Shown: positions 1 to 64,000 of the stretch, piece after piece
How the letters are laid out: the number at the start of each line of letters is the position of its first letter
How positions within the stretch are numbered: the stretch's first letter is position 1
IMG/VR virus record: IMGVR_UViG_3300011112_000003
Coordinates: 8,079-72,078 of that record
Length of the DNA: 64,000 bases
Source: a virus
Direction: 5' to 3' (one strand)
Made by a program: the position numbers and the translations under genes
Notes under the pieces: model-generated
Seen by the model: only the letters and a program-made list of their open reading frames with translations
What the model was told of the DNA's origin: nothing
Database searches by the model: none

Positions 1-192
1 CGCCTCGAATCGGATCTTTGGATCGGTTTTATTTGGTCCATGTTTGAGCTTGAACCCGCGCCCGCGTAGGTAACGCGATACTGAAACCCGGTTCCTACCT
101 ATCTGCTCCGCGATGGCAGGGGCACGAGTACCCCGCTCAGCCAGCGCGATCATGGTTTGCTGCTCTTCGAGTGTGAATGCATATCCGCCCAT
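1..192 (-). CDS. Partial ORF (runs off window): N-terminal HTH, probably an HNH homing endonuclease
   Basis: Manual translation from ATG 192: MGGYAFTLEEQQTMIALAERGTRAPAIAEQIGRNRVSVSRYLRGRG...DPKIRFEA. HTH pattern followed by an 'xxRFxxK'-like start typical of phage HNH proteins; the catalytic part is not in the window. Confidence 0.5.
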   Translation of the reverse strand, partial: MGGYAFTLEEQQTMIALAERGTRAPAIAEQIGRNRVSVSRYLRGRGFKLKHGPNKTDPKIRFEA

Positions 193-235
193 ATAGGCGC
201 TGTAGCACAGGTATTACGAAGTAACCAACAAGTTA

Positions 236-1351
236 CTACGCCACAATCATCCCGATCCCCTTATAAAAGCGCCGCAGCTTGGGGATCTGCTCTTTGATTT
301 GCTTGGAGTACTGAATGATGCGGGCGCCGTACCCGGCGTTCGTTGCCGACGACGTGGTGCCGATGGTCTGGCTCAAGCCGTCTAGTGAGAGGCTCAGGTT
401 TGCAATGCCCGCGCCCGCGATGAGATCCCCGAATATCGAGAAAGGCCCGAGCGCCGCGAACATACCGATCAGATCGACGATGTTGCGGGGCACCTTGCCT
501 GACTCGAAACCCGCGACAGTTGTCAGCCTGAACAACTGAGGCAGGTAGTCGAGCCCGTTGTAGATGCCAGGTAGGAAGCTGCCCCCCGCGCCCACCAGCA
601 CCTCGGTGAGTGTGCCTGCCGTGGGCACGATCTGGATCTGCCCCGCCGCCGGGTTGATGCGGAGCCATTCGTTGGGGAATATCACGACATTTTGACCCGA
701 CGGGTACTGCACCGCGAACTCGTCGACACAGATGAGTGGATAGTTGTCGAGCTGGATGAAGTCGAACGCCTGGTAGTCGCCGCGGTAGTAGTCGTGCAGC
801 TCACTGAACGATGTCGGCAAGATCGGTATGTCCAACTCATGCTCGAACCATCGGATCGCCGACAGGATATAGTGTTGGAATGTAGCGTCCGTCAGGGGCG
901 TCCCAGTGTTGTCTGTGATATCCACGCCAAAGAAGTAGCGGGCTTTCAGTTGCTCGACGGTGAGGATCCCCAGTAGCGCTAGGCCGAGCCCCTCGATGGC
1001 GACAGAGGGCTGCGTGAGCCGCGTCTCGCCCGCGATGGTGCCGATGTAGCGGAAACGGTACTGGAAGGTCTCATCGCCGCGACGGTCGTAGAACTCCATC
1101 ACGGGCTGATCGGACTTGAGCACAATGCGCTCGGAGGGAACGCTGATCTCCAGGAAGCTCAGGCCTCCATCCGTGCTGCGCTCAACCACCAAACGCTCGT
1201 AGCCCGCCTCAACCACCGCTGCGATATTGTCATCGGTTGTGGTCAGCCGGATGACCGAACCCAGCGCTTGTGCGTTGACGCCAGGGTTGGCACCCTCCGC
1301 CAAATCGATGGGGATCGAGTTCTGCTGGCCGAGTGTAGACGCGATGGACAC
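236..1351 (-). CDS. Head-tail connector/neck protein
   Basis: 371 aa; 'ILSAIRWFEHELDIPI', 'FIQLDNYPLICVD', 'LSLSLDGLSQTIGTTSSATNAGYGARI' resemble myovirus neck proteins; position downstream of MCP. Confidence 0.7.
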   Translation of the reverse strand: MSIASTLGQQNSIPIDLAEGANPGVNAQALGSVIRLTTTDDNIAAVVEAGYERLVVERSTDGGLSFLEISVPSERIVLKSDQPVMEFYDRRGDETFQYRFRYIGTIAGETRLTQPSVAIEGLGLALLGILTVEQLKARYFFGVDITDNTGTPLTDATFQHYILSAIRWFEHELDIPILPTSFSELHDYYRGDYQAFDFIQLDNYPLICVDEFAVQYPSGQNVVIFPNEWLRINPAAGQIQIVPTAGTLTEVLVGAGGSFLPGIYNGLDYLPQLFRLTTVAGFESGKVPRNIVDLIGMFAALGPFSIFGDLIAGAGIANLSLSLDGLSQTIGTTSSATNAGYGARIIQYSKQIKEQIPKLRRFYKGIGMIVA

Positions 1352-1367
1352 CTCGGGCAGCGTACCC

Positions 1368-1814
1368 CTACATCACCGGGACGTCGATGCCATCAAGTAT
1401 GTCACGGCCCGCCTGCTGGTTCTTCAGAGCCTTCTTCTTCACCCGCTCGAACCTGCGGATGCGTGCGGTGCCTCCGGCGCTCCTGGGCAGCCTGTCGACG
1501 GCGCGGTAGGCCAAATCGGAGGCCCGCTGTTCATAGAATCCGTTTCGCACTTTGATAACCGCGTCTGAAGTCGTCTGCGCTTGCTCCTGGATGGGCGCAA
1601 TCATCGTGACGACTTCCGCCTTTTTGATAGGGTCCTCGTGTGCGGGCAGCTGTGCATGGGCAGTCGAGCTGGTGTTGTGTTTCACGAGGTCGTCTGCCTT
1701 CAACAGGGTTCCCGTGAAAGTCATCAGGGTCACCATCCCGAGGATGATGAAGCCGATAACTCCCACGGCAGTCTTCCAGGACATCGAGACTCCCGTCTTG
1801 TCGACGTTGACCAT
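1368..1814 (-). CDS. Single-TM membrane protein (start uncertain, ORF extends to 2009)
   Basis: Hydrophobic segment WKTAVGVIGFIILGMVTLMTF followed by a soluble domain. Confidence 0.55.
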   Translation of the reverse strand: MVNVDKTGVSMSWKTAVGVIGFIILGMVTLMTFTGTLLKADDLVKHNTSSTAHAQLPAHEDPIKKAEVVTMIAPIQEQAQTTSDAVIKVRNGFYEQRASDLAYRAVDRLPRSAGGTARIRRFERVKKKALKNQQAGRDILDGIDVPVM

Positions 1815-2054
1815 TGTGGGACGGCTGTCGCCCGGTGGCGGGTTCGAGTGGGCGTCGGTGGATGAATCATGTGCTGACACTGCTGTGACCTCCGTCACAA
1901 GCCTAAACTGGGTGCCCTGCATTGGCCAAGTGCCCTGAGCCCTCTTGTCACCCCGCGGGGTGACAATCCGCCCTCGAAAGCTAGCATGCGGGGGATCCCT
2001 CACTATCAACGAAGGGCGTTGGGTAAGCTGCCCAGGGTCGGGCTCCCGGTTAGG

Positions 2055-2495
2055 TTACCGTGCCGCCTTCGAGATCTCCGGTGCGCCCCCTACCTCGAAA
2101 TCGTCTTCTGACATTTCCACGCCGACGCGCTCGACCACGACTTCGGTGCCGTCAACGTTCACCGATGTGGGCAGATCGGGCCGCTCGATCGCGTCGCCGG
2201 TCTCGACGTCGATCTCGACGTCGGGCAGCCGGTAGTAGTGTAACCCGTCGCGCCCCTTGCGTATTTCATCGAAGCTAGTGGCCATGTGGGCCTCAGGTAC
2301 GAAGTTCCGGAGCGCGATACCGTAGGCGGCGGACGGCAACACACCTGCAGACCGCCCCTCACTCGCGGGGCGGTAGCGGGACGGTCGACGCTCACGTTTG
2401 GCGCTTTCGATCTCTAGGGACTGCAGCGTGGCGTGGTCACCCCGGACGGCGTCGCGTCTGGTGGTTACGCCTTTCCTGATCTGCCTCAGTCTCAT
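2055..2495 (-). CDS. Hypothetical protein, possibly head-associated
   Basis: ATGA overlap with the stop of the 1033-aa gene; carries IRKG (x2) and ISKA motifs like other head proteins. Confidence 0.55.
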   Translation of the reverse strand: MRLRQIRKGVTTRRDAVRGDHATLQSLEIESAKRERRPSRYRPASEGRSAGVLPSAAYGIALRNFVPEAHMATSFDEIRKGRDGLHYYRLPDVEIDVETGDAIERPDLPTSVNVDGTEVVVERVGVEMSEDDFEVGGAPEISKAAR

Positions 2496-5400
2496 GGTGT
2501 GATCCCCGCGTCTGCGAGCAACGTTGCCGTGATGTTTGTCACCTGCCCCGCAGTAAGCGCGCCCGTGGTGATGCCCGCGGAGCGCACTCGCCCGGCTAGC
2601 TCGTCGCCGTTCGTGTGGTTGGCCCCCATCGTTACCTGGTCCACCGGGCCGTCCCACGTGCCCGTCTTGGTCGTCGTTCCGATCTCGACGCCATCCTCGA
2701 AAAGGAACATGTCGCTACCGTCATACAAGCCCCGGTATAGGTGGTCACCAGCGATGTCCAAGCCGGAAATAGCTACAGCCAGCTCGAGCAGCGAACCCCC
2801 CGCACGCACCGCAAAAACCAGATCGGTCCCAACCTGCGCGATGTAGGCGATGGTCTGCGCACCTGACTGGTCCCATGCGTTGATCACATGGCGGGTAGCC
2901 GAGACCTCGTCGTCGAAACTAGCGACAGCGAACAGGCTGACCACCGTAGTCGAGCCCCCCGCCCATAGGTCCGTGGCGGCGGTGCCCACCAAGTGCGTAG
3001 TGCCTAAGAAGTCCACCCAGTTGATGCCACCGATGCGGGTCAGGTCAGGGGGCGCTGCACCGGTGTCCGTAGGGTCGCAGTTGTGGTAGCGGTCGATCAG
3101 GGTCTCCACCTTCACCGAAGGCGAAGCAGCTTCCATCGCGCGGTCCGATGCCGTGATGTAGAAGGCACCCTCGGCCCCGGCAATGTCTACGAAGTCGTCG
3201 ACGCCATGCGTGAGCCCGTTGTCGGTTTCCATGTAGGTGTCCATGTCCGCGATCTCTTGTGCGGTGAGGGTCCCAGTGGCAAGCCAACAAGCACCTAGAA
3301 ACCCGTTGAAGACTAGGCCGGGAATCGTCTTTTTTCCTAGGGAGACCTCGGAGCAATCGAGAGTTAGCGTTCCAGTCTTAGGGGTACTCGCCGCGGACAC
3401 CCCGTTTACGTACACCGTAATATTCGACCCGTCGTAGTGAACCCGGTACACCTGAAGAGCACTGGGCGTGGTGGTCACATCTACGAACGACGACGAGCCC
3501 CCAGCATTCACCGACGCCCTTAGCTCGGTAGCTGAGTTAGATAGCACCCGGATGCCCGATTCATCCGCTAGTCCATCACCGAACGATACCGCCACGTCCG
3601 TGTTGCTCGGGTCCCTCCACCTAGCACTAAACCAAAGGTTGATTTCGGTCTCCCCTGAGTCCCAAAGATTCTCGGTCGCGGTGCCCTCTAGAAACTGTAC
3701 CAAACCGTCGTCGAAGTCCCCGCAAGGGATGTCGTTCAGGTAGACTATGTGGGGCTGCCGGGTAACCGTAGCCTGCGAGACGCTGCAGTTGTTCGGCCCC
3801 ACCGCATCGGTTAGCTCCGCGGTATCCGGATAGGTGCCCGCTACGCGGCCGGTGAAGTCCACGCCGAACACGAACTTGTTACTAATCGAAAGCGGATACA
3901 GATCCTGATTCACCAGCTCAAGCGTGACCGCGATGCGCCGAGCGCTGATATCTCCGGACCCCACCCTGTCGGTGAATAGATCGATCAGCGGCTCGGCGCC
4001 GAACACGAAGGGTACGAGCAGGTCGCACCCGAGCGCGGTGTAGTTCTCGAAGGGTTGGAACCAGTCGGCCACCTCGTCGCCGTCAATCGTGAGCAGCGCC
4101 GTGGCGCCGCCGTCAGGGCCGCCCGAGCCCCACGTGGCCGCTGTGTCCGTCTTCAACTCCAGCGCCGCCGTAACTCGGTACTCGCCCGATAGCAGCGGCG
4201 TGGCCTGCAGCGGCTCGGCTAGGATAGTCTCAGGGCCGGCGCCGTCATTGGTGATCGGCCCGATCGCCTTGGCGGTTTGGATGACTCCCAATGCAGCCAG
4301 CGCGGCTATCTTCGCGTCGGTGTCGTCACGAACTTCGACGATCGCCGCTTGCACTTCGATTGCTGCGATGTCCCCGTCAGGCGTGAACGTGACCAGAGCG
4401 GCGCTGTAGTCCCCGGCATTAGCCAAGACGATCCCAGTCCGGTCGAACACGCTAAGCACCGAGCTAGAGCCCCCCAAAACGCCCGTCGAAATCGGCACAA
4501 ACTTTGCTTGAGCAGGGTTCGATAGGTCAGTCGCATTCCCCTTGACGATGATAGCGGTTCGCCGAGTGTTCTTTATGTCGGCGACGGCCGGGACGGTCAC
4601 CGGGTTCTCGGTAAACAGCGCACTTTCAGCAGCCGCGAGCGTGTTGTACTCTGCCTGGCCGATTGTTAGGGCAGTGCCGTTATTGGAAAAGTCCATCCAA
4701 TAGATGGCCCAGTTGTTCATCCCAACTGGCTGCAGCGTGTCTGAGCCATCGTCCCAGAAGCCAGCAGGTACATCAGTCTGGAACGTGAGGTTGAAGCCGC
4801 CTGCCTGCGTAGAGTCGATGTATGACTGGAGGAAGAATGGGACCGGGTCTTGTGCAGGGTTCGGCTGCTCGTTCGGGTTCGTGATGCTAAACGCACCATT
4901 GAGAAACGGCAGGTGTGTGGAGCCTGCAGACTTAGAAATCGTCAGGTCGGACGCGGCCGCTGTGTACTGGTTTCCCTCATTGACGGAGCCCAACTTCTTC
5001 GCATAGTCGACAAGCGCCTGGGACACATTGGCCGCGGGTTGCTGTTCGGTTGGTATGCTCGTGATGTTCGCATTGTCCACGTGGACCACGGCTTGGATGC
5101 ACGCGTTAGTACGGCGCGACACTGGGTCAGGAGCAACGTTCGTCTTGACCAGTCCTCCGTCCGGGGCAATCGCCAACGACGTGAACAACGTGGTGGCTAG
5201 GTCTAGCGGGTCCTCACCTATAAACGGCCCGAAGTCGACACGAGTCGGAGATACGGTTGGGTTGTTGGGATCGACGTGCATGGCAACGCCTGCCGCCACG
5301 TCGAACTTTGAAGGGTCTCCTCCGTTCACGGTGACCCGGCCGCCGGATATGATCCCTGTGCTGGAACTCGCGCCTACATAGAAAACCTCACCCAGTAGCG

Positions 5401-5593
5401 CGCCACTGATCGCTATCTCGGTCGCCGACTGCACGACACCGATGCCGTTAGTACCGACTATGCTGCGGAACTCTAACGCAACGCCATTCTTCTGCGCGAA
5501 GACGCCCGCTCCTCCCCCTAGGTTGGTGCCAGTGTTATCCTCACCGACTGAGGCGGGCGAGCCAAGCAGCGCTCGGGTCAGGATGGGCATCAA
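2492..5593 (-). CDS. Large virion structural protein with two C-terminal LamG/concanavalin-like domains (fibre or decoration protein)
   Basis: 1033 aa, Gly/Ala/Thr-rich; two repeats ending 'YDGS...xYxxGV...KTGT...xLG'; structural-operon context. Confidence 0.75.
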   Translation of the reverse strand: MMPILTRALLGSPASVGEDNTGTNLGGGAGVFAQKNGVALEFRSIVGTNGIGVVQSATEIAISGALLGEVFYVGASSSTGIISGGRVTVNGGDPSKFDVAAGVAMHVDPNNPTVSPTRVDFGPFIGEDPLDLATTLFTSLAIAPDGGLVKTNVAPDPVSRRTNACIQAVVHVDNANITSIPTEQQPAANVSQALVDYAKKLGSVNEGNQYTAAASDLTISKSAGSTHLPFLNGAFSITNPNEQPNPAQDPVPFFLQSYIDSTQAGGFNLTFQTDVPAGFWDDGSDTLQPVGMNNWAIYWMDFSNNGTALTIGQAEYNTLAAAESALFTENPVTVPAVADIKNTRRTAIIVKGNATDLSNPAQAKFVPISTGVLGGSSSVLSVFDRTGIVLANAGDYSAALVTFTPDGDIAAIEVQAAIVEVRDDTDAKIAALAALGVIQTAKAIGPITNDGAGPETILAEPLQATPLLSGEYRVTAALELKTDTAATWGSGGPDGGATALLTIDGDEVADWFQPFENYTALGCDLLVPFVFGAEPLIDLFTDRVGSGDISARRIAVTLELVNQDLYPLSISNKFVFGVDFTGRVAGTYPDTAELTDAVGPNNCSVSQATVTRQPHIVYLNDIPCGDFDDGLVQFLEGTATENLWDSGETEINLWFSARWRDPSNTDVAVSFGDGLADESGIRVLSNSATELRASVNAGGSSSFVDVTTTPSALQVYRVHYDGSNITVYVNGVSAASTPKTGTLTLDCSEVSLGKKTIPGLVFNGFLGACWLATGTLTAQEIADMDTYMETDNGLTHGVDDFVDIAGAEGAFYITASDRAMEAASPSVKVETLIDRYHNCDPTDTGAAPPDLTRIGGINWVDFLGTTHLVGTAATDLWAGGSTTVVSLFAVASFDDEVSATRHVINAWDQSGAQTIAYIAQVGTDLVFAVRAGGSLLELAVAISGLDIAGDHLYRGLYDGSDMFLFEDGVEIGTTTKTGTWDGPVDQVTMGANHTNGDELAGRVRSAGITTGALTAGQVTNITATLLADAGITP

Positions 5594-5964
5594 GCACCTC
5601 GGGAAATCAGCGTGATAAACAGATTGGCGCTCCCGGCGGGGCTCGCCACTGCGGCAATCCGGTCGTTGTCTCCCTTCAGGATGTTGACTTCGATACCCGC
5701 GACGCCTGTCTGCGTCATCGGGAAATGCGGTACGGAAGCTGCGATCGAAATCAGTCCGCCACCTTTCACGAACTCGCCCATCGCTACCCAGATTGTAGAC
5801 CCAACGCCCACATTTCCGATGTGCAGAAGATAGCGGCCCGGAGGGAATGCGCCGTCATCGTCGGTCGTCTGCGAAGCGACGTCGGCCACAGCGAGCAAAC
5901 GCGTCGCACCAATCGTTGCCGCGTAGAACGCGATATCGTCATCGCCTCTATGTGCGTCACCCAT
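5590..5964 (-). CDS. Small virion structural protein
   Basis: 124 aa; similar to the adjacent 127-aa ORF (FYA..IG, PGRYxL, WVxxG, LxITxIS). Confidence 0.6.
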   Translation of the reverse strand: MGDAHRGDDDIAFYAATIGATRLLAVADVASQTTDDDGAFPPGRYLLHIGNVGVGSTIWVAMGEFVKGGGLISIAASVPHFPMTQTGVAGIEVNILKGDNDRIAAVASPAGSANLFITLISRGA

Positions 5965-6340
5965 CGGCTGAAATCCTTGTGATCACCACATCGACGGTGC
6001 CCGCATTCGTGATGAACGTGAGCCCGTCGGATGCTGTGAATCCCCGGACATTCCCCTGCCCGGGCGGACGCGCGATGAAGATCGGTTTGAAACGCGGATT
6101 CTCAAGCAAGTCGATCGGCGTGTTGGGCGCGGCCGCCTGCGCGTTCTGCAGGTTTGCATGCGGCCCCTGACGTACCCACAGCGCCGTGGCACCCCCCGCG
6201 ACATTCAGCGTGCTGAGACGGTACCGCCCCGGCGCTAGAGCTGCTGGCAGCCCCGCCGAGACGGCACTCGCACTGACGACGATGCTATCCCCGATGCGCT
6301 CCGCGTAGAAATGCTTTAGATCGTCGCCATTCGCGGCCAT
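5957..6340 (-). CDS. Small virion structural protein (paralog of 5590..5964)
   Basis: 127 aa; 'HFYAERIG', 'PGRYRL', 'WVRQG', 'VITRIS'. Confidence 0.6.
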   Translation of the reverse strand: MAANGDDLKHFYAERIGDSIVVSASAVSAGLPAALAPGRYRLSTLNVAGGATALWVRQGPHANLQNAQAAAPNTPIDLLENPRFKPIFIARPPGQGNVRGFTASDGLTFITNAGTVDVVITRISADG

Positions 6341-6355
6341 CGCTGCCCCTTGCTG

Positions 6356-7048
6356 CTACCCGTCGGGATAGATCGCCTTGTCCAAAACCACACGAAGCTC
6401 ATCGGCGTTGAGCTTCTTCTGCGCCCCCGTCAACTCGACCTCCCATTGCTTCGCGACGCCGAGCAGCGCTGCCTTGTTCATGCCGTCCAGCTCCGGGCCC
6501 GGTACTTCACCACTCTCGCCCTCGCCCTCGCCCTCGCCCTCGCCCTCGCCACCCTCGTTGGCATCCCCCGCGGAGGTGCCCGGGCCCGGCGGTACGGGCG
6601 CGCCTGCCTCAATGGCTCGCGTGAGCTGGGCTTGCAGCGTGGTCACCTGCGCACGAAGCTCGCTCGACTCCCCGCGCAAGCGTCCGATCTCTTCGGACTT
6701 GCTCTGTACGGACAACTGCAGGTCGGCGCGCAGTGCTTCGGAGGTGCCCATCTGCCGCCTGCCCTCCGCGATGATGCCGTTGGCCTCGCCGAGCTGCGTT
6801 TGTAGCGCTTCCAGCTCACCGGGGCGCCCCGCAGCGCCCGCTTGCGCCATCGCGGCTGCCGGATCGAACGGGGACGACGCAGGGGGTGCGGCAGGCCCGC
6901 GCGCGCTGTTCGACCAGCCGGGAGTCGCTAGCAGCTGATCGGCGTGAGCCTCCTGCATTGCGAATACGCCATCGAAGTCGCCCGTATAGTTGGCGCCCTT
7001 CACGTTGACTACGACGTTCGCGAGATTCTTGTTCTGAATATTCTTCAT
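6356..7048 (-). CDS. Coiled-coil protein with C-terminal Rho-N/HeH-like helical domain
   Basis: Heptad-rich middle, GE repeat linker, C-terminal 'LDGMNKAALLGVAKQWEVEL...KKLNADELRVVL'; this type of gene often follows MCP. Confidence 0.6.
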   Translation of the reverse strand: MKNIQNKNLANVVVNVKGANYTGDFDGVFAMQEAHADQLLATPGWSNSARGPAAPPASSPFDPAAAMAQAGAAGRPGELEALQTQLGEANGIIAEGRRQMGTSEALRADLQLSVQSKSEEIGRLRGESSELRAQVTTLQAQLTRAIEAGAPVPPGPGTSAGDANEGGEGEGEGEGEGESGEVPGPELDGMNKAALLGVAKQWEVELTGAQKKLNADELRVVLDKAIYPDG

Positions 7049-7071
7049 TGAGATAGACCTTTCTTATGATC

Positions 7072-7106
7072 AAAACCGGGGCGACGAGCACGCGCCCACC
7101 GCCCCG
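7072..7106 (-). terminator. Rho-independent terminator after MCP
   Basis: Minus strand CGGGGCGGTGGGC-GCGT-GCTCGTCGCCCCG (13-bp stem with G-U pairs) followed by GTTTT. Confidence 0.7.
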
Positions 7107-7132
7107 ACTCTACCAGCGGCCTGGTCTACGAG

Positions 7133-8545
7133 CTACAGCGAGCCAGCGGCGCGACCGACGTTCTTGACCACGATGTTCTTCGCGGGCGTGTACATCTTCA
7201 CGCCACCGTAGAGCACCTGAGCCCAGCGGATGCTGGTGTCGACGGCCGCAAGCGGAATGCGGGTCATCGGCAAGAGCTGCGCCCAGCTGAATGAACGCTG
7301 GTTCTGCATGAGCACGAAGCCCGTGGACGTCCCGGGGATGTCCGCGTTGTTGTCGGTGACCACCTGGGTTGCCGCCGTGCGCGGGATGCGGATCATGAGG
7401 CGCGCGGTATTGGCTGCGCCGCCAACCTCGGACCGATAGATCTCGTAGTAGGTCGGGTTCTGCCCGTTGTCCTGGATGGTGAACGTCACCTGGTCGCCAG
7501 CCACCACGGCCACGGCGGCACTGGTCACGGGGGCGGACAGGCCAAAGCGGTTGCCCGCAACCACCTGGTAGATGTACATGCCCGCGTCAGCGACGACGAA
7601 CTGCGACAACGGGTTGGCGGCAGCGGCAGGCGCCACGATGATGCTCGGCAGGTTGGGCCGTTTGTCTGTCTTGCCCAGTCCGTTGGTGGGCGAAAGCGGG
7701 CCCTCCTGGATGAACACGTGGTCATGCAGGTTGATGCGTCCGTGCTGCCCCTGGAAGGCCGTGACGGTCGCGCCGAGCACACCGGGTGCCGGGGAGTAGG
7801 CGAAGCGCTGCCGCTCGTAGACCTGCTTGGCGAGGTCGGCGAAAGCGCCTGTCGCGAAGTAGGCATCGGTTGCGGTGCCGAAGTTCTGGCGAATGCGCAA
7901 CAGCATGTCGTTGAGCGCGTTCTCGCTGAGCGGCGCGCCGCGCAGGTCGATGACGTTGTTGGGCGCACCGTCGGTGATGAGCTTCTGGAGTCCGTCGAAC
8001 TGCTCGGGGATGAGCGTGGAGTCGCCGAAGAACAGAGCGTTCTCGTTGTTCTTCAGGAGATCCATGGTCTTGTTCATGGTCTCCATCGCGATCACGTTGC
8101 CGGTGCTCGCCCGGATGGTGTTCGCGACGTGGGTCACACGCCCGGTCACGCCGAGATACTTGATAAGCATCGTGACGCGCTCGTAGGTGCTGTCCTCTTC
8201 CTCGGGCAGATCACCTTCCCCCATGAAGCCCAGGTTGAACCTGGTCGACCCGCCCTGGCCGTAGCTCAGAAGGCGATTGAACTCCTCGACCGTATTGGTC
8301 GCGGGGATCTTCGGGATGGTCTTGAAGAGCTTGATCTCATCCATCTCGTAGGTGAGATTCTTCATCGTCCCTTCGAGGGATTCGACGCGCAGCGGGAAGC
8401 CTACGCCGGGCGCTACGCCCGGATCGTTGACGTCGTTGCCCGCGACAAGGGCTTTGCGGAGGTCCGCGATTTCGTCGCCAGCGGACGAGCCGTAGCCACT
8501 GTAATCGCGGTAGTCCTGCGCTGAAATGAATGCTCCGACTGACAT
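7133..8545 (-). CDS. Major capsid protein (Twort/A511/SPO1-like precursor)
   Basis: 470 aa; 'DLRKALVAG...PLRVESLEGTMKNLTY', 'NENALFFGDS', 'QFDGLQKLI...NVIDLRGAPLSE', 'KNIVVKNVG' match Herelleviridae-type Cps; GGAG RBS. Confidence 0.93.
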   Translation of the reverse strand: MSVGAFISAQDYRDYSGYGSSAGDEIADLRKALVAGNDVNDPGVAPGVGFPLRVESLEGTMKNLTYEMDEIKLFKTIPKIPATNTVEEFNRLLSYGQGGSTRFNLGFMGEGDLPEEEDSTYERVTMLIKYLGVTGRVTHVANTIRASTGNVIAMETMNKTMDLLKNNENALFFGDSTLIPEQFDGLQKLITDGAPNNVIDLRGAPLSENALNDMLLRIRQNFGTATDAYFATGAFADLAKQVYERQRFAYSPAPGVLGATVTAFQGQHGRINLHDHVFIQEGPLSPTNGLGKTDKRPNLPSIIVAPAAAANPLSQFVVADAGMYIYQVVAGNRFGLSAPVTSAAVAVVAGDQVTFTIQDNGQNPTYYEIYRSEVGGAANTARLMIRIPRTAATQVVTDNNADIPGTSTGFVLMQNQRSFSWAQLLPMTRIPLAAVDTSIRWAQVLYGGVKMYTPAKNIVVKNVGRAAGSL

Positions 8546-8611
8546 GGTGTATCTCCTTGGGGGGTCTCTCGCGGGTGCGTTTTCAGCGCAGGTGAATCGT
8601 TGGGGTTTGGC

Positions 8612-9664
8612 CTACTGGTAGGTCCGAGCGGCTTCGCTCTCACTGGGGTTGGCAACGTGGAAGTCGTTGACCGCCTTCAAGGTCTCTTCCGATGCCTGGT
8701 TGCCGCCTTCGAGCATGCCGACGAGTTCCGCCGTTCGCTGCCCGCCGATCTCGCGCATGCCCTTCACCAGGTTCATGTAGGTGAGCGACGCGACGATCTC
8801 GGACTTCTTCAGCGGCTCTCCGGCGCCCACGCCCGCCTCGCCCGGCATGGCCTTGGCCAAAGCCGCCGCGGCCGAGGTTGAGACCGCGCCGCGCGGTGCC
8901 TGCGGGGTGGACTCGACCAGCCCGAGGCGGTTGCCCAGCTCCTCGATGACCCGGGCCTGACTCTTCATGAGCATGCCCGTCTGGTGGACCGCCCCAGCTA
9001 GCACCCGGTTGACGCCAGCCTGGTCACCGAATCCCTTCACCAGGGTGACGTTCACAGCGTCGATCTGCGTGGCCGTGTTGGCGACGTAGGCCGTGAAGAA
9101 ATCGGTGCCGTCCATGAGCGGGCCCAACTCGGGGTCCGCGCGGTAGGTCTCGATCGACTTGGCCATCGGCTCGCCGCCGCCCGCGTCGCCCGCCTTGCCC
9201 ATCCCCTTCGGCGTGACGTCGTGGGCTCCCGGGTAGCCCATGTAGCCCTTCATCGAGCCGTTCTTGTCGTAGTGGCTCTGCGCGTGGGCGGTCATCTTGC
9301 CCACGTAGCCCTCCATGCTCTCGTCCTCGTCTTCTTCCGGCTCCGCAGTCGCCTTGCCTGACATGGCTCCGGCGAGTGTAGTGATCTGACCCGCATCCCA
9401 ACCCGCCTCTAGGAGCTTGCCGATCATCATGTTGTCGAGGGGCTTGGGCGCGGGCGCCCTGCCTCCGCCCGTGACCGCGGCAGTCTTGGCATCCTCGCCA
9501 TCAACACGACCCGAGGACTGGATGCCATTGGCGTCCACGGTACCTCCGGCGCCGCCCTTCAGGAGATCGGTCGCAGCGGCCGACTGCGCGAGCGCGTCGA
9601 GGGCATCGCCGAGGCTATCTACGGTGACGCCATCTGCGGCGGCGGGAGTCTGTGTTCCGGGCAT
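8612..9664 (-). CDS. Putative scaffold/head assembly protein
   Basis: Between protease and MCP; low complexity with several LxK[AGS] sites; likely start MPGTQTP. Confidence 0.65.
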   Translation of the reverse strand: MPGTQTPAAADGVTVDSLGDALDALAQSAAATDLLKGGAGGTVDANGIQSSGRVDGEDAKTAAVTGGGRAPAPKPLDNMMIGKLLEAGWDAGQITTLAGAMSGKATAEPEEDEDESMEGYVGKMTAHAQSHYDKNGSMKGYMGYPGAHDVTPKGMGKAGDAGGGEPMAKSIETYRADPELGPLMDGTDFFTAYVANTATQIDAVNVTLVKGFGDQAGVNRVLAGAVHQTGMLMKSQARVIEELGNRLGLVESTPQAPRGAVSTSAAAALAKAMPGEAGVGAGEPLKKSEIVASLTYMNLVKGMREIGGQRTAELVGMLEGGNQASEETLKAVNDFHVANPSESEAARTYQ

Positions 9665-9683
9665 GGTCTTCGTTCCTCTCGGG

Positions 9684-10436
9684 CTAGGCGTGGTGCCGTG
9701 CCGTGTAGTCCACAATCTGCGTCGCGAATGCGCGACTGAATCCAGGTCGGATAGCGAGGAGCAGCTCGACGGCCGCACCCTTGGTGAGCTTCCGCTTCCG
9801 CTTCTTCTTCTCGTCGTCGTCGACGCCTTCAAGGGCTTCGGTCTGCAACGGCTCCGCGCTCCCGGGCTCACCCGCGGGAATACTCACGGATAGCGACTTC
9901 GCGAGCACATCGAGACTCGTCTCCGTGTTCACAGGGCAGCGCGTGATCGCAACCTCGCGAACTTCAGCCTTGCGCACGATCTTCGAGTTCTTGGGGTCCC
10001 GCTTCAGGATACTGCCCTCGACACTAAAGCCGAGCTTGCGGCCGCTTCCGCCCTTGTGCAGGCCCTGAGCAATCTTCCACAGCGAATCGGCGCGTGGGTT
10101 GACGTCCTCGGGGAGCAGCTCGCCTTCGACGTACCAGCCCTTGTGCCCCTTCGCGAGGGTGTCGAGCCGCACCATGGTCGGGTAGCCCACGAGCGAATCG
10201 CCCGCGCCGTCATGGTTGTCGTTGAACCAGCCCTTTTTCAGGAACGGCCCGAAGTCGAGGCCCTCCTGGATAAGTGTCTCGCCCGCACGGTCCATGTGGT
10301 CCGTCGAAATGTACCCGCCGATGAACCGCCCCGAACGCCCGTCGACCTTGGATTTCTCCATCGACTCCATTTCCATATCGAACCGAAAAACGGCCGATGG
10401 ATCAGTGGGTCGGGTAGTAGGCGCGGTTTGAAGCAT
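9684..10436 (-). CDS. Prohead protease
   Basis: 'GYISTDHMDRAGE', 'FNDNH', 'LGFSVEG', 'EVAITRCPVN' are the His/Ser motifs of herpes/HK97-fold prohead proteases. Confidence 0.9.
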   Translation of the reverse strand: MLQTAPTTRPTDPSAVFRFDMEMESMEKSKVDGRSGRFIGGYISTDHMDRAGETLIQEGLDFGPFLKKGWFNDNHDGAGDSLVGYPTMVRLDTLAKGHKGWYVEGELLPEDVNPRADSLWKIAQGLHKGGSGRKLGFSVEGSILKRDPKNSKIVRKAEVREVAITRCPVNTETSLDVLAKSLSVSIPAGEPGSAEPLQTEALEGVDDDEKKKRKRKLTKGAAVELLLAIRPGFSRAFATQIVDYTARHHA

Positions 10437-10557
10437 TGGCTGGTCGTATTGGAAAGGGGGCGATGCCTACCGCAGCTTTTGCGGGGCGCCCCTGGATTCC
10501 TCAACCAACGAAGAACGGGCCTACAGGATGGATACTGTTTCGGCGGCTAGGTCGATG

Positions 10558-10797
10558 TCAAGTACGATCTGCTCGGACACGGAGATGCAGACGCGGCCCA
10601 GCTTTGCGTAACTGTACCCCCTCGCCTAGCCTGCCTATGATAACTGCGCGTCTACACCGCACGCAGTTGACCTCAATATCCCCTGACTTGTGCAGGACAA
10701 CCATGGTCCTTCCAAGCTTCATTTTATCGCCAGACTCGCTCTTTCTGAAAAGAGGCTGCTGACAGTGCGGGCATGCGTTGCCTGTACCAACGGGCAT
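10558..10797 (-). CDS. Small zinc-ribbon protein (Mu Com-like)
   Basis: CPHC...IEVNCVRCR, 79 aa. Confidence 0.55.
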   Translation of the reverse strand: MPVGTGNACPHCQQPLFRKSESGDKMKLGRTMVVLHKSGDIEVNCVRCRRAVIIGRLGEGVQLRKAGPRLHLRVRADRT

Positions 10798-10834
10798 CGC
10801 TGGACCCTACCGTAAATCCAAGTAACCTGCTGCG

Positions 10835-11329
10835 ATGGTTGAGATCGATGTCTGGAAGCATGGTGTCGTGGTTGCGAAAGCAAAAGTCGACACCCAGGAC
10901 ATGCACTTCGGCGATCACAAGTGGTTCCTCGCCAAAGATAAGTACGCCTACCGGAAATCAGGACCTGCTACCAATAGGGTAGCGCACTTCCTACATCGAG
11001 AAATCATGGGCAACCCCCCAGGCATGCTGGTCGATCACCGCAATGGGGATGAGCTAGATTGTCAGCGCGATAACCTGCGTGTAACAGATAGAGCAGGTAA
11101 CGCGCAGAACCGGCGTGGAGCTAACGCGAGATCCCGGAGTGGCGTGCGCGGGGTAAGCATTCTGCCGTCAGGAAAATACGAGGCGCGGGTGACGCACGAA
11201 GGAAAAAACTATCGTGTCGGGCCTTTCGCGGATCTAGTCAGCGCAGAACGGGCGGCCATAGCGAAGCGCCAAGAGTTCAGATTCCTCACGGGTGCGGAAG
11301 ATCCCGCCGCAAGCCCAGTCGCTTCCTAG
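10835..11329 (+). CDS. HNH homing endonuclease with C-terminal AP2 domain
   Basis: 'FLHREIM', 'VDHRNGDELDCQRDNLR', 'NAQN', 'SGVRGV', 'YEARVTHEGK..VGPF'; opposite strand to the operon. Confidence 0.9.
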   Translation: MVEIDVWKHGVVVAKAKVDTQDMHFGDHKWFLAKDKYAYRKSGPATNRVAHFLHREIMGNPPGMLVDHRNGDELDCQRDNLRVTDRAGNAQNRRGANARSRSGVRGVSILPSGKYEARVTHEGKNYRVGPFADLVSAERAAIAKRQEFRFLTGAEDPAASPVAS

Positions 11330-12014
11330 CGGCCTTGCGTAGTTGCTTTCCCCAAGTCGACGACATCGCAGAGTGCCCGCAAGCTCCGCAAATAGTTTTG
11401 CTCCATTGGCCTCCCCGAGTCCGGTAGCTACCGTCCGCATCCTCGACGCCGCATTCTGGGCAAGCGCCGTACCCGGCCTTGCGTAAGGGGACGCTGATGC
11501 CCAACTTGGGCGCATGCGCATCCACTGGCCGAGCACGCTGTTTTACTGGGCCCTCGTGTTTCACCAGGGGATCGAGCTTCGTGGTGGCGAGGGCTTGCTT
11601 GCGGAACTCGCCCATGGGTACGGCTTTGATGCGGCCGAAGAATCCCGGCTTGTCGTAGCAGGTCATGTAGGCGCGCCGCGCAGACATCGCGCTATCAAAT
11701 CCCAGGAAGACCTTCTGTTCGTCGAACACCTGGAAGTCTGGCGCCTTCATCTGATCGACCACGTAGGCGTGTGTCGCGTTCGGGTCCGGCCCGATGTAGC
11801 AGTCGATGTGATCGCCATCCGCGCCCATGGTTCCGCGGATATATCCATAGTCGTGGGGCATGCGCGTCTTGCCCTCTTTGCCAACGTGCGGATCGTACCA
11901 GTGCCGGAATGCCCCGCTGCGCGTCTCGATGGAAATCTCCAGGCCCTGGAACTTCCTTCGCCGCTGGAGCTTCCGCGCCTTGAGTAGCGCATCGGCGCTG
12001 TAGACCTGCTGCAT
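11286..12014 (-). CDS. Inorganic-pyrophosphatase-like (InPase) domain protein with C-terminal Zn ribbon
   Basis: 'GLEISIE', 'DYGYIRGT.GADGDHIDCYIG', 'VVDQ', 'FDEQKVFLGF' match the phage polyvalent-protein InPase domain; CPEC..CGAC. Confidence 0.8.
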   Translation of the reverse strand: MQQVYSADALLKARKLQRRRKFQGLEISIETRSGAFRHWYDPHVGKEGKTRMPHDYGYIRGTMGADGDHIDCYIGPDPNATHAYVVDQMKAPDFQVFDEQKVFLGFDSAMSARRAYMTCYDKPGFFGRIKAVPMGEFRKQALATTKLDPLVKHEGPVKQRARPVDAHAPKLGISVPLRKAGYGACPECGVEDADGSYRTRGGQWSKTICGACGHSAMSSTWGKQLRKAARKRLGLRRDLPHP

Positions 12015-12030
12015 AGGCGCAGCATGCCAC

Positions 12031-12076
12031 AAAAAGACGCCCGCCTGATCCGGGGGGGTGGACCTTGGCGAGCGCC
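12031..12076 (-). terminator. Terminator between accessory block and head module
   Basis: Minus strand GGCGCTCGCC...GGCGGGCGTC stem followed by TTTTT. Confidence 0.6.
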
Positions 12077-12104
12077 GGGTACTGCAGGGGGGAGCGTAGC
12101 TATC

Positions 12105-12350
12105 CTACGGCAATCCGCAAAGAGCGACTAACGCCGCCCCCTTGCCGGGCGCCATTCGCGACAGGAGGATGCGCACATGGACACTTTCCCCGATGAAATG
12201 AAGCTGCTGCTCGCGCGGGTGATCCAGGCAGTGGCCAACGACCGCGGGTGCCAGCCCGATGATCTTTCGCATGCCCTCGCGGCCGAACTCCGAGATTTTG
12301 GCCTGCGGTGCCGAAGGTTCGGGGATAACGAGGGGTTCGAGCGGGCACAC
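12105..12350 (-). CDS. Hypothetical protein
   Basis: 81-aa ORF tiling the minus-strand operon. Confidence 0.4.
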   Translation of the reverse strand: MCPLEPLVIPEPSAPQAKISEFGREGMRKIIGLAPAVVGHCLDHPREQQLHFIGESVHVRILLSRMAPGKGAALVALCGLP

Positions 12351-12369
12351 TGCGAACCGACGGTGCGCA

Positions 12370-12729
12370 CTACCCTGCCGGGATTTCCGGTTCTTCGGCG
12401 ATAGCCGGATCGTCCTGGCCCATCCGAGAATCCTCGCCGACCGCGCTGCGCATTTCGCCCACGACGAGTTCCAACAGCGCGAGGCTCGTAGGGATCACCT
12501 TCACGTTGGGCTTGTACTCGGGCGGGGAGGGCACCTCGTAGCACAGCAGCACGGTCGCGATGCCCCCACGGTTCTTGCCCAGTAGGATCGCGGTGAGCGT
12601 GTTGCGCTCCAGTGCTCCCGCGTGGGGGTCATCCACTATGGTGGGGCCGAACTCGCGCGCGTACCCGTGCTGCACCAGAAAATCGTTGACCTGCTCGCTA
12701 TCCAAAATCACGTCGCACTTGATGGTCAT
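12370..12729 (-). CDS. Hypothetical protein
   Basis: 119 aa; ATGA-coupled to the Tad1 gene. Confidence 0.6.
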   Translation of the reverse strand: MTIKCDVILDSEQVNDFLVQHGYAREFGPTIVDDPHAGALERNTLTAILLGKNRGGIATVLLCYEVPSPPEYKPNVKVIPTSLALLELVVGEMRSAVGEDSRMGQDDPAIAEEPEIPAG

Positions 12730-13100
12730 GGCGTCTGGGTCCCCTCAACACCGCGATCCGTCCGGTTGAACGTCCGTGAGCCCATGTGGCCCATGGCCTC
12801 GCGCAGCGCCAGCAGCGTGTGGTGATTCTCCATGCAGGCGAACCGGCCCGCCTGCCAGCGGTCAATGCGATCGATGAGGACCGCGAGTAGCGCCTCATCC
12901 GTCACGCCGTTGACCCCTTCCGCGGGCGGCCCGGTGTGGAACTTGATTGCGAGATTTGCGACGTTCGTGATATCACCATCCACCACAATGGCGTAGTTCC
13001 CGCACGACTCATCAGGGCCATCCGCGGTGGCGGTCACCTGAATCTTCGGGTTGGTCGAACCGCCCGTGCGTCGGTGGCTCAGAATCTCGTAATCGTTCAT
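12726..13100 (-). CDS. tad1: Tad1-family anti-defence nucleotide sponge (Thoeris/CBASS)
   Basis: 'IKFHTGP...NGVTDEALLAVLIDRIDRWQAGRFACMEN...LREAM..M..R...R..RGVEGT' aligns with Tad1 'IKFQKG...[58 protein letters not shown]'. Confidence 0.82.
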   Translation of the reverse strand: MNDYEILSHRRTGGSTNPKIQVTATADGPDESCGNYAIVVDGDITNVANLAIKFHTGPPAEGVNGVTDEALLAVLIDRIDRWQAGRFACMENHHTLLALREAMGHMGSRTFNRTDRGVEGTQTP

Positions 13101-13110
13101 GACCTACCCG

Positions 13111-13119
13111 TATCGGATA
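13111..13119. promoter_or_regulatory. TATCGGATA near-palindrome between divergent genes, 10 nt from both ATGs
   Basis: ATG at 13100 (-) and ATG at 13130 (+) are each exactly 10 nt from the motif. Confidence 0.7.
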
Positions 13120-13129
13120 CAGTCCCTAC

Positions 13130-13363
13130 ATGAACCGCCGAGATTTCCTGAAGTCATTGCCCGCCCTCCCCTTACTGGCTGCCGCTCCCGCCCTGAAAGA
13201 GGACGAGACTGAGATCCGTGCCGACAAACTCGTCGCGCGCATCCCGTCGAACTGGTCACCCAGAAAGATGCAGCAGGCGGTAGATGCCCTCACCAAGTTT
13301 GAGTCCGGGGAGATCCGAACGCTGGTGTTCACAGACGACGCGACTTTGTACCGCGTGCCCTGA
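13130..13363 (+). CDS. Small protein with twin-arginine (Tat) signal
   Basis: MNRRDFLKSLPALPLLAAAPA matches the S/N-RR-x-FLK Tat consensus plus a hydrophobic stretch. Confidence 0.7.
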   Translation: MNRRDFLKSLPALPLLAAAPALKEDETEIRADKLVARIPSNWSPRKMQQAVDALTKFESGEIRTLVFTDDATLYRVP

Positions 13364-13566
13364 CTACGCCGCGTGGACCGCGTCACAGCCGCGGCACTCG
13401 ATGCGCCCCGAGCTGCGCGCGAACCGACCGCCGCAGTCGACGCACACGCCCGTGCGCAACGCGACATCGCGGTCAGCCTGGGCCGTCGCGATGACGTGTT
13501 GGACAGTTGCTGCCTCTTCCAGGGTATGACCCTGGGCCATTAGCTGTTCGATGCGGTTCATGATGG

Positions 13567-13839
13567 CTATCCAGATACGCTATCCAAGCACAGATCGCAA
13601 ATGCCTATCCCTACAACGGCCACATTTTTCGGATAGCACACCTTGCGGCCGCACTTTTTCCGACAATCACGCACCGTCACGCCCTGCAGGCCCCGCTCGC
13701 CTGTGCCGGGACAGCACGAAACATGACCGCATGCCCCCTCCGGTCGGCCGTGCTTCGTGCATTCGCCGGTCATGCGAACGGCCACCTCGCGGAAACAAAC
13801 CGGGCAGGTTCCCCGGGGTCGCTTGATCGGCTCGCCCAT
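13567..13839 (-). CDS. Cys-rich zinc-finger protein
   Basis: Several CxxC pairs; TATCCGCTA 10 nt upstream of ATG. Confidence 0.6.
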   Translation of the reverse strand: MGEPIKRPRGTCPVCFREVAVRMTGECTKHGRPEGACGHVSCCPGTGERGLQGVTVRDCRKKCGRKVCYPKNVAVVGIGICDLCLDSVSG

Positions 13840-13861
13840 GCTCGAAATGTAGCGGATAAGG

Positions 13862-14512
13862 TCAGCGCTTGGAAGGCGTACGGCCGTCGCATCGTACGGG
13901 CATTACGACCGCAGTCAGCTCGGGCACACTGTCACTCGTGACGTGGATCGGGTCCGACTCTCCCCCCGTACGGAACATCAGGGTGGGGGTCTTTCCCGTA
14001 CGGCATGCGTCCGTAAATAGCTCCCCAAGCTGGAGGATGTACTCAGCCGCGCCCGCGAACCACGCGGTGGGGGGCGGGTACTTGCCCGGGCGCAAGATCT
14101 TCGCGTACTGGCTCACGAATGGAACTTCGGATAAGGACACGCCGTTGATGGTCACAGCGCCCAGATCATGCTCGATGCGGATCGGGCGCGGTCCGTCCTC
14201 AGGGAACGAGGCTGCCTTCTCGCTCAGGATCAGGTCAATGCGCGCGTCTTTGGCGCCGCGTTGCGTCCGCTCGGCTGCCCGCATGAGCGCAGGCAGCAAG
14301 GTGGTCAGGGAGTCCCCCTGAACCCCCACCTGGGCTTCATCCGGCAACTCCATGTGTTGGGACCACTCGACCAACCAGTGCCCGTTGGTGCCCACAAAGC
14401 GCACTTCGTCACCGGTCACGTCGATGAGCACATTCGGGGTGTTGTTACCGGCCGCGGCGGATGCCACCTGCAGGCCCCGCACCAGATCGCTCGTTTTCAT
14501 TCGGATACGCAT
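13862..14512 (-). CDS. Truncated (two-domain) DNA polymerase III beta-clamp-like protein
   Basis: 'NVLIDVTGDEVRFVGTNGHWL' (cf. DnaN VATDGHRL), 'YAKIL', C-terminal 'AVVMPVR' (cf. DnaN YVVMPMR); only 216 aa. Confidence 0.7.
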   Translation of the reverse strand: MRIRMKTSDLVRGLQVASAAAGNNTPNVLIDVTGDEVRFVGTNGHWLVEWSQHMELPDEAQVGVQGDSLTTLLPALMRAAERTQRGAKDARIDLILSEKAASFPEDGPRPIRIEHDLGAVTINGVSLSEVPFVSQYAKILRPGKYPPPTAWFAGAAEYILQLGELFTDACRTGKTPTLMFRTGGESDPIHVTSDSVPELTAVVMPVRCDGRTPSKR

Positions 14513-14871
14513 GTCAGCTGATCTCCATGGACTTGATGAACTCGGCAGCGGTGAGACACCCCTTCGCCACGAGCTTGTGCTGCTGGGATCTCCTCAGATA
14601 TTTGGCGTGGCCGACCAACGCCGCATGCAGGCCGCTGCGCAACGCCTCGGCCAACTTCACGCGATCGTCCCCGTCGTCCATGCGCAGGGTATCGTTCGCC
14701 TTCAATATTTCGATGATAGTCGGCATTTTCAGCTGGTCACTTTCCGGAACTTCGCTCGGTAGTGGCGGATTGTCGCAAGCAACATCCACGGTAGGTCGGG
14801 GAAGGATACGTAGAGCCCTAGGAATCCCAGCGGGATATCGTGCGCCGGGCTGCCGCAGTAGTGCGCGTGCA

Positions 14872-15309
14872 TTAGATATCCTCCAGGCACTTCCCCATTT
14901 CTCGGACAGCGAGCGCAGTGCCTTGGCGTTCGCCCTCTTCGTACCACCGCTTTGGGCATTGCGGATCGCAGCCCCTGTGCTTGGTGCCGCACGTCGATAA
15001 GCAGCGTGGTTCGGTGAGCGGCTTCTCAACAGGCCCTCGCATCCCAGGCAAATCAGCGGCGCAGCTCGGGGGTGGGCGAGCGGCGAAGTACTTCCCCTCG
15101 CGCATTACTTCTTCCCCGTGTTTCGTAGCTTCCGCGAGGGTCAGATATTCACCTTCGGGATCCAGCGACTCCCCGTCATGTGTCCACGCTACGCGATAGC
15201 ATGCCGACTCTTTAGGGCGGCGGGTGACACCTACATCCCCCATCTGACCATCCTTGTCTTCGCGTATCCACCACTCCACAGCACCGTCACTCACTCGTAC
15301 CCATTCCAT
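14872..15309 (-). CDS. Hypothetical protein with Cys-rich C-terminus
   Basis: 145 aa; AGGAGG RBS and TATCCGATA upstream. Confidence 0.6.
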   Translation of the reverse strand: MEWVRVSDGAVEWWIREDKDGQMGDVGVTRRPKESACYRVAWTHDGESLDPEGEYLTLAEATKHGEEVMREGKYFAARPPPSCAADLPGMRGPVEKPLTEPRCLSTCGTKHRGCDPQCPKRWYEEGERQGTALAVREMGKCLEDI

Positions 15310-15353
15310 GTGCTACCCCCTCCTTACGCCTACCCTTCTATCGGATATACTGC

Positions 15354-15719
15354 TCAGCCCCTGTAGTTCGCGCCGTGGACGGTCACGCCGTAGTCCTTGG
15401 CCTCGCCAAGGATGGTGCCTCGTGCGTGGTTGAGTGCGGGCGCCTTCCAGCTCGCCGCCTTGAGTACGGAGCCCACGGGGAACTTACCCTCCGCCTTCTG
15501 GATGAACACGAAGATCGACTTCTGGCCCCCGCCGTCATGGGTCGTGGTCCAGATGCGGAGGTACTTCTTCCCGCTGCCGATGGTCAGCTTGCACGGGCGC
15601 AGGTTCGGGTACTGCGTCGCGTAGTGGTGGTCGATCTGCGCCTGCGCAGTCTCCACGAAACGGGTGACAGCTTCGTCGAAGGTCTCGGTGGCGTCGGCGG
15701 TCTGCGTGTCGGCGGTCAT
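15354..15719 (-). CDS. Conserved phage hypothetical protein
   Basis: 'GKKYLRI...SIFVFI...GSVLKAASWKAPA..ARGTI' is a motif seen in many phage proteins; preceded by paired GTACGTAC boxes. Confidence 0.75.
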   Translation of the reverse strand: MTADTQTADATETFDEAVTRFVETAQAQIDHHYATQYPNLRPCKLTIGSGKKYLRIWTTTHDGGGQKSIFVFIQKAEGKFPVGSVLKAASWKAPALNHARGTILGEAKDYGVTVHGANYRG

Positions 15720-15758
15720 TTGTCGTTCCTACTTTCGGTTGGCGCTGCGTCACCAGCT

Positions 15759-15809
15759 GTACGTACAGTGCCAGACCTCCGTACGTACGGTCAACCCTTA
15801 TTTTGGATA
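15759..15809 (-). promoter_or_regulatory. Paired GTACGTAC operator boxes with TTGAC and TATCCAAA upstream
   Basis: Boxes at 15759 and 15781 (22-bp spacing). Confidence 0.7.
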
Positions 15810-16114
15810 TAGGCCAACTCTCTTTTGGCGTCGGCCACCGCGCGCTTCGCAACCGTTTCTTTCGAGCGCCTCGCCCATGCGCGCTGTTCCTTCTGCGTGG
15901 GCTCTGCTTCCCCCCGCTCCAGCAGGAACGCGGTCAAGTTCTCTGCCCCGGCAAGCTCCGCCCGTGCCACGAGCGCCGCTTTGATAGCGGGCGTGGTTCG
16001 GATATCGATGCGTGCAGTCAGTGGGTTGTCTCTCGGGACCATGCGCTGCTCTCCAATGCGTACGCGGTCATCGGGATTGACTGCGATGCGCTTCGTTCTT
16101 GGTTCTCGGTTCAT
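15791..16114 (-). CDS. Ribbon-helix-helix (DUF1778/CopG-like) regulator
   Basis: 'TARIDIRTTPAIKAALVARAELAGAENLTAFLLE' is an RHH strand-helix-helix; flanked on both sides by paired palindromes. Confidence 0.7.
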   Translation of the reverse strand: MNREPRTKRIAVNPDDRVRIGEQRMVPRDNPLTARIDIRTTPAIKAALVARAELAGAENLTAFLLERGEAEPTQKEQRAWARRSKETVAKRAVADAKRELAYIQNKG

Positions 16115-16137
16115 CGTACTCCCCAGTGTTGCACGGC

Positions 16138-16166
16138 GTACGTACAGTACGCAAGCCTGTACGTAC
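16138..16166 (-). promoter_or_regulatory. Paired GTACGTAC operator boxes upstream of the RHH gene
   Basis: Boxes at 16138 and 16159 (21-bp spacing). Confidence 0.7.
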
Positions 16167-16315
16167 TGTTCTCAGTTTTGCGGTGCGCTCAGCTACGCGC
16201 TCCGCGATTCGCTCTACGTCCCCCCGGTCGTGTTTCTACAACGGGCCGCCCCTGTACTTCTGAAGGGGGCAGCCGAGCCTTTTCTCAGTTTCTGCCTCGC
16301 TCCCCAGGACGCGAT

Positions 16316-17413
<1,098 letters not shown>

Positions 17414-17631
17414 AGCCCCACCTCTATCGGATAACGGTTGCGGTCACGTGGTCCACGGGGCGGGGAACTTCGCCGGTTTGCTGGCTGCCCTTCGGGTTGA
17501 GCGTCCATTCCTCGCCGCTGTCTTTCCAGATCACCAGCTTGACCTTCCAGCCGCGCGCGGTCGCCAGGCGGAATATCTCGTCAATCTTCCCCTTGAACTG
17601 CAAGCGGGCGAGGTTGGCGAAGAATGGATCG

Positions 17632-18147
17632 TCAGTCACCGACATCGATCTCGACCCCTGTCGTTGACTCCCACTTGAGCATGGGCTCGCCCATTTCGAT
17701 CTGCGGCACCAGGGTGCCCTGTTCATCGCCCTTGCGCGGTCGCGTGAGCGTGTCTGGCGGGATGAGCCACGGCTCGGGGTCTAGCGTGCATGTCTTATCG
17801 CGCTGGTGGTCGCAGGAAGCCGTAACGCCGTGGCGCCTGCATATGTTCGGCCGGTGGTCGTAGACGGTGCAGCCGGTCGGCCCGAGGTGCTTGCAGGTGA
17901 ACTCGGGGAGGTGGTGCTCGCTGGGGCTCCTCTGCGCCCAGGGTATGTCGGCGAGGCTCTGCTCCGATCGGATCGGTCCCTGGAATGGGATAAGCATGTT
18001 CGCGATGAACTCGCTTTCCTCCCACGTCGGGCGGCCCCAGTGCCCTTTGTTGCGTAGGGCTTCGATCGTATCCCTGCCTGTGGGCGCAATGGATAGCGGG
18101 AAGCGCTCGCAGCACTGGCCGCTGCATGACGTCTTTTCATTCGGCAC
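17632..18147 (-). CDS. YkgJ-like (CxxCC) cysteine-cluster protein
   Basis: 'CSGQCC...FTCKHLG...CTVYDHRPNICR'; GTG start inferred. Confidence 0.7.
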   Translation of the reverse strand: MPNEKTSCSGQCCERFPLSIAPTGRDTIEALRNKGHWGRPTWEESEFIANMLIPFQGPIRSEQSLADIPWAQRSPSEHHLPEFTCKHLGPTGCTVYDHRPNICRRHGVTASCDHQRDKTCTLDPEPWLIPPDTLTRPRKGDEQGTLVPQIEMGEPMLKWESTTGVEIDVGD

Positions 18148-18538
18148 TTGCCACCTCGAAGTATCTCCGCCCCATCCGAGTAGCAGACCTCGGCGGGCCC
18201 CACCACGAGCGCAGCTTGCCCGCGCGTTCCAGCCTATCCAGGTGGGCGCGTGCGGCTGACACCGTGACGCGCAGCGCATCGCCCACCTCGACCGAATAGG
18301 CAGGGCCCATGACCCGGAGGAACCGTAAGATAACCTGGTCCGCGTAGTCACGTCGGGCGAGTCGCACACTCGTGCGGGCCTGTATCTCCCTCAGGATGGC
18401 GGACCAGTTGCTCAACTCCAGGATCCCAATGTCCTGCGGCGGGCCCGGATGCCGTGGGGCTCGTGCTGATACTCTAGGCAGCATCCTCGACCTTGCGCGT
18501 ATCCGAGGGCAGTGAGGCAGGCCAGGAGAACCCACCAC
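18137..18538 (-). CDS. Winged-helix DNA-binding protein (true start probably internal)
   Basis: 'ILRFLRVMGPAYSVEVGDALRVTVSAARAHLDRLERAGKL...GRRYF'. Confidence 0.6.
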   Translation of the reverse strand: MVGSPGLPHCPRIRARSRMLPRVSARAPRHPGPPQDIGILELSNWSAILREIQARTSVRLARRDYADQVILRFLRVMGPAYSVEVGDALRVTVSAARAHLDRLERAGKLRSWWGPPRSATRMGRRYFEVASAE

Positions 18539-18733
18539 CAGCAGGACTGCGCAGTTTCACATCCCCACCCTCGATGGCCTCGATGCTTCGCGGCGCCTGC
18601 CAGGTGCTGTGCATGAGCTTGTCCCCAACAATCCAGCCCTCCCGCTCTATCAGATCCATCGCCGGGACTCGCTTGCCTCGACTCGCTCGATTCTTTTGGA
18701 CCCTCGGTGGTCGGCCGCCTGCTACTCGCTCGG

Positions 18734-19003
18734 TCATTCAGTGTCCTCAATCGCTTTGGCCACTCGGGCCCGTAAACTCTCGTCGCCCTCACGCTGCGCG
18801 ATCCACACGTTGAACCGCTCCTGTGAGCCATGCATCGACTCGCTCGACGGGGACCAGCCGCGGCGCTTCAGGCCGTAGTGCTTGGCCCACACGTCCAGTT
18901 CTCCCACTTCACCCGCGTCCCGGTTGCGCCACAGCTGATCGGGCGTGAGCCCGTGTTGCTTCGGTAGCTCCGCGAGTAGGTCTTTCGCGCGTTGGCTGGG
19001 CAT
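18734..19003 (-). CDS. Hypothetical protein
   Basis: 89 aa; TATCCGATA 9 nt upstream. Confidence 0.6.
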   Translation of the reverse strand: MPSQRAKDLLAELPKQHGLTPDQLWRNRDAGEVGELDVWAKHYGLKRRGWSPSSESMHGSQERFNVWIAQREGDESLRARVAKAIEDTE

Positions 19004-19023
19004 GCCTAGCTATATCGGATAAG

Positions 19024-19494
19024 TCAGGCTTCGTGGTTCGCGAGCCAGCGCCCGACGGCCACCAACTCGATCACGTCATCGTAGTCTGTAATGATAGCGC
19101 GGCTCCTGGCCTCCGTGAGTAGGCGCCGCAACTGGACCGCCGCGGCCGCGAGCTGCTCGGGCTTTGGCTTTGGCGCCAGCTTCGGTAGCTCGCGGGGTAG
19201 GTTACACGTCACGTCCCAGACGATCACCTTGCGGTGGGTCACCGTACACGTGCGCGTCCCGCATTCAGCAACCACCCCACGATCGCGCAACTCCCCGAAT
19301 CGATTGCGCGCGCCCGAGTAGTTCACACCCGCGTTGCCGTTCGATATTCGGTCTGCGTCGATCTTGAGCAGGCATTCGTTCGCGGTGAGCGGGCCATCGC
19401 TGTAGAGCTTCCGGTAGATACCCGTCTGCTGTCTGCCGATCGAACCGTCCGCGATGATCGCGTGGTAGGCCGCGATGCTGGTTTGCCTGGTCAT
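19024..19494 (-). CDS. Winged-helix DNA-binding protein
   Basis: 'TSIAAY...RQQ..IY...GPLTANE...RNRFGELRDRGVV..CGTRTC..T..KVIVW' is a common phage wHTH family; ATGA coupled. Confidence 0.7.
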   Translation of the reverse strand: MTRQTSIAAYHAIIADGSIGRQQTGIYRKLYSDGPLTANECLLKIDADRISNGNAGVNYSGARNRFGELRDRGVVAECGTRTCTVTHRKVIVWDVTCNLPRELPKLAPKPKPEQLAAAAVQLRRLLTEARSRAIITDYDDVIELVAVGRWLANHEA

Positions 19495-20479
19495 TGGGTA
19501 GGCACGTAGTGCTTGCCGCAGCCAACGCACTTGCCCTCGACAAACGCCATGGCGCGACACTGCGAGCACACCTTGGCTTGGTGTTCCTTTGGCCGCTGCC
19601 AGTAGTGATACACAGTGCCCGGGTAGGCAGCTGCCGACCCGCCCAGCATCCACCCGTCACCACCCGGAGGCACCGGGGCAAGATCAGCCACCTGCACGGT
19701 CGTCGCAAACTCCATCATCGCTCACCTATCAAATCTGCTGCCGAGCGCCGCCACTGCAGCATCGGCCGTGTGCGTCGCGTTGTCGTAGTTCAGGTCGCCC
19801 TCGTAGGCGGCCGCCATGATCCTCCCCCATAGCCGCTGCCTGTCGTTCTCAGGCGGATCGGGTATGGAGCGCACCGCGAGGTCGTGCGCAGCCGTGCGGA
19901 CGACGTCGGCCAGCGCCTGGCGGTCGATCGGCGCAGTGCTTTCCAAGAAATCGAGGATCTCTGCGAAGGTCTTCCTCTTCATTCTGGATTCTCCCGGACG
20001 TACTTATCCCGCCGCTCTTTGTGTACCGCCACCTTGAATGGACCAGACCACGACAGGGATCTCCGTAAGATGCTGAGCCGCTCACGCGCGATGCATCCGC
20101 TGCCCGGGCTAGCGCCACAGAACGGGCACTGCACGGACAGCTTCTGCGCGCGCGTGATGCGCCTAGTCGCGGTCATCCCCAGCCTATCCTGCATCACACT
20201 ACCGCCTCTTCTCTCGTCGCTACGAAGCCCTCGCCGTTCAGTAGCGCGAGTGCCAGTGTCTTCGGGGTGAGCCGCGCAGTGAGCGTCACCCGGTTGATCG
20301 GCAGAAGCTTTGCAACTGCGGCCACGCCGCCGGGGCGCCCCAAGTCCTTGAACAGTTCGCCCCTTCGCGACCGCGCGGCCGCCTTGCTCGCAAACCACTC
20401 GGTGGAGATACCGAGTACCTCCAACTCGTAGAGCACAGCGCCGTGTGCCGCGCAGCCACGGACGAATGACGCAGCGTTG

Positions 20480-20935
20480 CTAGGCACGGTCCCGGATCGC
20501 GGCTTCAACTGCCTGCGCAGCGGCCTCCCAACCCTTCCGCATGGGCGCGCTCACGCTATCCCAATCACTCGTGTAGTGGTCGTCCTCGAAGAGCAGGCAT
20601 GCGCGATCGAATGCGTCATGCGCGACCTGTGCTAGCGACGCCTCGGTCTGTTGGCCGATCAGCATGTACCCGCCCTCGAAGGTCGCGCGCGGGCTGAAAC
20701 TCTCGTATCCATCAGCATAGCGGACGTAGTAGCCGTGAATCTTCGGCTCGTGCTTTTCGATGTAGCCAACGCTGACTTCGACCTCCCCAGCAGTAGCTCC
20801 GATAAGGCGGTAGTACTCGCGGGGGTCCGCATAGCCGGGCTCGACTACGGTCATGCGCCTGATCTCACCGATCTTGAGCGCATGCACTTCCTTGTGGCTG
20901 CGATACGTCGGTAGCTTGCCTTCGTTTTCACTCAT
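20480..20935 (-). CDS. Phage protein of the 'YxxHKxVxA...GYYVxYxDGYxSxSP..FExGY' family (candidate sponge)
   Basis: Motif seen directly; paralog at 39440..39889; TATCAGCTA 10 nt upstream. Confidence 0.65.
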   Translation of the reverse strand: MSENEGKLPTYRSHKEVHALKIGEIRRMTVVEPGYADPREYYRLIGATAGEVEVSVGYIEKHEPKIHGYYVRYADGYESFSPRATFEGGYMLIGQQTEASLAQVAHDAFDRACLLFEDDHYTSDWDSVSAPMRKGWEAAAQAVEAAIRDRA

Positions 20936-21366
20936 GACTATCCTGTAGCTGATAAGTTCCTGCGGGGGCGGTTCCAGTACGGGCTCTTGCACCCATACGC
21001 GGGGCAGACCGTCGGGAGGGGGTTGCCCTCTTTGCGCGGGAGCCACTCGTTGCCACAGCGTTCGCAGCGGTACGCCGTCACCAGCTTCTTGAAGATCATG
21101 AACTGCGCCTCGGTCGCTGCGTGGGGTCCCACGCCTCCTGCACGGGCGCATGCACCCCGCAGACGCCTGGCGCCGCCCCCTGGCCCGCAGGGGTCGCACA
21201 GCGCGGGCACAGGAGCTTCCCACACACCTCGCCGTGCAGGTTGCCTCTGAGCTTGTAGTCGCATTGCTTCACCGCGCGGTTGCCGCACCCACAGTACTCG
21301 ACGCCAGCATTGAAGCCCCTGCGGCAAACGAAGATATCTACCTGATTTGCCACAGGAGCTTCCCCC

Positions 21367-21666
21367 TCACTCCTTACGGAGCTTCTTCCCTTTCAGTAGC
21401 TCACGCGCACTCGACTCGATATGCGCGCCGACGATACCTGTGAAGCTGGCGATGGCCAGATCAGCCGTGAGACAGCGACGTACGGAAACCTGCGCGAGCG
21501 CGTTGATGACCACCTGATCAGGCTGATCTACGCACAGCTCTTCAATAAGTGCGGTGAGAGATTCGATCTTCCGACCGACATGCTGCATCTGCCGCTGCGC
21601 AGCGGTCTTCTTCGGGGACTTGGGCTTAGCCGCCTTCTTCTTTTGAGCTTTCTTTTTCGCTGCCAT
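21367..21666 (-). CDS. Hypothetical protein with Lys-rich, histone-like N-terminus
   Basis: MAAKKKAQKKKAAKPKSPKK; AAAGGA RBS. Confidence 0.6.
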   Translation of the reverse strand: MAAKKKAQKKKAAKPKSPKKTAAQRQMQHVGRKIESLTALIEELCVDQPDQVVINALAQVSVRRCLTADLAIASFTGIVGAHIESSARELLKGKKLRKE

Positions 21667-21849
21667 GGCTATCCTTTCATTGCGGTCGGTCGCGACCGTG
21701 AATCTTCGCTGTCTTCGCCCAGCGCAGCGGCATACTCGGCCTCGATCTGCTCAAGCGTAACGCGCCGCGTGCGGTCTTCGATGGTCGCCTTCTTCTCCGC
21801 CTTGCGCTTCGTCTTCTGCTTTTGCTTGTGGCGCTTTTGCCTATTCATA

Positions 21850-22449
21850 TCAGCCCCTGTTCTTGTGCGCCTGCGTGCGCTGCCTTCGGATAAGCTCGCC
21901 GTAGGTCATGATCCCAATGTAGCGACGCATCGCCCACAGCAGCTCGCCCGTTGCCGTGGCGTCCGCGAGCGCATCATGCGCATCTGTCAGCTCCACACCC
22001 CATCGCGCGCAAGCCTCGCCCAGCTTGTTGCCCTTGACGCCCTGCTTCTTCGCGAAGTACCGGACCATCACCAGCGGGTCTATCCACGGCCCGTAGTCTG
22101 GTACCAGGTCGAGCGCAAACCGCTCCGCGATGCCGCGGTCGAACTCTTCGTTGTAGGCGCAGAACACCGCACCCGCACAGACCCGGTACATATCCTTGGA
22201 AGCCAATGCGTCCTCTGCGCTCGGCGCGCCCCTCACGTCCGCGTCCCGGATGCCGTGGACCTTCGTCGCGTGGAAAGGGATCGGGATGCCGGGGTCCACG
22301 AGGGTCTTGTGGCTGTCGGTCACGCGCCCCTTCTCGAAGCGCACGGCCGCGACCTGGACCACCCCACACGCTTTCTTGTTGACCCCCGTGGTCTCGAAGT
22401 CGATGACGGTGATAGGTATGTCGTACCAGATCGCGAAGTGGTCGATCAC
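21850..22449 (-). CDS. DEDDh 3'-5' exonuclease (DnaQ/epsilon-like)
   Basis: 'VIDFETTG', 'VHGI', 'AYNEEFD', 'WIDPL', 'AHDALADA'. Confidence 0.9.
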   Translation of the reverse strand: MIDHFAIWYDIPITVIDFETTGVNKKACGVVQVAAVRFEKGRVTDSHKTLVDPGIPIPFHATKVHGIRDADVRGAPSAEDALASKDMYRVCAGAVFCAYNEEFDRGIAERFALDLVPDYGPWIDPLVMVRYFAKKQGVKGNKLGEACARWGVELTDAHDALADATATGELLWAMRRYIGIMTYGELIRRQRTQAHKNRG

Positions 22450-22865
22450 GCCTGGCCCTGCGACTGCGCTAACGCTAGTAGCCCCCGCATGTTCTCAGCT
22501 ACGGCTGAGTTATCCTTCGCCCGCAGGATGTGCCTACCGCAAGCCTCCCCCCACCCAGCACTCCCTGCACGCTGATCCGCGCGCACACTCTGCAGGATAT
22601 AGCCCTCGGGGTAGAACGCCGCGTAGCCCGCGAGGCGCCCCGCAATCGCATCGTCCGCCAGATCCCGGAAGCCCCAGATCTCACTACTGCAGTAGTGCTC
22701 CGCGAGTAGCACCCCGCACTCGGACAGCGCGACACACATCCCATCCCCACCCGAAGAATCTAGGCTGAACATGTAGATGGTTCCCGCCTGCTTTCGGATC
22801 GGGGACTCACCGCGACGCGACCGCATGTGCTCTGCGAAGCCTAGATTATCCAGCTTGCCGGTCAT
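22446..22865 (-). CDS. Leader-family protein (dispersed member)
   Basis: Starts MTGKLDNLGFAEHMRSRRGESP. Confidence 0.7.
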   Translation of the reverse strand: MTGKLDNLGFAEHMRSRRGESPIRKQAGTIYMFSLDSSGGDGMCVALSECGVLLAEHYCSSEIWGFRDLADDAIAGRLAGYAAFYPEGYILQSVRADQRAGSAGWGEACGRHILRAKDNSAVAENMRGLLALAQSQGQA

Positions 22866-23157
22866 TCGGGTAGCGTATCCTCAACCGAGCGAGGGGGCGT
22901 GCGCGCCGTCACGAGTAGCTTGGGGTCCTGGCCGCGCCGCGCGCGTATCGAGTACAGCCTTGATGCTGTCAGTGCGCAGTGGTCCGCGCCCACACCCGTC
23001 GCCGTCATGTGGTTGACGCTGATAGCCATGCACGACGCAGCCATCTCTTCCTGCGTTATGCCTCGCGAGCGACCGAGCGCAATGACCGCATCCGCGAACG
23101 TCTCCATGCGCTTCTCGTCGAAGTCCGCAGGATCGATAAGCCCAATCTTCGTCACCA

Positions 23158-23517
23158 TCATTCGCCTCCCGGCAGCGTATCCTCAAGGCAGTCGTGTTGC
23201 TCGCCCACAGTCTGTACGTGATAATCGATCTGGCTGTGGGCGCAAGCCAGCCGCAAGCCCAGGTTGCCGCCTCGCCCCATTTGGTTGCCGAACCATCCCA
23301 CACAGAACTCCTCTGCCCCGGGCTCCGACTCGTGGCACGCCATCATGCGCAGGGTGCCGTCGCGCGTGGCGAATGAGCCCGGCTCCGCGATGGTACTCTC
23401 CAGCGCCGCGTGCTTGCCCTCACAGTAGCCGTTCGGGATATCGTACGGGTCGGTGGAGGTCTTCCATGGGCACTTGGCGCACTGCAGGCGGACAGGCCGC
23501 CGCCCCTTCTTAGCCAC
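23158..23517 (-). CDS. DUF6283-like Cys/His protein
   Basis: 'QCAKCPW...MACHES...CVGW'; GTG start inferred. Confidence 0.65.
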   Translation of the reverse strand: MAKKGRRPVRLQCAKCPWKTSTDPYDIPNGYCEGKHAALESTIAEPGSFATRDGTLRMMACHESEPGAEEFCVGWFGNQMGRGGNLGLRLACAHSQIDYHVQTVGEQHDCLEDTLPGGE

Positions 23518-24700
23518 GGTACTGACTCCTCGTGCGTGACGTCTCGACTGTGTGCTGCCACTGCGGGTCGCTGTTATCGTCGTAGCTCCCGCGGAACAAC
23601 TCGATCTTGAACGACGCGGCCTCGCCCATGTCGCCGTCGGGCACGTCGCCCGTGGTCGCCTTGGTGAACCAATCGTCAAAGGCTGCGCGTATCTGATCGC
23701 GCAACTCGCGGGTGGCCTTGGGCATCGGGGTAATGTCGGGTGGACTCATGTCTACCGCTTTATCGGATACGGGTGGGTCGTCGCCGTCGTTGTGCCAAGG
23801 CGTGTTGTGCTGCGGGCAGGCTAGGCTATCGCCGTTCTGATCGACCCCTGCGAACCCTGCGTGCTCGCCCTTATCTCGCAGGGGCGTACACCGGCAACCC
23901 TCCCGCTGCAACTTAGGCGATAACCACGTCAGGCCCCCCGCGCTGTGGTGTCTCCCGTCATGGGCCGCGGGCAGCACACACGCCGCGTTCACGTGCTCGG
24001 GGTGGCGATGCACGCAGGCGGCGCGCCAGAACCCAGACCCGGTGCGATGGGCCCCCTCGTGGCCTTGGGCCCGGTCACAATAATCCCAGGCTATGCCCGG
24101 GCGCGGGACACTACACAGCGCGGCAGACGCAGACCACTGCAGACCTCCCGCCGTCTTGTGCTCCATCTTGTGGCCCTCGGTCAGCGAGCACACCTTATCC
24201 ACAGCAGTGGGATGGCGCTTCGTACAAGGCGCGGTGACAGCCCCGCAGTTCTCCCAATGGGCAGTGCCACCTTCATCTTTAAATCCCACGTGCTGCCCCT
24301 CGTGGTCCGCGGCCAGGCTACAGCCGATCTTCGGATATAAGCGCGCCTTGGAATCACATCTCGGATCTGCGAAGCGCAGCAGCATGGCCACGTGAACTAT
24401 CTCGCCCGTCGCCAGTCGATTCGGGTGATTCCTAGGAAGGGTGGATATCACGTCGTGCAGCCACGCCAACTCATGCGGTCGAAACACCAGCACTAACCCC
24501 TCGGGGCCGCTCCTCAGCGCGGGAAAGCCGTGCCTCGCGCGCTCCCTGTTGACCCATTCAGGGTCCTCAGGTTTACGGCCGGCGAGGCTCTTCGCGATAT
24601 CAGCCTCACACCGTAAGCAGAAGAGCGCTTCCCGTCGGTATGCGCATTGGTTCGTGCAATCTCGGAAGTTGCAGCGTCCTGGAAGATCTCCGTCAGTCAT
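23510..24700 (-). CDS. Protein with four tandem C-x5-H-x3-H (mostly HxGxH) metal-binding modules
   Basis: CSLAADHEGQH, CSLTEGHKMEH, CDRAQGHEGAH, CVLPAAHDGRH; TATCCGATA 10 nt upstream of ATG 24700. Confidence 0.7.
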   Translation of the reverse strand: MTDGDLPGRCNFRDCTNQCAYRREALFCLRCEADIAKSLAGRKPEDPEWVNRERARHGFPALRSGPEGLVLVFRPHELAWLHDVISTLPRNHPNRLATGEIVHVAMLLRFADPRCDSKARLYPKIGCSLAADHEGQHVGFKDEGGTAHWENCGAVTAPCTKRHPTAVDKVCSLTEGHKMEHKTAGGLQWSASAALCSVPRPGIAWDYCDRAQGHEGAHRTGSGFWRAACVHRHPEHVNAACVLPAAHDGRHHSAGGLTWLSPKLQREGCRCTPLRDKGEHAGFAGVDQNGDSLACPQHNTPWHNDGDDPPVSDKAVDMSPPDITPMPKATRELRDQIRAAFDDWFTKATTGDVPDGDMGEAASFKIELFRGSYDDNSDPQWQHTVETSRTRSQYRG

Positions 24701-25411
24701 ACCCACCCCGTATCGGATACTCAGCTCGCGGGCGGCTCGAAGGGCGGCGCAGTCGCGAGCTGGATAGCCGTCGCGATGGCGTTGGTCACCGCATGCCGGT
24801 TGCTCCAGTCGATCTTGTCGCGATCAATCACAATCTTGGCGTGGTCGTAGGCCGCTCGCGCGATGACTTGCGCATCGTCGTTCAGGTCGAGCGGCTTGTA
24901 CCCCGGGGCGAAGCCGAGGAACGCCGCGCTCACCGCCATCTTGAAGCAGCCGTACCTGACCTGCGCGGGGATGTCTGGGCCTTGCGAATCGATATAGTTC
25001 TGGAGCATTTCAATGTAGCTGCGCACCGCCTGATCCATCACGCCGTCCCACGTGCGTCCCATCGAAGGCTGCGGGGCGCCTGCCCCCTGGTAGATCTGCC
25101 GCATACCGTCGGGGAGCTGCGAAGCTGTCGAGGGCGGGGTAGGATACTTGTGGGGGAACTTGGCTGGGGGGAAGCGCCCTCGAACCACGTTATCCTTCTT
25201 TGGGGTTTCGTCGTCGCTCACGGGTCTATCAATCCATCGAGATCCACCATGCCCCCGGCAGCATCCAGCACAGCCTTCGCGCACGCCTCCCACGCGGCCT
25301 TCTGCCGGTCGTTGATGCCCACCGCCCAGTTGCCCGAGTTGCTCCAGTGCTGCTGCATGAACGCCTCGTAGGCAATCTGGCCGGGTGTGTGCGCGACTTC
25401 CTCGGGCTTGC

Positions 25412-26044
25412 TCATCCCGGCTCGGCGGCAACACCGTCGCTGCTGTCCTTGGTGGGTGCCATCACCGCCGAACGAATCGATTCGAGCGCCGCGCAGTCGT
25501 CCGGACCGTAGCCGCGGATGATCGCGGAGCCCTTCACGAGTATCCAGGTCGTGCGCAACTTCCCTTCGTGCATGGAGTCGTGATGCGCCTCGACCAACCA
25601 GCCCGCGCTTCGGAAGATGCCGATCGTCACCTGAAGCGGCGCCACCTTCGTAGCTGCTTCGGCTTTTAGCCGGGCATCAAGCTGACGAGCCTCCGCCCCC
25701 ATCAGCTCTTTGACCAAGGTCTCGATCTCCGCGCCCTTGGTCGCCGACTTCTTCGCGGCCTCGCTCAGCTCCTCTCGCGTCCTTTCCTCCTCTGCTACCG
25801 CAGACTTTATCGCTTGCGGGACTACGACCCTCATGGCGGTGTCGAGACGCTCTGCCGCCTCCACTTCGCTTACTCCCGAGGCAACTGCGGTTGCTATCAC
25901 CGCGGCAACCGTTTCTTCGGCCGTCGCAGTTGCCTTGGATACGCCCTCTAGTGCAGCCACATGCGCCGCGTTTGCCGAAAGCTCCAGAGCTACGTAGCGC
26001 TCCAGATCCTCCCTCAGCGTCGTCTCTTCTCTATCTCTTGACAT
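25412..26044 (-). CDS. Coiled-coil protein with conserved C-terminal domain
   Basis: C-terminus 'FRSAGWLVEAHHDSMHEGKLRTTWILVKG..IRGYGPDD..ALE.IR' is paralogous to the next gene; AGGAGG RBS. Confidence 0.65.
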   Translation of the reverse strand: MSRDREETTLREDLERYVALELSANAAHVAALEGVSKATATAEETVAAVIATAVASGVSEVEAAERLDTAMRVVVPQAIKSAVAEEERTREELSEAAKKSATKGAEIETLVKELMGAEARQLDARLKAEAATKVAPLQVTIGIFRSAGWLVEAHHDSMHEGKLRTTWILVKGSAIIRGYGPDDCAALESIRSAVMAPTKDSSDGVAAEPG

Positions 26045-26063
26045 GATATCCTCCTAGGGCGGC

Positions 26064-26513
26064 TCATGATGTTGTCCTCATCTGCCGCATGAACTCTTGC
26101 GCGGCTTGCTCCGCAACCGCCTCCCGTTGTAGCAGCTCCAGGCGGATGCATTCGAGCGCCTCGCCGTCGGTGCGGCCGCGCCCCTGCACGAACGTGGTGC
26201 CCTTCGTGAACATCCAGAACGTGTGCAGCTCCCCCGCGTGGCGGAAGTCGTTGTGCGCCGCGACCGTCCAGCCTATTCCGCGCAGCGCGTTGAGCGTGAC
26301 GTAGAACGGGGGCCGCGCCGCTTCCGCAGCTGCCTCCGCCTCTGCTGTCTTGCGACGCACCTGCGCCACCGCATCCACGTAATCCCCGTAGTCCTCCGCG
26401 GGGTGATCGTCGCAGGGCAGCTTCGCACCGCACTCGACACAGTGCGTACCACAGTACTCGCACGTGTTATCGCCCGCGCAGGTGCAGCCCTTATCTGAAA
26501 GTAGGTCAACCAT
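26064..26513 (-). CDS. Cys-rich protein, paralog of the 25412..26044 C-terminal domain
   Basis: 'LRGIGWTVAAHNDFRHAGELHTFWMFTKG..VQGRGRTD..ALE.IR'. Confidence 0.65.
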   Translation of the reverse strand: MVDLLSDKGCTCAGDNTCEYCGTHCVECGAKLPCDDHPAEDYGDYVDAVAQVRRKTAEAEAAAEAARPPFYVTLNALRGIGWTVAAHNDFRHAGELHTFWMFTKGTTFVQGRGRTDGEALECIRLELLQREAVAEQAAQEFMRQMRTTS

Positions 26514-26685
26514 ACCTATCCTTACTCGACGGCGACAGCTCGAAGTTGCTGCATTGGTGCAGCACCGACTTGCTGCGCCGTGCGCACTCCTCACACCGCA
26601 CCACACCCTTGCCCTGATGGACGTGCGCGTTGCGCGGATGGCCGCATACGCAGGTGTTCCCGCGGTTTGGTTTCTTGGGCGCCAT
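26506..26685 (-). CDS. Small Cys/His protein not in the ORF track (59 aa)
   Basis: MAPKKPNRGNTCVCGHPRNAH...CEEC...HQC; TATCAGATA exactly 10 nt upstream. Confidence 0.6.
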   Translation of the reverse strand: MAPKKPNRGNTCVCGHPRNAHVHQGKGVVRCEECARRSKSVLHQCSNFELSPSSKDRYG

Positions 26686-27515
26686 GCTCTACCTCTATCT
26701 GATAAGCCTGGCACCTCGGCTCATGGCGTCCACATTCGGGACCATGCGTATAGCCCCGCCATTATGATTGCCAGCATCAGCAGTGCCCCTACCGCTACTT
26801 CTCCGCTATCCATTACGTACCCCCATCGTCGGTGCCATTCCGCTCTTTCTCGATGTCTAGTACCCCAGCGGCCGTCACTGCAAGTATGGCGAGTACGGCG
26901 TCGAGCGCATGCCGGTAGGCGACCCAATATATCTTGGGCGCCGTGTTGTTCCTCTTGGGTGCGTCGCGCTTCTCATCGACAACCAACTTCCGCACCTTCC
27001 CCATCGCTTCAGACAGTTCGGCGCGGGCTGCGTCGCGCTCGCGGACCGCGATCGTGTAGCCGTAGTTCGCCAGCGCCCTCCCGATACCGCCCCTGCTGCG
27101 CTTGCACCGCTCAACCGTCCAGTTCGCTACGGATTCTGCGTGCTGGCATCGCCGGTTGAGGCGCCCGTTCGTCTCCCGGGCCACGACCAGTTCCTCAGCA
27201 CTTTCAGCACGCCCGGCTGCGTGGGCTTTGGCTAGGGCTTTCTCGACGACGGACCACCCCATGGCCTCCGTACTGGCACGGGCGCCGGTAAGCACGCGCT
27301 TGGTTTCCTTGTCTCGGGCCACGCCTGCGGCACGGTCGAACGGTGGCCCCACCTCCCCCACCGGCTCGACGTCCAGTGCGATACGGAGTTCCTCTGCGCA
27401 TGACAGCATGGCGTCGCGCCGCACCATCTGGTAGCCCGCAGCCTCGCCCGCCCATCGATGGTGTAGTGCCTCCAGAATCTGCCGCAGACTCGCCGCCGTC
27501 TCGATTGCGCTGGGG

Positions 27516-28007
27516 TCAGGCATTGGGGGCTCCGAACAGAGCGGCGCGGACCTCGCGGGCGACAGCAATCATCAGCGTCCGGTTGTTCTCCGGCACATCC
27601 ATCCACGGGACCGCGCTGGCCTCGCGAGTCTTGTAGCCATGGGCAGGGGCCAGTCGCTCGTAGGTGGTGTGGAACAGTTCGGCGATGTCCTCGTCTGTTG
27701 CGGGCTCGGTGGGTGGAACGACGCCGAACACCGCATCGCTCGGTAGTCTGTAGAGCAGCTCCGCCGCGTTCTTCATCGCCACCAGCTGCGGGTCATCCGG
27801 GTCCGACGGGTCTGTGTCGCCGAACAGCGCGTCACAGGTGGAGTGCAACGCATCGAGGACGGGCCGGACCTCGGCGGCCATCTCAACGCGGCCCTCGCTG
27901 ACCCCGTTTTGGTGCGCCATCCTCAGGGCGGCGGCTGGGTAGGTGTTCGTATTTTCAGACATCATCTCTCTCCGGGTCGAGGGGTGAAGCGGGGCGGCCC
28001 CTCCCAA
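27516..28007 (-). CDS. Hypothetical phage protein
   Basis: C-terminal 'AELFHTTYERLAPAHGYKTREASAVPWMDVPENNRTLMIAVA' is a recurring phage motif. Confidence 0.6.
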   Translation of the reverse strand: MGGAAPLHPSTRREMMSENTNTYPAAALRMAHQNGVSEGRVEMAAEVRPVLDALHSTCDALFGDTDPSDPDDPQLVAMKNAAELLYRLPSDAVFGVVPPTEPATDEDIAELFHTTYERLAPAHGYKTREASAVPWMDVPENNRTLMIAVAREVRAALFGAPNA

Positions 28008-28022
28008 TGGAAAAGCCGCCCC
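27991..28022 (-). terminator. GC hairpin downstream of the secreted-protein gene
   Basis: GGGCGGC...GCCGCCC inverted repeat; weak U-tract. Confidence 0.4.
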
Positions 28023-28044
28023 TACGTCATGCTACTGCGACCAG

Positions 28045-28527
28045 CTAAGACTCCGGCTCGCACTCAGGGTCGACGAAGCATCTCGCAACCCCCACGGTCC
28101 CGATTTGCGCTCCCGTGATGCCTGCGGTGTCCAGCACCAGGTCGGGTTCACCCTCCCCCGCGTTCCTCTTCAGGGCGCCGGAACCTTGTCCTGTGAAGGT
28201 GTAGCCATCCATGCCGTAGCCGTAGCACTGCACGCGTTCCTCCGGGTCCGAGGCGGCATCGCTACATTTCCATCTGGAGCTGAAGGTCCCCGCGGGAACG
28301 ACGATTTCCAGTACACCAATGGCGCGGCCGTAGGCGTCCTTGGAATCCTCGAAAACGAAGCACCCCGACCCGAGATCAACCGTGTCCTCTGCGCCGGTCA
28401 GGTGGCAGAGGTAGGCTCCGTCCTCGATGAGCACCGTGGTGACGGACTCGTCCTCCCCCTCCTCGGCCAAAGCCGTGTAAGAGAACAGGGCGAACAGCGT
28501 TAGTAGTAGTGGTAGTAAGTATCGCAT
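28045..28527 (-). CDS. Secreted Cys-containing protein
   Basis: Sec signal MRYLLPLLLTLFALFSYTALA; 6 Cys. Confidence 0.7.
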   Translation of the reverse strand: MRYLLPLLLTLFALFSYTALAEEGEDESVTTVLIEDGAYLCHLTGAEDTVDLGSGCFVFEDSKDAYGRAIGVLEIVVPAGTFSSRWKCSDAASDPEERVQCYGYGMDGYTFTGQGSGALKRNAGEGEPDLVLDTAGITGAQIGTVGVARCFVDPECEPES

Positions 28528-28807
28528 TTGAGAGTTTTTCTTTCCTTGTTGGTCGGCAGTGCGAGAGACATGGTCGTCCCTTTACGCTGTCACAGTCGTG
28601 TATGGGATATCGTTCAGCACGAACTTGGCAATCGCGCGCAGTAGAGCCGCACGCACACTCTCGCCGGGCGGCTCCAGCTTCAGGGCGCGCACGCCAATAT
28701 CTATCAGCTCGCCGAACGGTATGCGCTCGGCCTCGGGCTGCTCGGTCGCCCAGTGCATGAACTGCAGAAGGCGCGAGTACTTGTGCGCGATCGCGTCGTC
28801 TTCGGCG

Positions 28808-29281
28808 TCAGTCTTCGCCGACACTGGCCTGCGCCCTCGCACTCTCCGTCGCCCGCGCGAGGATCCCCTCGATGTCCGGCTTGGTCCAGTTCTTAGGCTT
28901 TAGAACCTTGCCGTCGCTCGGTCGCCGCGTCACTACGCCGCCCGGGAACTTTGCCATGTTGGTGCGCTGGATCTCGCCGAACACCTCGCGCATGGGGAAA
29001 CCGCACGCGACGCCCATACCAATCGCCACGTAGATGATATCGCCGAGTGCGTCGGCCATCTCTGGCAGGTCGTTCGCATCCACCGCGCGGTGCAGTTCTT
29101 GTCGTTCCTCACGGATGAGCCGTAAGCACAGCTGCAGCGTTTCCTCGGGAGGCATGCGCGGCTCGGCGCCTACCTTGTCTGGATGGCCGATCCGCCAGAA
29201 CTTCTCCACCTGCGCGAATACGTCGCGTGCCTCTTCCTCCCACAGCGCCCGAAAGGCATTCGACATCGTTCCCTCACTCAT
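28808..29281 (-). CDS. MazG-like / PRA-PH family NTP pyrophosphohydrolase (dUTPase-type)
   Basis: 'LIREERQEL...EMADALGDIIYV..G...EIQRTNMAK...DGKVLKPKNW.KPDI'. Confidence 0.88.
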   Translation of the reverse strand: MSEGTMSNAFRALWEEEARDVFAQVEKFWRIGHPDKVGAEPRMPPEETLQLCLRLIREERQELHRAVDANDLPEMADALGDIIYVAIGMGVACGFPMREVFGEIQRTNMAKFPGGVVTRRPSDGKVLKPKNWTKPDIEGILARATESARAQASVGED

Positions 29282-29525
29282 CGGCTTTCTCCCGCGTCTT
29301 GATCTCGCGCTGCAGGTACCACAGCGCCTTCTTCAAATCCTGAGTGGTTGCGCCCTTGTGCTCGGCACGTGCGATGTACTTCACGGTGTTGCCCAGGCAA
29401 AAGCCCAGGCCCCACGCCTCGATGACCTTGATCGCTTCGTAGGTGTTATCTTCACCCCCGTAGTGCGCAGGATGGTCGACCTGTTCGGCCTCGGGTTTCG
29501 ACGGCGGGCCCATGGGATCCTGCAT
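29274..29525 (-). CDS. DUF3310 protein
   Basis: 'VDHPAHY...EAIKVIE...GFCLGNTVKYIARA.HKG...DLKKALWYL'. Confidence 0.85.
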   Translation of the reverse strand: MQDPMGPPSKPEAEQVDHPAHYGGEDNTYEAIKVIEAWGLGFCLGNTVKYIARAEHKGATTQDLKKALWYLQREIKTREKADE

Positions 29526-30050
29526 CACGGGTACACCGCGAAGTACGCCCGCTTGCGAATGAAGTCCCAACGCAGGTACGGCGCTTCCGTCCCGCACTGC
29601 ATGGCCTTGATGACGCCGCTGATATCTACCAGGCCATGGACAAGGATATGTGTCAGCTCCGCACGCTCGTCGTCCAAGTCGGTGACCAGCACCGTGTGGC
29701 GCGTGCGGCTGGGCTTCCCGAACTCGCCTGCTGTCGGGTCCCACCCATCCACGTCGTACTCCCACACGGTTGTGTTGTAGATGTGGATCCTCAGGTCGCC
29801 GCAAGCATGCTCGGTGCGCTGCGGTGGCCCCTGGCCGACGTCGTTACTCATGCCCTGCGCTCCCACGGTAGTGTTGTGATCCGCGCCTCCGCCTCACCCA
29901 ACTTGCGGCGCCTGATGTCGATCGCTTCCTGCAGACCGCGTGCGTACTCGACGCGCCCGCCCAGGTGGTCCAGACGGTACGTGAACCCATCGGCGACCGC
30001 CTGCCTGTCCTCAGGGGTCACCGCATCCAGCGCTTTCCTGAACGCGAGGC

Positions 30051-30917
30051 TCATACCGAGACGTCGCCCTTGATCGTCGGCCAGGCATCGTACCCCTCCA
30101 GCTCGATGTGCTCCCACTTGAAGCGGTCAATATCCCCCACGCCGCTGTCGAGCACCAGATGGGGCAGCGGCCGCGGCTCGCGCTCCAACTGCTCGCGCAC
30201 CTGCTCGCGGTGGTTGTTGTAGATATGCACGTTCCCGAACGACATGATCAGGTCGCCCACTTCGAGGCAGGTCACCTGCGCGAGCATGTGCGTGAGTAGC
30301 GCGTAGCTCGCCGTGTTGAACGGCACGCCCAAGAACATGTCGGCCGAACGCATGAGGAGCTGGCACGACAGCTTGCCTGCATCCACGTCGAACTGCACGA
30401 GTGTGTGGCACGGTGGGAGCGCCACATCGTCGGCCTCCAGCGGGTTCCAGCCCGTGAGGATAATGCGGCGGCTGTTGGGGTTCACGACCAGAGTCTTGAC
30501 GATGGCCGCAATCTGGTCGACGCCATCGTTTTCGTAGGTGTAGACGGTGCCCGACCCCGCGGGGGCCGTGCGCTTGGTCCCACCGAAGTTACGCCACTGG
30601 TGACCATAGACCGGGCCCAGCTCGCCAGGCGCCCGGCCGAACTCCGCACACTTCGCGGGCGTCGCCCACTCGGCCCAGATGTTCACGTTCTTATCCCGCA
30701 GCACATGCTCGTGGGTCGAGCCGGACAGCATCCACAGCAGCTCTTCCGCGATAAGCCGCAGGGGCAGCTTCTTCGTGGTGAGCAGCGGGAAGCCCTTCGC
30801 GAGGTCGAACCGCATGGACGCGCCGAACAGCGCAGTGGTCCCCGTGCCAGTCCGGTCGCCGCGGGGCGTGCCGTTGTCGAGGATGTTGCGGAGTAAGTCG
30901 AGGTATTGAACGGTCAT
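30051..30917 (-). CDS. thyA: Thymidylate synthase
   Basis: 'DRTGTGT', 'FPLLTTKK', 'GPVYGHQWR', 'ALPPCH', 'RSADMFLGVPFN', 'HIYNNH'. Confidence 0.97.
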   Translation of the reverse strand: MTVQYLDLLRNILDNGTPRGDRTGTGTTALFGASMRFDLAKGFPLLTTKKLPLRLIAEELLWMLSGSTHEHVLRDKNVNIWAEWATPAKCAEFGRAPGELGPVYGHQWRNFGGTKRTAPAGSGTVYTYENDGVDQIAAIVKTLVVNPNSRRIILTGWNPLEADDVALPPCHTLVQFDVDAGKLSCQLLMRSADMFLGVPFNTASYALLTHMLAQVTCLEVGDLIMSFGNVHIYNNHREQVREQLEREPRPLPHLVLDSGVGDIDRFKWEHIELEGYDAWPTIKGDVSV

Positions 30918-31547
30918 GGGTTCTCTCTGTCGGATAGGGGGAGCAACGCAGGGTGAACCGCAGGTACCGGCGCATTGCTGGCCACGCGGTCATCGTCGGG
31001 GTCTTTCCGGATCAGGCAGCCCTGCGGCGGAGAACCATCTGTATGCACGTCACCCATCCGATCGCCGAGTGTGAGCTTGGGATGGCCACAGAACCCCAGT
31101 TCCGGGCCGTGAGCTTTTCGCCCGACACCGCGTACGTAGGGGCAGCCGCCGCAACTGTGGATAGTCATGCTATGCCTCTATCGGATAAGAATGCCTGCGC
31201 GGTTGAAATCGCAGCATCAAGATCTCCGAGGTCCCCAGCCGCACGGGACCGGATGTCGGCCAGTAGTTCTGGAAGCTTGCGGGCTGCTAGCAACCGGAAC
31301 GACCACTGGGACTTCGTGAGGGCGGTGGGTTCCATGTCAGCAACCCGCATTTCCTGCCCTGGGGTGTGGGGCTTTCTCCTGATGTAGAGCCCCCATACGT
31401 GCTCGTGCCTCTCCCATGTCAGGTCAACGCCGTCCTCTAGCCGGACCACGCCCCGGGCGCCCAGGTTCAATGTGTACAGACGCGATGATGCAGCGATGAG
31501 TGCTTCGTCCAGGCGTTTGCGCGCAGCCTGTACGGCGCCCCTCGCGT

Positions 31548-32411
31548 TCACGACTCGTCGTTCCACACGATCAGCCCGAGCTTGTCATCATCGACTTCAT
31601 GGGCGCCTTCATGGCCATCAGGATGGGCGCACTGCAGGCCCGTGGCCGAGTCCTCCGCCTTGCACCGCATCTCCTTCGGCTGCGGCGGGTCGAACCCTCG
31701 CCCATTCTTCTCTTCCACGCGTTCGCACAGGGCGTCCTGCAGGTCGAACTCGTACAGGTTGGCGAGACGCAAAGACGCCGTCATGAGGTCTGCGGCCGCG
31801 TCTCGGATAGCCTCCCGCTGCCTGGTCGTAGGGGCGCCCGGCTCGATGGCGTTGGCGCCCGCCGGGTGGTCCATGGACTCGAACACGGCCGCGAGCTTCC
31901 CCACGGTCTTCATTGCGTGCAGCGTCGTGTGCGTCCCGAGGATGTGCGGGACCTTGCTCCCCTCCGCTACCATCACGCCATCGGAGTAGGGTACGGTCCA
32001 GGGTTGGTGCTTCTGTGCGTGGCGGATGGTCAGGTCGGGGCTGGGCAGGAACTCGCAGAGCTTCCCGAGGTCATGCTGCTGCTCAGCAAACCGCATGATG
32101 ACCTTCAGGTCGCGCACGCGATCGGGCGGCTTCAGGCGGTTGCCGTCCAGCTCCACCAGCACGTCACTTGCTGATATCCCCGCGGGGGTCATATGCGGCC
32201 CATCGTGGCCTTCCCGCAACAGACACCGACGGTCGCGGTGGCCCATCTCTTCGAAGCACACAGGGGCGCCTGCGTTGTGTTCCTCTGGCGTAACGTATCC
32301 TTCGGCGGGACGCCCCATGGGCACAACCTTCAGCCTCTCTATGAGACCGCTCAGGTCATCCCGATCGCCGTACCCCCACTCGGTCACTATCTCTTCTATG
32401 CGGTCGGTCAT
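31548..32411 (-). CDS. MazG-like helical domain flanked by two C-x5-HxGxH modules
   Basis: 'GKLAAVFESMDH...AADLMTASLRLANLYEFDLQDALCERVEEKN'; CLLREGHDGPH, CAHPDGHEGAH. Confidence 0.6.
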   Translation of the reverse strand: MTDRIEEIVTEWGYGDRDDLSGLIERLKVVPMGRPAEGYVTPEEHNAGAPVCFEEMGHRDRRCLLREGHDGPHMTPAGISASDVLVELDGNRLKPPDRVRDLKVIMRFAEQQHDLGKLCEFLPSPDLTIRHAQKHQPWTVPYSDGVMVAEGSKVPHILGTHTTLHAMKTVGKLAAVFESMDHPAGANAIEPGAPTTRQREAIRDAAADLMTASLRLANLYEFDLQDALCERVEEKNGRGFDPPQPKEMRCKAEDSATGLQCAHPDGHEGAHEVDDDKLGLIVWNDES

Positions 32412-32714
32412 TTGGATATCGCCTCCATGCAATCGCGGGCCTTCCCGTAGAACCCCTGAGCCCGCCACGCCTGTTTTATGATCTCCCGAACCGTGACCCG
32501 GCACTCAGTATCGTAGTCGCGCGCCATGTTCCGGCGGAAGCTCCGGTGGTACTCCGCCGCAGCGCGCTGCGCTTCCCGAGCAGCCTGCAAGCATCGACAC
32601 ACCAAAGCCGCCCGCTTGTCCTTGCAGTAACAGCACCCGCAGCGCTCCGGGACGACTCGCGTATAACAACTGCAACGGTCGAGGGGCAGTGCGCAGGATT
32701 CGCAGATCATACTA

Positions 32715-32996
32715 TCATGCCTTGTCGAGTAGTTTGACGATGTGCTTGATGAAGACGAGCCCGAACAGGCAGGTCGCTACGGCGAATCCGAACAGCGAGG
32801 CCAGCAGCTTGAGCATCGCCCATGGGTGCGTCACCGCAAGATAAGTGCAGCCGGCGAAGGTGCTCGCGAGGATGGCGCAGCACACCACCAGGCCCGTAAC
32901 TTCGACGATGGTTGCGCCCGCGCGCTTGGCAGCAAGCTGATTGGCATCACGCACTCGCGCTCGCTCCTCTCGTACTAGCTGTCCAGGGTCGGTCAC
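32715..32996 (-). CDS. Two-TM membrane protein
   Basis: Two hydrophobic helices. Confidence 0.55.
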   Translation of the reverse strand: MTDPGQLVREERARVRDANQLAAKRAGATIVEVTGLVVCCAILASTFAGCTYLAVTHPWAMLKLLASLFGFAVATCLFGLVFIKHIVKLLDKA

Positions 32997-33708
32997 GCGC
33001 TGGTGCTCCTCTCCTTATCGAACCGTGCGTGGATAGCTAGCGGCACAGCACTACGCTCCCACAGGAACACGTGGGTCGCGCCGATCACGAGCACGTCGCC
33101 CGGCAGCGGCGAATCGGCCCAGTCGATATCGACCATGATAAGGTGACCGTTCTCGAACACCATGCGGGTCGTCTGAGCCGTATGGCTCACCTCCGCGATG
33201 CGGGCCATGACGCAGTTGGGGTGTTTGGGGCGCTCGAACTCAGAGGCACCGGTTATCTTCGTGAACTCAGCCATGTTTCTTCTATCCAATCCTACCTAGG
33301 TACGAGGCAACGGCGTGGGCTCGGGCTTCTCGGTCGACTCCTGGGGCGCCTTCACTCCAGCCTGCGTACGCCACAGTTCCCCCGCCGTCTTCCAGGCGTG
33401 GTGCTCGGGGCTTTTCCTGTACGCCCGGCTTGCCTCCTGGAAGCACGTCGCCGACCGCTCCATCATTTCCGCATTGCTCATCGACATCGTCTATCTCCTG
33501 TATACGATAAATCCGATCGCCCCCCGGGCGCCTGCCCCACCGCCGCACAACAGCAGATTTGGACAGAGCCCCCGAGGGACTACCCAGTTGTGCCCCCGCT
33601 CGGAATGCACGGGGTGGGGCCAGCGGAGTTGCGGTGGGCGCGCAGCACGATCGAAACCGTCCTGCCGCTTGTGCCCGCTCTCCGAAGTATTTAGGTTGGG
33701 CCTTCCCG

Positions 33709-33981
33709 CTACCCAGCGTCACGATCGAACAGGTGGAAGATCAAGCCGCCACCCTGTAGCTGGAAGGTCCCGACATAGACCACAGATTCCAAACCGTCTG
33801 CCGCGTGTCCCGTTCCGCGGATAGCGAGGTGCCGCTTCTTTGGTGGCGCCGACGTATCGACCAAAGCCCACAGGCAAGGCTCCCCACGCTGCACCTGGAC
33901 GTCGAGCAGCCGTGCGCCCTCCGGCATTTCGACTACCAGTTCATCACCGATGGTCAGTTTGTATTTGTGGATAGATTTCAT
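33709..33981 (-). CDS. Conserved phage protein (DUF7352-like)
   Basis: 'IHKYKL...MPEGARLLDVQVQ....CLWALVD...GTGH...YVGTFQL..G.LIFHLF'. Confidence 0.75.
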   Translation of the reverse strand: MKSIHKYKLTIGDELVVEMPEGARLLDVQVQRGEPCLWALVDTSAPPKKRHLAIRGTGHAADGLESVVYVGTFQLQGGGLIFHLFDRDAG

Positions 33982-34000
33982 CAGGTCCCTTTCTGCGACG

Positions 34001-34519
34001 CTACTCTGCATCCAAGGCGCGCTGCAGGCTGTCGAGCGCCGCCTGCGTATCGGACTCGAAGTCACCGCACATGCGGAGCCCCGCACTGTCCTGCAGCGAC
34101 GCTTGGAAGCGGAGGGGCGCCATCCTGCGGTATAGCTCTAGCCGGCCGCCATGGGGTAGCCCTACGGTTTCGGTGCCCTCACCGGGGTTGTGAAAGACGA
34201 ACTGATACCTCTCGCCGTTCCACACGCCGTTGTAGGTGAGGAGGTCAGCGGGGGCCGCAGTGGTGCGCACGGGCAGGGACGCCCGCACCGCGCAGTCCTT
34301 GGCCTCCATGAGCTTGCGCAACGCTGCGCTGCGCTCGGCACAGCGCGAGATGTTCCGCACGAGACCCGTGGCGAGCGTACAGAAGTGAGCCGAGACGAGC
34401 TGCAGGTGATCGGGTAGGTGCTCGAACTGGAAGTATTGCAGGATCGGGTCGACGCTGATCTCTTCGTCAGTCGGAGCTATCGTCGAGTCCGGCCGAAGCG
34501 GGAAGCTGTCTATGCTCAT
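34001..34519 (-). CDS. Helical-hairpin protein ('HLP...LRKLMEAKDCAVRA') with C-terminal extension; candidate Acb2/Tad1-hairpin-type sponge
   Basis: 'ILQYFQFEHLPDHLQLVSAHF..LA...ERSAALRKLMEAKDCAVRA' is a conserved small phage family; function inferred. Confidence 0.6.
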   Translation of the reverse strand: MSIDSFPLRPDSTIAPTDEEISVDPILQYFQFEHLPDHLQLVSAHFCTLATGLVRNISRCAERSAALRKLMEAKDCAVRASLPVRTTAAPADLLTYNGVWNGERYQFVFHNPGEGTETVGLPHGGRLELYRRMAPLRFQASLQDSAGLRMCGDFESDTQAALDSLQRALDAE

Positions 34520-34624
34520 GATAGGCCTTTCAAAAATAGGAGGGCGCAGCGCCGAGTAGCGCTTCCCGGATGACGACGGGGGACTGTTCTACGCTGCGCC
34601 CTCACAGGAGTATATCGGATAAGT

Positions 34625-34888
34625 TCAGGTAGCTCGCTTGGCGAATGCCGTGGTCCTAGCTTCGAGGCCATGCGCGTACCCCTCGCGCCACTCCGCGCCC
34701 ATGGCTGCCATCACAGCTCCGGGCGTCGGCGCCCTGCATGCGCCCTGCGTCCAACCGGCGCGATACTCTACAGTCCCACACGTGTCGCCGCGCTCCACTA
34801 CCGCCCCAGCGAGGCGCATTTCCGCCTCGGAGAATCCAGTCCCTCCAAGATACGCCGCGTAGTTCAGTTTCACCTCTGTCGTCGCCAT
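34625..34888 (-). CDS. Hypothetical protein under paired GTACGTAC operators
   Basis: 87 aa, GGAGG RBS; EYRAGW/EWREGY repeats. Confidence 0.6.
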   Translation of the reverse strand: MATTEVKLNYAAYLGGTGFSEAEMRLAGAVVERGDTCGTVEYRAGWTQGACRAPTPGAVMAAMGAEWREGYAHGLEARTTAFAKRAT

Positions 34889-34914
34889 AGGCCATGCCTC
34901 CTGTCGTTCTTAGT

Positions 34915-34964
34915 GTACGTACACTCCCACGCCTCTGTACGTACAGTCAAGCCCTCTTTGGATA
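34915..34964 (-). promoter_or_regulatory. Paired GTACGTAC operator boxes with TTGAC and TATCCAAA upstream
   Basis: Boxes at 34915 and 34937 (22-bp spacing). Confidence 0.7.
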
Positions 34965-34970
34965 AAAGAT

Positions 34971-36860
34971 TCAGGCGTGGGCCGGGGCTCTATGCCCGCT
35001 GTAGCCGGGCTTGAACAGTAGGTGCTGCAGGAAGTCTAGGATCACGAGACGTCTACGCGAGGCGGCCTCGTACAGCACAACTTGGATATCTGTACTGGTC
35101 GATCGCAACCTGTGGCATTCCCGGCACTGCTTGGTGCCTTTGGGGCGAGCGTAGACGAAATGGTCCCCGGGGCACGGCTTGCCCCCGCGCGAGCTGAAGT
35201 AGTCACCGCTACACCCATTACGCTTGTGCCCTCCCTTGTGCAGTTGGTGCCTGCCGCAGTGGGACCTACCTGAGCCCCCGGCTACAACAGCGAGCAGGCA
35301 CGCACGCCTGTCTATGATATCCACCATCCTGTCGGCTGCCCGATCCTCCGCTGGCAGTAGCGCGCCCACCGACTCACGCGCCCATAGCCCGTTGATCCGC
35401 AGGGCTATCTGATGCGGCCTGTACTGCAACGTCTTCACGAGCGGTAGGTTGTCCGCAGCCCACCCGATCGGAGGCGCGGGCAGCAACTGCTCGATGGCGC
35501 TGCTGGGGTTATCCCCCCGAGCCTTCCCATCGAACTGCTCGAACACCTTGCTTCGGATAAGCCACAAGGGTGGGCCTGCCTCCAGAGGGGCTTTCTTGGG
35601 TGGCGGCTTCGGCTCTGGTCCAATCGCCACGAGGTCGCCTGGCGCGTCCACGAGCGGGGCATCCGGGACAGTCGGCCTGGGGAACTCGTGACCGCACTCG
35701 CACACGTGCAATCCCCTCGGGACAATCGCACAGCATTCGGGACATTCCTTGGTAAGCGCATCGCCTTTCTTGCTGACCTTGCTCTCCAGTGAGAACTCGC
35801 GGTCATCCTGCGGCAGCCCGTGCTTCATGGCGTTCCCCGCATGGTCTAGGATGAGTGCGCCCACGCCTTCCCACGGACGCAAGATACGCCCGCCCTGCTG
35901 CAGGTAGAGGCCCATCGACTTGGTGGGCCTCGCAAGGATGGCGACCTTCACCGCAGGCATATCCCAGCCCTCGCAAAGTACGGAACAATTAGATAAGACT
36001 GTAGTCTCCCCGCTGGCGAGCCGCCGCAGGATCGCGGCACGCTCTGCGGTGGGCGTCATGGCGTCGAGGTGCTCCGCGCGGATGCCTGCAACAATGAACG
36101 CATCCACGATTGCTTTCGAGTGCGCGACGTTCACCGCGAACGCCACAGTCCGACGCCCTTCCGCGTGCTTCTCCCAGTGTGCCACGATGCCGCCCACAAG
36201 ACCGCCCGTGTTCACCGCGGCGGCCAACTCTGCTTCGTCGTAGTCGCCTCCGCGCACTCGGATGCCGGAGAGGTCGGGCAGGGAGCCGCTGGGGGCCGAG
36301 AAGACTCGGGGCTCCACGAGGTAGCCATCTTCGATCAACGCCCGCGGGGTCGTGACGACCACCATCTCCTGGAACACGTCGCCCAGCCCCTGGCCATTGG
36401 CGCGGTACGGTGTGGCGGTCATGCCTAGCAGTGCTGCGCTTGCGTAGTGCTCAGCAGCTTTGCGGTAGGTCTTCGCGGTAGCTCGGTGACACTCGTCGAT
36501 GAACACGAGGTCAGCGGCAGGCTTCAGTTCCCTGCGGCTCCAGGTGGATATGCTGGCAATCTGCACGGGGGCCGTGGGGTTCGTGCGCGGGTCCTTGCCC
36601 ATCATCACCCCCAGCCTCGCCGAGGGCACGCCCGCGTCCAGTAGCTTCTCGTAGGTCTGCCCGATCAACTCACGTCGATGCGCGAAGAACACCACGCGCT
36701 TGCCGAGCCTGTGTGCCGCCTCAATGATGTGCGCCGCGATAACCGTCTTGCCGCCGCCCGTCGGGGCCACGAGAAGCACCCGGCGCACTGTGGGGGTGAA
36801 TGCCGACCGCGCCCGATCTACCGCTTCGAGCTGGTATGGCCGTAGCTCTACGCTGTTCAT
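34971..36860 (-). CDS. SF2 DEAH-box helicase (Ssl2/YejH-like) with Zn ribbon
   Basis: 'LRPYQ', 'APTGGGKT', 'IDECH', 'GMTATP', 'LCEGWD', 'QQGGRILR', CPEC..CECG. Confidence 0.93.
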   Translation of the reverse strand: MNSVELRPYQLEAVDRARSAFTPTVRRVLLVAPTGGGKTVIAAHIIEAAHRLGKRVVFFAHRRELIGQTYEKLLDAGVPSARLGVMMGKDPRTNPTAPVQIASISTWSRRELKPAADLVFIDECHRATAKTYRKAAEHYASAALLGMTATPYRANGQGLGDVFQEMVVVTTPRALIEDGYLVEPRVFSAPSGSLPDLSGIRVRGGDYDEAELAAAVNTGGLVGGIVAHWEKHAEGRRTVAFAVNVAHSKAIVDAFIVAGIRAEHLDAMTPTAERAAILRRLASGETTVLSNCSVLCEGWDMPAVKVAILARPTKSMGLYLQQGGRILRPWEGVGALILDHAGNAMKHGLPQDDREFSLESKVSKKGDALTKECPECCAIVPRGLHVCECGHEFPRPTVPDAPLVDAPGDLVAIGPEPKPPPKKAPLEAGPPLWLIRSKVFEQFDGKARGDNPSSAIEQLLPAPPIGWAADNLPLVKTLQYRPHQIALRINGLWARESVGALLPAEDRAADRMVDIIDRRACLLAVVAGGSGRSHCGRHQLHKGGHKRNGCSGDYFSSRGGKPCPGDHFVYARPKGTKQCRECHRLRSTSTDIQVVLYEAASRRRLVILDFLQHLLFKPGYSGHRAPAHA

Positions 36861-38746
36861 GTGCTCCTACTAGTAGCGGATAAGACTCAAGCGCCCCACA
36901 CCGGGCCCCCGTACAGCTTGTGCTCTCGCGTCGTCGCCCCGCAGTCCTGGCATGTGGTGATCTGCGCCACCCCTCCCGACACTTCCGGATCGAGTAGCGT
37001 CTTCCGCCAGCAAGCCATCCTCGGGTGCTCGCAGGGCCGTCCCGCACGCCGCCGGATGCGCATGTGCCTCGCGTACCCCCGGGCGTCCAGGCCCCGCGTG
37101 CTAGCGATCACTTCCGCCTCGCATACTCCCGCCAGCGCTGGCCCAGGCGCACGCCCGGCGTCCTACGCGGTGGGTGCAGCGGCGCTCGGACCTCAGGCGG
37201 GAAGCGGTAGGGATCGCGGGCGCACGACGTCAGGTCCAGGCGCAGCTGTTGGATGCCCACGCGCAGGTCTTCGCGGTCGATCAGGGTTTCTGCGTATGCG
37301 TGGTCGACGCCCGTGACGAGGATAAGCACATCCTTCCCCGTGAAGGTGCAGCGGTAGTTCGTGATCATCCCTCCGCCATTATCCGCGCAATCGCCTCTAT
37401 CTGCTTATCAGTCGCTTCCCGACACACGTCCGCCGCTACCCGAGTACGCAGCTCAGTGGGCGACTCGAACTCCAGTGTGACCTTCCACTCGCGCACCTGC
37501 ATGGCCAGCTGCGCAAGGCTGCGCGGTAGGATAAGCATACCGTCACCACACCAGTCCGATCCGCAGGGGGGCTCGAAGGCCGTGGGGCCGAACGCACCCT
37601 TCACGCGCACGCCCCGTCTACCGTCGCGTGGCATCAACTCGTATCCGTGGGAACGGGGAAAGAACTTCAGGTCTATCTTCATATCACCCGCCACATGATC
37701 AGCGCCATTAGGTAGCCCGCCAGCCAGCACAGCATGAACGCCAGCGCTATCACCTTCGAGCCGATGCGCTCGTGCAGATCCGCTATCTCTTTGTTGCGCA
37801 GCTCCACCGCGGCCTCAAGTGCCACGATCGCCTGGTCGGGGTCGCGAGTGATCCGCGAGTAGCCGAGGATGTCGGTGTTCGTGCGCAGTGCGAGTAGGCC
37901 ACGGTGGCTCGGGTCGCGGCACACCAGGATATCGGTCATTCCCCGTCCACCCAGTCGATGACAGCCGCTGCCAGACACAGGCACAGGAACATGATTCCGA
38001 GTACGAGTGCCGTGATCATTTCTGGGGTGATCATTCGCTCACCCAGCGCAGGCCACACCAGATGCGCTTGCACTCATCGCACTGCGCCGCAACGGGTACG
38101 CCATGACGCTGCTCCAGCGGGCTCGGCTCCATCTTCGCACCACACAGCGTAGGGCCGTTGCGGCCGCGGTGCCAGGCGTACACGGGCTTGTCTTTCATCG
38201 GATCGCCGTCGCCCAGCTTGTTCGATACCCAGTAGTCCATGTCCGCTTGGGCTTCCGCGAGCTTGTTGATATCGACCCACAGGGCGTTCGGGAACCCGTA
38301 GTGGCCGCTCGGGATAATGCGGCCGCCTGCGCGAGCGAGCATGAGCTTGGCCAGCTCGGATAGCCCCGCGTCGAGCTTCTTCTCGCTCATGCGTATCCCC
38401 TCCGCGCCAGCGTGATGCATGTCGCCGCGAGTAGCGCCAGTTGGATATACTCTTGGATCGTCATCGCTTGCCTACTCCTGCTGTAGCGGATAACCGTGCT
38501 CTGAATGAGCCGTAGATCCGGATCGCCCGTTCGAGCCCATCCCAAGGCGCCTGTGAGTCCCCCTGGCGATACGGCGGGATATCCAGCACCGCATGCGCCG
38601 CCATCCGCACGCGGTGCTCTGCGCCGGGGGTACGAAGCACGCGGTACGAGGCGTCCTGCAGGCCCTCCCCCCGCTGTCTGCCCAAGCACTTGCTGGCCCG
38701 GTCGTAAAGCCGCTGCCCCTCCAGTACTAACATCGCCTATCCCTTC

Positions 38747-38926
38747 TCATCGCCTACCCTCCACGACGTCCTTCGCCCACTGCCGCATATCGTCGAGCCA
38801 CCGCTGCGCCTCAGGCGACACGACGCGCACAACCGGCGCCGGGTCTCCGCGCATCACGCGCATGAGCTTCGCATAGTCTGTATTGGATAGGCCTGTAGTC
38901 CCCACGATGTGCAGGCGCCCTGCCAT
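38747..38926 (-). CDS. Leader-family protein (dispersed member)
   Basis: MAGRLHIVGTTGLSNTDYAKLMRVMRGDP. Confidence 0.65.
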   Translation of the reverse strand: MAGRLHIVGTTGLSNTDYAKLMRVMRGDPAPVVRVVSPEAQRWLDDMRQWAKDVVEGRR

Positions 38927-38928
38927 TA

Positions 38929-39153
38929 CTACGCGCTGCCTGTGTGGACGGCGTTGATGACTGTGCCCTCCACAGGCGCCAAGGACTCGCCATCGGAGAG
39001 GGACCCGCCAGTACCATCGGGCCGCTTGTACGTCACGGTCAGTTGCTGGCCAGGTTTGCGGGCCAGGGCACACACGGTGGAGTAGGGCAACGGTACGTCG
39101 TCGAGCACGTAGTTCATCCCGTTGATTGCCATCTCTACTGTCGGTTTTGCCAT
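38929..39153 (-). CDS. Ubiquitin-like (multiubiquitin-domain) protein
   Basis: 'VEMAINGMNYVL...LPYSTVCALA....LTVTYKR...GGSLSDGESLAPVEGTVINAVHTGSA' fits the bacterial multi-ubiquitin beta-grasp pattern. Confidence 0.7.
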   Translation of the reverse strand: MAKPTVEMAINGMNYVLDDVPLPYSTVCALARKPGQQLTVTYKRPDGTGGSLSDGESLAPVEGTVINAVHTGSA

Positions 39154-39439
39154 TAGCTCGTTGTCTTTCTTGTTGCCTGTGATGTGCAGCCGCGTCACTG
39201 CACCAACCTGATACGGTCCGTCTTCGGGATAGCCACTGACTCAGGGACCACACCGGTACCCATGAGCGCTTGCGCATCCTCGTCGAACCACAACCCAGTC
39301 AGCGTGCCGATGCGCTCGCCTGCGTCGTTGCGGATGCCCTCGTCGATGACTCCCTTGGCGGCCGACTCGCGTAGCGTATCCGCCGGCCACTCGTCGGAGA
39401 CTGTGATCAGGATCATCGTGACTTTCTTGTCTGTCATCG

Positions 39440-39889
39440 CTAGTCCGCCGTTATCCGCGTCAGCTCTATCGGCGGGAAGGACCAGGACTCTCCCTCATCG
39501 TCCACAACGTCTATGTACGGGTATTCGTCCAGCGCCACTTGGTCAACGGCCACAATGAACTCTCGGTTGCCGGAGGTCTTTACGCGCTCGCCCTTTTTGA
39601 GTAAGGCGCAGGATATCCGCGTGTAGCCGTCCTCGAACGCCTTCGCGGGCGAGTAGGCTGTGTAGCCATCCGCATCCTCGTAGACCACGTAGTAGCCGCC
39701 AACCTCGACCAGCGAATGCGCGGCAAGCCACTTCGCGCTTACCTGAACAGTGATCTCCGACAGCTCCCCCTCCAGTTCCAGAACCACAGCATCGTCGCAA
39801 GGGCTCTGCTGCATGCCTATGATCTTCGCCGCCTTGACCTCCTTGTGGCAGCGGTACTTGGATAGTGCTGTTGTCCTTATGTCGCTCAT
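39440..39889 (-). CDS. Paralog of 20480..20935 with a C-terminal SH3-like extension
   Basis: 'KYRCHKEVKAAKI...GGYYVVYEDADGYTAYSPAKAFEDGYTRI'. Confidence 0.65.
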   Translation of the reverse strand: MSDIRTTALSKYRCHKEVKAAKIIGMQQSPCDDAVVLELEGELSEITVQVSAKWLAAHSLVEVGGYYVVYEDADGYTAYSPAKAFEDGYTRISCALLKKGERVKTSGNREFIVAVDQVALDEYPYIDVVDDEGESWSFPPIELTRITAD

Positions 39890-39895
39890 TCTTTG

Positions 39896-40360
39896 TTATC
39901 CTCGCAGACTGATTAGATACTCGACGGTCTGGCCCTCGTCCACGATCATCTTCAGGAGCGTGCGCACCATCGCGATGCTGATCGTTCCGTCCTTGACCCG
40001 GTCGAGCGCCACGCCCATCTGCTCCTGTAGGAAGTCCACGGTGACCGCGTGCGTACGGCATGCAGGGTTCTTCAGTTCGGCCTCGACCTGCGCGGCCGCC
40101 CCGGGGTGCAGGGCCATCAACTCCGGGATGGAGCAGTGCATGCCTGTGTGGTCCTTCGGTCGCTTGCAGGTGGCGCCGTCCTTGCGCTCGTTGCATAGCG
40201 TCACAACCTCCAACTCGGCCGCACTGAACTCGGTCGCATCGAACTCCACACCACCAATCGTCACGGTGGACTCGGGTTCCATCGGCGGCGGGCACAGCGG
40301 GCAATGGCTGCCTGGCATCCCGTGATAGTCGTGCGTACACCCCTGCCCAAGTAGCGCCAT
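39896..40360 (-). CDS. Protein with a C-x5-HxGxH module
   Basis: CKRPKDHTGMH. Confidence 0.55.
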   Translation of the reverse strand: MALLGQGCTHDYHGMPGSHCPLCPPPMEPESTVTIGGVEFDATEFSAAELEVVTLCNERKDGATCKRPKDHTGMHCSIPELMALHPGAAAQVEAELKNPACRTHAVTVDFLQEQMGVALDRVKDGTISIAMVRTLLKMIVDEGQTVEYLISLRG

Positions 40361-40714
40361 CTCAACCCTCCGTACCTTCGGGCCATTGCTCTTCACAGCG
40401 TGGCCTATATCCCAGCATCTCTTCCACGAACGAGTTCGCCTCCAGCTGCTCCAGCGTCTGTCGCGCATTCAGCACGATCAACCCGAGTGCGTTCTCCCTT
40501 GAGCCGTCACAGTGCTTGTATAGGATAGCGTTGCCGTAGCGCACGCCGCGGTGTCGCGCGGTCCACTGCCTGCCTTCGTACTTGCGGCACTCGGAAATCT
40601 CGAACTCCCGCACGCGGGCCATCCCCAGCACGCGCAGCAAGTCGCGCGGGACGTGGGCGGTGCCTATGTCTGCCGCGGCGTTTGTGATGTCTCGGCCGCG
40701 CCTCTTGGTGCCCA

Positions 40715-41326
40715 CTACCCATCCCTCCCTGGGATAGCGAACACCGCCCGCTTGATCTGCTCCCACTCGGTGCAAGGCCCGCATCCGCGCGGCACTGATG
40801 GATCCGTGGCGCTGGGGTCGTGCTTGTGGTCCGACAGATGCACGAGCCGGGCACGCTCCGCTGCGAGTGCTCGGGCGACGCTGTTGACCGCCTCGGTCAC
40901 CTCCCCCAGTTCGCCGAGTGCTGCGCGGGCTGCGGCGATGTCCGGGGCGCTCGGCGGCTCGGGGATGTTGGTCAGGTCGGGCGCCTCCACCGCTACGCAC
41001 GTAACATCCTCGACAGTGAAGCACGGCGGGTCCAGCCCCATCACGCGCGAATACGCCTCGATCGAGTCGTGCTTCCGTGGTCCCGCCTGATAGGCCGCTC
41101 GGTACGCCCTCCGCTCGATCTCCTGCATGTTGTCCCACACCTGCACCTCGCGACTCGGGTAGCGCATGATGCCCTCAGCCAAGGCGCGGGGGCCAACGTC
41201 AGACTGCAGAGCCTCTTCGATCGAGGCGTATGACCGCAGAGCCCTCTCGAAAGTCATCTTGACTGTGAGCGGCGTTCGCTCAGAGTCGGGCACCTCGGCG
41301 TCGATGGTCGTTGGCGTCTTGGTCAT
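40715..41326 (-). CDS. Hypothetical protein
   Basis: 203 aa, coupled to neighbours. Confidence 0.6.
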   Translation of the reverse strand: MTKTPTTIDAEVPDSERTPLTVKMTFERALRSYASIEEALQSDVGPRALAEGIMRYPSREVQVWDNMQEIERRAYRAAYQAGPRKHDSIEAYSRVMGLDPPCFTVEDVTCVAVEAPDLTNIPEPPSAPDIAAARAALGELGEVTEAVNSVARALAAERARLVHLSDHKHDPSATDPSVPRGCGPCTEWEQIKRAVFAIPGRDG

Positions 41327-41841
41327 CCTATCTTCACCTTCAGCCCTAGTAAGGCGCTGTGATAATCAAACTCCGGGTCAGCCCGCTTCGCCGCACTGAC
41401 GTCGAGACATGCCTGGAAATGCGCATCATCCATGTGTCTCCAGTGCTTCGGCATGTCGACCATCGGGATTTTGTGAACGGACGCATAAAGCGCCATGGCC
41501 TCATCGGAGAGCCGGGTCTTCATCGACGCCGTCACTGAATAGAGGTCGACGGACCCGCCGTCACCGACGCGGGCGGACAACACGTACATCACGTCGTCTT
41601 CGTCCTCTTCCTTGCGGACGAATGCGTCTTGCTTCGAGAACGACACCCCCTTGCGGAGATCGCGGAACCCCACCGCAACCTCAGTGAGGTCTCCACATCT
41701 CACCATGCCGGCTAGCAGTTCGCCAATGTCCCACGGCCAGCAGCACGTCTTAGAGTCGGGCACCTCCGCGCTTTCGGTAGTCGAGTCGATCTTGTTCTTG
41801 CTTGGCTTGTTCACCGGGTCGGTCTTCGAGGGGTCGGTCAT
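41323..41841 (-). CDS. Hypothetical protein
   Basis: 172 aa. Confidence 0.6.
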   Translation of the reverse strand: MTDPSKTDPVNKPSKNKIDSTTESAEVPDSKTCCWPWDIGELLAGMVRCGDLTEVAVGFRDLRKGVSFSKQDAFVRKEEDEDDVMYVLSARVGDGGSVDLYSVTASMKTRLSDEAMALYASVHKIPMVDMPKHWRHMDDAHFQACLDVSAAKRADPEFDYHSALLGLKVKIG

Positions 41842-43576
41842 TTCGGTTCTTTCTCCAGATGCCCTTGTAGGCTCGGTGCAGCATCGAGAACGCGAGTGGG
41901 AACTGCATCATGATAAGCTTGCGCTCGTACAGGTAGAGCCGCGTCAGCTCGGCCGCGTTCTCGATCGGCGCGGTCTGCGCGTAGGGACTCACGAACCCTT
42001 CCCGCTTGCTGACCCCGAACAGTTTCTTGTGCCATTTGATAACCGGCGCTTCTCCACCCCAGCAGTACATGAGCCACACGTTCAGGGAGTGGCCCAACTC
42101 GTGTTCCAGCACATGCTTCAGGCGTGCCAACGGTAGTGTACCGGATACTCGGATTTCGTTGCCGGTCCAGTAGGCGAGGTCGTGGTCCTCCATGGCGTTG
42201 TCGACGCGCGGTTGGTCTTCGCAGATAAGCGTGACACCCACGCGCCTGTCGAATATCTCGGGAGGCGTTCGGTCTATCACCGCCTGGGCCACAGACAGCT
42301 TCTGCGGATCACCTATGCGGATGGCGCAACCACGCTCGGGCACGACGTTCCCCCAGGTCAGGTGCGCTTTGCGTAGGTCGCCCGGTAGCAGCTGCGAGCG
42401 CAACAGACTCTGCGGCATGAGATCGCCATCTTCGTTGAAGCCCCAGCCGTTCGGTACATGGATAAGTTCGCAAGAACACCAAGGGTGGATAGGGCCTATC
42501 GTCGCTTGCCACGCGCTTTGCTTCTTACCGACGTTCGTGCCGTTCGCCTGTAGCTCGGACAGCTTGAAGATACGCAGGGGCGAGCCTTCACCGGAGGTGT
42601 AGTGAAGGGCCACGCACCTCGGACAGGCGCCGGGCGATGGTTGCTTCGCCACATTGATTTCGTCTGGGTCGCCCTCGCGTTCGATGAGCCCTGCGGTGAG
42701 CCCCTGCTGCATGGCGCTCTGCTTCTCGGTTGCTGAGATACGCTTGAAGTCTCGCGCCCAGTCCTGCGTGCGGTGCCCGAGGTCGCTCGCCAGCTTCCGC
42801 CAACTCTCCTGGCGCTCGATGTTCATATCCAACTCGTCGCGCACATCCGCCTGATATTTCGCGCGCAGCACAGCATCCGCCTCGACCGCGATGGTACTGA
42901 AGTCGTCGCCCACTCGGTTGCCCAGGCCTACGATGGTGTTCGCCGCATTGCCCGATGCCCAGGTGCGCGCGGCCTGCTCTTGGGTAGATAGGGTTGGGTC
43001 GCCGTACTTGGTGCGCCAGGGGTCCACGCCCAAGGTTGCCGCCTGTCCGCGCAGTTGCGGATCGCGTCCCATGGATATCCCGTAGTTGTACGCATCCGCG
43101 ATGGCCTGCGCGCTCGGTGGGGCAGTCTCGCCGGGCTCGGCCTGGTAGCTGGCCTTCATGTCCTGTGGGAGCACGCCGCTGTCGATGAGCCGCTGGATAT
43201 CCGCAGCGTCCACGTACTCCCCGCCCACCTGCGTCGCGATGAACGCTAGGTGGTAGTCGTTCACGATCCTGCGTATCTCCCGCAGGTGCTCCGGGTTGGC
43301 GATGGGGTCGTAGGGGCCCTCCGCCTTCTTCAGGCTATCATGGACTATCTTGGACTCCGCGTAATCGCGGATAACGCTGAGCATCTTATCTAGTTGCTTG
43401 CGGTATGCGCGCTCGAACTGCTCCGCGGACTGCTGCATTGCCTTGTAGTGCTGGAAAGTCCGCTCGGAGTACTTCACGCGCTCGGCTTTCAAGAGATACT
43501 CCGGGCCCATCACGTACTGCGCGAGTTCTAGGCGGTCCATGTCTGCTGGGGCGTCTATTGAGATATGTTTGGTCAT
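41750..43576 (-). CDS. MuF / SPP1 gp7-like head morphogenesis protein with C-terminal zincin metallopeptidase domain
   Basis: 'RDFKRISATE', 'ACPRC', 'GPIHPWCSC' (MuF); 'LEHELGH' (HExxH) plus 'FVSPYAQTAPIENAAE'. Confidence 0.85.
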   Translation of the reverse strand: MTKHISIDAPADMDRLELAQYVMGPEYLLKAERVKYSERTFQHYKAMQQSAEQFERAYRKQLDKMLSVIRDYAESKIVHDSLKKAEGPYDPIANPEHLREIRRIVNDYHLAFIATQVGGEYVDAADIQRLIDSGVLPQDMKASYQAEPGETAPPSAQAIADAYNYGISMGRDPQLRGQAATLGVDPWRTKYGDPTLSTQEQAARTWASGNAANTIVGLGNRVGDDFSTIAVEADAVLRAKYQADVRDELDMNIERQESWRKLASDLGHRTQDWARDFKRISATEKQSAMQQGLTAGLIEREGDPDEINVAKQPSPGACPRCVALHYTSGEGSPLRIFKLSELQANGTNVGKKQSAWQATIGPIHPWCSCELIHVPNGWGFNEDGDLMPQSLLRSQLLPGDLRKAHLTWGNVVPERGCAIRIGDPQKLSVAQAVIDRTPPEIFDRRVGVTLICEDQPRVDNAMEDHDLAYWTGNEIRVSGTLPLARLKHVLEHELGHSLNVWLMYCWGGEAPVIKWHKKLFGVSKREGFVSPYAQTAPIENAAELTRLYLYERKLIMMQFPLAFSMLHRAYKGIWRKNRNDRPLEDRPGEQAKQEQDRLDYRKRGGARL

Positions 43577-43773
43577 GGCAGCATGCTTCCCATCCCGCAA
43601 CCGAAGTTCCGCAGCTTGGCCTCGGCTCTCGTGATGCCCTCGCGGTCAGCCCGCTCCTGGTGGATGTCCCGCCCCGGGCTCTTGGTTGGGAGGTAGATCC
43701 GAGGCAGTCCTCGCGCTCCCCTGTTCCTCCGCATGCGGATGGCAAAGGCTTCGTTGGATAGGTTCTTAGTCAT
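43573..43773 (-). CDS. Leader-array protein 1
   Basis: MTKNLSNEAFAIRMRRNRGA; stop overlaps the MuF ATG. Confidence 0.75.
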   Translation of the reverse strand: MTKNLSNEAFAIRMRRNRGARGLPRIYLPTKSPGRDIHQERADREGITRAEAKLRNFGCGMGSMLP

Positions 43774-44099
43774 GAGTCCGATACCAATGATAGGGGGATG
43801 TTGATTGTCTTCGAGAAGATAACGAGGTCGCTCAGGCGCATGCTGACTTCGACGACTCCCGGTGATGTCTCGACCACCTCCGCAGACACCACCCCAGGCA
43901 TGGCCTCGACGCTCTTCTTGATGCCTCCCACAGTGGGCTTCCGCCATGGCCCTGCGCCCAGCATCAAGGCCTCCCACTGCTCAATGAACTCCGCGTACTG
44001 CTCCCCCTTTGTCATGACCGGTACACGGATCAGTCGCGGCTCTCCACGTTGCTCCCGCATACGATCTGCGTAGTCGTCGTTGGATAGGTTGTTCGTCAT
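43770..44099 (-). CDS. Leader-array protein 2 (baseplate-J/POTRA-like body)
   Basis: MTNNLSNDDYADRMREQRGE; body IKKSVEAMPGVVSAEVVETSPGVVEV. Confidence 0.75.
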   Translation of the reverse strand: MTNNLSNDDYADRMREQRGEPRLIRVPVMTKGEQYAEFIEQWEALMLGAGPWRKPTVGGIKKSVEAMPGVVSAEVVETSPGVVEVSMRLSDLVIFSKTINIPLSLVSDS

Positions 44100-44103
44100 T
44101 ATC

Positions 44104-44400
44104 TTAGGCCGTGTCCATACGTATCGTGAAGGACTGAATACTAGGCGCAGGGTCTCGGAGCCGCAGCTCGACGATGACCTCCCCTGGCACCCCACGAGTC
44201 ACCTTCGCACTCTCCACTCTGGGCATGCGTGCGGCAGCTTCTTTGATGTCGCTCAATGTCGGCGCCGGGGGGCGGAACAGCCCCGGCGAGAAGGCGCGGA
44301 TGTCTAGTAGGGGTGTGGACGACACCGGGAGCTTCGGTGGCTCCCCCCGTTGACGCCGGGCATGCTCGGCGAACTCCCTGTTGGATAGATCGTTGGTCAT
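44104..44400 (-). CDS. Leader-array protein 3 (baseplate-J/POTRA-like body)
   Basis: MTNDLSNREFAEHARRQRGE; body IKEAAARMPRVESAKVTRGVPGEVIVEL. Confidence 0.75.
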   Translation of the reverse strand: MTNDLSNREFAEHARRQRGEPPKLPVSSTPLLDIRAFSPGLFRPPAPTLSDIKEAAARMPRVESAKVTRGVPGEVIVELRLRDPAPSIQSFTIRMDTA

Positions 44401-44777
44401 GTCTTGTACTCCCGGATCACAGACTGCTTCGCGCCAAAATCCCATCCCAGGTAGTAGGTTGACCGTCGGTCGTAGTCGCGGGCCTCCGGGTTGGTCTTCA
44501 GGGGCTTCATGGGCATGCATACGGGTCGGTGGGTGTCCATCCAGCGCAAGGCTTGGATGTCTACCTGGCCTCGACTGAACCACGCCGCTCCTGGCTCTCT
44601 CCATGCCCGCTGTAATGCGGCTATCTCAGCATAGGCATCGGACAGGAGCATCACACGGCGGCCCCCTTGCTCGTCGTCGTACTCCAGTACGCAGTTGTCC
44701 GGCAGTGGGTAGAGTCTGAGTCCTGCGATCAGGATGTTGGTGCGGCCCTCCATCGGGGCTCTGGGATGTCTGGTCAT
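44397..44777 (-). CDS. Hypothetical protein inside the array, lacking the leader
   Basis: ATGA-coupled on both sides. Confidence 0.6.
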   Translation of the reverse strand: MTRHPRAPMEGRTNILIAGLRLYPLPDNCVLEYDDEQGGRRVMLLSDAYAEIAALQRAWREPGAAWFSRGQVDIQALRWMDTHRPVCMPMKPLKTNPEARDYDRRSTYYLGWDFGAKQSVIREYKT

Positions 44778-45148
44778 ATCTGCCTTCCAAGGTTCTGCCA
44801 GCCATCGGGCTCATGGTACTTGAGGAATGTGACGCGCCATAGGTCGGGGCCCGCCTCGCCCACGTGTAGCTTCACGTGGCTCACCAGTTCGCTCAGGTGG
44901 ACTACGCAATGGGACTTGTTCGAGATAGGCGAGCCGCGCTCGTCGGTGGGGCGCAATAGGATGCAGTCCTTAGGCAGTCCGATATCCTTTGCGAACTGCG
45001 GTAGCTCCGTGTGCTTGGGGGTCCAGGCGAGTACCCACATGGTGCGTCCGCGGATGGGTGGCGGGGCCTGCCCTCGCTTACACCGTTGGCGGCTGGCGAA
45101 GTCTTCGTTGGATAGACCTCGGGTCATGCGGTCCTCGATGTGCTTCAC
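44774..45148 (-). CDS. Leader-array protein 4
   Basis: (MKHIEDR)MTRGLSNEDFASRQRCKRGQ; GPDLWRVTF. Confidence 0.75.
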   Translation of the reverse strand: MKHIEDRMTRGLSNEDFASRQRCKRGQAPPPIRGRTMWVLAWTPKHTELPQFAKDIGLPKDCILLRPTDERGSPISNKSHCVVHLSELVSHVKLHVGEAGPDLWRVTFLKYHEPDGWQNLGRQI

Positions 45149-45606
45149 GTAGCGTACCCATCACAGGGCGTGACATGGCTCAGCCCCGCCAGCCCACATG
45201 CTGCATGGACTACCGACTGTAGGACTATGTTTTCCCTGCGCTCGCTGGCGTAGGGCTGGCGGTTGAGTTGGATAAGGCGGCCTTCAGGGCTCACCATGTT
45301 GACCGTGTACTGGTCGTCGTCATTGCCGGAACCGGGCCCGCTGAGCAACCCCGCGTTCAATGCCTTGACGTTCAGGAACGGACCGAAGCCATCGGAGATA
45401 AAGGCATGCTCCTTTTTCTCTGCATCCCACAGCGCCCACCTACCCGTGGCGATAGCGATGCTGTAGGTAAGCCTGTTTAGGTCGAGGGTCACTAGCCCGC
45501 CGGCTAGGCACTGTGTCATGACGACGGGTGGCCAGAACAATTGAGGCTCCCCTCGCCTCTCACGCATACGACTGGCAAAGTCTTCGTCGGATAAGTCTTG
45601 AGTCAT
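45145..45606 (-). CDS. Leader-array protein 5
   Basis: MTQDLSDEDFASRMRERRGE. Confidence 0.75.
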   Translation of the reverse strand: MTQDLSDEDFASRMRERRGEPQLFWPPVVMTQCLAGGLVTLDLNRLTYSIAIATGRWALWDAEKKEHAFISDGFGPFLNVKALNAGLLSGPGSGNDDDQYTVNMVSPEGRLIQLNRQPYASERRENIVLQSVVHAACGLAGLSHVTPCDGYAT

Positions 45607-45977
45607 AGCCGCTTGATGTCCAAGGTGGAGTGGTCGCCGGGGGGCACGATGGCATTCCTGCATTTCAGCTGAATCCGCGTAGGTACGTCGAACACCCAAG
45701 TCCCCCACAACCGCACAACTGCCGCCGGGCCACGCGCGGGGTGTGCGCTCGCAATAAAAATCCCTGTCGTGGCGTTGCTGAGATGCAGCGATGGAACAGC
45801 GCCTTCGTCACCCCAGCCCAGCATGGCCATGGCCGTGATCCTGTAGCTGCCGGGCGAATGGATGTCCGCACTCAGCAGCGTCTGCCACATCGGTGATTGC
45901 TGCTGCTGCTTCGGCAGTTCCCCCCGCTGCGCTCTCATGCGCTCGGCGTACGCTTCGTTGGATAGGCTTTGAGTCAT
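45603..45977 (-). CDS. Leader-array protein 6 (beta-sandwich body)
   Basis: MTQSLSNEAYAERMRAQRGE. Confidence 0.75.
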   Translation of the reverse strand: MTQSLSNEAYAERMRAQRGELPKQQQQSPMWQTLLSADIHSPGSYRITAMAMLGWGDEGAVPSLHLSNATTGIFIASAHPARGPAAVVRLWGTWVFDVPTRIQLKCRNAIVPPGDHSTLDIKRL

Positions 45978-46306
45978 TTCGATGGCTCGCAGCCAGGCCT
46001 GAACGTGACTTGCCAAATGTCCGGCCCGTCATCGCTCACTTCCACTTCATCCGCGTGGCTCCAGTGGCTCTCATGGACTGCCCGGAACCGGGCATCCGGT
46101 AGGGCAGCTCCCCTAGCGTCGCATTCGAGCATCACGACGAAACCATTCTCAAAGCCGGGGCTCGGACGGAATTCCTCGGGCAGATCCTTGTGATGCCTGC
46201 GCCACACCTGCATGCGGACTGGGCCCCGGCCCAATCGCTTGGGCGGCTCTCCCCTGTTGCTCCGCATGCGCGCCGCATAGCTGCTGTTGGATAATGCACG
46301 GGTCAT
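45974..46306 (-). CDS. Leader-array protein 7
   Basis: MTRALSNSSYAARMRSNRGE; GPDIWQVTF. Confidence 0.75.
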   Translation of the reverse strand: MTRALSNSSYAARMRSNRGEPPKRLGRGPVRMQVWRRHHKDLPEEFRPSPGFENGFVVMLECDARGAALPDARFRAVHESHWSHADEVEVSDDGPDIWQVTFRPGCEPSK

Positions 46307-46767
46307 CGGCGCGGCCGCTGCGTGATCTGCGCGTCTCCCACCGCCATCGCTTCGGCAAGATCTGTTACCCCCTGCTTTACTGTGATGGTGGCGATCAACA
46401 CCGCGGACATCAAATCGGGGTGCTCGACGTATGGCTCTGTATCAAAGGCAACTGCTGCTTCAGAGAGAGAGTCGTACACCACGAGCCCGTACACTGCGGT
46501 TGTGATGCCCTCCTTCCGCCAGTGGTACACCCGCTGGTTGTGGAACTTGCCTTCCGGAACGGGTACGGGCTCGGGCGCCCACGGGGGTTGGTAACGCTCA
46601 GGATCTATATCCTCACCCCGCTCGCCCCGAAAGGTCAGGTCACCGTCCGCGTTGACAAATGCGCAAGTCAACCCGGGCAACTCAGGCAGTCCCAGCGCCA
46701 GTGGCGATTCCCCACGCTTCCCACGCATGAGATTGGCGAATGCTGCGTTAGATAGGCCCTGGGTCAT
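46303..46767 (-). CDS. Leader-array protein 8 (body similar to a domain of the 1033-aa virion protein)
   Basis: MTQGLSNAAFANLMRGKRGE. Confidence 0.75.
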   Translation of the reverse strand: MTQGLSNAAFANLMRGKRGESPLALGLPELPGLTCAFVNADGDLTFRGERGEDIDPERYQPPWAPEPVPVPEGKFHNQRVYHWRKEGITTAVYGLVVYDSLSEAAVAFDTEPYVEHPDLMSAVLIATITVKQGVTDLAEAMAVGDAQITQRPRR

Positions 46768-47123
46768 ACCATCCACTTCCCCATGCTCGTAGTCCAGCCC
46801 GGCGGGGTGAGTCCGGGCAGGAAGGATATCTCGCAGATGTCGGGCTGCTCTGGCAGCAGGCTCCGGGCCTTGAACTTGAACCGCGCCTCATCCAAATCGG
46901 TCCAGGGCACCACAAATCGTTGGATGCTTCGGATCCACGCCCCGTTATCCCACACCATCGTGACCATCATCTCGTCTTCGCCTATCTCGCCCCATGGGCA
47001 GCCCACCGGCAGTACGTGCGTGCTGCAGTGCATGGTCGCTTGGAACCACCAGCGTCTGATAGGTTCTTCGCGTTTGCTCCGCATGTGGTTGGCGAACGCA
47101 TTGGGGGATAGGTCTTGGGTCAC
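46764..47123 (-). CDS. Leader-array protein 9
   Basis: GTG start, MTQDLSPNAFANHMRSKREE; QPDICEISF. Confidence 0.72.
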   Translation of the reverse strand: MTQDLSPNAFANHMRSKREEPIRRWWFQATMHCSTHVLPVGCPWGEIGEDEMMVTMVWDNGAWIRSIQRFVVPWTDLDEARFKFKARSLLPEQPDICEISFLPGLTPPGWTTSMGKWMV

Positions 47124-47497
47124 AGGCGCCCGTACTCTTCCACGAGCAGTCGCGGTGATCCGCCGCGCACCAACCCCCCAGTCACCCGCATGTATATCTT
47201 GCGGTCCATGGCCCATGCGTATCGATCGCTGAGCGCCATGGTGTGCCATTCATCGGCGGGCACCGTCATGCGTATCTCCTGAAGCAGACCCGACATATCA
47301 TACAAGCTGAGGATGACTTCGCCCGGGCCCCGCACAATGACACTGACCGTCACACAGTAGGTGTTCCCATCGCCCGGTACGATGGCCTCACCCAGGTTGT
47401 TGATATTGAACTTTGGGGCGGGCAAGCGCATCAGGGGCTCCCCACGGCGCGCCCGCATGTGATTCGCATAGCGCAGGTTGGATAGGCTTTGGGTCAC
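47120..47497 (-). CDS. Leader-array protein 10 (paralog of 11)
   Basis: GTG start, MTQSLSNLRYANHMRARRGE. Confidence 0.75.
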   Translation of the reverse strand: MTQSLSNLRYANHMRARRGEPLMRLPAPKFNINNLGEAIVPGDGNTYCVTVSVIVRGPGEVILSLYDMSGLLQEIRMTVPADEWHTMALSDRYAWAMDRKIYMRVTGGLVRGGSPRLLVEEYGRL

Positions 47498-47892
47498 GCG
47501 ATGGGCTCCACGAGTATGCGCCACGATCCTTCGCGCACCGTACCCCCGGTCACGCGCAGGTAGATCTTGCGGTCCGAGCTGCAGGTGTAGTGATGGCGGA
47601 GCCCCACGACGCGCCACGAGTCGCTGTCCAGATCCTCGCGCCAATCCTCCAGCATGCCCGCCCTGTCGTACAGCCCTACGATGACGGCGCTGGGGCCCTT
47701 CACCCAGAGGGAGCCCTTCACGTGGACATGCGCCATCACGCTGTATGTCCTCATGTCCCCCGTGATCGTGGCCTCTGCTACGTTATTGATATTGAACGGC
47801 TGTTGGATAGGAGCGGGCTCCGGTGGCTGCCCGCGGAGTAGGCGCATGTGCTCGGCGTACGCCCCGTCGGATAAGGTCGTTGTGTCTACCAT
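47494..47892 (-). CDS. Leader-array protein 11 (paralog of 10)
   Basis: MVDTTTLSDGAYAEHMRLLRGQ. Confidence 0.75.
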   Translation of the reverse strand: MVDTTTLSDGAYAEHMRLLRGQPPEPAPIQQPFNINNVAEATITGDMRTYSVMAHVHVKGSLWVKGPSAVIVGLYDRAGMLEDWREDLDSDSWRVVGLRHHYTCSSDRKIYLRVTGGTVREGSWRILVEPIA

Positions 47893-48284
47893 TCGCTGCA
47901 CGCTATGACTGTAGGGTTGGGGCCGGGCGTGTTCAGGAACGCGGTCCACATGTTGGTGACTCCCTTGTCCTCATCATCGTGATATTTGATGGTCAGTGCT
48001 TCGATGCGCCCGATCGAACTCGTCTCGCATTGCGACTCACGGCCCCAGTCCAGCTCCTCGGCGCTTTTCCAGGCCAGATCCGTCACAGCCGCCATGTCGG
48101 TGGTGTCGCCGCCTATCCACCACCGCACGTCCTCAATCTCCACCACGAACAATGTGTAGCCCTGCCTGTGGTGCCGCTCGCGCATCGGGTCGCTATGGAT
48201 AAGGCCTGCCTGCACTTGCCGCCTGCGTATCCTGAAGCGCACCGCGAGCGCATCGTTGGTGAGGTGGCGCGTGTCGTAGGGCAT
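47886..48284 (-). CDS. Leader-array protein 12 (divergent leader)
   Basis: MPYDTRHLTNDALAVRFRIRRRQ. Confidence 0.65.
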   Translation of the reverse strand: MPYDTRHLTNDALAVRFRIRRRQVQAGLIHSDPMRERHHRQGYTLFVVEIEDVRWWIGGDTTDMAAVTDLAWKSAEELDWGRESQCETSSIGRIEALTIKYHDDEDKGVTNMWTAFLNTPGPNPTVIACSEW

Positions 48285-48286
48285 TA

Positions 48287-48859
48287 CTACGCCAAACTCA
48301 GGGTGTGCCGGTGGAACGCGACGTCCATGGGGGCGAGGTACCAGAAGGTCAACGACACCACGGCCGTGTCTCGACTCTTCTGGTCGATATCCCCGACCTG
48401 GACTTCACGTATCTCACGGATGGCGGGTATGTCGCACAGCGCTACCAGCATGTCCCGCTCGGTAGGCTTACGTTCGGATATCACGTCCACCGAGCCCGAC
48501 CACTGGCGCCAAGTGCGCATGTCCGGCCGTAGCACGAACGGCACGCGCGAGAAGTCTACGTCGATTCCGTGAATGTCCGGCCAATAGCTGATCATGGTTC
48601 GCTGTTGGCCCGATGTGCTGGTGACCGTGCGGACCTTCAAGACCATGCTCGGGTTCCCAGGCAGGCCCGTGCCTAGGAGGGCCACAACCGAGCGTAGGAT
48701 ATCGTCTGGGTCTGCATTGGTGTCGAGGAAGCGATCGGCATGCACAAGCGCAACGCACCCCGCCCATACACGCGCGCCATGAGGGATGGGATCCAGCGGG
48801 TGCTTGCGAGTCGCACGCATGTGGCGCGCGAAGTCCTGATTGGATAGCGCGAGGGTCAC
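48287..48859 (-). CDS. Leader-array protein 13
   Basis: GTG start, MTLALSNQDFARHMRATRKH. Confidence 0.72.
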   Translation of the reverse strand: MTLALSNQDFARHMRATRKHPLDPIPHGARVWAGCVALVHADRFLDTNADPDDILRSVVALLGTGLPGNPSMVLKVRTVTSTSGQQRTMISYWPDIHGIDVDFSRVPFVLRPDMRTWRQWSGSVDVISERKPTERDMLVALCDIPAIREIREVQVGDIDQKSRDTAVVSLTFWYLAPMDVAFHRHTLSLA

Positions 48860-49110
48860 CCCCACCTCGCGCCAGATGCGCGCGCCCGCTCGCGCTCGCT
48901 CAGCTGGGATATGCCTGGCTTTGAGCGGCATCGCTTGCACACGGGGTTCATGTTCTTCGCGCGGTACTTGCGGCCGCACTCGTCACAGCGTGGCCAGTTG
49001 GCTCGCTTGTCTGGTCCCTTGACCTGTTTCTCGCGCACGCACCTCTTCACGCGCATGCGCTGAGCAAAGTCTTCGTCGGATAGGCCGCGCGTTGCTGAGT
49101 CGTTGTTCAC
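48856..49110 (-). CDS. Leader-array protein 14 (Zn-ribbon body)
   Basis: GTG start, MNNDSATRGLSDEDFAQRMRVKR; CDEC..CKRC. Confidence 0.7.
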   Translation of the reverse strand: MNNDSATRGLSDEDFAQRMRVKRCVREKQVKGPDKRANWPRCDECGRKYRAKNMNPVCKRCRSKPGISQLSERERARASGARWG

Positions 49111-49826
49111 AGCGCGCACTCCAGGTAGCAGACCAGTCCGTTGCCCCAGTCCATGCACCGCGAGCCCGGCAACCCTGTACAGTCGGCTTCGGTCGTGCAG
49201 CTCGGTGCCGCGTGGTCGTCGGTGCCTCCGGTGCCGCAGAAGGCAGCATCCCCGGTAGCCACCGACTGACCGCACGCCATGCCCACAGGGCACGCCTCGG
49301 GTGACGGCGGCCCGCAACAGAAGCTAGCGCAGTTCCCACACTCGCCTACCGGCCGCTCTTGCCCCGGGACACACGGCGCAAGCCGGCACGTAGGCCCCGT
49401 ATCACCATCCCCGTCGCCGTCTCCACGGTCCCCATCCCCAGCACCATCGCCGTCCCCGTCACCACTGCCGCCATCGCCGACCCCGCCGCCAGTGCCCGCA
49501 CCATCACCATCTCCGTCACCGTCCCCACCTCCATCGCTGCCACCAAGTAATCCCCCGCTATCCCCATTCCCGCCAGTGCCGTCCCCCAGGCCCACGCTAC
49601 CATCGTTCGGATAGTCGTCTTCGCAAGGAAGCCCACCGCAGGGATCACCGCGGTCACTCGGACCCCCAGCACCAGCAGATCCCATGCTGTCCACCCAATC
49701 ACCACTCCTATCCAAATCATCACTACCTCCGTCCTGACCACAGCACGCATTGTCTACGGCAACATCGCCGTCCGTGATTGCAGTGCAGCCCGTGAGCAGC
49801 GCCAAAATGATAATCAGATGTCCCAT
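49107..49826 (-). CDS. Myxobacterial-type lipoprotein with Gly-Asp repeats and Cys-rich C-terminus
   Basis: Lipobox IIILALLTGC; (GD)n tracts; many Cys. Confidence 0.75.
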   Translation of the reverse strand: MGHLIIILALLTGCTAITDGDVAVDNACCGQDGGSDDLDRSGDWVDSMGSAGAGGPSDRGDPCGGLPCEDDYPNDGSVGLGDGTGGNGDSGGLLGGSDGGGDGDGDGDGAGTGGGVGDGGSGDGDGDGAGDGDRGDGDGDGDTGPTCRLAPCVPGQERPVGECGNCASFCCGPPSPEACPVGMACGQSVATGDAAFCGTGGTDDHAAPSCTTEADCTGLPGSRCMDWGNGLVCYLECAL

Positions 49827-50245
49827 CACGCGGTCCCTCCTACCTGCCAGGCCGTCCACACCCACGCGCTACCATCCCAGATGCCTTCGCAACGTGAACC
49901 GCTGACGGTCTGGAATGTCCCTGTGATCTTCGAGGGGCCGTTCACCACTATTTTCTGTCCCCCGTCTTTTGCCCACTCCTTCCGCGCCTGTTCGTACTGC
50001 CTAAGTTCACCCGCGAACTCTTCGGCAGACATGGTGCGTACGTACACATCAGTATCTGCTATCTCGTCCCACTCGTAGACCTCACGGCAGGGACGACAAG
50101 GGGGCCCATACCAGACCACAGAGGTGTCAACCTCTTCGCTGACCTCGGCACGTATGAACGGTTCCCCCAGCCAGGGATCGGGGAAGGCTACCCCCAGCTC
50201 ACCCAACATCGCTTTGGCGCCCGCAAGATTGCTCAGATGTCCCAT
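49826..50245 (-). CDS. Hypothetical protein with a degenerate leader, flanked by 14-bp direct repeats
   Basis: MGHLSNLAGAKAMLGELG; TCAGATGTCCCATC at 49814 and 50233. Confidence 0.6.
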   Translation of the reverse strand: MGHLSNLAGAKAMLGELGVAFPDPWLGEPFIRAEVSEEVDTSVVWYGPPCRPCREVYEWDEIADTDVYVRTMSAEEFAGELRQYEQARKEWAKDGGQKIVVNGPSKITGTFQTVSGSRCEGIWDGSAWVWTAWQVGGTA

Positions 50246-50979
50246 CGCACACTCCCCTCGCACCCCTGCGTGTTGCACGCGATGCTGATATCTTCGTTGC
50301 CTGCCCACATGAGCCAGGCGCCCACACCCGTGACGATTGCGCCCAGCGGCAACAGCACGTCGGTCGCGATACCTAGTGTATCAACGGTGCTGCCTAAATC
50401 ACGGCCCTCGCGCAGGTCTCCCGCGGCACACTGGCGGTCGGCCCCGCATAGCGTGTCGAGGTCACTGTCAGCCCCCACGGCCAGGACGCCGGTAATGCTG
50501 CCCGCCAGAATGAGCGCTCCGCCGCCCACGAGCAGGCTGACGGGCAGAACGTCGCTGCGGACGGGCGCTGGCACGGGCGCGACCGCCTGAGGGGCCTGCG
50601 GGGGCTCCTGGGGCGGTTCTGGCTCGGGTGGCTCCTCGAACTTCGTGAATGGGCCCTCATCCGCAGGTTTCCGCAAGCGCACGATGCGGCCCCGCACTTC
50701 GTCGCCCCGTGGTGTGTCAGCCTCCCACCGCAGGAACCGCTCGTAGGCCGCGACCGCTTCCGCGTCATGGCTCAGTGCCTCGTGCGCCAGACCGATGTTG
50801 TAGTGCAGCTTGGGATGCCCCGATTCCCGCAAGGACTGCTGCCAATGAGTCATGGCCACCGTGTAGTCACCCGCATCGTAGGCAGTTCGGCCCGCCTCGA
50901 ATGCAGTGCGGCCGCGCTCGCTCATCTGTGCGGAAACTGGAATCGCTATCAGGCAAATAGCTAATGAAATCCTCATCAT
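50233..50979 (-). CDS. Secreted/membrane TPR protein of myxobacterial type
   Basis: Signal MMRISLAICLIAIPVSA; TPR 'FEAGRTAYDAGDY..A...W...LHYNIGLAHE'; Pro linker; two C-terminal hydrophobic helices; GGAGG RBS. Confidence 0.8.
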   Translation of the reverse strand: MMRISLAICLIAIPVSAQMSERGRTAFEAGRTAYDAGDYTVAMTHWQQSLRESGHPKLHYNIGLAHEALSHDAEAVAAYERFLRWEADTPRGDEVRGRIVRLRKPADEGPFTKFEEPPEPEPPQEPPQAPQAVAPVPAPVRSDVLPVSLLVGGGALILAGSITGVLAVGADSDLDTLCGADRQCAAGDLREGRDLGSTVDTLGIATDVLLPLGAIVTGVGAWLMWAGNEDISIACNTQGCEGSVRWDI

Positions 50980-51002
50980 AGCTCGGTCCTCCCCCAAGTC
51001 CT

Positions 51003-51050
51003 GTACGTACGGTACCGCAACCGCGTACGTACTGCAAGCGCATTTGGATA
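51003..51050 (-). promoter_or_regulatory. Paired GTACGTAC operator boxes with TATCCAAA upstream
   Basis: Boxes at 51003 and 51025 (22-bp spacing). Confidence 0.7.
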
Positions 51051-51250
51051 AAGCTAATTGAATCTGTATTTCGCTCGGTACATGTGGGCTTCCCCGGGGA
51101 CCTCTCCAAGGTCGTAGCCCGTCGCCTCCGGGCGGAGCCTGCGCCATTGCCCGATCGTGGAACTCCCGAGACGCCTTATCGAGGTCGAAGGGCGTGGGCA
51201 CCTCGCAGCGCAGGCGGCGCATACGCTTGGCGAACTGCACGTTGTTCTCA

Positions 51251-51613
51251 CTACGCATCCCCAGACCCTCGGCGGAACAAGGCCTTCACCTGAATCTCCG
51301 CGCTCCACAGGCCGGACGCAACCCATGGGCGGATGCGCACGATGTGGTGCTCTTTGAGCTTCGGGTTACCGCCCGGTTGCCTGGTCACCAGAATGCGCGG
51401 CGCAAGTAGATGCTCGCGGGGCAGGTAGTGCATCTGATCGTCCGGCACGCGGTTGCCCAGCAGCGAGCACGGGATCACATCGAACCCATCCTGCAGTTGG
51501 GTCGACCGCATGACCATGTGCAGTTCGATCCATGCGAGCAGTGCAGACTTGTCACCCCGCTTGGCCCGCATGTGCGCCGCGAACTCTTCGGCGCCTAGCT
51601 CAGTCGTCGTCAC
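51251..51613 (-). CDS. Leader-family protein
   Basis: GTG start, MTTTELGAEEFAAHMRAKRGD. Confidence 0.65.
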   Translation of the reverse strand: MTTTELGAEEFAAHMRAKRGDKSALLAWIELHMVMRSTQLQDGFDVIPCSLLGNRVPDDQMHYLPREHLLAPRILVTRQPGGNPKLKEHHIVRIRPWVASGLWSAEIQVKALFRRGSGDA

Positions 51614-51959
51614 GGGGCGGCGGGGCCTTGCGCCCGAGCAGGGCCACCATGTGTTGACGATGGCCCGCGGCACATTCCAACCAGAACCTGACCTCAGCCA
51701 TACGCTGCTCCGCGGAACGCAGTGCGCGCCGCATGTCTGCCTGGATCTCCAACACCTCCCGGGGTGTGCCTCCGGGCGGCGGGAAATCGCGAGGGTCCGT
51801 GTAAGCGAGCGTAATATCCAGTCGCGCCGCCTGGGCTTGCTCGCGCGCGATGAGGTGGGCGAGCGCGACTTCGGTACCGCCTTTCTTGCACACCTCCGAG
51901 AACTCACGCTGCAGCGCTTCGATTGGATCTTCGGTGGGGGGTGTCTCTTCGTCTGCCAT
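51600..51959 (-). CDS. Hypothetical helical protein
   Basis: TATCCGATA 10 nt upstream of ATG 51959. Confidence 0.65.
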   Translation of the reverse strand: MADEETPPTEDPIEALQREFSEVCKKGGTEVALAHLIAREQAQAARLDITLAYTDPRDFPPPGGTPREVLEIQADMRRALRSAEQRMAEVRFWLECAAGHRQHMVALLGRKAPPPRDDD

Positions 51960-51982
51960 GCCCACGCTATATCGGATAAGAG

Positions 51983-52591
51983 CTACGCGATGCCAATGGT
52001 CCGCGCGTACACTTCTCTCGCTCGTGCCTGCGCGGAGCGGGCCTTTCCAGTCGCCTGCCAGATCTCCGGGTCGGTGTGCCCCGGGTCCCGGTCATCGAGG
52101 GCGTGCAACATTTCGTGAATGACGGGCTCGCCTTCGCTGATCACCAGGCTGATTAGGCTTACGCGAATCACGGCGAGGGGCATGTGCCCTCCAACGCTTC
52201 GCGGAACCTCGTCCAGGTACGCAGCTGCTTTCCGCAAGTACTCCCGCGGCTCGTGGTCGAACTCCACATCGGGTCTGAACCAAACCGCCACCTCCCCGAT
52301 TTTCTTGTGGGGGCCGGTCTGCCCGGTAAGGGTCCAGCCGTGGCCCGTTGCAGCCACTGCTTTCGCACAGGACCCTTGCAGTACGATACTCGGCGCCCCC
52401 GCGGAGGTCAGCACGTGGACCTCGTAACCCTCGTAACCCGAGGTCCTGCGCGACCCTTCCAGGCCCGGCCAACGGTACCGACGACCAAGCCAGAAGTAGT
52501 GCAGCAGCAGCCAGACACCAGCAAACAGCAACCCCCCAACCGAGATGATGGTGATAACCCAATCTTTCACGTCCATTTCACTAATGCTCAT
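51983..52591 (-). CDS. Membrane-anchored protein with HExxH metallopeptidase motif
   Basis: N-terminal TM; 'VIHEMLHAL...DPGH'. Confidence 0.6.
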   Translation of the reverse strand: MSISEMDVKDWVITIISVGGLLFAGVWLLLHYFWLGRRYRWPGLEGSRRTSGYEGYEVHVLTSAGAPSIVLQGSCAKAVAATGHGWTLTGQTGPHKKIGEVAVWFRPDVEFDHEPREYLRKAAAYLDEVPRSVGGHMPLAVIRVSLISLVISEGEPVIHEMLHALDDRDPGHTDPEIWQATGKARSAQARAREVYARTIGIA

Positions 52592-52789
52592 GATCTGCCT
52601 ACTACCTCCGCAAGACGGTCCTCTACTTGTCGCGCACGCTCTTCTCGTTTGACCTTGCTGGCCATCTTCAGGATCTTGCGCGCGAGCGACGGGAAATGCT
52701 CGCTGCGAACAACCGTCCAGAACTCCCTGTGGAGCGGCAGCATCCTGAAGATATGTACGAGCAGCTTGACCTCGCCAGGGGTGAAGCTG

Positions 52790-53290
52790 TTACTGGCCGC
52801 TACTCTCCGCCTGAGCTTCTTCCCGTTTTCTGCCACCCGCGACCTCACACCTCTCCGCCCATGCTTGGATGGACTCGAACGCAGCCAGATCAGTCGCGTG
52901 TTCCTCATCGGATAGCGCGCAGAAGATAGAACTCTCGACGGGACCGCTGGCCACGATGAGCCGCCCGAGCCCACGGGCGGCCGTCCGGTTGGCCCTGATC
53001 TGCGCGAGCGCGTAGCCCGCCTCGAACCACGCACCCGCTGTGCGGGTCTCAGGCGTCAACAGCCAAAAGACCCGGGCGGTGTCAACCATGTCCAGGTCTT
53101 TGGTGGCGTAGCCTCGCGCGTCCTCCCGCGATAGCTCGGCGTCCGTCGGCCCCCCGTCAGCCTGGACGTCCGCTATGACCGCGGCCCAGTCGTACGCCAG
53201 CTCCAGGTACCGGGAACCCAGTAGCAGCCCCTTCACGAAAGTGAATCGGGCGGTCTCTTTACTGGATGCGGCGACGTAGACTTTGATCAT
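52790..53290 (-). CDS. Nucleoside 2-deoxyribosyltransferase-like protein
   Basis: 'KVYVAA', 'DLDMVDTARVFWLL', 'GAWFEAGYALA'. Confidence 0.75.
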   Translation of the reverse strand: MIKVYVAASSKETARFTFVKGLLLGSRYLELAYDWAAVIADVQADGGPTDAELSREDARGYATKDLDMVDTARVFWLLTPETRTAGAWFEAGYALAQIRANRTAARGLGRLIVASGPVESSIFCALSDEEHATDLAAFESIQAWAERCEVAGGRKREEAQAESSGQ

Positions 53291-53332
53291 GCCCTACTTT
53301 ATCGGATAGGCCCCCCCGATCAGTGTAGAGCT

Positions 53333-54106
53333 TTACGGCGTGGCTACCAAATCCCCGGCGAGGAAAGCTGTCAGCTTGAGTGCGCTGGTGAGCGACAAGT
53401 TCGTGACCTGTAGGGCGCTTGCCTGCACCGTCCCCAAGAAATAGGCCTGGAGACCCTCCGCCGCCGATGAGCCCGCTGGGTCGGCCGGTCGAAGCACCTG
53501 AATGTCCGTTGTGCCAGGCTCCGCAGCAGTTCCCGCGTTGGTGGCAGCTGTGAGCCCCAGGGCCGTCAGAACGGCTGCTGTGCTCGACGCCAGGACTTCT
53601 ACGGTGCTACTCGGTCCGGTCGACAGGGAGCGCAGCAGTAGCTCGGCCACGTTGGGGAAGGCGATCGGCTTGGCCACGAACGCGGCATTGGTGTTCGCCG
53701 CGTCGAAGTTGATGCGGGCCACCACCTCGTCGCGGGTCTGGTCGGCCACGTCGAAGGTGACAGTGATCGGGATGGTGTCCACGACCAACTCCAGCACCTC
53801 CCCCCCTGTGAATCCCGTCGGGTACGTCCCCGCAACGCCCAGCAGCACACCAGCCGTGGCGAGCGCGGCCGCGAGCGCAAGGGAAAACTCACTGTCGCCC
53901 GACAGGTAGAGGTAGCGAAGATCGGTGATGTCGCCGAAGTCGATCTGCTCCGTCTCACCACCCAAGATCTCATAGGTCGTGGTGGTCGAGTGCTCCAGCG
54001 TATCCAGGATCTGACTGATCACGCCCTGACCGCCGAACACCTTGTTGACGAGGTCGCCGTTGAGACCTGCAATCAGGTCAAGAGTGGTTGAGATACGAAT
54101 GCCCAT
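53333..54106 (-). CDS. Virion structural protein
   Basis: 257 aa, Ala/Thr-rich; 'VVARIN', 'LRSLSTGPSSTVEV..ALGL' resemble inserts found in tail sheath/structural proteins. Confidence 0.6.
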   Translation of the reverse strand: MGIRISTTLDLIAGLNGDLVNKVFGGQGVISQILDTLEHSTTTTYEILGGETEQIDFGDITDLRYLYLSGDSEFSLALAAALATAGVLLGVAGTYPTGFTGGEVLELVVDTIPITVTFDVADQTRDEVVARINFDAANTNAAFVAKPIAFPNVAELLLRSLSTGPSSTVEVLASSTAAVLTALGLTAATNAGTAAEPGTTDIQVLRPADPAGSSAAEGLQAYFLGTVQASALQVTNLSLTSALKLTAFLAGDLVATP

Positions 54107-54109
54107 GCT

Positions 54110-55837
54110 TCAGCTCCCTACGTCGATTTCGATGTGTCGACGGCCCTCTGCGACCGACTCGCGCCGCTCGGATTTTCGTAGTTCCTCTGCGACGATATTG
54201 GAGACCGTCAGGGATGCCGCAAGTGCCTCAGCCTGCGAATCCGCAAACCCCCCATCGCCCCCATCACCATCCTGGTCGGCGGGCTCGTCGTCACCGCCAT
54301 CGCCGGGCTCGTCGTCGCCAAACAGATCGTCGTTATCCTCCGACCCATCGCTTTCGCCCGCGCCCAAGTCCTCACCATTGCCGTCGGTGCCCTCCTGGGC
54401 CGACTTGTTCGCCTGCCACACAGTGTTCAGGATAACCTGACCCAGCCCGTCGGGTAGCGGCTCCAAGTCCTGCTCCGCGCGGATCTCATCGACGTACTTC
54501 CAGTTCTCCACCTCAGTCTTGCGGCGCTCACGCTCTTTGCCTTCCGCCTTCGCGTCGAGGCCCGTGAACTGGAACTCTAGCTCGGGCGCTAGCTCCCAGA
54601 TGAGGTGGCGATTGATATTGTCGGAGACGTGATCAGCAAGCGGCGCGAGCCCCTTGTCCTTCGACTCGACCACCTCCGCTTCGTTCGGTCGGGACTGGCT
54701 GAGGCTCGACGTCTGTCCGCTGTTGCCAAAGATGAAGTTGATCTCCGTCGGGTCAACGCCGTAGATCGCACAGATCAGCTTCGTGAGCCAATCCATCCAC
54801 TGGCCGTACTCCATCTCCCGATTGTTGGTGTGCATGTTGATCCACTGCACCTCCTCGGAGTTTAGGATAGGAGTTTTCCACGCGTTCTGGACGCCCGTGA
54901 TCATCGAATACCACATGCGCCGGAACGCACGGAGCTGCCGGTCGGGTAGGGAACCCTTGATATTTAGGATCCCCTTGATGGCGCTACCCTGCGTGAAAAA
55001 TCTTGTATTATATTCAAAACCGTACAGCCACGCGGTCACCAAGCGCACGATCTGTTCAGTCGGAGCGAAGCCAAAACCATTCGTGCGCAGGTCCGAACGC
55101 GGGTTCATGACGCACCATGCAAGGTCGTCGACCCCGAACTCGGCGATGACTGAGTTGTCGTAGACCTGCAGGTGGGACACCCGGCTGCGCAGCTCGGACG
55201 TCGTCATGTGCTCGGTGTCCGCGACCGCGGGGCGGATGGTCTCTGCGGGCAAGCAGATAAAGCGCGAGGGGCGCTGCGCCCGGTCGCGGATCTTCTCGAA
55301 GCACCATTGGTCGTATGTGAGGATATCGCGCGTCGACTTCTTTATGAACATGCGGAAGCTGTCACGATCGGATGGCCGCTCATCGGGCTGCAGGAACGCA
55401 GTCGTTTCGAGCATGGCTTCCAGCTGGGCCGCTTGCCTTTGCTCAGACGAGGTCATCTTGACCATGTTGTCGCGGCGGTCCCGCTTGATGATCCTGTAAC
55501 CCTTATCGTAGACACCCTGCTGCGGGCGCGCGAAGGCCGCGAGCTGATTGGTGCGCAACTGGATGATCGCTGCGATCACCGTGTTCTGCACCGCCATCTG
55601 CCGCAGCGATTCGTAGGTCAAACTGCTCGGTCGCTGGCGCCAACCCCCCCAATCCATCACTGAGTACGGATCGTGAAAAAGAGCCCTTGGCTTCTCGTCT
55701 GTGGGTTGCGCCAACGTACCAAAACCCGTCGACGCGAGCGCCTTCTGCATCTCGTCGAAGGGCACATCCTCCTGGCTAGTGTCCTGCCAACTGACCAGTT
55801 CACGAGCAGTGCCTGCGATGTCACCGATAAGTCCCAT
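54110..55837 (-). CDS. Portal protein
   Basis: 'AAIIQLRTNQ', 'TRDILTYDQ', 'NPRSDLRTNGFGFAP', 'NTRFFTQGS', 'REMEYGQW', 'YGVDPTEINF', 'SKDKGLAPL' match the Twort/SPO1-type portal. Confidence 0.93.
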   Translation of the reverse strand: MGLIGDIAGTARELVSWQDTSQEDVPFDEMQKALASTGFGTLAQPTDEKPRALFHDPYSVMDWGGWRQRPSSLTYESLRQMAVQNTVIAAIIQLRTNQLAAFARPQQGVYDKGYRIIKRDRRDNMVKMTSSEQRQAAQLEAMLETTAFLQPDERPSDRDSFRMFIKKSTRDILTYDQWCFEKIRDRAQRPSRFICLPAETIRPAVADTEHMTTSELRSRVSHLQVYDNSVIAEFGVDDLAWCVMNPRSDLRTNGFGFAPTEQIVRLVTAWLYGFEYNTRFFTQGSAIKGILNIKGSLPDRQLRAFRRMWYSMITGVQNAWKTPILNSEEVQWINMHTNNREMEYGQWMDWLTKLICAIYGVDPTEINFIFGNSGQTSSLSQSRPNEAEVVESKDKGLAPLADHVSDNINRHLIWELAPELEFQFTGLDAKAEGKERERRKTEVENWKYVDEIRAEQDLEPLPDGLGQVILNTVWQANKSAQEGTDGNGEDLGAGESDGSEDNDDLFGDDEPGDGGDDEPADQDGDGGDGGFADSQAEALAASLTVSNIVAEELRKSERRESVAEGRRHIEIDVGS

Positions 55838-55840
55838 GAC

Positions 55841-56290
55841 CTACTTCACGTGCCTCCAGTTACGACCGCATATGACCTGCGAAATCGTCGGCTGTTTCAC
55901 ACCATACTCGCGTGCCAGGCTGCTCCCTGTCTCGCCGTCTGCATAGCGCTGCCGGATTGCCCGAACCTTCGCATCATCCAACTTAGAGTTGGCATGGCGG
56001 GATCCGTGTGCCTGCCTCCCCAACCTGTCCCGCTCCGCCAGATTCTCCCGATCGGTGCCCAACGACAAATGCGCTGGGTTCACGCAAGCACGAATATGGC
56101 ATGAGTGCATGACGATCTTACCAGCTGGGATCGGGCCGTACTTTTGAGCATACGAATGACGATGGGCTTGAACCATTTTCTCGCCGGACCAGAACTGACC
56201 GTACCCCTTCCAGTTGCGGGTGCCCGTCCAGAGCCAGCAATCTTCCTGGTACTCTATCTTTGCTCGAAATCTATCGCGCTTTTTACGCAT
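55841..56290 (-). CDS. HNH homing endonuclease with C-terminal HTH
   Basis: 'CWLWTG...GYG', 'AHRHSY', 'HSCHIRACVNPAHL..GT..EN', 'SKL...LAREYGV...ISQV...W'. Confidence 0.9.
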   Translation of the reverse strand: MRKKRDRFRAKIEYQEDCWLWTGTRNWKGYGQFWSGEKMVQAHRHSYAQKYGPIPAGKIVMHSCHIRACVNPAHLSLGTDRENLAERDRLGRQAHGSRHANSKLDDAKVRAIRQRYADGETGSSLAREYGVKQPTISQVICGRNWRHVK

Positions 56291-56306
56291 GCGGCGCACA
56301 AACTCC

Positions 56307-58028
56307 CTACCCCGGGCAAGAGCATACTGCGTAGTGCTGGTGACCGATCTGCTGCTTGTGGGGGTCGCCGTGACGGACACACCCCGCGCTGTAGTTGGCC
56401 TTGACGATCGGGTCATTGCCTAGTGGGTATCGGATACGGCTCAAGCTCATGCGGCGTACCACACCGGTCGTGTCCACCTCGTCGCCCCTGAAGTTGACCA
56501 TCTTCGGGCCCTTGCGGAGCGTCAAATCCCGCGTCGCTAATGGGTCGGAGCCCATACTCGCGATCAAGGATTCCGAGCCCGGCCCGATCTGCGGGTTGAC
56601 CCCCATCGCCGCAGCACTGTCACGGGCATCGCTCCACTTGTCTCCGTGGTCCGTGGAGCCATCGCTCATCGGCTTGACCATCCCCTTCAGGCGCATGATC
56701 TCTGCCACCGCCTGAATGGTGATAGAGAACTTGCGCGACGCGCGCGCAAGGTTCGGGTTCCTCGGGATGTACGCGATGATCTTGTGAAAGACGGGCATCG
56801 CAATGTTCTCGTACATGTCTTCGCCCGCGACAGGGTTGCGGTGCTCGGGCTCGCGCATCTCGTGTGCGTAGGCAGCTGCGATAAATCCGCACAGATAGCT
56901 GTAGAGCAGCCCCTCGGCGATGGGGCTTGGGTTGGATACCGCCGATAGGTCGTAAGTGCCAAGCCCCTTGCGCAGCACGAGCCGGTCTCCCTCCTGGACG
57001 TAAGCATCCAGATCGCCAGGCGCCAACTCGCACAGCTCCTCTTGGTGCTCATCGCCGGGCGTGGCCGTGCCGCCCTTCACGAGCGCGCCGAGTGCATCAA
57101 GCGCATCGCCCGGGCCGCCGCTCCGGCGCATACCGTACATGCGCTCGTATTCGGCAACCTGCGCAGCCACCTCCGGGCCCGACGCGGGGTACTCCATGCC
57201 GTTGCGGCTGGTGCCCGTCCTGGGGGGCTCGACGCCCCGCGGCAGGCTGGGATCCATGATGTCCGCCAGCTTGCCAATCATGTCGGGTTTCTTGTCGGGC
57301 GGGCCGTCGCCAACCTTGGGCTCTTCCTCTGGCTGGCCGGGCTTGCCCACAGGCTGCTCGCCTCCCTGGCCTGGACCGGGCTGTCCCTGCATCGCGGGAT
57401 GACTACCCCCGTTCTTGCCCTTCACGCTGTGGTGCGACGGAGGCGCCTGCGGCCCTTCGTCCTCGCCCTGGTGCGCGCTGTGGTCGTCGAATGCCGCCTT
57501 GTGGGGCCCGCCGTCAAAGTGGTGGCGCTCGGCGTGCTTGACCGCACCCTGCACCAGTTCCTTAGGGATCTCCGTGCCGCTCAGCCCCTGTTTTCTCGCC
57601 GCCTTCCACTGCTTGAACGCCGCGTAGTGCTCCGAATCCTGTGGTAGCTCCCAGTGCGCGCCCTCGCCCGTCTCATCGCTCACCACGAACCGCACATCCT
57701 GGTCGCGTTCCTCGGGGCCCTGGTAGATGAACTCGAACTCTTTCGTCTCGGGGTTCGTCACCTTCGTGGCGTACTGGATGGAGCCCTTATCGGGGTCTGC
57801 GCCCGGCGTCGCCATGGCACCTGACTTGCCCTCACCAGGCTTCGCGACCTCAGGCGCCTCGGGTACGCCACCCTGGCCTGCGGTGCCTGGTGGTTTCGGG
57901 GGCCCACCACCCTGGGGCGCCATTTTCTTCGCCCCGCCCGGCGCGGTGTCCGTCGAGTCATTGACGTTGTTGCCCTTCCCGGTCGGAAAAGCCTTGGCGA
58001 ATGAGCCCAGTGATTCGATGGCGTCCAT
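56307..58028 (-). CDS. Large Pro/Gly-rich protein, probable internal head protein
   Basis: 573 aa between terminase and portal; FAKA, LVKG, LRKG (x2), IVKA sites. Confidence 0.65.
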   Translation of the reverse strand: MDAIESLGSFAKAFPTGKGNNVNDSTDTAPGGAKKMAPQGGGPPKPPGTAGQGGVPEAPEVAKPGEGKSGAMATPGADPDKGSIQYATKVTNPETKEFEFIYQGPEERDQDVRFVVSDETGEGAHWELPQDSEHYAAFKQWKAARKQGLSGTEIPKELVQGAVKHAERHHFDGGPHKAAFDDHSAHQGEDEGPQAPPSHHSVKGKNGGSHPAMQGQPGPGQGGEQPVGKPGQPEEEPKVGDGPPDKKPDMIGKLADIMDPSLPRGVEPPRTGTSRNGMEYPASGPEVAAQVAEYERMYGMRRSGGPGDALDALGALVKGGTATPGDEHQEELCELAPGDLDAYVQEGDRLVLRKGLGTYDLSAVSNPSPIAEGLLYSYLCGFIAAAYAHEMREPEHRNPVAGEDMYENIAMPVFHKIIAYIPRNPNLARASRKFSITIQAVAEIMRLKGMVKPMSDGSTDHGDKWSDARDSAAAMGVNPQIGPGSESLIASMGSDPLATRDLTLRKGPKMVNFRGDEVDTTGVVRRMSLSRIRYPLGNDPIVKANYSAGCVRHGDPHKQQIGHQHYAVCSCPG

Positions 58029-58038
58029 ATCTTACACC

Positions 58039-58698
58039 CTACCTTGTTTGCCCTGCGATCACATCGTAGCCCAGGATCATGCCGCGTTGGATGCGCTTCT
58101 GATTGTCCCTGAGCTGCTTTGGCGACAAAACCAGCCGAGGCTGCGTGATGGCAGCATCGCCCGTGGAAGACTTGCCGTCGATGTATTTCAACTCGGGCTT
58201 GTCGGGCCCCGGGTTGCCGTACAGCCCGTTCCAGTTGAGATCCAGCCAAGTCGAGCGCCGCCGCGATAGGCTTTGCTTGGCCTCCTGATCCATCCGCGCC
58301 TGCGCTTCCGGCTGCGCGTAGATGCTCTTGAAGTCTGGCATTTCCGGCGTGTGGTTGCTGGGGCCGGTCGCGCCTGCCCTCGACGCACTCGATGCGCTGT
58401 AGGCCGTAGGGAACTTGCCCACCATGTCGGGGGGCAGCCCGACCACTGCTTCAACGCCCGGCGCGTACATGACCGTGTGGTCGGGCGACGGAACGGAAGC
58501 GGGGCCCACGCGCACGATCCACGTGTCACCGACCTCGATGATATTCGCCGTGCGGAATCCGTTGAGCGGTAGCCATGAGCGCACATCCCGTTTCATCGGG
58601 AACGACGCGCGCTCGAACCGCAGCGAGTGGACTAGCTCTTTCGCTTTGCCCGCCATGGGCACGCGCAGGCCGATTCGGGCTTTGCCTGCCTTGGACAT
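58039..58698 (-). CDS. Hypothetical head-region protein
   Basis: 219 aa, coupled to the upstream gene. Confidence 0.6.
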   Translation of the reverse strand: MSKAGKARIGLRVPMAGKAKELVHSLRFERASFPMKRDVRSWLPLNGFRTANIIEVGDTWIVRVGPASVPSPDHTVMYAPGVEAVVGLPPDMVGKFPTAYSASSASRAGATGPSNHTPEMPDFKSIYAQPEAQARMDQEAKQSLSRRRSTWLDLNWNGLYGNPGPDKPELKYIDGKSSTGDAAITQPRLVLSPKQLRDNQKRIQRGMILGYDVIAGQTR

Positions 58699-59351
58699 CA
58701 GAGCATATCCGGTGCGACGCGGGACAGTGGGAATACGACACAGCCCTTGCGTATCTTCTTCCGCTTCTTCGCATGCAGCATGAGCTTTTCGCCTACGCTG
58801 CCCATCATCTTACCGTCTGCGCCGATGGGGATGCGCGCGCCGCTCACTGTGATCCAGCGAGCAACCTTGGCTGCCTTGCGAAGTCCCAGGCGCATAGGGC
58901 GGTCGAGCGCGGTCGGCGCCTGCTTCTTCCACCACGCCGTTGCCCGCTTGGCTATCTCCTGGCGCGCGTCGCCCGGTACCTGAGTCATCGACCGCAGCAA
59001 ATCGCCCAGCATCCCGCGCGCGAGGAATAGGCGCTGGGTCTGGGTCTTCGGCGTAAACTCCGTGTTGGTGCCCGAGACGACGCGGTGGATGGTCGTCTCG
59101 TCAGCCTTCTCCAGCCCCAGGCCGCGGGTGATGTCGCTGACCTCATGCACGATGCGCGGCAACTCCGCGGTCTCCGTGGTCGTTCGCTGCATGCGCTCCA
59201 TTTCTAGTTGGAACGCATTGATCTCGCCCATGCCCGCGGCCGCTGTGGCTCGGAGCACATTGATCGGCGCATAACGCGCCATGCCCCCGCGTTGGCCCCG
59301 GGATTGCTCGCTAGTCGCCGCGTTCGCCTGGGCTTTCAACATCAATCGCAA
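58698..59351 (-). CDS. Hypothetical head-region protein
   Basis: 217 aa; MLKA, LEKA, LRKA, IRKG; 'WITVSGARIPI' is a motif common in phage head-associated proteins; AGGAGG RBS. Confidence 0.65.
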   Translation of the reverse strand: MRLMLKAQANAATSEQSRGQRGGMARYAPINVLRATAAAGMGEINAFQLEMERMQRTTTETAELPRIVHEVSDITRGLGLEKADETTIHRVVSGTNTEFTPKTQTQRLFLARGMLGDLLRSMTQVPGDARQEIAKRATAWWKKQAPTALDRPMRLGLRKAAKVARWITVSGARIPIGADGKMMGSVGEKLMLHAKKRKKIRKGCVVFPLSRVAPDML

Positions 59352-59474
59352 GACGACCTCCTAGTGCCAACGCGGTCCCCGCCAACCGTGTAGCGGTGGT
59401 GACGCGCTCAACGCCACCGTCCCTGGACCCCCGCGCGAAAGGATAACGCGGGAGTCCCGGCCCTCAGAAGCAAC

Positions 59475-59888
59475 CTACAGGCTGTCGCGGCCCGTGAATC
59501 CTTGGCAGAGAACCGTGGCCGTGTCGCCGTCGGGGGCGAGCGCGGTCAACAGAGTCACTGTGAAGCCCTGTGACAGATCATCGGCATCGACGGGTGCAAC
59601 CGCGGACAGCACACCAGCTGTACCGTCGATCAGATCGATGGCAATGGGACCAGAGCTGCCCGGGTACTGCTTGTTGAGGGTCGGGCCGGTGACCTCAGAA
59701 ACCTCGATGGTGGCGGGCTCGAATGGGCAGACGAAGCTACCGCCCACGCCACCCGCGCCGACTACTTCGGCAACGAAGCTTTCGGTCATGTAGCCGAACA
59801 GACCATTGGTCAGTTCCTGGTTGGTGCCGTAGGGAACCGACTCAGTGGCCGGTGGAATGTGGGTATTCGCGAACGATGCTCGTGCCAT
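59475..59888 (-). CDS. Small structural protein
   Basis: 137 aa, beta-rich; AGGAG RBS. Confidence 0.6.
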   Translation of the reverse strand: MARASFANTHIPPATESVPYGTNQELTNGLFGYMTESFVAEVVGAGGVGGSFVCPFEPATIEVSEVTGPTLNKQYPGSSGPIAIDLIDGTAGVLSAVAPVDADDLSQGFTVTLLTALAPDGDTATVLCQGFTGRDSL

Positions 59889-59969
59889 TTGTCAGCTCCT
59901 AGCTGGAGGGGCCCCACTGGAGGGGGCAACGGGTTCACAGGGGACTCTACTGCAGCATCGCGGCCGCAT

Positions 59970-61721
59970 CTACCCAAAGAAGCTCTCACCCCCCCGCTCA
60001 TCTGCGCTACCCACCAGGATATCGTCCAGACTCTCGTCGCCATCGAGGTCGCCATCGAACCCATCGTTGGCCTCGCCTTCCTCGTCGCCAAACGCGAAAC
60101 TGAACCCGCCCAACTTGATAGCTTCCTCCGCAAACCACCACGCCATCACGGTATCGTCGTGCATCCCGATGCCCTGCAGCCTACCCTCGACGTAGCCGAA
60201 CTGGCTGGCCTCCGACTCCCATATCTTGGTCGTCGCGCGGCTGTACTCGTCGCCCTTCGGGATAGTAAGCTTTTCGTTCTCCAAGACGATCCGCAAACCC
60301 GGCACACCCCTGTCGAGTGGATATTTGTTGGTGGCCAGTGTGACGAACTCCTTGACGGGTATGTCCGTCATTCGTCGCATTTCGTCGGTGTAGATCTGCT
60401 GCATCGCGTTGGACTCAATGAGCACCAGCGTCGGATCGTATCGCTGAGCCATGAGCGCCAGCGTTTCGAGCTGCTTCCTGAATGGCAGGCCCTTCGACCG
60501 GTGGATATCCACGATGAACCGCTGGCCGTGGCGATCCTTCGCAAGCGCGAAGATAACGAAATAGTCCGCACCGACGGACGCACTGCGCGCAATGTCGACC
60601 CCGAAGTACACTTCCCAGCCACGTGCGCGTATCTCCTCAAGCGTTGGCTTCAGGCACAGCACCTTGTCGTACAGCGGCGGAAACATGTAGCTCGGGAACA
60701 TCGAGATATCGTCTGTAATGGGCAGACAGAGGATCTCGCGACTGAACGCGACCGAGCCAATCTCCTTTTTCTTATGATAAAGCTGCTTGAGGGACCACCG
60801 CCATGGAAACAGCGCGCGCTCGTCGCCCGTCTCGGGATCGGAGACAATCCCCGGGTAGCGCATGAACTCCCAGACCTCATTGTCCATCAGCCACGCATAC
60901 AGGTCGGCCATGTGATACGGCGTCCCAACCACGATGCCCTGCCCACCCTCGAAGTACCCCTCATGCTGTGTCGAAGGCATGATCATGTTCACGATGGCGG
61001 ACTGAAAGTAGGATATGTTCTTGTTGCGCTCCGTCTCCGACCACATGTCGTTGTCGTTGAGTACGTCATCGAGCACGACGTACTTCGGGTGGCGACCGCG
61101 GATCGCCTTGCCATAGCCGACCGCGCGGATACGCGATCCGTTGGTGAAGATCACGTCCTGCTTGTTCAGGCGCACGCGCGGGTTGGTGCGGAAATCCTCC
61201 TTGGTCGGCACCAGGTGGGAGAGTTCCGGTATGTCGACCATGCCTTGGAGGTTGTTGCGCCCCCATAGAATGATATCTAGGAACTCCTGTGCCTGCTCCA
61301 ACGTACGGCTGAATAGGTAGACCTCGCAGCCCGGCTCCGACCACGCGCGCCAGATAGGATACGCGTAGGAAAAGAATGCACTTTTTCCGTGGTCACGCGC
61401 CGCGAGCACGGCCAAGCGGCTCTGCTCGTTGACCGCCTCACCCCAATCCATGAGGTGGGGCGACAGTTCCATGCCGAGAATATCGCGCGCGAATAGCGGC
61501 AGCGATTCCTTCAGCATTTGCGTGTAGATATCGCGCCAGTACGGATCGCTGGGATCCTGCACTTGATCGAACGCGATCAGGAAATCCGCACCTGGGCCCG
61601 GGTCCTCGTCAACGGGCGCAGCGGGATGGTGCGGTAGTGGGGCGGGCCGCTTCGGGCGCTTCGGGCGTCGTGGGCGCTTCCGAGCAGCACCCGCATTTTC
61701 GTCTACGGCAACAGCGCCCAT
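59970..61721 (-). CDS. terL: Terminase large subunit
   Basis: Walker A 'AARDHGKS', Walker B 'YVVLDD', 'VGTP', RNase H-like 'FGVDIA', 'IESN', 'HDDTVMA'. Confidence 0.95.
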   Translation of the reverse strand: MGAVAVDENAGAARKRPRRPKRPKRPAPLPHHPAAPVDEDPGPGADFLIAFDQVQDPSDPYWRDIYTQMLKESLPLFARDILGMELSPHLMDWGEAVNEQSRLAVLAARDHGKSAFFSYAYPIWRAWSEPGCEVYLFSRTLEQAQEFLDIILWGRNNLQGMVDIPELSHLVPTKEDFRTNPRVRLNKQDVIFTNGSRIRAVGYGKAIRGRHPKYVVLDDVLNDNDMWSETERNKNISYFQSAIVNMIMPSTQHEGYFEGGQGIVVGTPYHMADLYAWLMDNEVWEFMRYPGIVSDPETGDERALFPWRWSLKQLYHKKKEIGSVAFSREILCLPITDDISMFPSYMFPPLYDKVLCLKPTLEEIRARGWEVYFGVDIARSASVGADYFVIFALAKDRHGQRFIVDIHRSKGLPFRKQLETLALMAQRYDPTLVLIESNAMQQIYTDEMRRMTDIPVKEFVTLATNKYPLDRGVPGLRIVLENEKLTIPKGDEYSRATTKIWESEASQFGYVEGRLQGIGMHDDTVMAWWFAEEAIKLGGFSFAFGDEEGEANDGFDGDLDGDESLDDILVGSADERGGESFFG

Positions 61722-61754
61722 GGTCGGAGCGTAGCTGTAAACTCGCTCAGCTGG

Positions 61755-62159
61755 CTAGGGACTCATCAGCCCATTTCCCGCTGGGATAACGATCTGCGCC
61801 CCGTCCACGATGACTTTCCGTTCCTCAGCACAGTAGAACTGCCCATCAGTACAAATCAGGAAACCAAGTTCCTTGGCACCCCCTGGCAGCCTCGGATGCG
61901 GGTTATCTAGCAAGCCCGCGAGCACTTCATGCAACGAGCGGTGCTTGGGGATCGCCACTTCCCGCTTCCCGCCGCCCGCGTAGTGTGTGCATCGAAGTGA
62001 CGTCAGCTCACCCAAGAACTTGAGCCGCCCGGGCAGGCTGAGATCCAGTGGCATCGCGGGCGCAGGCAGCGGGGGCACTGGAGCGTCGAGCCCCGCACGC
62101 CGCGCTTTCATGTACGCCGCATACGAGGTGTTATCCCACGACCGCGTGTCTGCCCTCAC
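61755..62159 (-). CDS. Leader-family protein (dispersed member upstream of terminase)
   Basis: MRADTRSWDNTSYAAYMKARRAG. Confidence 0.6.
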   Translation of the reverse strand: MRADTRSWDNTSYAAYMKARRAGLDAPVPPLPAPAMPLDLSLPGRLKFLGELTSLRCTHYAGGGKREVAIPKHRSLHEVLAGLLDNPHPRLPGGAKELGFLICTDGQFYCAEERKVIVDGAQIVIPAGNGLMSP

Positions 62160-62162
62160 CGA

Positions 62163-62444
62163 TCAGTTCCATTTCATCTTATCGTAGCCCTTGCGGTACG
62201 CGGGGGTGGCTACGCGGGCGGGCCCAGGGCTCGTATACTCGCTGGTGACCTTGCGCCTGCGCGGGTTGCCTGCAATCGCCTCGGTGCGCATGATCGTATC
62301 GCCGGGCTGCAGGGGCTTGCCCTCCTCCACGCGCGTGACCTGCGTGACGTAGGACTCATCGCCGTCAGTGATCCTCGCGAGTGCCTTCCCATGCACGCAC
62401 GGAGGGGTGACTAGCTCCAGCGTCTTCTCTGGCTTGCTCATCAC
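62163..62444 (-). CDS. Hypothetical protein
   Basis: 93 aa; 'GPARVATPAYRKGYDK'. Confidence 0.6.
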   Translation of the reverse strand: MMSKPEKTLELVTPPCVHGKALARITDGDESYVTQVTRVEEGKPLQPGDTIMRTEAIAGNPRRRKVTSEYTSPGPARVATPAYRKGYDKMKWN

Positions 62445-63139
62445 TCCTCCAGCGCGTCGATCTCTTCACCCGTCAAATGCCGCGTGGCCATAAACTGATG
62501 CAACGCCTGCATGGTGTGTGGGCCCGGGTCCGTCTTGCCTCGTTTGATGTTGTAGTGCCCAATCGCACCTCGGAAGCGCCTGAAGTTGATAACGCCCGTA
62601 TTGAGGCACACACGGTCGCCGTATTCGGGCAGGTTGTCGACCATCAGCGCATTGAGCGCAAACAGCGCTTGAAGCTGTGCTGGGTACATCTGGCGACACG
62701 TCACCTTGGCGCCGTGGATCTCGGTCCTGTATTTCGTACGCGCAGGCATGTGCTCCGGTGGTCTCATTTGCTTTCCTGTGACCACGAGCCCCGCGCAAAT
62801 CATCTCGACGCCCCATGAAAACTTGTTAGCCGCGCCTGCATCTGCTGTGTCTACCTTGCACGGGTCACAGAACTGATAGACCGAGCCCAACGCACTGATG
62901 CAGAACTCGACGCCGAGCTTCCGACGGTTGAGCGTGCGGAACATCGTCTCGGGCGGGTTCTCGCTACCCGTCCAATGGATGACCCCTGCACGCATCGCCA
63001 CTCGACGCCGCTTGTTGTAGCCGTCACCCGGCCTGAACTCCATCTTCGTATCCATCGGGCCGAACACAGGGATCGGGTGCTTGGTGATCGGGTGCAACAA
63101 AGGGATACTATCCCCATTCAGAACGATACCATCTGCCAT
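62441..63139 (-). CDS. N-acetylmuramoyl-L-alanine amidase (Amidase_2), putative endolysin
   Basis: 'GVIHWTG', 'N..SWGVEM', 'AQLQAL', 'IGHYN...KTDPG'. Confidence 0.82.
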   Translation of the reverse strand: MADGIVLNGDSIPLLHPITKHPIPVFGPMDTKMEFRPGDGYNKRRRVAMRAGVIHWTGSENPPETMFRTLNRRKLGVEFCISALGSVYQFCDPCKVDTADAGAANKFSWGVEMICAGLVVTGKQMRPPEHMPARTKYRTEIHGAKVTCRQMYPAQLQALFALNALMVDNLPEYGDRVCLNTGVINFRRFRGAIGHYNIKRGKTDPGPHTMQALHQFMATRHLTGEEIDALEE

Positions 63140-63180
63140 TGTCGTCTCTCCCTGCTGCTATACGTATATCGGATAGGATT

Positions 63181-63675
63181 CTATTGCACGATGAACAGCG
63201 CATCTAGCGTAGCCGCCGCCAGATCGAGCCGAGCCGCCACCCCAGCGGGGTCGTCTGCGCGTACCTCCGGGAACGTGATAGCGGTCTCGACGCGGTCCCC
63301 TTTTCTCGGGGTGATGCCGATGATCAGGTACACCTTATCATCCGCCAGCCGGTTGATGCTACGCTGCATCCCCGCGACCTCTTTGATATCCCACCGCAGG
63401 GGCCAGTCGCGCGCGCGAAAGAATCCCGTGATGAACGTCATCACGAGTGCCCGGAACGGCTGGTCAGTCCACTCATTCCCTCGGGTACGGTTCCACTGCG
63501 GGAGCAACGCCAGGTCGGGGTGGTCGTAAAAGCGTTCCTCCGTGAGGGGCCCCGGGCCGCCCGGCTTCAGAGCGCCGCTGTTGTCGAAGGGCTGGCGCTC
63601 CGTACTCGGCCGGATGACGGTACCCTTCGGGAGCAGCTGAGGGTCCCCGAACTCGGGGAACGGCTTGTCGGTCAT
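63181..63675 (-). CDS. Hypothetical protein
   Basis: 164 aa, ATGA-coupled. Confidence 0.6.
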   Translation of the reverse strand: MTDKPFPEFGDPQLLPKGTVIRPSTERQPFDNSGALKPGGPGPLTEERFYDHPDLALLPQWNRTRGNEWTDQPFRALVMTFITGFFRARDWPLRWDIKEVAGMQRSINRLADDKVYLIIGITPRKGDRVETAITFPEVRADDPAGVAARLDLAAATLDALFIVQ

Positions 63676-64000
63676 CGCGTGTTGAACTCCTGAGCACGCA
63701 GGGAAGCGCGCATCGCAATCAGCTGTGCGTCCGAGGGGGAATCATTGCCCTTCGGGTAGTCGGTTGCCACCTCAAACCTGCGTGAGTCCCTGTCCCGCAC
63801 GCACGAAATGACCGCGAGCGGGAGCCCTGGGCGCTGCAGGAAGTTATCCTTTCTCTGGGGCGGCCCGGTCACACCGAAGGGCACACGCACATTGATACCG
63901 TTGTCCTGGAATCTCTCGACGACCCCCATCGAGCCGCGGCGCACCCACGAGTGCTCATCCTCGAACATCTTGATGGCGCTCACGATTCGCCGCTGCAACG
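63672..64000 (-). CDS. Partial hypothetical protein (5' end outside window)
   Basis: Open frame to the window edge. Confidence 0.5.
   Translation of the reverse strand, partial: LQRRIVSAIKMFEDEHSWVRRGSMGVVERFQDNGINVRVPFGVTGPPQRKDNFLQRPGLPLAVISCVRDRDSRRFEVATDYPKGNDSPSDAQLIAMRASLRAQEFNTR

Follow-up and report, generated by a model that had tools for sequence, protein, structure and literature searches.

Leader Leu-Ser codons in a phage small-gene array are under a second, nucleotide-level constraint

The 64,000-nucleotide window (i.e. the whole stretch of DNA analysed here) comes from an uncultivated phage and contains a tandem array of small genes that mostly share one leader peptide, and the question raised by this locus is why the Leu-Ser pair of that leader is always spelled with the same rare codons. 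This spelling seems to carry a second signal beyond the peptide. The array genes are mostly coupled by ATGA or GTGA stop-start overlaps, and the array ends at the start of a MuF-like gene (43576-41750). Since the array is encoded on the minus strand, TATCC represents the sense orientation. The features discussed are listed in Table 1.

Table 1. Positions of the array, its leaders and related sequence elements in the window.
Feature	Position	Strand	Details
Tandem array, about 14 small genes	43573..49110	-	leader MTxxLSNxxFAxxMRxxRGEP in 13
Leaderless ORF within array	44397-44753
Leader CTA TCC	49078..49083	-	then GAC
Leader CTA TCC	48842..48847	-	then AAT
Leader TTA TCC	47869..47874	-	then GAC
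Leader CTA TCC	47480..47485	-	then AAC
Leader CTA TCC	47106..47111	-	then CCC (Pro)
Leader CTA TCT	46750..46755	-	sole TCT
Leader TTA TCC	46289..46294	-
Leader CTA TCC	45960..45965	-
Leader TTA TCC	45589..45594	-	then GAC GAA G
Leader CTA TCC	45110..45115	-
Leader CTA TCC	44383..44388	-
Leader CTA TCC	44082..44087	-
Leader CTA TCC	43756..43761	-
Leader CTA TCC, detached copy	38885..38890	-	gene 38926-38747
Dispersed leader copy (MTGKLDNLGFAEHMR...)	22446..22865	-	CTG GAT AAT, TTATCC on opposite strand
Dispersed leader-like copy (WDNTSYAAYMKARR)	61755..62159	-	TGG GAT AAC; just upstream of large terminase
TATCCGATA	53300..53308	-	9 nt before ATG, 166-aa gene
TATCCGATA	51970..51978	-	precedes gene at 51965
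TATCCGATA	63167..63175	-	27 nt before ATG (63139), amidase-like gene
TATCCGATA	56428..56436	-	11 nt before ATG (56416) opening HNH endonuclease frame
TATCCGATA	31179..31187	-	10 nt before ATG at 31168
TATCCGCTA	36874..36882	-	13 nt before helicase ATG (36860)
TATCCGACA	30928..30936	-	10 nt before thymidylate synthase ATG (30917)
Seven TATCCG[AC]TA sites	span 13111..24719	-	first T at 24719, 23769, 19021, 17433, 15347, 13858, 13119; ATG 9-11 nt after each, except 15347 (29 nt)
Further TATCCG[AC]TA sites	38492 and 34621
Variants TTATCAGATAGAG, TTATCAGCTACAG, TTATCGTATACAG	26704, 20954, 33509		each ahead of ATG
TATCCAAA	51043..51050	-	5 nt upstream of -35-like TTGCAG
TATCCAAA	34957..34964	-	6 nt upstream of -35-like TTGACT; paired GTACGTAC operators
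TATCCAAA	15802..15809	-	7 nt upstream of -35-like TTGACC; paired GTACGTAC operators

A previous sequence-only reading had stated that the leader Leu-Ser is always YTA-TC(C/T), mostly within TATCC[AG]A, and both statements hold. The Leu codon is YTA in all 14 leaders (CTA 11, TTA 3), the Ser codon is TCC in 13 and TCT in one, and TATCC[AG]A occurs in 12, the exceptions being TATCTAA (46750-46754) and TATCCCC (47106-47110). Among the 123 genes called here, with leader codons left out, YTA accounts for 214 of 1696 Leu codons (12.6%) and TCC for 200 of 1158 Ser codons (17.3%). Tabulation of the Leu-Ser codon pairs, which had been suggested as a check, showed that YTA-TCC is not the usual pair outside the leaders, being used in 10 of 103 non-leader Leu-Ser dipeptides versus 13 of the 14 leaders (Fisher p = 2e-10). 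On our reading, at least 4 of those 10 dipeptides overlap either a leader-like copy or one of the other TATCC elements.

This fixed spelling cannot be ascribed to shared ancestry, since the mean pairwise nucleotide identity of the leaders is 58% over 69 nt and the invariant residues Thr2, Ala11, Arg15 and Arg18 are encoded by 4, 4, 4 and 5 synonymous codons, respectively. In the sister phage G001 both array-type leaders use CTA-TCC, and its ortholog of the 44099 cassette (68% protein identity) spells Thr2 and Ala11 with different synonymous codons. Diverged or dispersed leader copies in G001 and another relative lack this spelling. With the sister phage included, TCC is found in 15 of 16 leaders, compared to 30% of TCN codons elsewhere (P = 2e-7), which shows that TATC alone is insufficient to describe the leader word. 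Because the third bases of Leu and Ser are fixed, in contrast to the free synonymous variation at other invariant residues of these paralogs, and because the array leaders of the sister phage retain the spelling, our findings support the view that these codons are under a second, nucleotide-level constraint. Of the dual protein/DNA code proposed earlier, this constraint is upheld, but not the suggested role as an operator or site-specific recombination site.

The reverse complement GGATA, which had been noted at the same codons of the dispersed copies 22865 and 62159, is indeed present there. However, it is probably due to chance: the joint chance of both occurrences, as estimated from codon use, is about 0.07, and GGATA is missing from the sister-phage ortholog of the 62159 copy, where the codons are TGG GAT GAC.

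The impression that GGATA/TATCC is frequent was borne out for TATCC only. Sense TATCC occurs 125 times versus 30-43 expected from Markov orders 0-2 and 87 from order 3, ranking first of 1016 pentamers, and its 103 copies in coding sequences (40.2 +/- 5.3 in synonymous shuffles) were reached by none of 300 shuffles. In contrast, the 67 copies of sense GGATA (55.6 +/- 7.2) were reached by 24 of 300 shuffles and are not significant. The TATCC excess splits into the leaders (13), a start-proximal element (17), TATCCAAA and a generic TATC[A/C/T] codon-context bias. Once the leaders (13), TATCCG[AC][TC]A (17) and TATCCAAA (4) are subtracted, 91 sense copies stand against 83 antisense copies. An in-frame excess of NNT ATC CNN (56 vs 26) remains, but it is common to TATCA (43 vs 23) and TATCT (23 vs 11) and absent from TATCG (30 vs 30), and it therefore reflects codon-context bias and no TATCC signal. 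Selection for the pentamer throughout the genome is thus largely explained away, and its suggested role as a modification site is unsupported, as family scans revealed no methyltransferase family. The longer words are biased to the sense strand (YTATCCRA 34 vs 5; TATCCRA 49 vs 7). TATCC in the sister phage has no strand bias (69 vs 71).

The start-proximal element TATCCG[AC][TC]A (mainly TATCCG[AC]TA) is found at 17 sites, mostly 9-11 nt ahead of an ATG. Its form TATCCGATA, already pointed out as an upstream element with the same core, is real, with 12 exact copies versus 0.1-0.3 expected. Relative to the gene starts called here, TATCC starts form two clusters, one of 12 sites between -22 and -18 and one of 9 sites at +13. 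Sense TATC-N3-TA occurs 29 times, versus 10 for the control TATC-N4-TA and 4 for TATC-N2-TA. The +10 base is A in 13 of the 17 sites; the sequence upstream of these sites is not conserved, and no conserved -35 was found there. TATC-N3-TA also precedes the sister-phage orthologs of the 53290, 30917, 26685 and 13100 genes and, in the relative L010, the orthologs of the 53290 and 34519 genes, while it is absent from the sense strand of L014, L026 and L007. The spot orthologous to the 53300..53308 element reads TATCCAGTA in L047 and TATCGGGTA in L010, and TATCCGGTA lies upstream of the sister-phage thymidylate synthase ortholog.

The element is probably an extended -10 promoter abutting the ORF. 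This view is suggested by the TTATCGGGTATAAT-like version in L010, the 3' half of which is TATAAT. Two papers on ORF-adjacent -10 regions (PMC3160421, PMC12340547) describe TA-like signals, some 12 nt ahead of start codons, as markers of the -10 boxes of leaderless genes, a concept with which the TATAAT of L010 agrees. As in such regions and in extended -10 promoters, the phage element has its TA a short, constant stretch (about 11-13 nt) ahead of the ATG, with a G two bases upstream of that TA and no conserved -35. On the other hand, its conserved 5' extension TTATC lies outside the TANNNT or TGn motifs described there, few of the 17 sites (3, by our count) have the final T of TANNNT, and the leader copies have the 5' extension only. 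The DnaA box TTATCCACA begins with TTATCC, but TATCCAC makes up just 11 of the 125 TATCC copies and TTATCCACA is absent from the sense strand. Likewise, CCGATAA/T agrees with the sigma-28 -10 element GCCGATAA at 7 of 8 bases, but no TAAA -35 lies upstream of the 17 sites.

In our best, still tentative explanation, to which we assign somewhat less than an even chance, the leader Leu-Ser codons may carry the 5' half of this start-proximal expression signal as an overlapping code. The leader signal would be YTATCC(R)A on the sense strand, the same word as the 5' half of (T)TATCCG[A/C]TAnAG. If the latter is, as seems most likely, an extended -10-type promoter set directly against the ORF, it would yield very short or leaderless transcripts of non-structural genes. 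The ATGA overlaps of the array leave no intergenic room, and the 5' half would instead be written through codons 5-6, where the word lies 13 nt past the start. A single sequence-specific reader of TTATCC, whether encoded by the phage or by its host, could then bind in the leaders and tie the cassettes to the same expression programme as the element-bearing genes. When about 72,000 positions are scored with a weight matrix of the 17 intergenic sites, the leaders take ranks between 19 and 245; the best match is the detached copy at rank 19, where the word extends to TATCCAATAcAG. In addition, all 5 leaders with Glu8 use GAA (25% elsewhere), which reproduces the A (+10) and G (+11) of the element. 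The leaders themselves cannot be promoters, because the TA (-12/-11 pair) is absent in 12 of 14 and the -14 G is mostly missing (A in 10 of 14). Family scans revealed no candidate binding protein or sigma factor. Furthermore, bases five to seven of the element vary in the sister phage (TATCCGG, TATCAGG, TATCCAC, TATCGCG), indicating that the element does not require TATCC itself, and this weakens the link to the leaders.

A serious rival, which we regard as rather unlikely yet closest in standing to the overlapping code, is an RNA-level translation-initiation signal, in which a G-free unstructured tract (C-YTATCC-AAC, +12 to +21) would aid ribosome restart. Alternatively, an RNA-binding regulator would bind this tract. 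In both versions, UAUCCGAUA ahead of other genes would represent this signal within short 5' regions. With their ATGA-overlap starts, the cassettes cannot accommodate a separate Shine-Dalgarno sequence, the word is confined strictly to the sense strand, and its fixed positions, +13 for 9 leaders and -22 to -18 for another 12 genes, both fall at ribosome-footprint edges. Synonymous G is scarce across codons 2-8 (ACG at Thr2 2/14, CAG at Gln3 1/5, CTG/TTG at Leu5 0/14, TCG at Ser6 0/14, GAG at Glu8 0/5) and normal again from codon 11 (GCG 4/14, CGG 7/14, GGG 7/11), which is more simply accounted for at the RNA level. A mild 5' effect is also seen genome-wide, with a GC3 of 0.713 in codons 2-16 versus 0.781 elsewhere and YTA at 20.7% versus 11.8%. 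However, G-avoidance would permit CTC or CTT, which occur in none of the 14 leaders even though CTC is the commonest G-free Leu codon, and it would equally permit TCA or TCT at Ser. TCC use drops to 11.9% in early codons. The leaders have no conserved RNA structure (consensus energy -0.34 kcal/mol, 0 covarying pairs), and to our knowledge the complementarity of the word to the usual 16S 3' end is at most 4 bases. The 22865 copy is ATGA-coupled too, yet lacks the word, and the twelve exact 9-mers suggest a sequence-specific reader and not just missing structure.

It is improbable that the invariant word serves as a recombination core, anchoring unequal crossing-over that adds, deletes or shuffles cassettes. 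The two phages do differ sharply in array size (13 leader cassettes here, 3 in the sister phage), the neighbouring cassettes 47497 and 47892 share 72% identity over 110 nt, and a contig from another sample (run X2) joins 43750 to 44077, skipping 326 nt. This joint cleanly removes one cassette from leader to leader, with 14 bases, TATCC included, shared on both sides, as expected from ordinary homologous recombination between repeats. Its support is a single low-depth contig (3.3), placed at 80% likeness. Homologous recombination needs length rather than a fixed 5-mer, the leaders share only 58% identity, and selection for future rearrangement is a weak force. Neither inverted repeats nor attC-like structures accompany the cassettes, no integrase appeared in the family scans, and no recombinase lies nearby. 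In the hyperplastic regions of T4-type phages, repeated promoter elements (PeSL) flank cassettes and can be crossover points. In this phage, too, a short word is repeated at the front of every small accessory gene of a variable region, but it lies within a coding leader instead of an intergenic promoter and has no stem-loop.

Marginally less probable still is rare-codon control, in which a YUA Leu codon near the start would make cassette translation depend on a scarce tRNA. The contrast between the YTA background and its universal use in leaders fits this idea, as does a dispersed sister-phage copy that keeps CTA though its Ser has changed to AGT. However, different tRNAs normally decode CUA and UUA, and both codons occur in the leaders; the adjoining Ser codon is likewise fixed, CTA, at 12%, outnumbers CTT (7%) and is not very rare, and there are no tRNA genes within the window. 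The control of Streptomyces genes through TTA codons and the bldA tRNA is similar in that one functional set of genes in a GC-rich genome consistently keeps to a rare Leu codon. The use of two Leu codons and the fixed following codon in the phage leaders indicate that the constraint is on the word, not on the codon. Finally, the cassettes are tandem paralogs, but a functionless spelling, inherited from a founding cassette or homogenised by gene conversion, has almost nothing to recommend it, since synonymous sites elsewhere in the 69 nt of leader are saturated, the first base of Leu alternates between C and T, the sister phage retains the spelling, and conversion would leave long identical tracts and not a 5-nt island.

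Lastly, TATCCAAA is located upstream of three sigma70-like promoters, where it adjoins GTACGTAC operators, in agreement with the earlier remark that the same core lies next to operators. The promoter next to the copy at 51043..51050 has two such operators (51025-51032 and 51003-51010) and precedes the gene for a 248-aa secreted TPR protein and, probably, also the array.

The dipeptide Leu-Ser is encoded in all 14 leaders that contain it by CTA (11 copies) or TTA (3 copies), followed by TCC (13 copies) or TCT (1 copy). The statement of the sequence-only reading that the pair is invariably YTA-TC(C/T), where YTA stands for CTA or TTA, therefore holds for 14 of 14 leaders. This is not the usual spelling in this genome. 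Outside the leader codons, YTA accounts for 12.6% of the Leu codons and TCC for 17.3% of the Ser codons, and YTA-TCC encodes 10 of the 103 other Leu-Ser dipeptides (Fisher p = 2e-10), several of these ten overlapping other TATCC elements. The general effect of being near a start codon is small: in codons 2-16 of other genes YTA goes up to 20.7% and TCC down to 11.9%. The leader paralogs are old and share 58% of their nucleotides, and the invariant residues Thr2, Ala11, Arg15 and Arg18 are spelled with 4, 4, 4 and 5 codons, respectively. Since the first base of the Leu codon can be C or T while its third base is fixed, the constrained unit is the word TATCC, neither a codon nor a tRNA.

The leader, MTxxLSNxxFAxxMRxxRGEP, opens 13 ORFs with unrelated C-terminal parts in a tandem array (49110-43573) that lies between the portal region and the gene for a 608-aa MuF-like protein (43576-41750). 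Most neighbouring array genes are joined by ATGA or GTGA overlaps, which explains the conserved Met-Thr, since codon 2 has to start with A. None of the small leader genes matched a family in PHROGs or Pfam. A profile of the first 35 residues, searched against 1.84 billion representatives, found 31 proteins at E <= 1e-3, about 19 of them encoded outside this genome with the leader at the same N-terminal position and differing C-termini; ten members that were looked up lay on one contig each, from several kinds of source. By our own reading of these matches Leu is nearly invariant and the next residue is mostly Ser, else Asp, Gly or Thr, so that Leu-Ser is also a feature at the protein level. 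Other searches returned no relatives: the 45606 cassette had only itself as a homolog among 5.8 billion proteins at near lengths, region 41750-49320 had no nucleotide match in GenBank phages, tblastn with a 26-aa leader query gave no match, and the MuF-like protein had no relative among viral contigs. The leader DNA pattern including TATCC hit 5 loci in viral contigs, all unrelated as judged by translation and GC; without the Leu-Ser codons it hit 0 loci in viral contigs and 10 in metagenome contigs, all due to chance and without arrays.

A portal protein search returned 41 related viral contigs and one MAG contig (L047), and further contigs of this MAG were found with the leader profile. L047, C276 and the 65.9-kb C157, all contigs of this MAG that were pieced together by synteny, appear to form a sister phage: 57 of 123 proteins matched, the major head protein and portal are 92% and 86% identical, and the genes follow the same order. 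Ahead of the MuF-like gene its array contains just three leader ORFs, and the two of these that encode Leu-Ser use CTA TCC (C157:2410, CTATCCGATATC; C157:3142, CTATCCAAC). The second is the ortholog of the 44099 cassette, with 68% protein identity and synonymous differences at Thr2 and Ala11. When both phages are pooled, TCC is present in 15 of 16 leaders, against 30% of TCN codons elsewhere (P = 2e-7). The word is not kept in diverged or dispersed copies, which read CTT TCG (C270) and CTA AGT (C276) in the sister phage, and CTG AGT and TTA TCA in the relatives L014 and L010. The word is therefore tied to the array-type leaders of this lineage and not to the peptide family at large. TATCC sites within genes were shared with L047 at about 5 of 14 positions by eye, no more than divergence predicts. 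The leader Leu-Ser pair represents a clean natural case of a synonymous choice fixed by a second code, with an internal control in the other invariant residues, which vary freely, and an external control in the sister phage. The finding also points to an array that is leader-tagged and turns over fast, with 13 leader cassettes in this phage against 3 in its sister, and that encodes proteins of no known family.

Coordinates of head and packaging genes, leader copies outside the canonical array set, and paired operators
Feature	Position	Strand	Identified by
Large terminase	61721-59970	-	PHROGs/Pfam
Portal	55837-54110	-	PHROGs/Pfam
Head protease	10376-9684	-	PHROGs/Pfam
Major head protein	8545-7133	-	PHROGs/Pfam
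Fourteenth Leu-Ser leader copy	38926-38747	-	
Diverged leader copies	62159, 51613, 51258, 48284, 37111, 22865, perhaps 38420		
GTACGTAC palindrome pairs, 21-22 bp start to start	51003-51032, 34915-34944, 16138-16166, 15759-15788		

The window (64 kb out of a single 72,078-bp virus record; 62.6% GC) is present in a subsurface metagenome run, and part of it also in a sediment run; no RNA run was listed as containing it. Gene calls were our own, obtained from periodic-GC and codon log-odds models and then curated; they are approximate, chiefly around 51.9-50.2 kb. They comprise 123 minus-strand genes and 4 short plus-strand calls, the latter being excluded from counts. As nearly all genes are on the minus strand, TATCC as read here lies in the sense orientation. 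Besides the genes in the table, PHROGs and Pfam identified a helicase, thymidylate synthase, a MazG-like protein, an exonuclease and two HNH endonucleases; the same scans found no sigma factor, methyltransferase or integrase. The window contains no tRNA genes and had 0 Rfam matches at the gathering score. Simple scans of 10-64 kb for sigma70 promoters and terminators gave sites no more numerous than in shuffles.

On the sense strand TATCC is the most over-represented pentamer (125 occurrences, where Markov models of orders 0-2 predict 30-43 and one of order 3 predicts 87), and in coding sequences it ranks first of all pentamers (103 against 40.2 +/- 5.3 in codon shuffles, z = 12), as had been suspected. 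The enrichment claimed for GGATA was not significant (67 on the sense strand against 55.6 in synonymous shuffles). By frame, xTA TCC occurs 38 times against 8 expected, with leaders supplying 13, and NNT ATC CNN 56 times against 26. The latter doubling is shared by TATCA (43 against 23) and TATCT (23 against 11) but not by TATCG (30 against 30), and therefore reflects a context bias favouring codons that end in T ahead of ATC, except where G comes next, and is no signal of TATCC itself. Once the leaders (13), the TATCCG[AC][TC]A sites (17) and TATCCAAA (4) were taken out, 91 sense and 83 antisense occurrences were left; in the sister phage the strands carry 69 and 71. Genome-wide selection for the pentamer thus loses most of its basis, and an oriented Chi- or KOPS-like oligomer does not fit, there being no strand bias beyond the local classes and no TATCC-specific frame-2 excess. 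The strand-specific unit is a longer word: YTATCCRA occurs 34 times sense and 5 times antisense, and YTATCYRA occurs 45 times in the window (by our own count 38 of these on the minus strand) against 6.0 +/- 2.3 expected. GGATA is indeed present, as had been noted, in the dispersed leader copies at 22865 (CTG GAT AAT) and 62159 (TGG GAT AAC), placing TTATCC on the opposite strand in the same codons; the joint chance estimated from codon use is about 0.07. The sister-phage ortholog of the 62159 copy has TGG GAT GAC, and we treat the reversed copies as coincidence.

The second local class is a start-proximal element. The upstream element TATCCGATA noted earlier proved real, with 12 exact copies against 0.1-0.3 expected; TATCCG[AC][TC]A has 17 sites, 16 of them within the window. 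An ATG follows after 9-11 nt at 11 of the 17 sites and after 13-29 nt at three more, and at 38492 one follows after 19 nt. The genes behind the element are non-structural (helicase, thymidylate synthase, HNH, many unknowns). Position +10 is A in 13 of 17 sites and +11 is frequently G, with no conservation upstream, and a weight matrix added three sites before ATGs (TTATCAGATAGAG, TTATCAGCTACAG, TTATCGTATACAG). Relative to gene starts, TATCC has two peaks, one of 12 sites between -22 and -18 and one of 9 sites at +13. In relatives, only TATC-N3-TA is conserved at orthologous positions. Before the 53290-gene ortholog the sequences are TATCCGATA here, TATCCAGTA in L047 and TATCGGGTA in L010, and upstream of the 30917, 26685 and 13100 orthologs the sister phage has TATCCGGTA, TTATCAGGTA and TATCCACTA, along with more TATC-N3-TA-N10-11-ATG sites. 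The L010 copies read TTATCGGGTATAAT, TATAGA or TATATA and so amount to a -10 hexamer carrying a 5' extension. In three more distant relatives TATC-N3-TA occurs 0 times on the sense strand.

Taking TA as -12/-11 puts G at -14 and T at -17, an arrangement that extended -10 promoters share, and the ATG then coincides with the expected transcription start. Signals resembling TA that lie some 12 nt ahead of start codons are described as the -10 boxes of leaderless genes (PMC3160421, PMC12340547). The TA 10-12 nt before the start that characterises such ORF-adjacent promoters is present here, in the sister phage and in L010, whereas the terminal T of TANNNT is found at only 3 of 17 sites by our own count; L010 comes nearer (TATAAT, TATAGT). 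Based on these features, the element is probably an ORF-adjacent promoter in which the last T of TANNNT is mostly absent. Other candidates did not fit. For a DnaA box (9-mer TTATNCACA), the sense strand has 0 copies of TTATCCACA and 3 of CTATCCACA, and base +6 is A in 62 of 125. Neither IHF nor a Fur-like hexamer nor a sigma-28 -10 element agreed with the counts or positions, and the same was true of an antisense stop codon (the reverse complement of YTA is TAR), of frameshift sites and of base-pairing between UAUCC and GGAUA ahead of other starts. The papers listed for TATCCGATA concerned unrelated, non-phage subjects, and nothing relevant was among the matches listed for CCGATA with phage and promoter. 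TATC-N3-TA appears to be a previously undescribed start-proximal element of a small lineage of uncultivated phages, and helps to place true start codons when these genomes are annotated.

The same core also adjoins operators, as the sequence-only reading had claimed: three sigma70-like promoters (51050, 34964, 15809) have TATCCAAA 5-7 nt ahead of their -35-like hexamer, and each also carries a pair of GTACGTAC operators with a spacing of 22 bp. Such operators are missing from the sister phage. Three of the four GTACGTAC pairs overlap sigma70-like promoters, and one pair precedes a gene for a 107-aa protein that weakly matches an antitoxin/RHH-like Pfam family and is a candidate autoregulated repressor.

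Leaders and the start-proximal element have YTATCCRA in common. Where leader codon 8 is Glu, it is GAA in 5 of 5 cases (25% elsewhere), which gives the same bases as the element has at +10 (A) and +11 (G). Scored with the element matrix, the leaders come 19th to 245th among about 72,000 positions. As 12 of 14 leaders do not have the TA, they are not promoters themselves. Our best reading, at somewhat less than even chances, is that one reader of TTATCC, a hypothetical factor for which leader DNA or RNA and TTATCCGATA could serve as bait, acts on both; we propose that the word sits inside codons in the array because the ATGA overlaps leave no spacer. A more far-reaching proposal, which we regard as rather unlikely in its entirety, is that TTATCC is the docking word of a reader specific to this phage lineage, with regulon promoters at ordinary genes and the same word spelled by the array leader. 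At early and middle genes, TTATCC would be fused to a -10 box, giving -35-less promoters and near-leaderless mRNAs. In the hypervariable array, from portal to MuF-like gene, it would be spelled through a conserved targeting leader, and each gained or shuffled cassette would thereby be tagged automatically for the same control. If so, an expression tag and a peptide tag overlap in six bases, and if one reader sees both contexts, recoding of these six bases could separate the peptide function from the nucleotide function.

Among the alternatives, the main one, though rather unlikely, is a role of the word at the RNA level in translation initiation. The avoidance of G at synonymous sites, which spans leader codons 2-8 and ends by codon 11, would agree with it. 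However, the equally suitable CTC, CTT and TCA are never used in leaders and TCT only once, and no conserved RNA fold was found among the 14 leaders. We give lower odds to control through rare codons, to a recombination core and to mere ancestry. Control as in the bldA regulon involves one rare codon and one tRNA, whereas the leaders use both CTA and TTA and the window encodes no tRNA. With respect to recombination, a contig from X2, a sequencing run of another sample, joins leaders 43750 and 44077, skipping 326 nt with 14 shared bases (one contig, depth 3.3). The joint removes exactly one cassette, a deletion that occurred naturally between two leaders, and indicates that leader repeats recombine, for which a fixed 5-mer is not needed. 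The array also differs from an integron, which has an imperfect inverted repeat (attC) at each cassette boundary and an integrase: the 15 pairs of inverted repeats within 43400-49400 are not periodically arranged, and the PHROGs and Pfam scans gave no integrase family. Of the dual protein and DNA code proposed earlier, the nucleotide-level constraint on the leader codons stands; its variants as an operator or a recombination site gain no support, neither attC-like repeats nor an integrase having been found. Ancestry would predict a shared spelling in leaders, and the other invariant leader residues are spelled in several ways.

Several further observations concern spelling and start contexts. 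Within leader codons 2-8 (43687-49095) ACG is used in 2 of 14 cases, CAA in 4 of 5 and GAA in 5 of 5, and G-ending codons are normal from codon 11. Leader Gly19 is GGG or GGA in 11 of 11 cases and never GGC, though GGC makes up half of all Gly codons; this yields a purine run, GGRGAR. A leader-like LSDEE(F/H) inside non-leader proteins (G001:C157:2940-2960 and window 52908-52915) is likewise written TTA/CTA TCC GAT GAG. Near starts, two words are enriched beside ordinary GGAG/GAGG: (G)TAGG(C/T) right before ATG (TAGG from -6 in 5 genes), and GGATAG/GATAG within 22 nt of the start, in 13-14 genes against 2-2.5 expected. On the L010 sense strand (51% GC), TTATC occurs 91 times against 18 expected and GATAA 84 times against 36, and a second repeated start context, GGAGTAGATAAAATG, has 6-9 occurrences. 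Compared with synonymous shuffles, the coding sequences of the whole genome are poor in AATT (4 against 51), TTAA (1 against 37), CCGG (347 against 498), CTCC (123 against 229) and CCTCC (31 against 72). The sister phage is likewise poor in AATT (11) and TTAA (5) per 81.7 kb, and this scarcity may represent restriction avoidance or a strong context bias.

Lastly, the head module is broken up. A stretch of about 9.7 kb, which contains the array, separates the portal and a 257-aa gene from the MuF-like gene, and about 30 kb of replication and nucleotide-metabolism genes lie between the latter and the protease and major head protein genes (window 54110-9684). The sister phage shares this split; in 38 related viral contigs the portal, MuF-like, protease and head genes are close-set. 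Upstream of the array (49107-49865 and 50233-50979) are genes for a 252-aa protein with a lipobox-like LLTGC and long GDGD repeats and a 248-aa protein with TPR repeats and a signal-peptide-like N-terminus; the 51050 promoter precedes the TPR gene and is located inside a longer ORF having a leader-like N-terminus. A second HNH endonuclease gene (10835-11329) is one of the few on the plus strand. The other (55841-56416) sits between a 573-aa gene and the portal gene and is probably a homing insertion, as it is absent at this position in L047, where the flanking genes are 15 nt apart.

What the first reader, a model, noticed from the sequence alone, without database searches (positions are those of the whole stretch)
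43573..49110. Array of small genes sharing a ~20-aa N-terminal leader fused to unrelated bodies (candidate undescribed cassette system)
Seen in sequence: 14 of 15 consecutive ORFs, mostly coupled by ATGA/GTGA overlaps, begin with MTxxLS[ND]xx[FY]AxxMRxxRG[EQ], usually followed by a Pro-rich linker. Examples are MTKNLSNEAFAIRMRRNRGA, MTNNLSNDDYADRMREQRGE, MTQDLSDEDFASRMRERRGE, MTQSLSNEAYAERMRAQRGE, MTRALSNSSYAARMRSNRGE and MTQGLSNAAFANLMRGKRGE. The 45-170 aa that follow are mostly non-homologous. The ORF track hides this because it picks upstream starts. The array lies between portal and MuF, and its last stop overlaps the MuF start. Variable positions and many codons differ between copies, which points to protein-level selection for a basic amphipathic helix. 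Inference: a shared docking/targeting tag carrying a library of exchangeable payloads. It could target them to the capsid (by analogy with the T4 internal-protein CTS), or bind nucleic acid or a host hub; the leader DNA could also serve as a recombination handle for gene capture. I do not recognise the leader as a known family.
Basis: partly seen in the sequence, partly recalled or inferred. Interest (0 to 1): 0.95.

Follow-up and report, generated by a model that had tools for sequence, protein, structure and literature searches.

The report
Shared N-terminal helix tag on phage genes
An uncultured phage starts about twenty otherwise unrelated small proteins with the same 20-residue helix, most likely a common docking tag (perhaps for loading them into the virus head), and this tag matches no described family.

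Summary
Fourteen of 15 consecutive minus-strand genes (43573-49110) begin with [M/V]TxxLS[ND]xx[FY]Axx-MRxxRG[EQ]. Five more copies lie elsewhere in the window, plus a degenerate one beside the large terminase. Twelve of 16 junctions are ATGA/GTGA overlaps, and the last runs into a MuF-like minor head protein gene.

The tag is under protein-level selection: Ala11, Arg15 and Arg18 use 4-5 codons each. AlphaFold2 models it as a short helix joined by a low-confidence linker to different bodies.

A profile of the tag found 22 foreign, unnamed proteins among 1.84 billion. It matched nothing in Pfam, PHROGs, NCBIfam or 50,697 GenBank phages.

A related phage has only one of the 15 array genes at this site. 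A contig from a second sample lacks exactly one cassette, with the joint inside a 14-nt stretch identical in two leaders.

Leu5-Ser6 is almost always YTA-TCC, a DNA-level constraint that remains unexplained.

Function is untested. My best reading is a T4 CTS-like shared docking tag for head cargo (confidence 0.4). This scan has noted similar arrays with other leader sequences in other phages, so I rate it a new variant of a known kind.

The parts
43573..43773 (-). A1, 66 aa, leader MTKNLSNEAFAIRMRRNRGA; its stop overlaps the MuF-like start (ATGA)
43770..44099 (-). A2, 109 aa, leader plus alpha/beta body; ortholog P0011 sits directly before MuF in the related phage (L003 3142-3471)
44104..44400 (-). 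A3, 98 aa, leader; body weakly related to A2
   Evidence: E 2.7e-6
44397..44777 (-). A4, 126 aa, the one array gene without the leader
44774..45127 (-). A5, 117 aa, leader plus beta-rich body (family A5/A8/A10 and foreign P0002, P0010, P0014, P0016, P0032)
45145..45606 (-). A6, 153 aa, leader plus unrelated body
45603..45977 (-). A7, 124 aa, leader plus unrelated body
45974..46306 (-). A8, 110 aa, leader; body related to A5
   Evidence: E 3.9e-9
46303..46767 (-). A9, 154 aa, leader plus unrelated body
46764..47123 (-). A10, 119 aa, GTG start, leader; C-terminus weakly like A5/A8
47120..47497 (-). A11, 125 aa, GTG start, leader; paralog of A12
   Evidence: E 1.6e-28
47494..47892 (-). A12, 132 aa, leader preceded by MVD
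47886..48284 (-). A13, 132 aa, degenerate leader (HLTNDALAVRFRIRRRQ)
48287..48859 (-). A14, 190 aa, leader; foreign homolog P0034
48856..49110 (-). A15, 84 aa, leader after a 5-residue extension; Cys-rich zinc-ribbon-like body
51251..51613 (-). B3, 120 aa, leader variant (TTELGAEEFAAHMRAKRGD)
50233..51258 (-). B2, leader variant (NNVQFAKRMRRLRCE) open in frame into a signal-peptide TPR protein
38747..38905 (-). C1, 52 aa, leader copy outside the array (CTATCC kept)
36887..37111 (-). C2, 74 aa, leader variant, just upstream of the helicase gene
22446..22865 (-). C3, 139 aa, leader copy among the DNA-metabolism genes; foreign homolog P0015
61755..62162 (-). Degenerate 20th leader (DTRSWDNTSYAAYMKARRAG) on the gene just upstream of the large terminase; ortholog in L004 537-866
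41750..43576 (-). MuF-like minor head protein with C-terminal HELGH (zincin-like) region, translationally coupled to A1
54110..55837 (-). Portal protein (SPO1-like)
9684..10436 (-). Candidate prohead protease (weak Peptidase_S78 match); its tail contains AGEP
8612..9664 (-). Scaffold-like protein (my reading from position and composition) with two [GA]GEP sites conserved in the related phage
7133..8545 (-). Major head protein
   Evidence: phrog_752 E 8e-90

Best explanation
The leader is a portable protein module. It consists of an N-capped, Gly-terminated, basic amphipathic alpha-helix of about 12 residues (Ser6 to Arg18, conserved face Phe/Tyr10-Ala11-Met14-Arg15-Arg18), followed by a Pro-rich flexible linker. 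It is placed in front of many unrelated small domains so that they all dock onto one common partner. The partner I think most likely is the assembling head, either the scaffold or the capsid interior. On that reading the proteins would be loaded as internal cargo, as T4 loads its internal proteins through the capsid targeting sequence, and delivered with the DNA alongside the MuF-zincin protein that ends the same coupled gene chain. The tag may be clipped at or near the conserved G-E-P. Shown: the shared tag, its protein-level constraint, its modelled independence from the bodies, its restriction to a small clade of uncultured phages, and cassette turnover between relatives. Inferred: docking, the identity of the partner, packaging and cleavage.
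For: (1) There are 19 clear copies and 1 degenerate copy in one 72-kb record. The DNA pattern gives 12 matches against 0.02 expected. (2) Protein-level constraint: Ala11 19 of 19 with 4 codons, Arg15 19 of 19 with 5 codons, Arg18 19 of 19 with 5 codons; third-position identity 0.49 against 0.68 and 0.65. In 22 foreign copies Ala11, Arg15 and Arg18 are 22 of 22, and Leu5, Phe10, Met14 and Gly19 are 21 of 22. (3) AlphaFold2: in the A5-family model the leader helix spans residues 7-16 (pLDDT 56-62 in the first two 10-residue blocks), then coil 17-25, then a beta-rich body with block pLDDT 81-91. In the A2-family model the helix spans 7-18, residues 25-28 have pLDDT below 50, then an alpha/beta body follows. 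So the tag is not part of either fold. (4) Context: the array is a chain of coupled genes ending in ATGA with a MuF-like minor head protein that carries HELGH. No sigma-70-like promoter and no excess of terminators was found across 36500-56000. MuF fusions are regarded as effectors delivered by phages (passages read in PMC5512222). [quoted passage not shown] T4 capsid targeting sequences are 10-20-residue N-terminal propeptides (passages read in PMC5694885). The present tag is 20 residues. (6) Weak and post hoc: of the 8 GEP tripeptides outside leaders in my proxy gene set, 3 lie in the protease tail and the scaffold-like protein, which together make about 3% of residues. All 3 are kept in the related phage. 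The leader most often ends in R-G-E-P. (7) Array content is hypervariable between relatives; that the T-even internal-protein loci are likewise polymorphic is recalled, not read here.
Against: There are no virion proteomics, no expression data and no cultured relative. Glu20 is only moderately conserved (10 of 19 own copies, 12 of 22 foreign copies). Gly19 and Pro21-Pro22 are better kept than Glu20, which fits a helix cap plus linker as well as a cleavage site. Pro directly after a cut site is unfavourable for many proteases (recalled, not tested). The candidate protease is S78-like, not T4 gp21-like (PF03420: no match). Leader genes also sit among replication genes (C1, C2, C3) and beside the terminase gene, not only in the head operon. 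A purely protein-level tag does not explain the fixed YTA-TCC codons. The protease, scaffold and MCP genes lie about 33 kb away from the array.
Confidence: 0.4

Rival explanations
1. The leader is a docking motif for a hub that is not the capsid. The hub could be a host protein (for example the transcription, replication or proteolysis machinery), a phage non-structural protein, or nucleic acid. On this reading the array is a set of host-takeover or anti-defence proteins that all need access to that hub.
For: The architecture is that of a short linear motif on a flexible linker. The conserved face carries two invariant Arg residues plus Phe and Met. Copies occur beside the helicase gene, among DNA-metabolism genes and beside the terminase gene. 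Several bodies are Cys-rich zinc-ribbon-like: A15, C2, P0022, P0026 and L004 1144-2079 with CxxCxGxG motifs. The A2-family body gave a weak Foldseek hit to the SPO1 anti-CBASS protein Acb4 (E 0.045, TM 0.33-0.40, 50 columns).
Against: No partner is identified and the host is unknown. The main array sits in a gene chain coupled to a head protein gene. The Acb4 hit is below any threshold, and VIA-align 2 ranks other folds above it.
Confidence: 0.25
2. The leader is primarily a DNA-level cassette boundary. Its invariant core (AAC-CTATCC-AAC) would serve as a crossover or regulatory site that lets cassettes be gained, lost and swapped in frame. Amino-acid conservation would then be a side effect of needing any working N-terminus.
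For: Leu5 is CTA or TTA in 15 of 18 Leu copies, although CTA plus TTA make up 13.5% of Leu codons in long ORFs. Ser6 is TCC in 13 of 14. CTATCC is also kept in 2 of 2 Leu-Ser leaders of the related phage. A contig of run X2 joins 43750 to 44077, skipping 326 nt. That equals the A2-start to A1-start distance, and 14 nt fit both sides, namely the core shared by the A1 and A2 leaders. The related phage lacks A15-A3 and A1 and carries leader genes at other sites. A similar motif, YTATCCGMTA, lies 13-17 nt upstream of the ATG at 8 of 10 intergenic sites (23 and 31 nt at the other two) and is strand-specific.
Against: Leaders are only 56% identical on average over 60 nt, 75% at most. Synonymous sites elsewhere in the leader are randomised while the residues are kept. 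That is the signature of protein-level selection. No tyrosine recombinase was found in the record, which is 68% complete. The joint rests on one contig at depth 3.3, laid at 80% likeness. Other foreign leaders use CTA-AGT or CTT-TCG. The long intergenic form YTATCCGMTANAG, tested only in that form, is absent from the relative, which still keeps the leader.
Confidence: 0.15
3. All these genes are one old paralogous family whose bodies have diverged beyond recognition. The N-terminus stays conserved simply because it is part of the fold.
For: Subfamilies exist: A2~A3, A5~A8~A10 and A11~A12. Tandem duplication is the simplest origin for an array.
Against: The two modelled families have different folds, all-beta against alpha/beta, and in both the leader is a detached helix behind a low-confidence linker. 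Bodies range from about 30 to about 290 residues. Foreign members carry further unrelated bodies.
Confidence: 0.08
4. The leader is a recognition handle for a modifying or processing enzyme, as in RiPP-like leader logic or as a substrate tag for the MuF zincin domain. It would not be a localisation signal.
For: The pattern of one conserved leader with many variable bodies, clustered and dispersed, resembles precursor families served by one enzyme. Two HExxH proteins lie in the same gene chain: MuF-like 41750-43576 and 51983-52591. Zincin-like peptidases are proposed to process phage polyvalent proteins (abstract of PMC5512222).
Against: The bodies are folded domains, not short cores. No RiPP-type enzyme family was detected among the proteins scanned. 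No linkage statistics were possible because contigs of the foreign members could not be fetched.
Confidence: 0.07

Closest known systems
Capsid targeting sequence (CTS) of phage T4 internal proteins IPI, IPII, IPIII and Alt
   Same: A short (10-20 residue) N-terminal peptide is shared by otherwise diverse small phage proteins (passages read in PMC3012670 and PMC5694885). That the T-even internal-protein genes are polymorphic between related phages is recalled, not read here. In this window the tag is 20 residues, the array differs between relatives, and it lies in a head-gene chain.
   Different: There is no sequence similarity. The head genes here are SPO1-like and the candidate protease is S78-like, not gp21-like. 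There are about 20 tagged genes per genome, also outside the head module. Packaging and cleavage are untested. A nucleotide-level core (YTATCC) is superimposed on the tag.
MuF-based polymorphic toxins and phage polyvalent proteins (Jamet 2017, PMC5576092, search listing and abstract start only; Iyer 2017, PMC5512222, abstract and passages read)
   Same: A conserved N-terminal delivery part is combined with variable effector parts, encoded next to portal and terminase genes. The neighbouring gene here is a MuF-like protein with a zincin-like HELGH region.
   Different: The array proteins have no MuF domain. Each is a separate small gene with its own start, not a domain of one giant polypeptide.
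Arrays of phage genes with other shared N-terminal leaders noted earlier in this scan (for example MKDALGHGS-type and T4-like marine phage leaders)
   Same: The same overall pattern: 6-17 small unrelated proteins per phage sharing one N-terminal peptide, read as head-cargo tags (AI notes, not checked by me).
   Different: The leader sequence and the phage lineage are different. Those notes do not mention a codon-level DNA core or an in-register cassette deletion.
Integron gene cassettes and the promoter/stem-loop cassettes of T4-type hyperplastic regions (both recalled, not read here)
   Same: An array of exchangeable single-gene units, each bounded by a short conserved DNA element.
   Different: The conserved element here is coding and lies at the 5' end. 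No integrase was found and no conserved RNA or DNA hairpin. Identity between copies is low.

Membership tests
T4-type CTS / internal head proteins | Short N-terminal peptide shared by diverse small proteins of one phage | tested here: met
   19 copies plus 1 degenerate copy. No sequence likeness to the T4 CTS was tested or claimed.
T4-type CTS / internal head proteins | Removal of the peptide by the prohead protease at a motif shared with scaffold and protease substrates | tested here: inconclusive
   R-G-E-P ends many leaders. [AG]GEP occurs twice in the scaffold-like protein and once in the protease tail, and all three are conserved in the relative. Glu20 is present in only 10 of 19 own and 12 of 22 foreign copies. 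Cleavage itself cannot be tested here.
T4-type CTS / internal head proteins | T4 gp21-type (Peptidase_S77) protease | tested here: not met
   PF03420 has no match in the record. There is a weak PF04586 (S78) match at window 9891-10043 (E 3.5e-4, 16.3 bits, below cut-off). The record is 68% complete.
T4-type CTS / internal head proteins | Proteins present inside the mature head and ejected | not testable with these tools
   Needs virion proteomics.
Phage_Mu_F (PF04233) for the neighbouring gene 41750-43576 | Match to the family profile over its curated cut-off | tested here: not met
   11.9 bits against a 29.6-bit cut-off, E 0.015, but over the whole model (positions 2-112) at window 42461-42847. 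No hit by hmmscan.
Phage_Mu_F (PF04233) for the neighbouring gene 41750-43576 | Homology to minor head (SPP1 gp7 / Mu F-like) proteins of related phages, and the Cys/His motif | tested here: inconclusive
   Residues 92-387 are about 30% identical (E about 1e-30) to proteins of SPO1-like Bacillus phages, of which 1 of the 12 rows shown is annotated 'minor capsid protein'. The sequence has CPRC...HPWCSC. That this motif typifies MuF is recalled.
MuF polymorphic toxin / polyvalent protein (for the array proteins) | MuF or other known trafficking domain on the same polypeptide | tested here: not met
   No Pfam family at E 0.1 or below other than one weak POTRA_1 hit and one weak DUF4170 hit, in 20 proteins scanned.
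RiPP precursor family | Short unstructured core peptide after the leader, and a cognate maturase | tested here: not met
   Bodies are 30-290 residues. Two families are modelled as folded domains. No maturase family was seen among the proteins scanned.
Integron-like cassette array | Tyrosine recombinase and structured attC-like sites | tested here: not met
   PF00589 has no match in the 68%-complete record. The consensus fold of leader regions is -0.44 kcal/mol with 0 covarying pairs.

The most novel reading that the evidence does not exclude
The leader is dual-coded. At the protein level it is a universal docking helix. At the DNA level its invariant core (AAC-CTATCC-AAC, codons 4-7) is a crossover point at which whole ATGA-bounded cassettes are deleted, inserted and exchanged in frame between co-infecting relatives. 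This would give the phage clade an integrase-free 'effector integron', in which any captured domain is immediately expressed (by translational coupling) and addressed (by the tag).
Probability: 0.18. Interest if true: 0.85.

Novelty: new variant of a known kind. Interest (0 to 1): 0.62.

Why it matters
If the tag is an address label, it marks at a glance the whole accessory arsenal of a clade of uncultured phages. That arsenal is about 20 proteins per genome, none with a known family, and probably includes anti-defence or host-takeover factors. It would also offer a portable 20-residue handle for loading foreign proteins into a non-T4 capsid. The codon-level core and the in-register cassette deletion make a long-standing question directly testable in metagenomes: how do phages shuffle accessory genes without breaking their expression?

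Tried and rejected
Family searches gave nothing usable.
- Pfam on 20 window proteins and on 10 foreign members. The only oddity was DUF6471 at E 0.042 over the leader region of P0019, far below its cut-off.
- PHROGs on 38 proteins as an alignment: 9 single-member marginal hits, including two 'baseplate protein' families.
- PHROGs again on 20 proteins one by one. No array protein of this window hits a baseplate family, so those hits came from foreign members.
- NCBIfam: nothing for the array proteins.

Fold searches found no convincing match.
- The A5-family model: Foldseek against PDB and BFVD with no hit at E 1e-3 or below; VIA-align 2 wide search with best Z 3.7.
- The A2-family model: Foldseek against PDB with best hit SPO1 Acb4 at E 0.045; VIA second look with best hits T4 gp25 at Z 6.8 (rmsd 5.7, 93 aligned) and Z 6.2 (rmsd 3.1, 77 aligned). 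By the tool's own note these Z values are middling.
- The ESM Atlas gave no usable lead for A14 or for the 61755-62159 protein.
- PDB sequence search with the MuF-like protein: nothing below E 0.1.

The complex prediction of MCP, scaffold-like protein and leader alignment returned 'no answer' (score 0.00). It counts neither for nor against binding.

No RNA holder was listed among the sequencing runs, so nothing can be said on expression.

The consensus RNA fold of 13 leader regions shows no structure and no covariation.

The sigma-70 promoter and terminator scan of 36500-56000 found 0 promoters and 10 terminator-like sites against 9.3 expected.

Searches for more loci mostly failed.
- A strict leader DNA pattern in IMG/VR gave 2 hits, both chance matches in other frames.
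- A protein-level degenerate pattern gave 0 hits in IMG/VR and 2 chance hits in the metagenome collection.
- MuF, P0018 and P0027 found no relative in IMG/VR.
- Word-indexed protein searches with leader alignments added only P0002, P0024 and own proteins.
- A7 by tblastn against 50,697 GenBank phage records: no match at E 10 or below.

The idea that the leader's YTATCC is a copy of this phage's intergenic YTATCCGMTA motif is left open. The related phage keeps the leader core, but its whole MAG has 0 matches to the long form YTATCCGMTANAG, the only form I searched there, and the one orthologous site I read lacks the motif.

A claim that the motif is not in print rests only on four full-text searches. 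These were keyword searches and could not search by sequence.

Full report
WHAT IS THERE. The window is bases 8079-72078 of a single 72,078-bp IMG/VR virus record. The record is linear and CheckV rates it 68% complete. It is about 62% G+C and almost entirely coded on the minus strand. Read along that strand, it holds the following genes in order:
- the large terminase, 59970-61721 (phrog_38, E 3e-58);
- an SPO1-like portal, 54110-55837 (phrog_12, E 6e-49; about 35% identity to Bacillus and Lysinibacillus myophage portals);
- the array;
- a MuF-like gene, 41750-43576;
- a helicase, 34971-36860;
- thymidylate synthase, 30051-30917;
- a weak Peptidase_S78 candidate, 9684-10436;
- a scaffold-like protein, 8612-9664;
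- the major head protein, 7133-8545 (phrog_752, E 8e-90).

Between 43573 and 49110 lie 15 consecutive genes. Fourteen begin with [M/V]-T-x-x-L-S-[ND]-x-x-[FY]-A-x-x-M-R-x-x-R-G-[EQ]. The exception is 44397-44777. In 12 of the 14 the start codon is exactly nine codons before the Phe/Tyr. Twelve of the 16 junctions from the lipoprotein gene down to the MuF-like gene are ATGA or GTGA overlaps, including the last, A1 stop on MuF start at 43576-43573. A mechanical longest-ORF listing hides the pattern by choosing upstream starts.

Five more copies lie at 51251-51613, 50233-51258, 38747-38905, 36887-37111 and 22446-22865. A profile search of the whole record returns exactly these 19 and nothing else of weight. 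A degenerate 20th copy (DTRSWDNTSYAAYMKARRAG) heads the gene just upstream of the terminase gene, and the related phage has a clearer ortholog of it. The DNA pattern YTATCCRAYNNNNNNTWYGC occurs 12 times, all on the minus strand, against 0.02 expected from shuffles.

PROTEIN-LEVEL AND DNA-LEVEL CONSTRAINT. Leader DNA (60 nt) is on average 56% identical between copies and at most 75%. Identity by codon position is 0.68, 0.65 and 0.49. The invariant residues Ala11, Arg15 and Arg18 are written with 4, 5 and 5 different codons. These are therefore old copies held by selection on the peptide.

One spot departs from this. Leu5 is CTA or TTA in 15 of 18 Leu copies, and Ser6 is TCC in 13 of 14. In the long ORFs of this genome CTA plus TTA make 13.5% of Leu codons and TCC 18% of Ser codons. 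The same CTATCC is kept in both Leu-Ser leaders of the related phage. Two other foreign copies write CTA-AGT and CTT-TCG.

A longer motif, YTATCCGMTA, sits 13-17 nt before the ATG at 8 of 10 intergenic sites of this phage and 23 and 31 nt before it at the other two. However, its long form YTATCCGMTANAG is absent from the relative's whole MAG. It is also missing at the one orthologous intergenic site I read. I therefore cannot tie the two motifs together. No conserved RNA structure spans the leader: consensus energy is -0.44 kcal/mol and no pair covaries. The fixed YTA-TCC remains unexplained.

SHAPE. The conservation pattern reads as a capped helix. Leu5 and Phe10 could form a hydrophobic staple and Ser6 an N-cap. 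Phe10, Ala11, Met14, Arg15 and Arg18 fall on one face. Gly19 would be a C-cap, followed by Pro-Pro. This is my reading from standard helix-capping rules, not a computed result.

AlphaFold2 agrees in outline. In the A5 family (8 sequences) the leader is a helix at residues 7-16, with pLDDT 56-62 in the first two 10-residue blocks. Coil follows at 17-25, then a beta-rich body with block pLDDT 81-91. In the A2 family (4 sequences) the helix is at 7-18, residues 25-28 have pLDDT under 50, and an alpha/beta body follows. The two bodies have different folds and neither packs against the leader.

BLASTP of the bodies links only A2~A3, A5~A8 (weakly A10) and A11~A12. No body could be assigned to a known fold or family.

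WHERE ELSE. A 33-position profile of the 19 copies was run against 1.84 billion representative proteins and gave 34 hits at E 1e-3 or below. Eleven are this phage's own proteins, one (P0031) is a low-complexity artefact, and 22 are foreign proteins.
- In 21 of the 22 the Phe/Tyr of the motif lies within the first 24 residues. The exception is P0029, where it is at residue 105.
- Ala11, Arg15 and Arg18 are kept in 22 of 22. Leu5, Phe10, Met14 and Gly19 are kept in 21 of 22. Glu20 is kept in only 12 of 22, and Pro21 and Pro22 in 15 of 22 each.
- The foreign bodies are again diverse, from 68 to 284 aa.
- The 20 looked up come from Logan, ENA, JGI and NCBI assemblies and carry no name beyond 'hypothetical protein'.
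- Two sit in MAGs labelled Gammaproteobacteria and Opitutaceae. That disagreement suggests mis-binned phage contigs.
A7 finds nothing in 50,697 GenBank phage records even at E 10. The tag is thus real, specific and confined to a small group of uncultured phages.

TURNOVER. Two contigs of genome G001 (L003, L004) belong to a relative. Its longest tblastx matches to the MuF-like and terminase genes are about 80% identical at protein level, and its scaffold-like protein is 70% identical. In this relative the homolog of gene 49826-50308 is followed directly by the A2 ortholog and then by the MuF-like gene. The 5.7 kb holding the lipoprotein gene and A15 to A3 is absent, and so is A1. Two other leader genes lie just upstream.

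Near its terminase gene the relative has a 311-aa leader protein with CxxCxGxG zinc-finger motifs, inserted at a gene boundary where this window has nothing. The A2 ortholog pair gives dN/dS of about 0.5. Leader changes are confined to the variable positions, apart from one Tyr10-to-Phe10 exchange within the F/Y class.

A contig from a second sample (run X2, a different study) joins 43750 to 44077 and skips 326 nt. That is exactly the distance between the A2 and A1 start codons. Fourteen letters fit either side of the joint, and they are the AACCTATCCAACGA stretch common to both leaders. This is one contig at depth 3.3, laid at 80% likeness, so it is a hint, not a proof. Logan contigs are built from 31-letter words (my recollection of the method), so a 14-nt identity should not cause a false join. 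X2 also holds near-identical pieces of A12 to A14, with 6 and 0 differences over 357 and 342 nt.

HOW IT MOST LIKELY WORKS. The established facts are these:
- one short autonomous helix on a flexible linker;
- conserved as protein;
- in front of many unrelated small domains;
- in genes that turn over fast.
This is the anatomy of a shared docking peptide. For the partner I favour the assembling head, for four reasons.
- The array is a translationally coupled chain ending in a minor head protein gene. That protein carries an HELGH region, and MuF fusions are regarded as phage-delivered effectors (PMC5512222 passages).
- T4 does exactly this with its internal proteins, which share only the capsid targeting sequence (PMC3012670 passage). 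That sequence is a 10-20-residue N-terminal propeptide later removed by the prohead protease (PMC5694885 passages).
- The tag here is 20 residues.
- Its commonest ending, R-G-E-P, recurs as [AG]GEP twice in the scaffold-like protein and once in the protease tail, which are the classic protease substrates. That makes 3 of the 8 non-leader GEP tripeptides in about 3% of the residues of my proxy gene set, and all three are conserved in the relative.
The last point is post hoc. It is weakened by the modest conservation of Glu20 and by the Pro that follows it.

Against the head reading, leader genes also lie among replication genes and beside the terminase gene, and nothing here shows packaging. 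I put 0.4 on head loading. I put about 0.75 on the broader claim that the tag is a protein-level docking or targeting peptide of some kind.

RIVALS.
- A non-capsid hub, host or phage (0.25), fits the dispersed copies and the zinc-ribbon bodies.
- A primarily DNA-level cassette handle (0.15) fits the YTATCC core and the joint. It conflicts with the randomised synonymous sites and the low identity between copies.
- One diverged paralog family (0.08) conflicts with the two different folds and the detached leader.
- An enzyme-recognition leader (0.07) conflicts with the folded bodies.
The bold combination, a tag that is both a docking helix and an in-frame crossover core, is not excluded. I give it 0.18.

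COMPARISON AND NOVELTY. The leader belongs to no Pfam, PHROG or NCBIfam family and has no match in GenBank phages. As a kind of system it resembles the T4 CTS with its internal-protein loci. This scan has noted arrays with other leader sequences in at least seven other phage genomes (AI notes that I did not check). I therefore rate it a new variant of a known kind, with three distinguishing features:
- a non-T4 (SPO1-like head, S78-like protease) background;
- about 20 tagged genes, also outside the head module;
- a nucleotide-level core with a candidate in-register cassette deletion.

LIMITS.
- The record is incomplete, and the host is unknown.
- The single metagenome scan found only chance matches.
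- The complex prediction gave no answer.
- No RNA data were available.

Noticed in passing
window, minus strand, motif starts at 63176, 53309, 51979, 38493, 36883, 34622, 31188, 30937, 19022, 17434, 13859 (and genome position before the window): A strand-specific intergenic motif, YTATCCG[AC]TA (often ...GATATAG). At 8 of the 10 sites followed by an ATG it lies 13-17 nt upstream, including the sites before the helicase and thymidylate synthase genes; at the other two it lies 23 and 31 nt upstream. It is a candidate phage promoter or initiation element. The long form is absent from the related phage's MAG.
   Followed up: partly
window 41750-43576 (-) and L003 3467-6371: The MuF-like protein carries a C-terminal HELGH region with a weak match to a zinc metallohydrolase family (E 0.0043). 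Its ortholog in the related phage is about 1034 aa, with an insertion of about 1.07 kb (L003 4574-5643) between the conserved halves.
   Followed up: partly
window 8612-9664 (-) and 9684-10436 (-); L008: The scaffold-like protein has GGGEP and GAGEP, and the protease tail has AGEP. All three are conserved in the related phage. They are possibly prohead-protease sites that resemble the leader's R-G-E-P ending.
   Followed up: partly
window 50233-51258 (-): A leader-type N-terminus is open in frame, with no stop, into a TPR protein that has its own Met-Met start and signal-peptide-like segment about 95 codons in. TTATCC...GTACGTAC lies just upstream of that internal start. This looks like a cassette whose end was overwritten by an inserted TPR gene.
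   Followed up: no
window 49814-49837 and 50233-50256: Direct repeat sharing TCAGATGTCCCATC, 419 nt apart, bracketing gene 49826-50308. That gene's ortholog in the related phage sits directly before the A2 ortholog.
   Followed up: partly
window 49107-49826 (-) and 51983-52591 (-): A Cys-rich lipoprotein with (GD)n repeats sits inside the array region. A membrane-anchored protein with HEMLH lies upstream. Both are unusual cargo for a head-gene chain.
   Followed up: no
window 49826-50308 (-); L003 2939: This gene contains an internal leader-like fragment. The relative has TLSDEEFDAELAQY with TTATCCGAT; here it reads TMSAEEFAGELRQY.
   Followed up: no
window 43770-44099 (-) model ma85e8700664f: The A2-family body aligns to T4 gp25 (Z 6.8 and 6.2) and weakly to the SPO1 anti-CBASS protein Acb4 (Foldseek E 0.045). 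Both are below convincing levels.
   Followed up: partly
L004 1144-2079 (-): A 311-aa leader protein of the related phage has two CxxCxGxG motifs (DnaJ-type zinc-finger pattern, recalled). It is inserted at a gene boundary that is empty in this window (about 62435-62447).
   Followed up: no
   Followed up: yes

What the first reader, a model, noticed from the sequence alone, without database searches (positions are those of the whole stretch)
46303..46767. One array payload resembles an internal domain of this phage's own 1033-aa virion protein
Seen in sequence: the body 'PVPVPEGKFHNQRVYHW...AVYGLVVYDSLSEAAVAFDTEPYVEHPDLMSAVLIATITVKQGVTDL...AQI' aligns by eye with 'LQPVGMNNWAIYWMDF...LTIGQAEYNTLAAAESALFTENPVTVPAVADIKNTRRTAIIVKGNATDL..AQAKF' of ORF 2492..5593 (about nt 4490-4780). 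Shared pattern: G..Y.[ST]L..A..A..TE....P......I.VK...TDL. The divergence suggests capture from another phage's homologue. Inference: the leader is appended to isolated virion-protein fragments. These could be decoys for host sensors of structural proteins, dominant-negative inhibitors of competing phages, or swap-in modules.
Basis: partly seen in the sequence, partly recalled or inferred. Interest (0 to 1): 0.85.

Follow-up and report, generated by a model that had tools for sequence, protein, structure and literature searches.

The report
Leader-tagged stand-alone tail-fibre subdomain gene
A small phage gene encodes a short leader shared by many genes of this phage, fused to one excised piece of a tail-fibre building block that the phage's own large fibre protein carries whole, so the resemblance is real although its purpose is unknown.

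Summary
The ORF at 46303-46767 (minus strand, 154 aa) is a 22-aa shared leader plus a ~115-aa body. The body is homologous to residues ~254-368 of the phage's 1033-aa fibre protein (2492-5593).

- **Pairwise:** not significant (BLASTP E=9.8; 86 of 500 shuffles score as high).
- **External hits:** all 103 non-self hits among 1.84 billion representatives are internal segments of 256-3716-aa proteins, several of tail-fibre type.
- **Module:** the body is only the C-terminal subdomain of a ~300-aa fibre module that is almost always whole (155 of 165 occurrences). No solved structure or curated family covers it.
- **Second fragment:** another array gene (45145-45606) matches the module's N-terminal subdomain (hhalign E=2e-5 to 6e-6). 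The other 19 leader or array proteins do not match.

The origin is unresolved. The two copies share 19% identity and are not sisters in the best trees, but the AU test does not reject sisterhood. There is no DNA similarity to the fibre gene, which argues against swap-in recombination.

The function is inferred only: most likely a cargo domain addressed by a common docking leader. The same scan had already noted the array on this same genome.

The parts
46303..46767 (-). Payload gene (154 aa plus stop): leader, Pro-rich linker and fibre-module C-terminal subdomain
   Evidence: ORF and translation. ATGA overlaps at both ends. GC by codon position is 0.68/0.46/0.68, like the other genes.
46702..46767 (-). 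Shared leader, residues 1-22 (MTxxLSNxxFAxxMRxxRGE-type)
   Evidence: Present on 15 ORFs of the genome by motif scan. In the AF2 model it is low-confidence, with a short helix at 7-14. The invariant Ala and Arg columns use 4-5 synonymous codons.
46315..46671 (-). Fibre-module C-terminal subdomain of the payload (residues 33-151). Some foreign hits extend the match back to residue 20.
   Evidence: hhalign E=7.8e-22. phmmer gives 103 foreign hits. pLDDT is about 90 or more across the body. BFVD gives 26 matches at E<=1e-3.
2492..5593 (-). 1033-aa fibre-like virion protein
   Evidence: Laminin_G_3 E=8.7e-11. It lies between the major capsid gene 7133-8545 (SU10_MCP) and the tail-fibre gene 236-1351 (phrog_772). 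It carries the module shared with tail-fibre PHROGs.
4490..5362 (-). Whole ~300-aa fibre module inside the 1033-aa protein (residues ~78-368)
   Evidence: Alignment A3. Module profile E=8e-76. AF2 model has mean pLDDT 80.4.
4490..4834 (-). Part of the fibre module homologous to the payload (residues 254-368)
45145..45606 (-). Second leader-tagged fragment (153 aa). Residues 30-136 match the N-terminal subdomain of the same module (fibre residues 78-173).
   Evidence: hhalign probability 76, E=2.3e-5. Local hhalign probability 85.6, E=5.6e-6, with 0 of 60 shuffles at E<=1e-3. hmmsearch E=0.0051.
43573..49110 (-). Array of 14 leader-bearing, mostly translationally coupled small genes plus one gene without a leader (44397-44777)
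   Evidence: Paralogue pairs inside the array are shown.
54110..55837 (-). Portal gene, upstream context of the array
   Evidence: phrog_12 E=6.2e-49.
41750..43600 (-). 616-aa gene immediately downstream of the array; possible minor head protein (weak) with an HExxH motif
   Evidence: phrog_115 E=0.0084 only, and no Pfam hit. The motif is seen in the translation.

Best explanation
Shown:
- 46303-46767 is an intact, coding-like small gene.
- Its product has three parts: a 22-aa leader that at least 15 ORFs of this phage share, a Pro-rich linker, and a confidently folding alpha/beta domain.
- That domain is the C-terminal subdomain of a widespread, uncharacterised ~300-aa phage tail-fibre module.
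- The phage's own 1033-aa fibre carries one complete, very divergent copy of the module (19% identity).
- A second array gene (45145-45606) carries the module's N-terminal subdomain.
- Both fragments begin or end at module or subdomain boundaries, directly after the leader and linker.

Inferred:
- The fragment was excised from a fibre gene, either an old duplicate or a foreign homologue, and was exapted as a cargo domain.
- The leader is an amphipathic docking helix on a flexible linker. It gives all array proteins a common fate.
- The most likely fate is attachment to, or packaging into, the virion during head and tail morphogenesis, because the array lies in one coupled operon between the portal gene and a possible minor head gene. 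The logic is that of the T4 capsid-targeting sequence on diverse internal proteins, or of short N-terminal anchors on interchangeable receptor-binding proteins.
- What the fibre subdomain does once delivered (auxiliary adhesin, decoy, assembly competitor) is not known.
For: - Homology.
- Fold: payload model has mean pLDDT 84.2 and pTM 0.77, with 101 of 154 residues at 90 or more. It has the same order of secondary-structure elements as fibre residues 254-368.
- BFVD: 26 matches at E<=1e-3, all inside 363-1397-aa phage proteins, TM by query 0.50-0.72.
- Family is fibre-type: 5 of 8 hits tested match phrog_16641 'tail fiber protein' and 4 of 8 match phrog_5668 over the module. One hit ends in Peptidase_S74. 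The module hits the annotated 1775-aa tail fibre of Stenotrophomonas phage DLP_6.
- Not decaying: the payload keeps all 9 nearly invariant residues of alignment A1, has ATGA coupling on both sides, and has a coding-like GC pattern.
- The fragment is unusual: 155 of 165 module occurrences in 103 proteins are whole modules. The 10 partial ones include insert-split matches and copies at a protein end.
- The leader is conserved at the protein level: the invariant Ala and Arg columns use 4-5 synonymous codons.
- Context: portal upstream, and a weak minor-head-protein hit downstream.
Against: - There is no expression or virion-proteome data, and no RNA run holds the stretch.
- The leader also heads genes outside the morphogenesis region: 22446-22865 among replication genes, 61755-62159 before the terminase gene, and a degenerate copy on a 341-aa TPR membrane protein at 50233-51258. 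This fits a general tag or regulatory element better than a capsid-only signal.
- The Leu-Ser of the leader is encoded YTA-TCC in 13-14 of 15 copies, against 14.7% and 19% genome-wide. Part of the conservation is therefore at nucleotide level.
- No prohead protease or leader receptor was identified.
- The downstream 'minor head protein' call is weak (E=0.0084) and there is no Pfam Phage_Mu_F hit.
- No related phage with the leader was found, so there is no comparative test.
- Both models used the same 32 homologues as alignment. They could be compared only by secondary-structure strings, because no coordinates were available for superposition.
Confidence: 0.45

Rival explanations
1. Chance resemblance: the by-eye alignment is noise between two unrelated proteins.
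For: Pairwise statistics are at chance level: BLASTP E=9.8, and 86 of 500 shuffles reach the Smith-Waterman score.
Against: Independent profiles link the two in both directions: E=5.2e-17, E=1.2e-27 and hhalign E=7.8e-22. 19 other leader or array proteins score E>=0.06, and 0 of 60 shuffles reach 1e-3.
Confidence: 0.02
2. Inert remnant: a leftover piece of a broken fibre gene that happens to remain open and has no function of its own.
For: It is a fragment of a module that is otherwise nearly always whole (155 of 165). Phage genomes do carry recombination scars of fibre genes. There is no expression evidence.
Against: - The reading frame is intact and bounded exactly by coupled ATGA overlaps.
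- All 9 nearly invariant family residues are retained.
- The predicted fold is confident and the GC pattern by codon position is coding-like.
- Homology begins right after the leader and linker and runs to the module's end, with only about 3 residues left before the stop. This looks like a clean domain-level fusion.
Confidence: 0.1
3. Decoy or competitor: the free subdomain mimics a fibre surface. It would either titrate a host immune sensor that recognises fibre domains, or poison fibre assembly of a co-infecting related phage.
For: Fibre knob domains can determine activation of a defence system. The bioRxiv preprint 10.64898/2026.06.04.730250 (abstract, introduction and sections 6 and 10 seen as passages) reports that side-tail-fibre knob variation sets sensitivity to type II Thoeris. 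The payload is closer to the family consensus than the phage's own copy: 39% against 19% best identities, though that comparison is biased by how the hits were chosen.
Against: There is no defence context, no known sensor of this module, and no test. At 19% identity to the phage's own fibre it would be a poor mimic of that fibre. The hypothesis does not explain why 12 other payloads with the same leader show no fibre similarity.
Confidence: 0.15
4. Recombination reservoir: the array stores alternative fibre pieces that are swapped into the fibre gene to change host range.
For: Two different pieces of one fibre module sit in the array. One contig of a second metagenome (X2) joins 43750 to 44077, skipping 326 nt, which is exactly one leader-to-leader unit. 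This is weak support: depth 3.3, likeness threshold 80, and the joint lies in a repeat.
Against: - There is no DNA similarity to the fibre gene: longest exact match 11 nt, against a shuffle mean of 10.2 and maximum of 13.
- The pieces have their own start codons, leader and translational coupling.
- They lie in reverse order relative to the module and lack its middle part.
- No recombinase or reverse transcriptase was noted in the genes that were scanned.
Confidence: 0.05
5. The leader is mainly a nucleic-acid or translational control element, marking a regulon of genes. The payload would then be an ordinary accessory protein whose fate is not set by the peptide.
For: The Leu-Ser pair is encoded YTA-TCC in 13-14 of 15 copies despite 14.7% and 19% use genome-wide. 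Leader copies are scattered over functionally different regions. There are 0 sigma-70-like promoters in 15 kb.
Against: Five or more amino-acid columns are invariant or nearly so while their codons vary freely. The leader, Pro-rich linker and domain architecture is that of a peptide docking motif.
Confidence: 0.2

Closest known systems
Tail-fibre module of PHROG families phrog_16641 and phrog_5668 ('tail fiber protein'), for example the 1775-aa tail fibre of Stenotrophomonas phage vB_SmaS-DLP_6
   Same: The payload body is a sequence and fold homologue of the C-terminal ~115 aa of this ~300-aa module.
   Different: The payload is 154 aa, stand-alone, lacks the first two thirds of the module, and carries an unrelated leader. 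Neither the payload nor the 1033-aa protein reaches any PHROG at E<=0.01 directly. The module itself has no Pfam, NCBIfam or PDB relative.
T4 capsid-targeting sequence on the diverse internal proteins of T-even phages
   Same: A short conserved N-terminal leader sits on otherwise unrelated small proteins encoded together. [quoted passage not shown]
   Different: No sequence comparison with the T4 leader was made. No prohead protease, cleavage or virion location is shown here. The leader here is about twice as long, is followed by a Pro-rich linker, and also heads genes outside the head region, including a membrane protein.
Multi-receptor-binding-protein systems with a conserved N-terminal anchor and variable distal domains (Klebsiella phages, Ackermannviridae).
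   Same: A shared front end on interchangeable back ends of tail-fibre origin.
   Different: Those anchors are folded domains of roughly a hundred residues on large fibres or spikes. Here the shared part is 22 aa and the cargo is a single subdomain. Only 2 of 21 cargos look fibre-derived.
MuF-domain polymorphic toxins of temperate phages (Jamet et al. 2017, PMC5576092).
   Same: Variable cargo linked to the head-morphogenesis locus next to the portal gene.
   Different: The payload has no MuF domain. The neighbouring 616-aa protein matches a minor-head-protein PHROG only weakly (E=0.0084) and does not match Pfam Phage_Mu_F. No toxin or immunity features were seen.

Membership tests
Phage tail-fibre module (phrog_16641 / phrog_5668 type) | Significant profile match to the module | tested here: met
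   Profile of 141 foreign segments E=2.6e-43. Fibre-seeded profile E=1.2e-27. hhalign E=7.8e-22.
Phage tail-fibre module (phrog_16641 / phrog_5668 type) | Conserved core residues (YG..Y..L..A..A..TE ... TDL) | tested here: met
   All 9 nearly invariant columns of alignment A1 carry the payload's residue. The motif is visible in the alignments.
Phage tail-fibre module (phrog_16641 / phrog_5668 type) | Complete ~300-aa module | tested here: not met
   The payload covers profile positions 188-293 of 296 only. 155 of 165 occurrences elsewhere are complete.
Phage tail-fibre module (phrog_16641 / phrog_5668 type) | Embedded in a large fibre protein | tested here: not met
   The payload is a 154-aa ORF with its own start and stop. 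All 103 foreign hits are 256-3716 aa.
Phage tail-fibre module (phrog_16641 / phrog_5668 type) | Direct hit to the PHROG models | tested here: not met
   0 PHROG families at E<=0.01 for the payload and for the 1033-aa protein. The link runs through intermediate hits.
T4-type capsid-targeted internal proteins | Short conserved N-terminal leader on diverse bodies | tested here: met
   15 ORFs share the leader, and the bodies are mostly unrelated.
T4-type capsid-targeted internal proteins | Leader removed by the prohead protease | not testable with these tools
   No protease gene was identified. There are no proteomic data.
T4-type capsid-targeted internal proteins | Protein present inside the capsid and ejected with the DNA | not testable with these tools
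   The phage is uncultured and no virion data exist.
T4-type capsid-targeted internal proteins | Sequence similarity to the T4 leader | not tested
   The T4 leader sequence was not fetched by any search.
Anchor-plus-variable-domain receptor-binding proteins | Folded N-terminal anchor domain that docks on the tail | tested here: not met
   The shared part is 22 aa, and residues 1-5 and 16-27 have pLDDT below 50 with one short helix.
MuF polymorphic toxins | N-terminal MuF domain on the same polypeptide | tested here: not met
   The payload has no Pfam family at E<=0.1.

The most novel reading that the evidence does not exclude
The array is a plug-in addressing system of a new phage lineage. A 22-aa docking helix on a proline-rich tether delivers interchangeable cargo domains to one common site, either on or in the virion or on a host target. 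The cargos include two subdomains excised from a tail-fibre module. The fibre fragments would act as free mimics of fibre surfaces: decoys for fibre-sensing immunity, or auxiliary adhesins.
Probability: 0.2. Interest if true: 0.85.

Novelty: new variant of a known kind. Interest (0 to 1): 0.6.

Why it matters
- It shows that a resemblance which is invisible to pairwise tests is real, and that it links a tiny leader-tagged gene to a widespread but uncharacterised tail-fibre module.
- It gives the first functional handle on two of the array's cargos.
- Stand-alone subdomains of a fibre module were not seen in any of the 103 other hit proteins.
- If the shared leader proves to be an addressing tag, the locus would be a natural system for delivering arbitrary small domains to a phage particle or target. 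The fibre fragments would then be candidates for decoys or accessory adhesins.
- The module itself has about 300 aa, more than 100 representative clusters, and no solved structure, so it is a worthwhile structural target.

Tried and rejected
**Searches for relatives**
- The array DNA has no blastn match among 50,697 phage records.
- The payload has no tblastn match there at 1e-3.
- The terminase reaches only 33.5% identity, so there is no close kin to compare.

**Searches for the leader elsewhere**
- Leader DNA patterns gave 1 stretch (chance) and 0 stretches in viral contigs.
- They gave 5 single, non-N-terminal chance matches in metagenome contigs.
- The search for related loci with the 616-aa neighbour found nothing.

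**Foldseek and family libraries**
- Foldseek against the PDB gave 0 of 133 matches at E<=0.001 for the payload and 0 of 550 for the module. The weak top rows (lactococcal phage 1358 receptor-binding protein, Mtd) are not significant.
- A PDB sequence-profile search of A3 gave 0 hits.
- NCBIfam gave 0 families for 6 proteins.

**Other payloads**
- The search for homologous proteins with 'longer' lengths found nothing for 45148-45606, 48290-48859 and 47123-47497. This is weak evidence because the search is word-based.
- The protein atlas was uninformative for 45148-45606 (best score 0.92, unnamed clusters) and for the leader (best score 0.79).
- phmmer of the 21 leader or array bodies against all ORFs of the genome found only paralogue pairs inside the array, plus a weak hit of 45145-45606 to the fibre (E=0.018).

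**Binding, expression and signals**
- Complex prediction of the payload with 45148-45606 gave no answer.
- No RNA holder is listed for the stretch.
- The promoter and terminator scan found 0 sigma-70-like promoters and terminator-like sites at chance level.

**Tree**
- The free 'quick' tree placed the fibre domain in a 5-row set (SH-aLRT 97) without the payload.
- The constrained tree was better, with AU p=0.62. I therefore dropped the claim that the payload cannot be a sister of the phage's own fibre domain.
- For the 44-row careful tree I kept the 14 nearest rows to each query plus 14 random rows, out of 127.

**Literature**
- I ran two literature searches. Neither was designed to show that such fragments are undescribed, so I make no claim of absence from print.
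- No supplementary files were consulted.
Full report
**Setting**

The window is 64 kb of a 72,078-bp single-contig phage genome. Nearly all genes lie on the minus strand. Recognisable genes are:
- large terminase, 59970-61721;
- portal, 54110-55837;
- a helicase and a thymidylate synthase in the middle;
- an SU10-type major capsid protein, 7133-8545;
- a 1033-aa protein with two Laminin_G_3 stretches, 2492-5593;
- a tail-fibre protein, 236-1351 (phrog_772).

The phage has no close kin among 50,697 GenBank phage records. Its terminase reaches at most 33.5% identity there.

Between the portal gene and a 616-aa gene lies an array at 43573-49110. The 616-aa gene matches a minor-head-protein PHROG only weakly (E=0.0084). 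The array holds 14 small genes whose products all begin with an MTxxLSNxxFAxxMRxxRGE-type leader, plus one gene without it. Most neighbours overlap as ATGA or GTGA. The finding concerns one member, 46303-46767.

The ORF is as described: 154 aa from the ATG at 46767, with ATGA overlaps at both ends.

Pairwise, the resemblance to the 1033-aa protein is not significant.
- 86 of 500 shuffles of the body reach its Smith-Waterman score of 40.

A phmmer search of 1.84 billion representative proteins found 104 proteins at E<=1e-3.
- One is the gene itself, as called from Met14.
- The other 103 are 256-3716 aa long and match payload residues ~20/52-140 with internal segments, often 2-3 times per protein. 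The best has E=1.4e-21.

A profile of 141 such segments contains nothing from this genome. Searched against all 1095 six-frame ORFs of at least 40 aa in the genome, it hits the payload (E=2.6e-43) and residues 250-364 of the 1033-aa protein (E=5.2e-17), and nothing else below 0.02.

The reciprocal test agrees. A profile seeded from fibre residues 60-375 and iterated on the same foreign set hits the payload at E=1.2e-27.

hhalign of the payload against the fibre-seeded alignment A3 gives probability 99.4, E=7.8e-22 and 114 columns.

**What the domain is**

Alignment A3 shows that the fibre protein and the hits share a larger module of about 300 aa (fibre residues ~78-368). The payload corresponds only to its last ~115 residues.

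In the 103 foreign proteins the module profile finds 165 occurrences.
- 155 are complete.
- The 10 partial ones include matches split by inserts and copies lying at a protein end.
- None is a stand-alone C-terminal subdomain.

The module is of tail-fibre type.
- 5 of 8 hits tested match phrog_16641, and 4 of 8 match phrog_5668, both 'tail fiber protein', over the module.
- One hit ends in a Peptidase_S74 chaperone domain.
- The module matches the annotated 1775-aa tail fibre of Stenotrophomonas phage DLP_6 at 29.9% identity, and a hypothetical protein of Streptomyces phage Yara.

The module is otherwise uncharacterised.
- No Pfam or NCBIfam family covers it.
- The PDB has no sequence relative.
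- Foldseek finds no PDB match at E<=0.001 for either model.

AlphaFold2 folds the payload body confidently: mean pLDDT 84.2, about 90 or more across the body, and a leader of low confidence with a helix at 7-14. It also folds the module well (mean pLDDT 80.4). The order of strands and helices in payload 33-150 equals that in fibre 254-367.

Against predicted viral structures the payload model has 26 matches at E<=0.001. All lie inside 363-1397-aa phage proteins, with TM by query of 0.50-0.72.

Two caveats apply. Both models used the same 32 homologues as alignment. I could compare them only through secondary-structure strings.

**A second fragment**

I compared all 21 leader or array proteins with the module alignment.
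- Only two match: the payload (E=7.8e-23) and 45145-45606.
- For 45145-45606, local hhalign gives probability 85.6 and E=5.6e-6; the tool version gives 76% and E=2.3e-5; hmmsearch gives E=0.0051.
- The other 19 score E>=0.06.
- 0 of 60 shuffles of either protein reach 1e-3.

In 45145-45606, residues 30-136 align with fibre 78-173. That region is the N-terminal beta-rich subdomain, starting exactly at the module's first conserved motif.

The array therefore holds two different subdomains of one kind of fibre module. Each is placed directly after the leader and a Pro-rich linker. They lie in reverse order, two genes apart, and the module's middle part is missing.

**Origin**

- Payload and own fibre domain share 19% identity over 112 columns.
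- The payload reaches 39% to foreign modules, and the fibre domain reaches 38%. The foreign set was selected by similarity to the payload, which biases this ranking.
- The quick 129-row tree does not pair them.
- The careful 44-row tree does not pair them either. There the fibre domain groups with four foreign rows at 82/81 support, and the payload is unresolved.
- However, the AU test does not reject a payload+fibre clade (p=0.62), and the constrained tree was 10.3 log-likelihood units better than the short free search.

The payload is therefore not a recent copy of the fibre gene. Whether it is an old internal duplicate or a capture from another phage cannot be decided.

At DNA level the two genes share no more than shuffled sequence does: 11 nt, against a shuffle mean of 10.2.

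**Is it a working gene?**

Four points argue against an inert remnant:
- the open frame is bounded by coupled overlaps;
- all nine nearly invariant residues of the family are retained;
- the predicted fold is confident;
- the GC pattern by codon position, 0.68/0.46/0.68, resembles that of other genes.

No RNA data exist for the stretch.

**The leader**

- Its invariant Ala and Arg columns use 4-5 synonymous codons, so the peptide is under selection.
- Its Leu-Ser pair is encoded YTA-TCC in 13-14 of 15 copies, against 14.7% and 19% use in 12 long genes. A nucleotide-level constraint is therefore superimposed.
- Leader copies also head genes elsewhere: 22446-22865, 38747-38926, 51251-51613, 61755-62159, and a degenerate form on the TPR membrane protein at 50233-51258.
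- I found no leader-bearing relatives in viral or metagenome contigs.

**How it most likely works**

The architecture is a short amphipathic helix, a proline-rich tether and a folded cargo domain. It is repeated on many unrelated cargos in one coupled operon beside the portal gene. That is the architecture of an addressing tag.

The closest documented logic is the T4 capsid-targeting sequence, the only conserved element on the diverse internal proteins of T-even phages (PMC3012670 section 6, passages seen). Short anchors on interchangeable receptor-binding proteins are a second analogue; this one is recalled, not read.

I therefore read the payload as an exapted fibre subdomain that the leader delivers to a common site, most likely the virion. 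This is inference, and I give the mechanism about one chance in three.

The evidence against it is:
- leader copies occur on a membrane protein and in the replication region;
- the leader carries a nucleotide-level signal;
- no protease or receptor has been identified.

A decoy role is conceivable, because fibre knob domains can set the activation of type II Thoeris (bioRxiv 10.64898/2026.06.04.730250, passages seen). Nothing here tests it.

A recombination-reservoir role is disfavoured by the lack of DNA similarity. One low-depth contig of a second metagenome does skip exactly one leader-to-leader unit (43750 to 44077), which hints weakly at cassette loss by recombination between leaders.

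**Verdict**

- The resemblance is real, deep homology.
- The payload is a unique stand-alone subdomain of an uncharacterised tail-fibre module, and it is joined by a second fragment in the same array.
- Its function, and that of the leader, remain inferred.
- I rate it a new variant of a known kind: modular phage proteins with a shared N-terminal tag, built by fibre domain shuffling.
- Interest is 0.6.
- The same scan had already noted the array itself on this same genome (e1-6199723, e1-6199719).

Noticed in passing
window 38890-49083 (15 leader copies): The leader's Leu-Ser is encoded CTA or TTA (14 of 15 copies) followed by TCC (13 of 14). In 12 long genes, CTA plus TTA make up only 14.7% of Leu codons and TCC 19% of Ser codons. 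A YTATCC nucleotide element is therefore conserved inside the leader, on top of the peptide conservation.
   Followed up: partly
window 43750-44077: One contig of a second, sediment metagenome (X2) joins these two points, skipping 326 nt. That is exactly the distance between two neighbouring leaders. It could mark loss of one cassette by leader-leader recombination. The evidence is weak: depth 3.3, and the joint lies in a repeat.
   Followed up: no
window 51983-52591 and 41750-43600: Two proteins with HExxH motifs flank the array region: HEMLH in a 202-aa protein with an N-terminal hydrophobic segment, and HELGH near the C-terminus of the 616-aa protein. Neither has a Pfam match. They might be metalloproteases.
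   Followed up: partly
window 46306-46728: One public gene call for this ORF starts at Met14 (141 aa, P0002) and so hides the leader. Another source calls the full 154 aa, and that copy is listed with a longest contig of 63,814 bp.
   Followed up: partly
window 7133-8545 versus 54110-61721: The head genes are split. Terminase and portal lie about 45 kb from the major capsid gene, with replication and nucleotide-metabolism genes between them, all on one strand.
   Followed up: no
window 41000-56000: There is no sigma-70-like promoter in 15 kb, against 3.3 expected from shuffles. This fits a host or phage with another promoter type.
   Followed up: no
window 47120-47886; 44774-45127 and 45974-46306; 43770-44400: Three pairs of array payloads are paralogues: E=2e-23/5e-24, 3e-8/1.5e-7 and 4e-5/9e-5. 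The array therefore also grows by tandem duplication and divergence.
   Followed up: partly
hit proteins P0003, P0004, P0005 and others (not in the window): The ~300-aa fibre module occurs two or three times in tandem in many large proteins: 165 occurrences in 103 proteins. It has no solved structure or curated family, so it is an uncharacterised, common fibre building block.
   Followed up: partly
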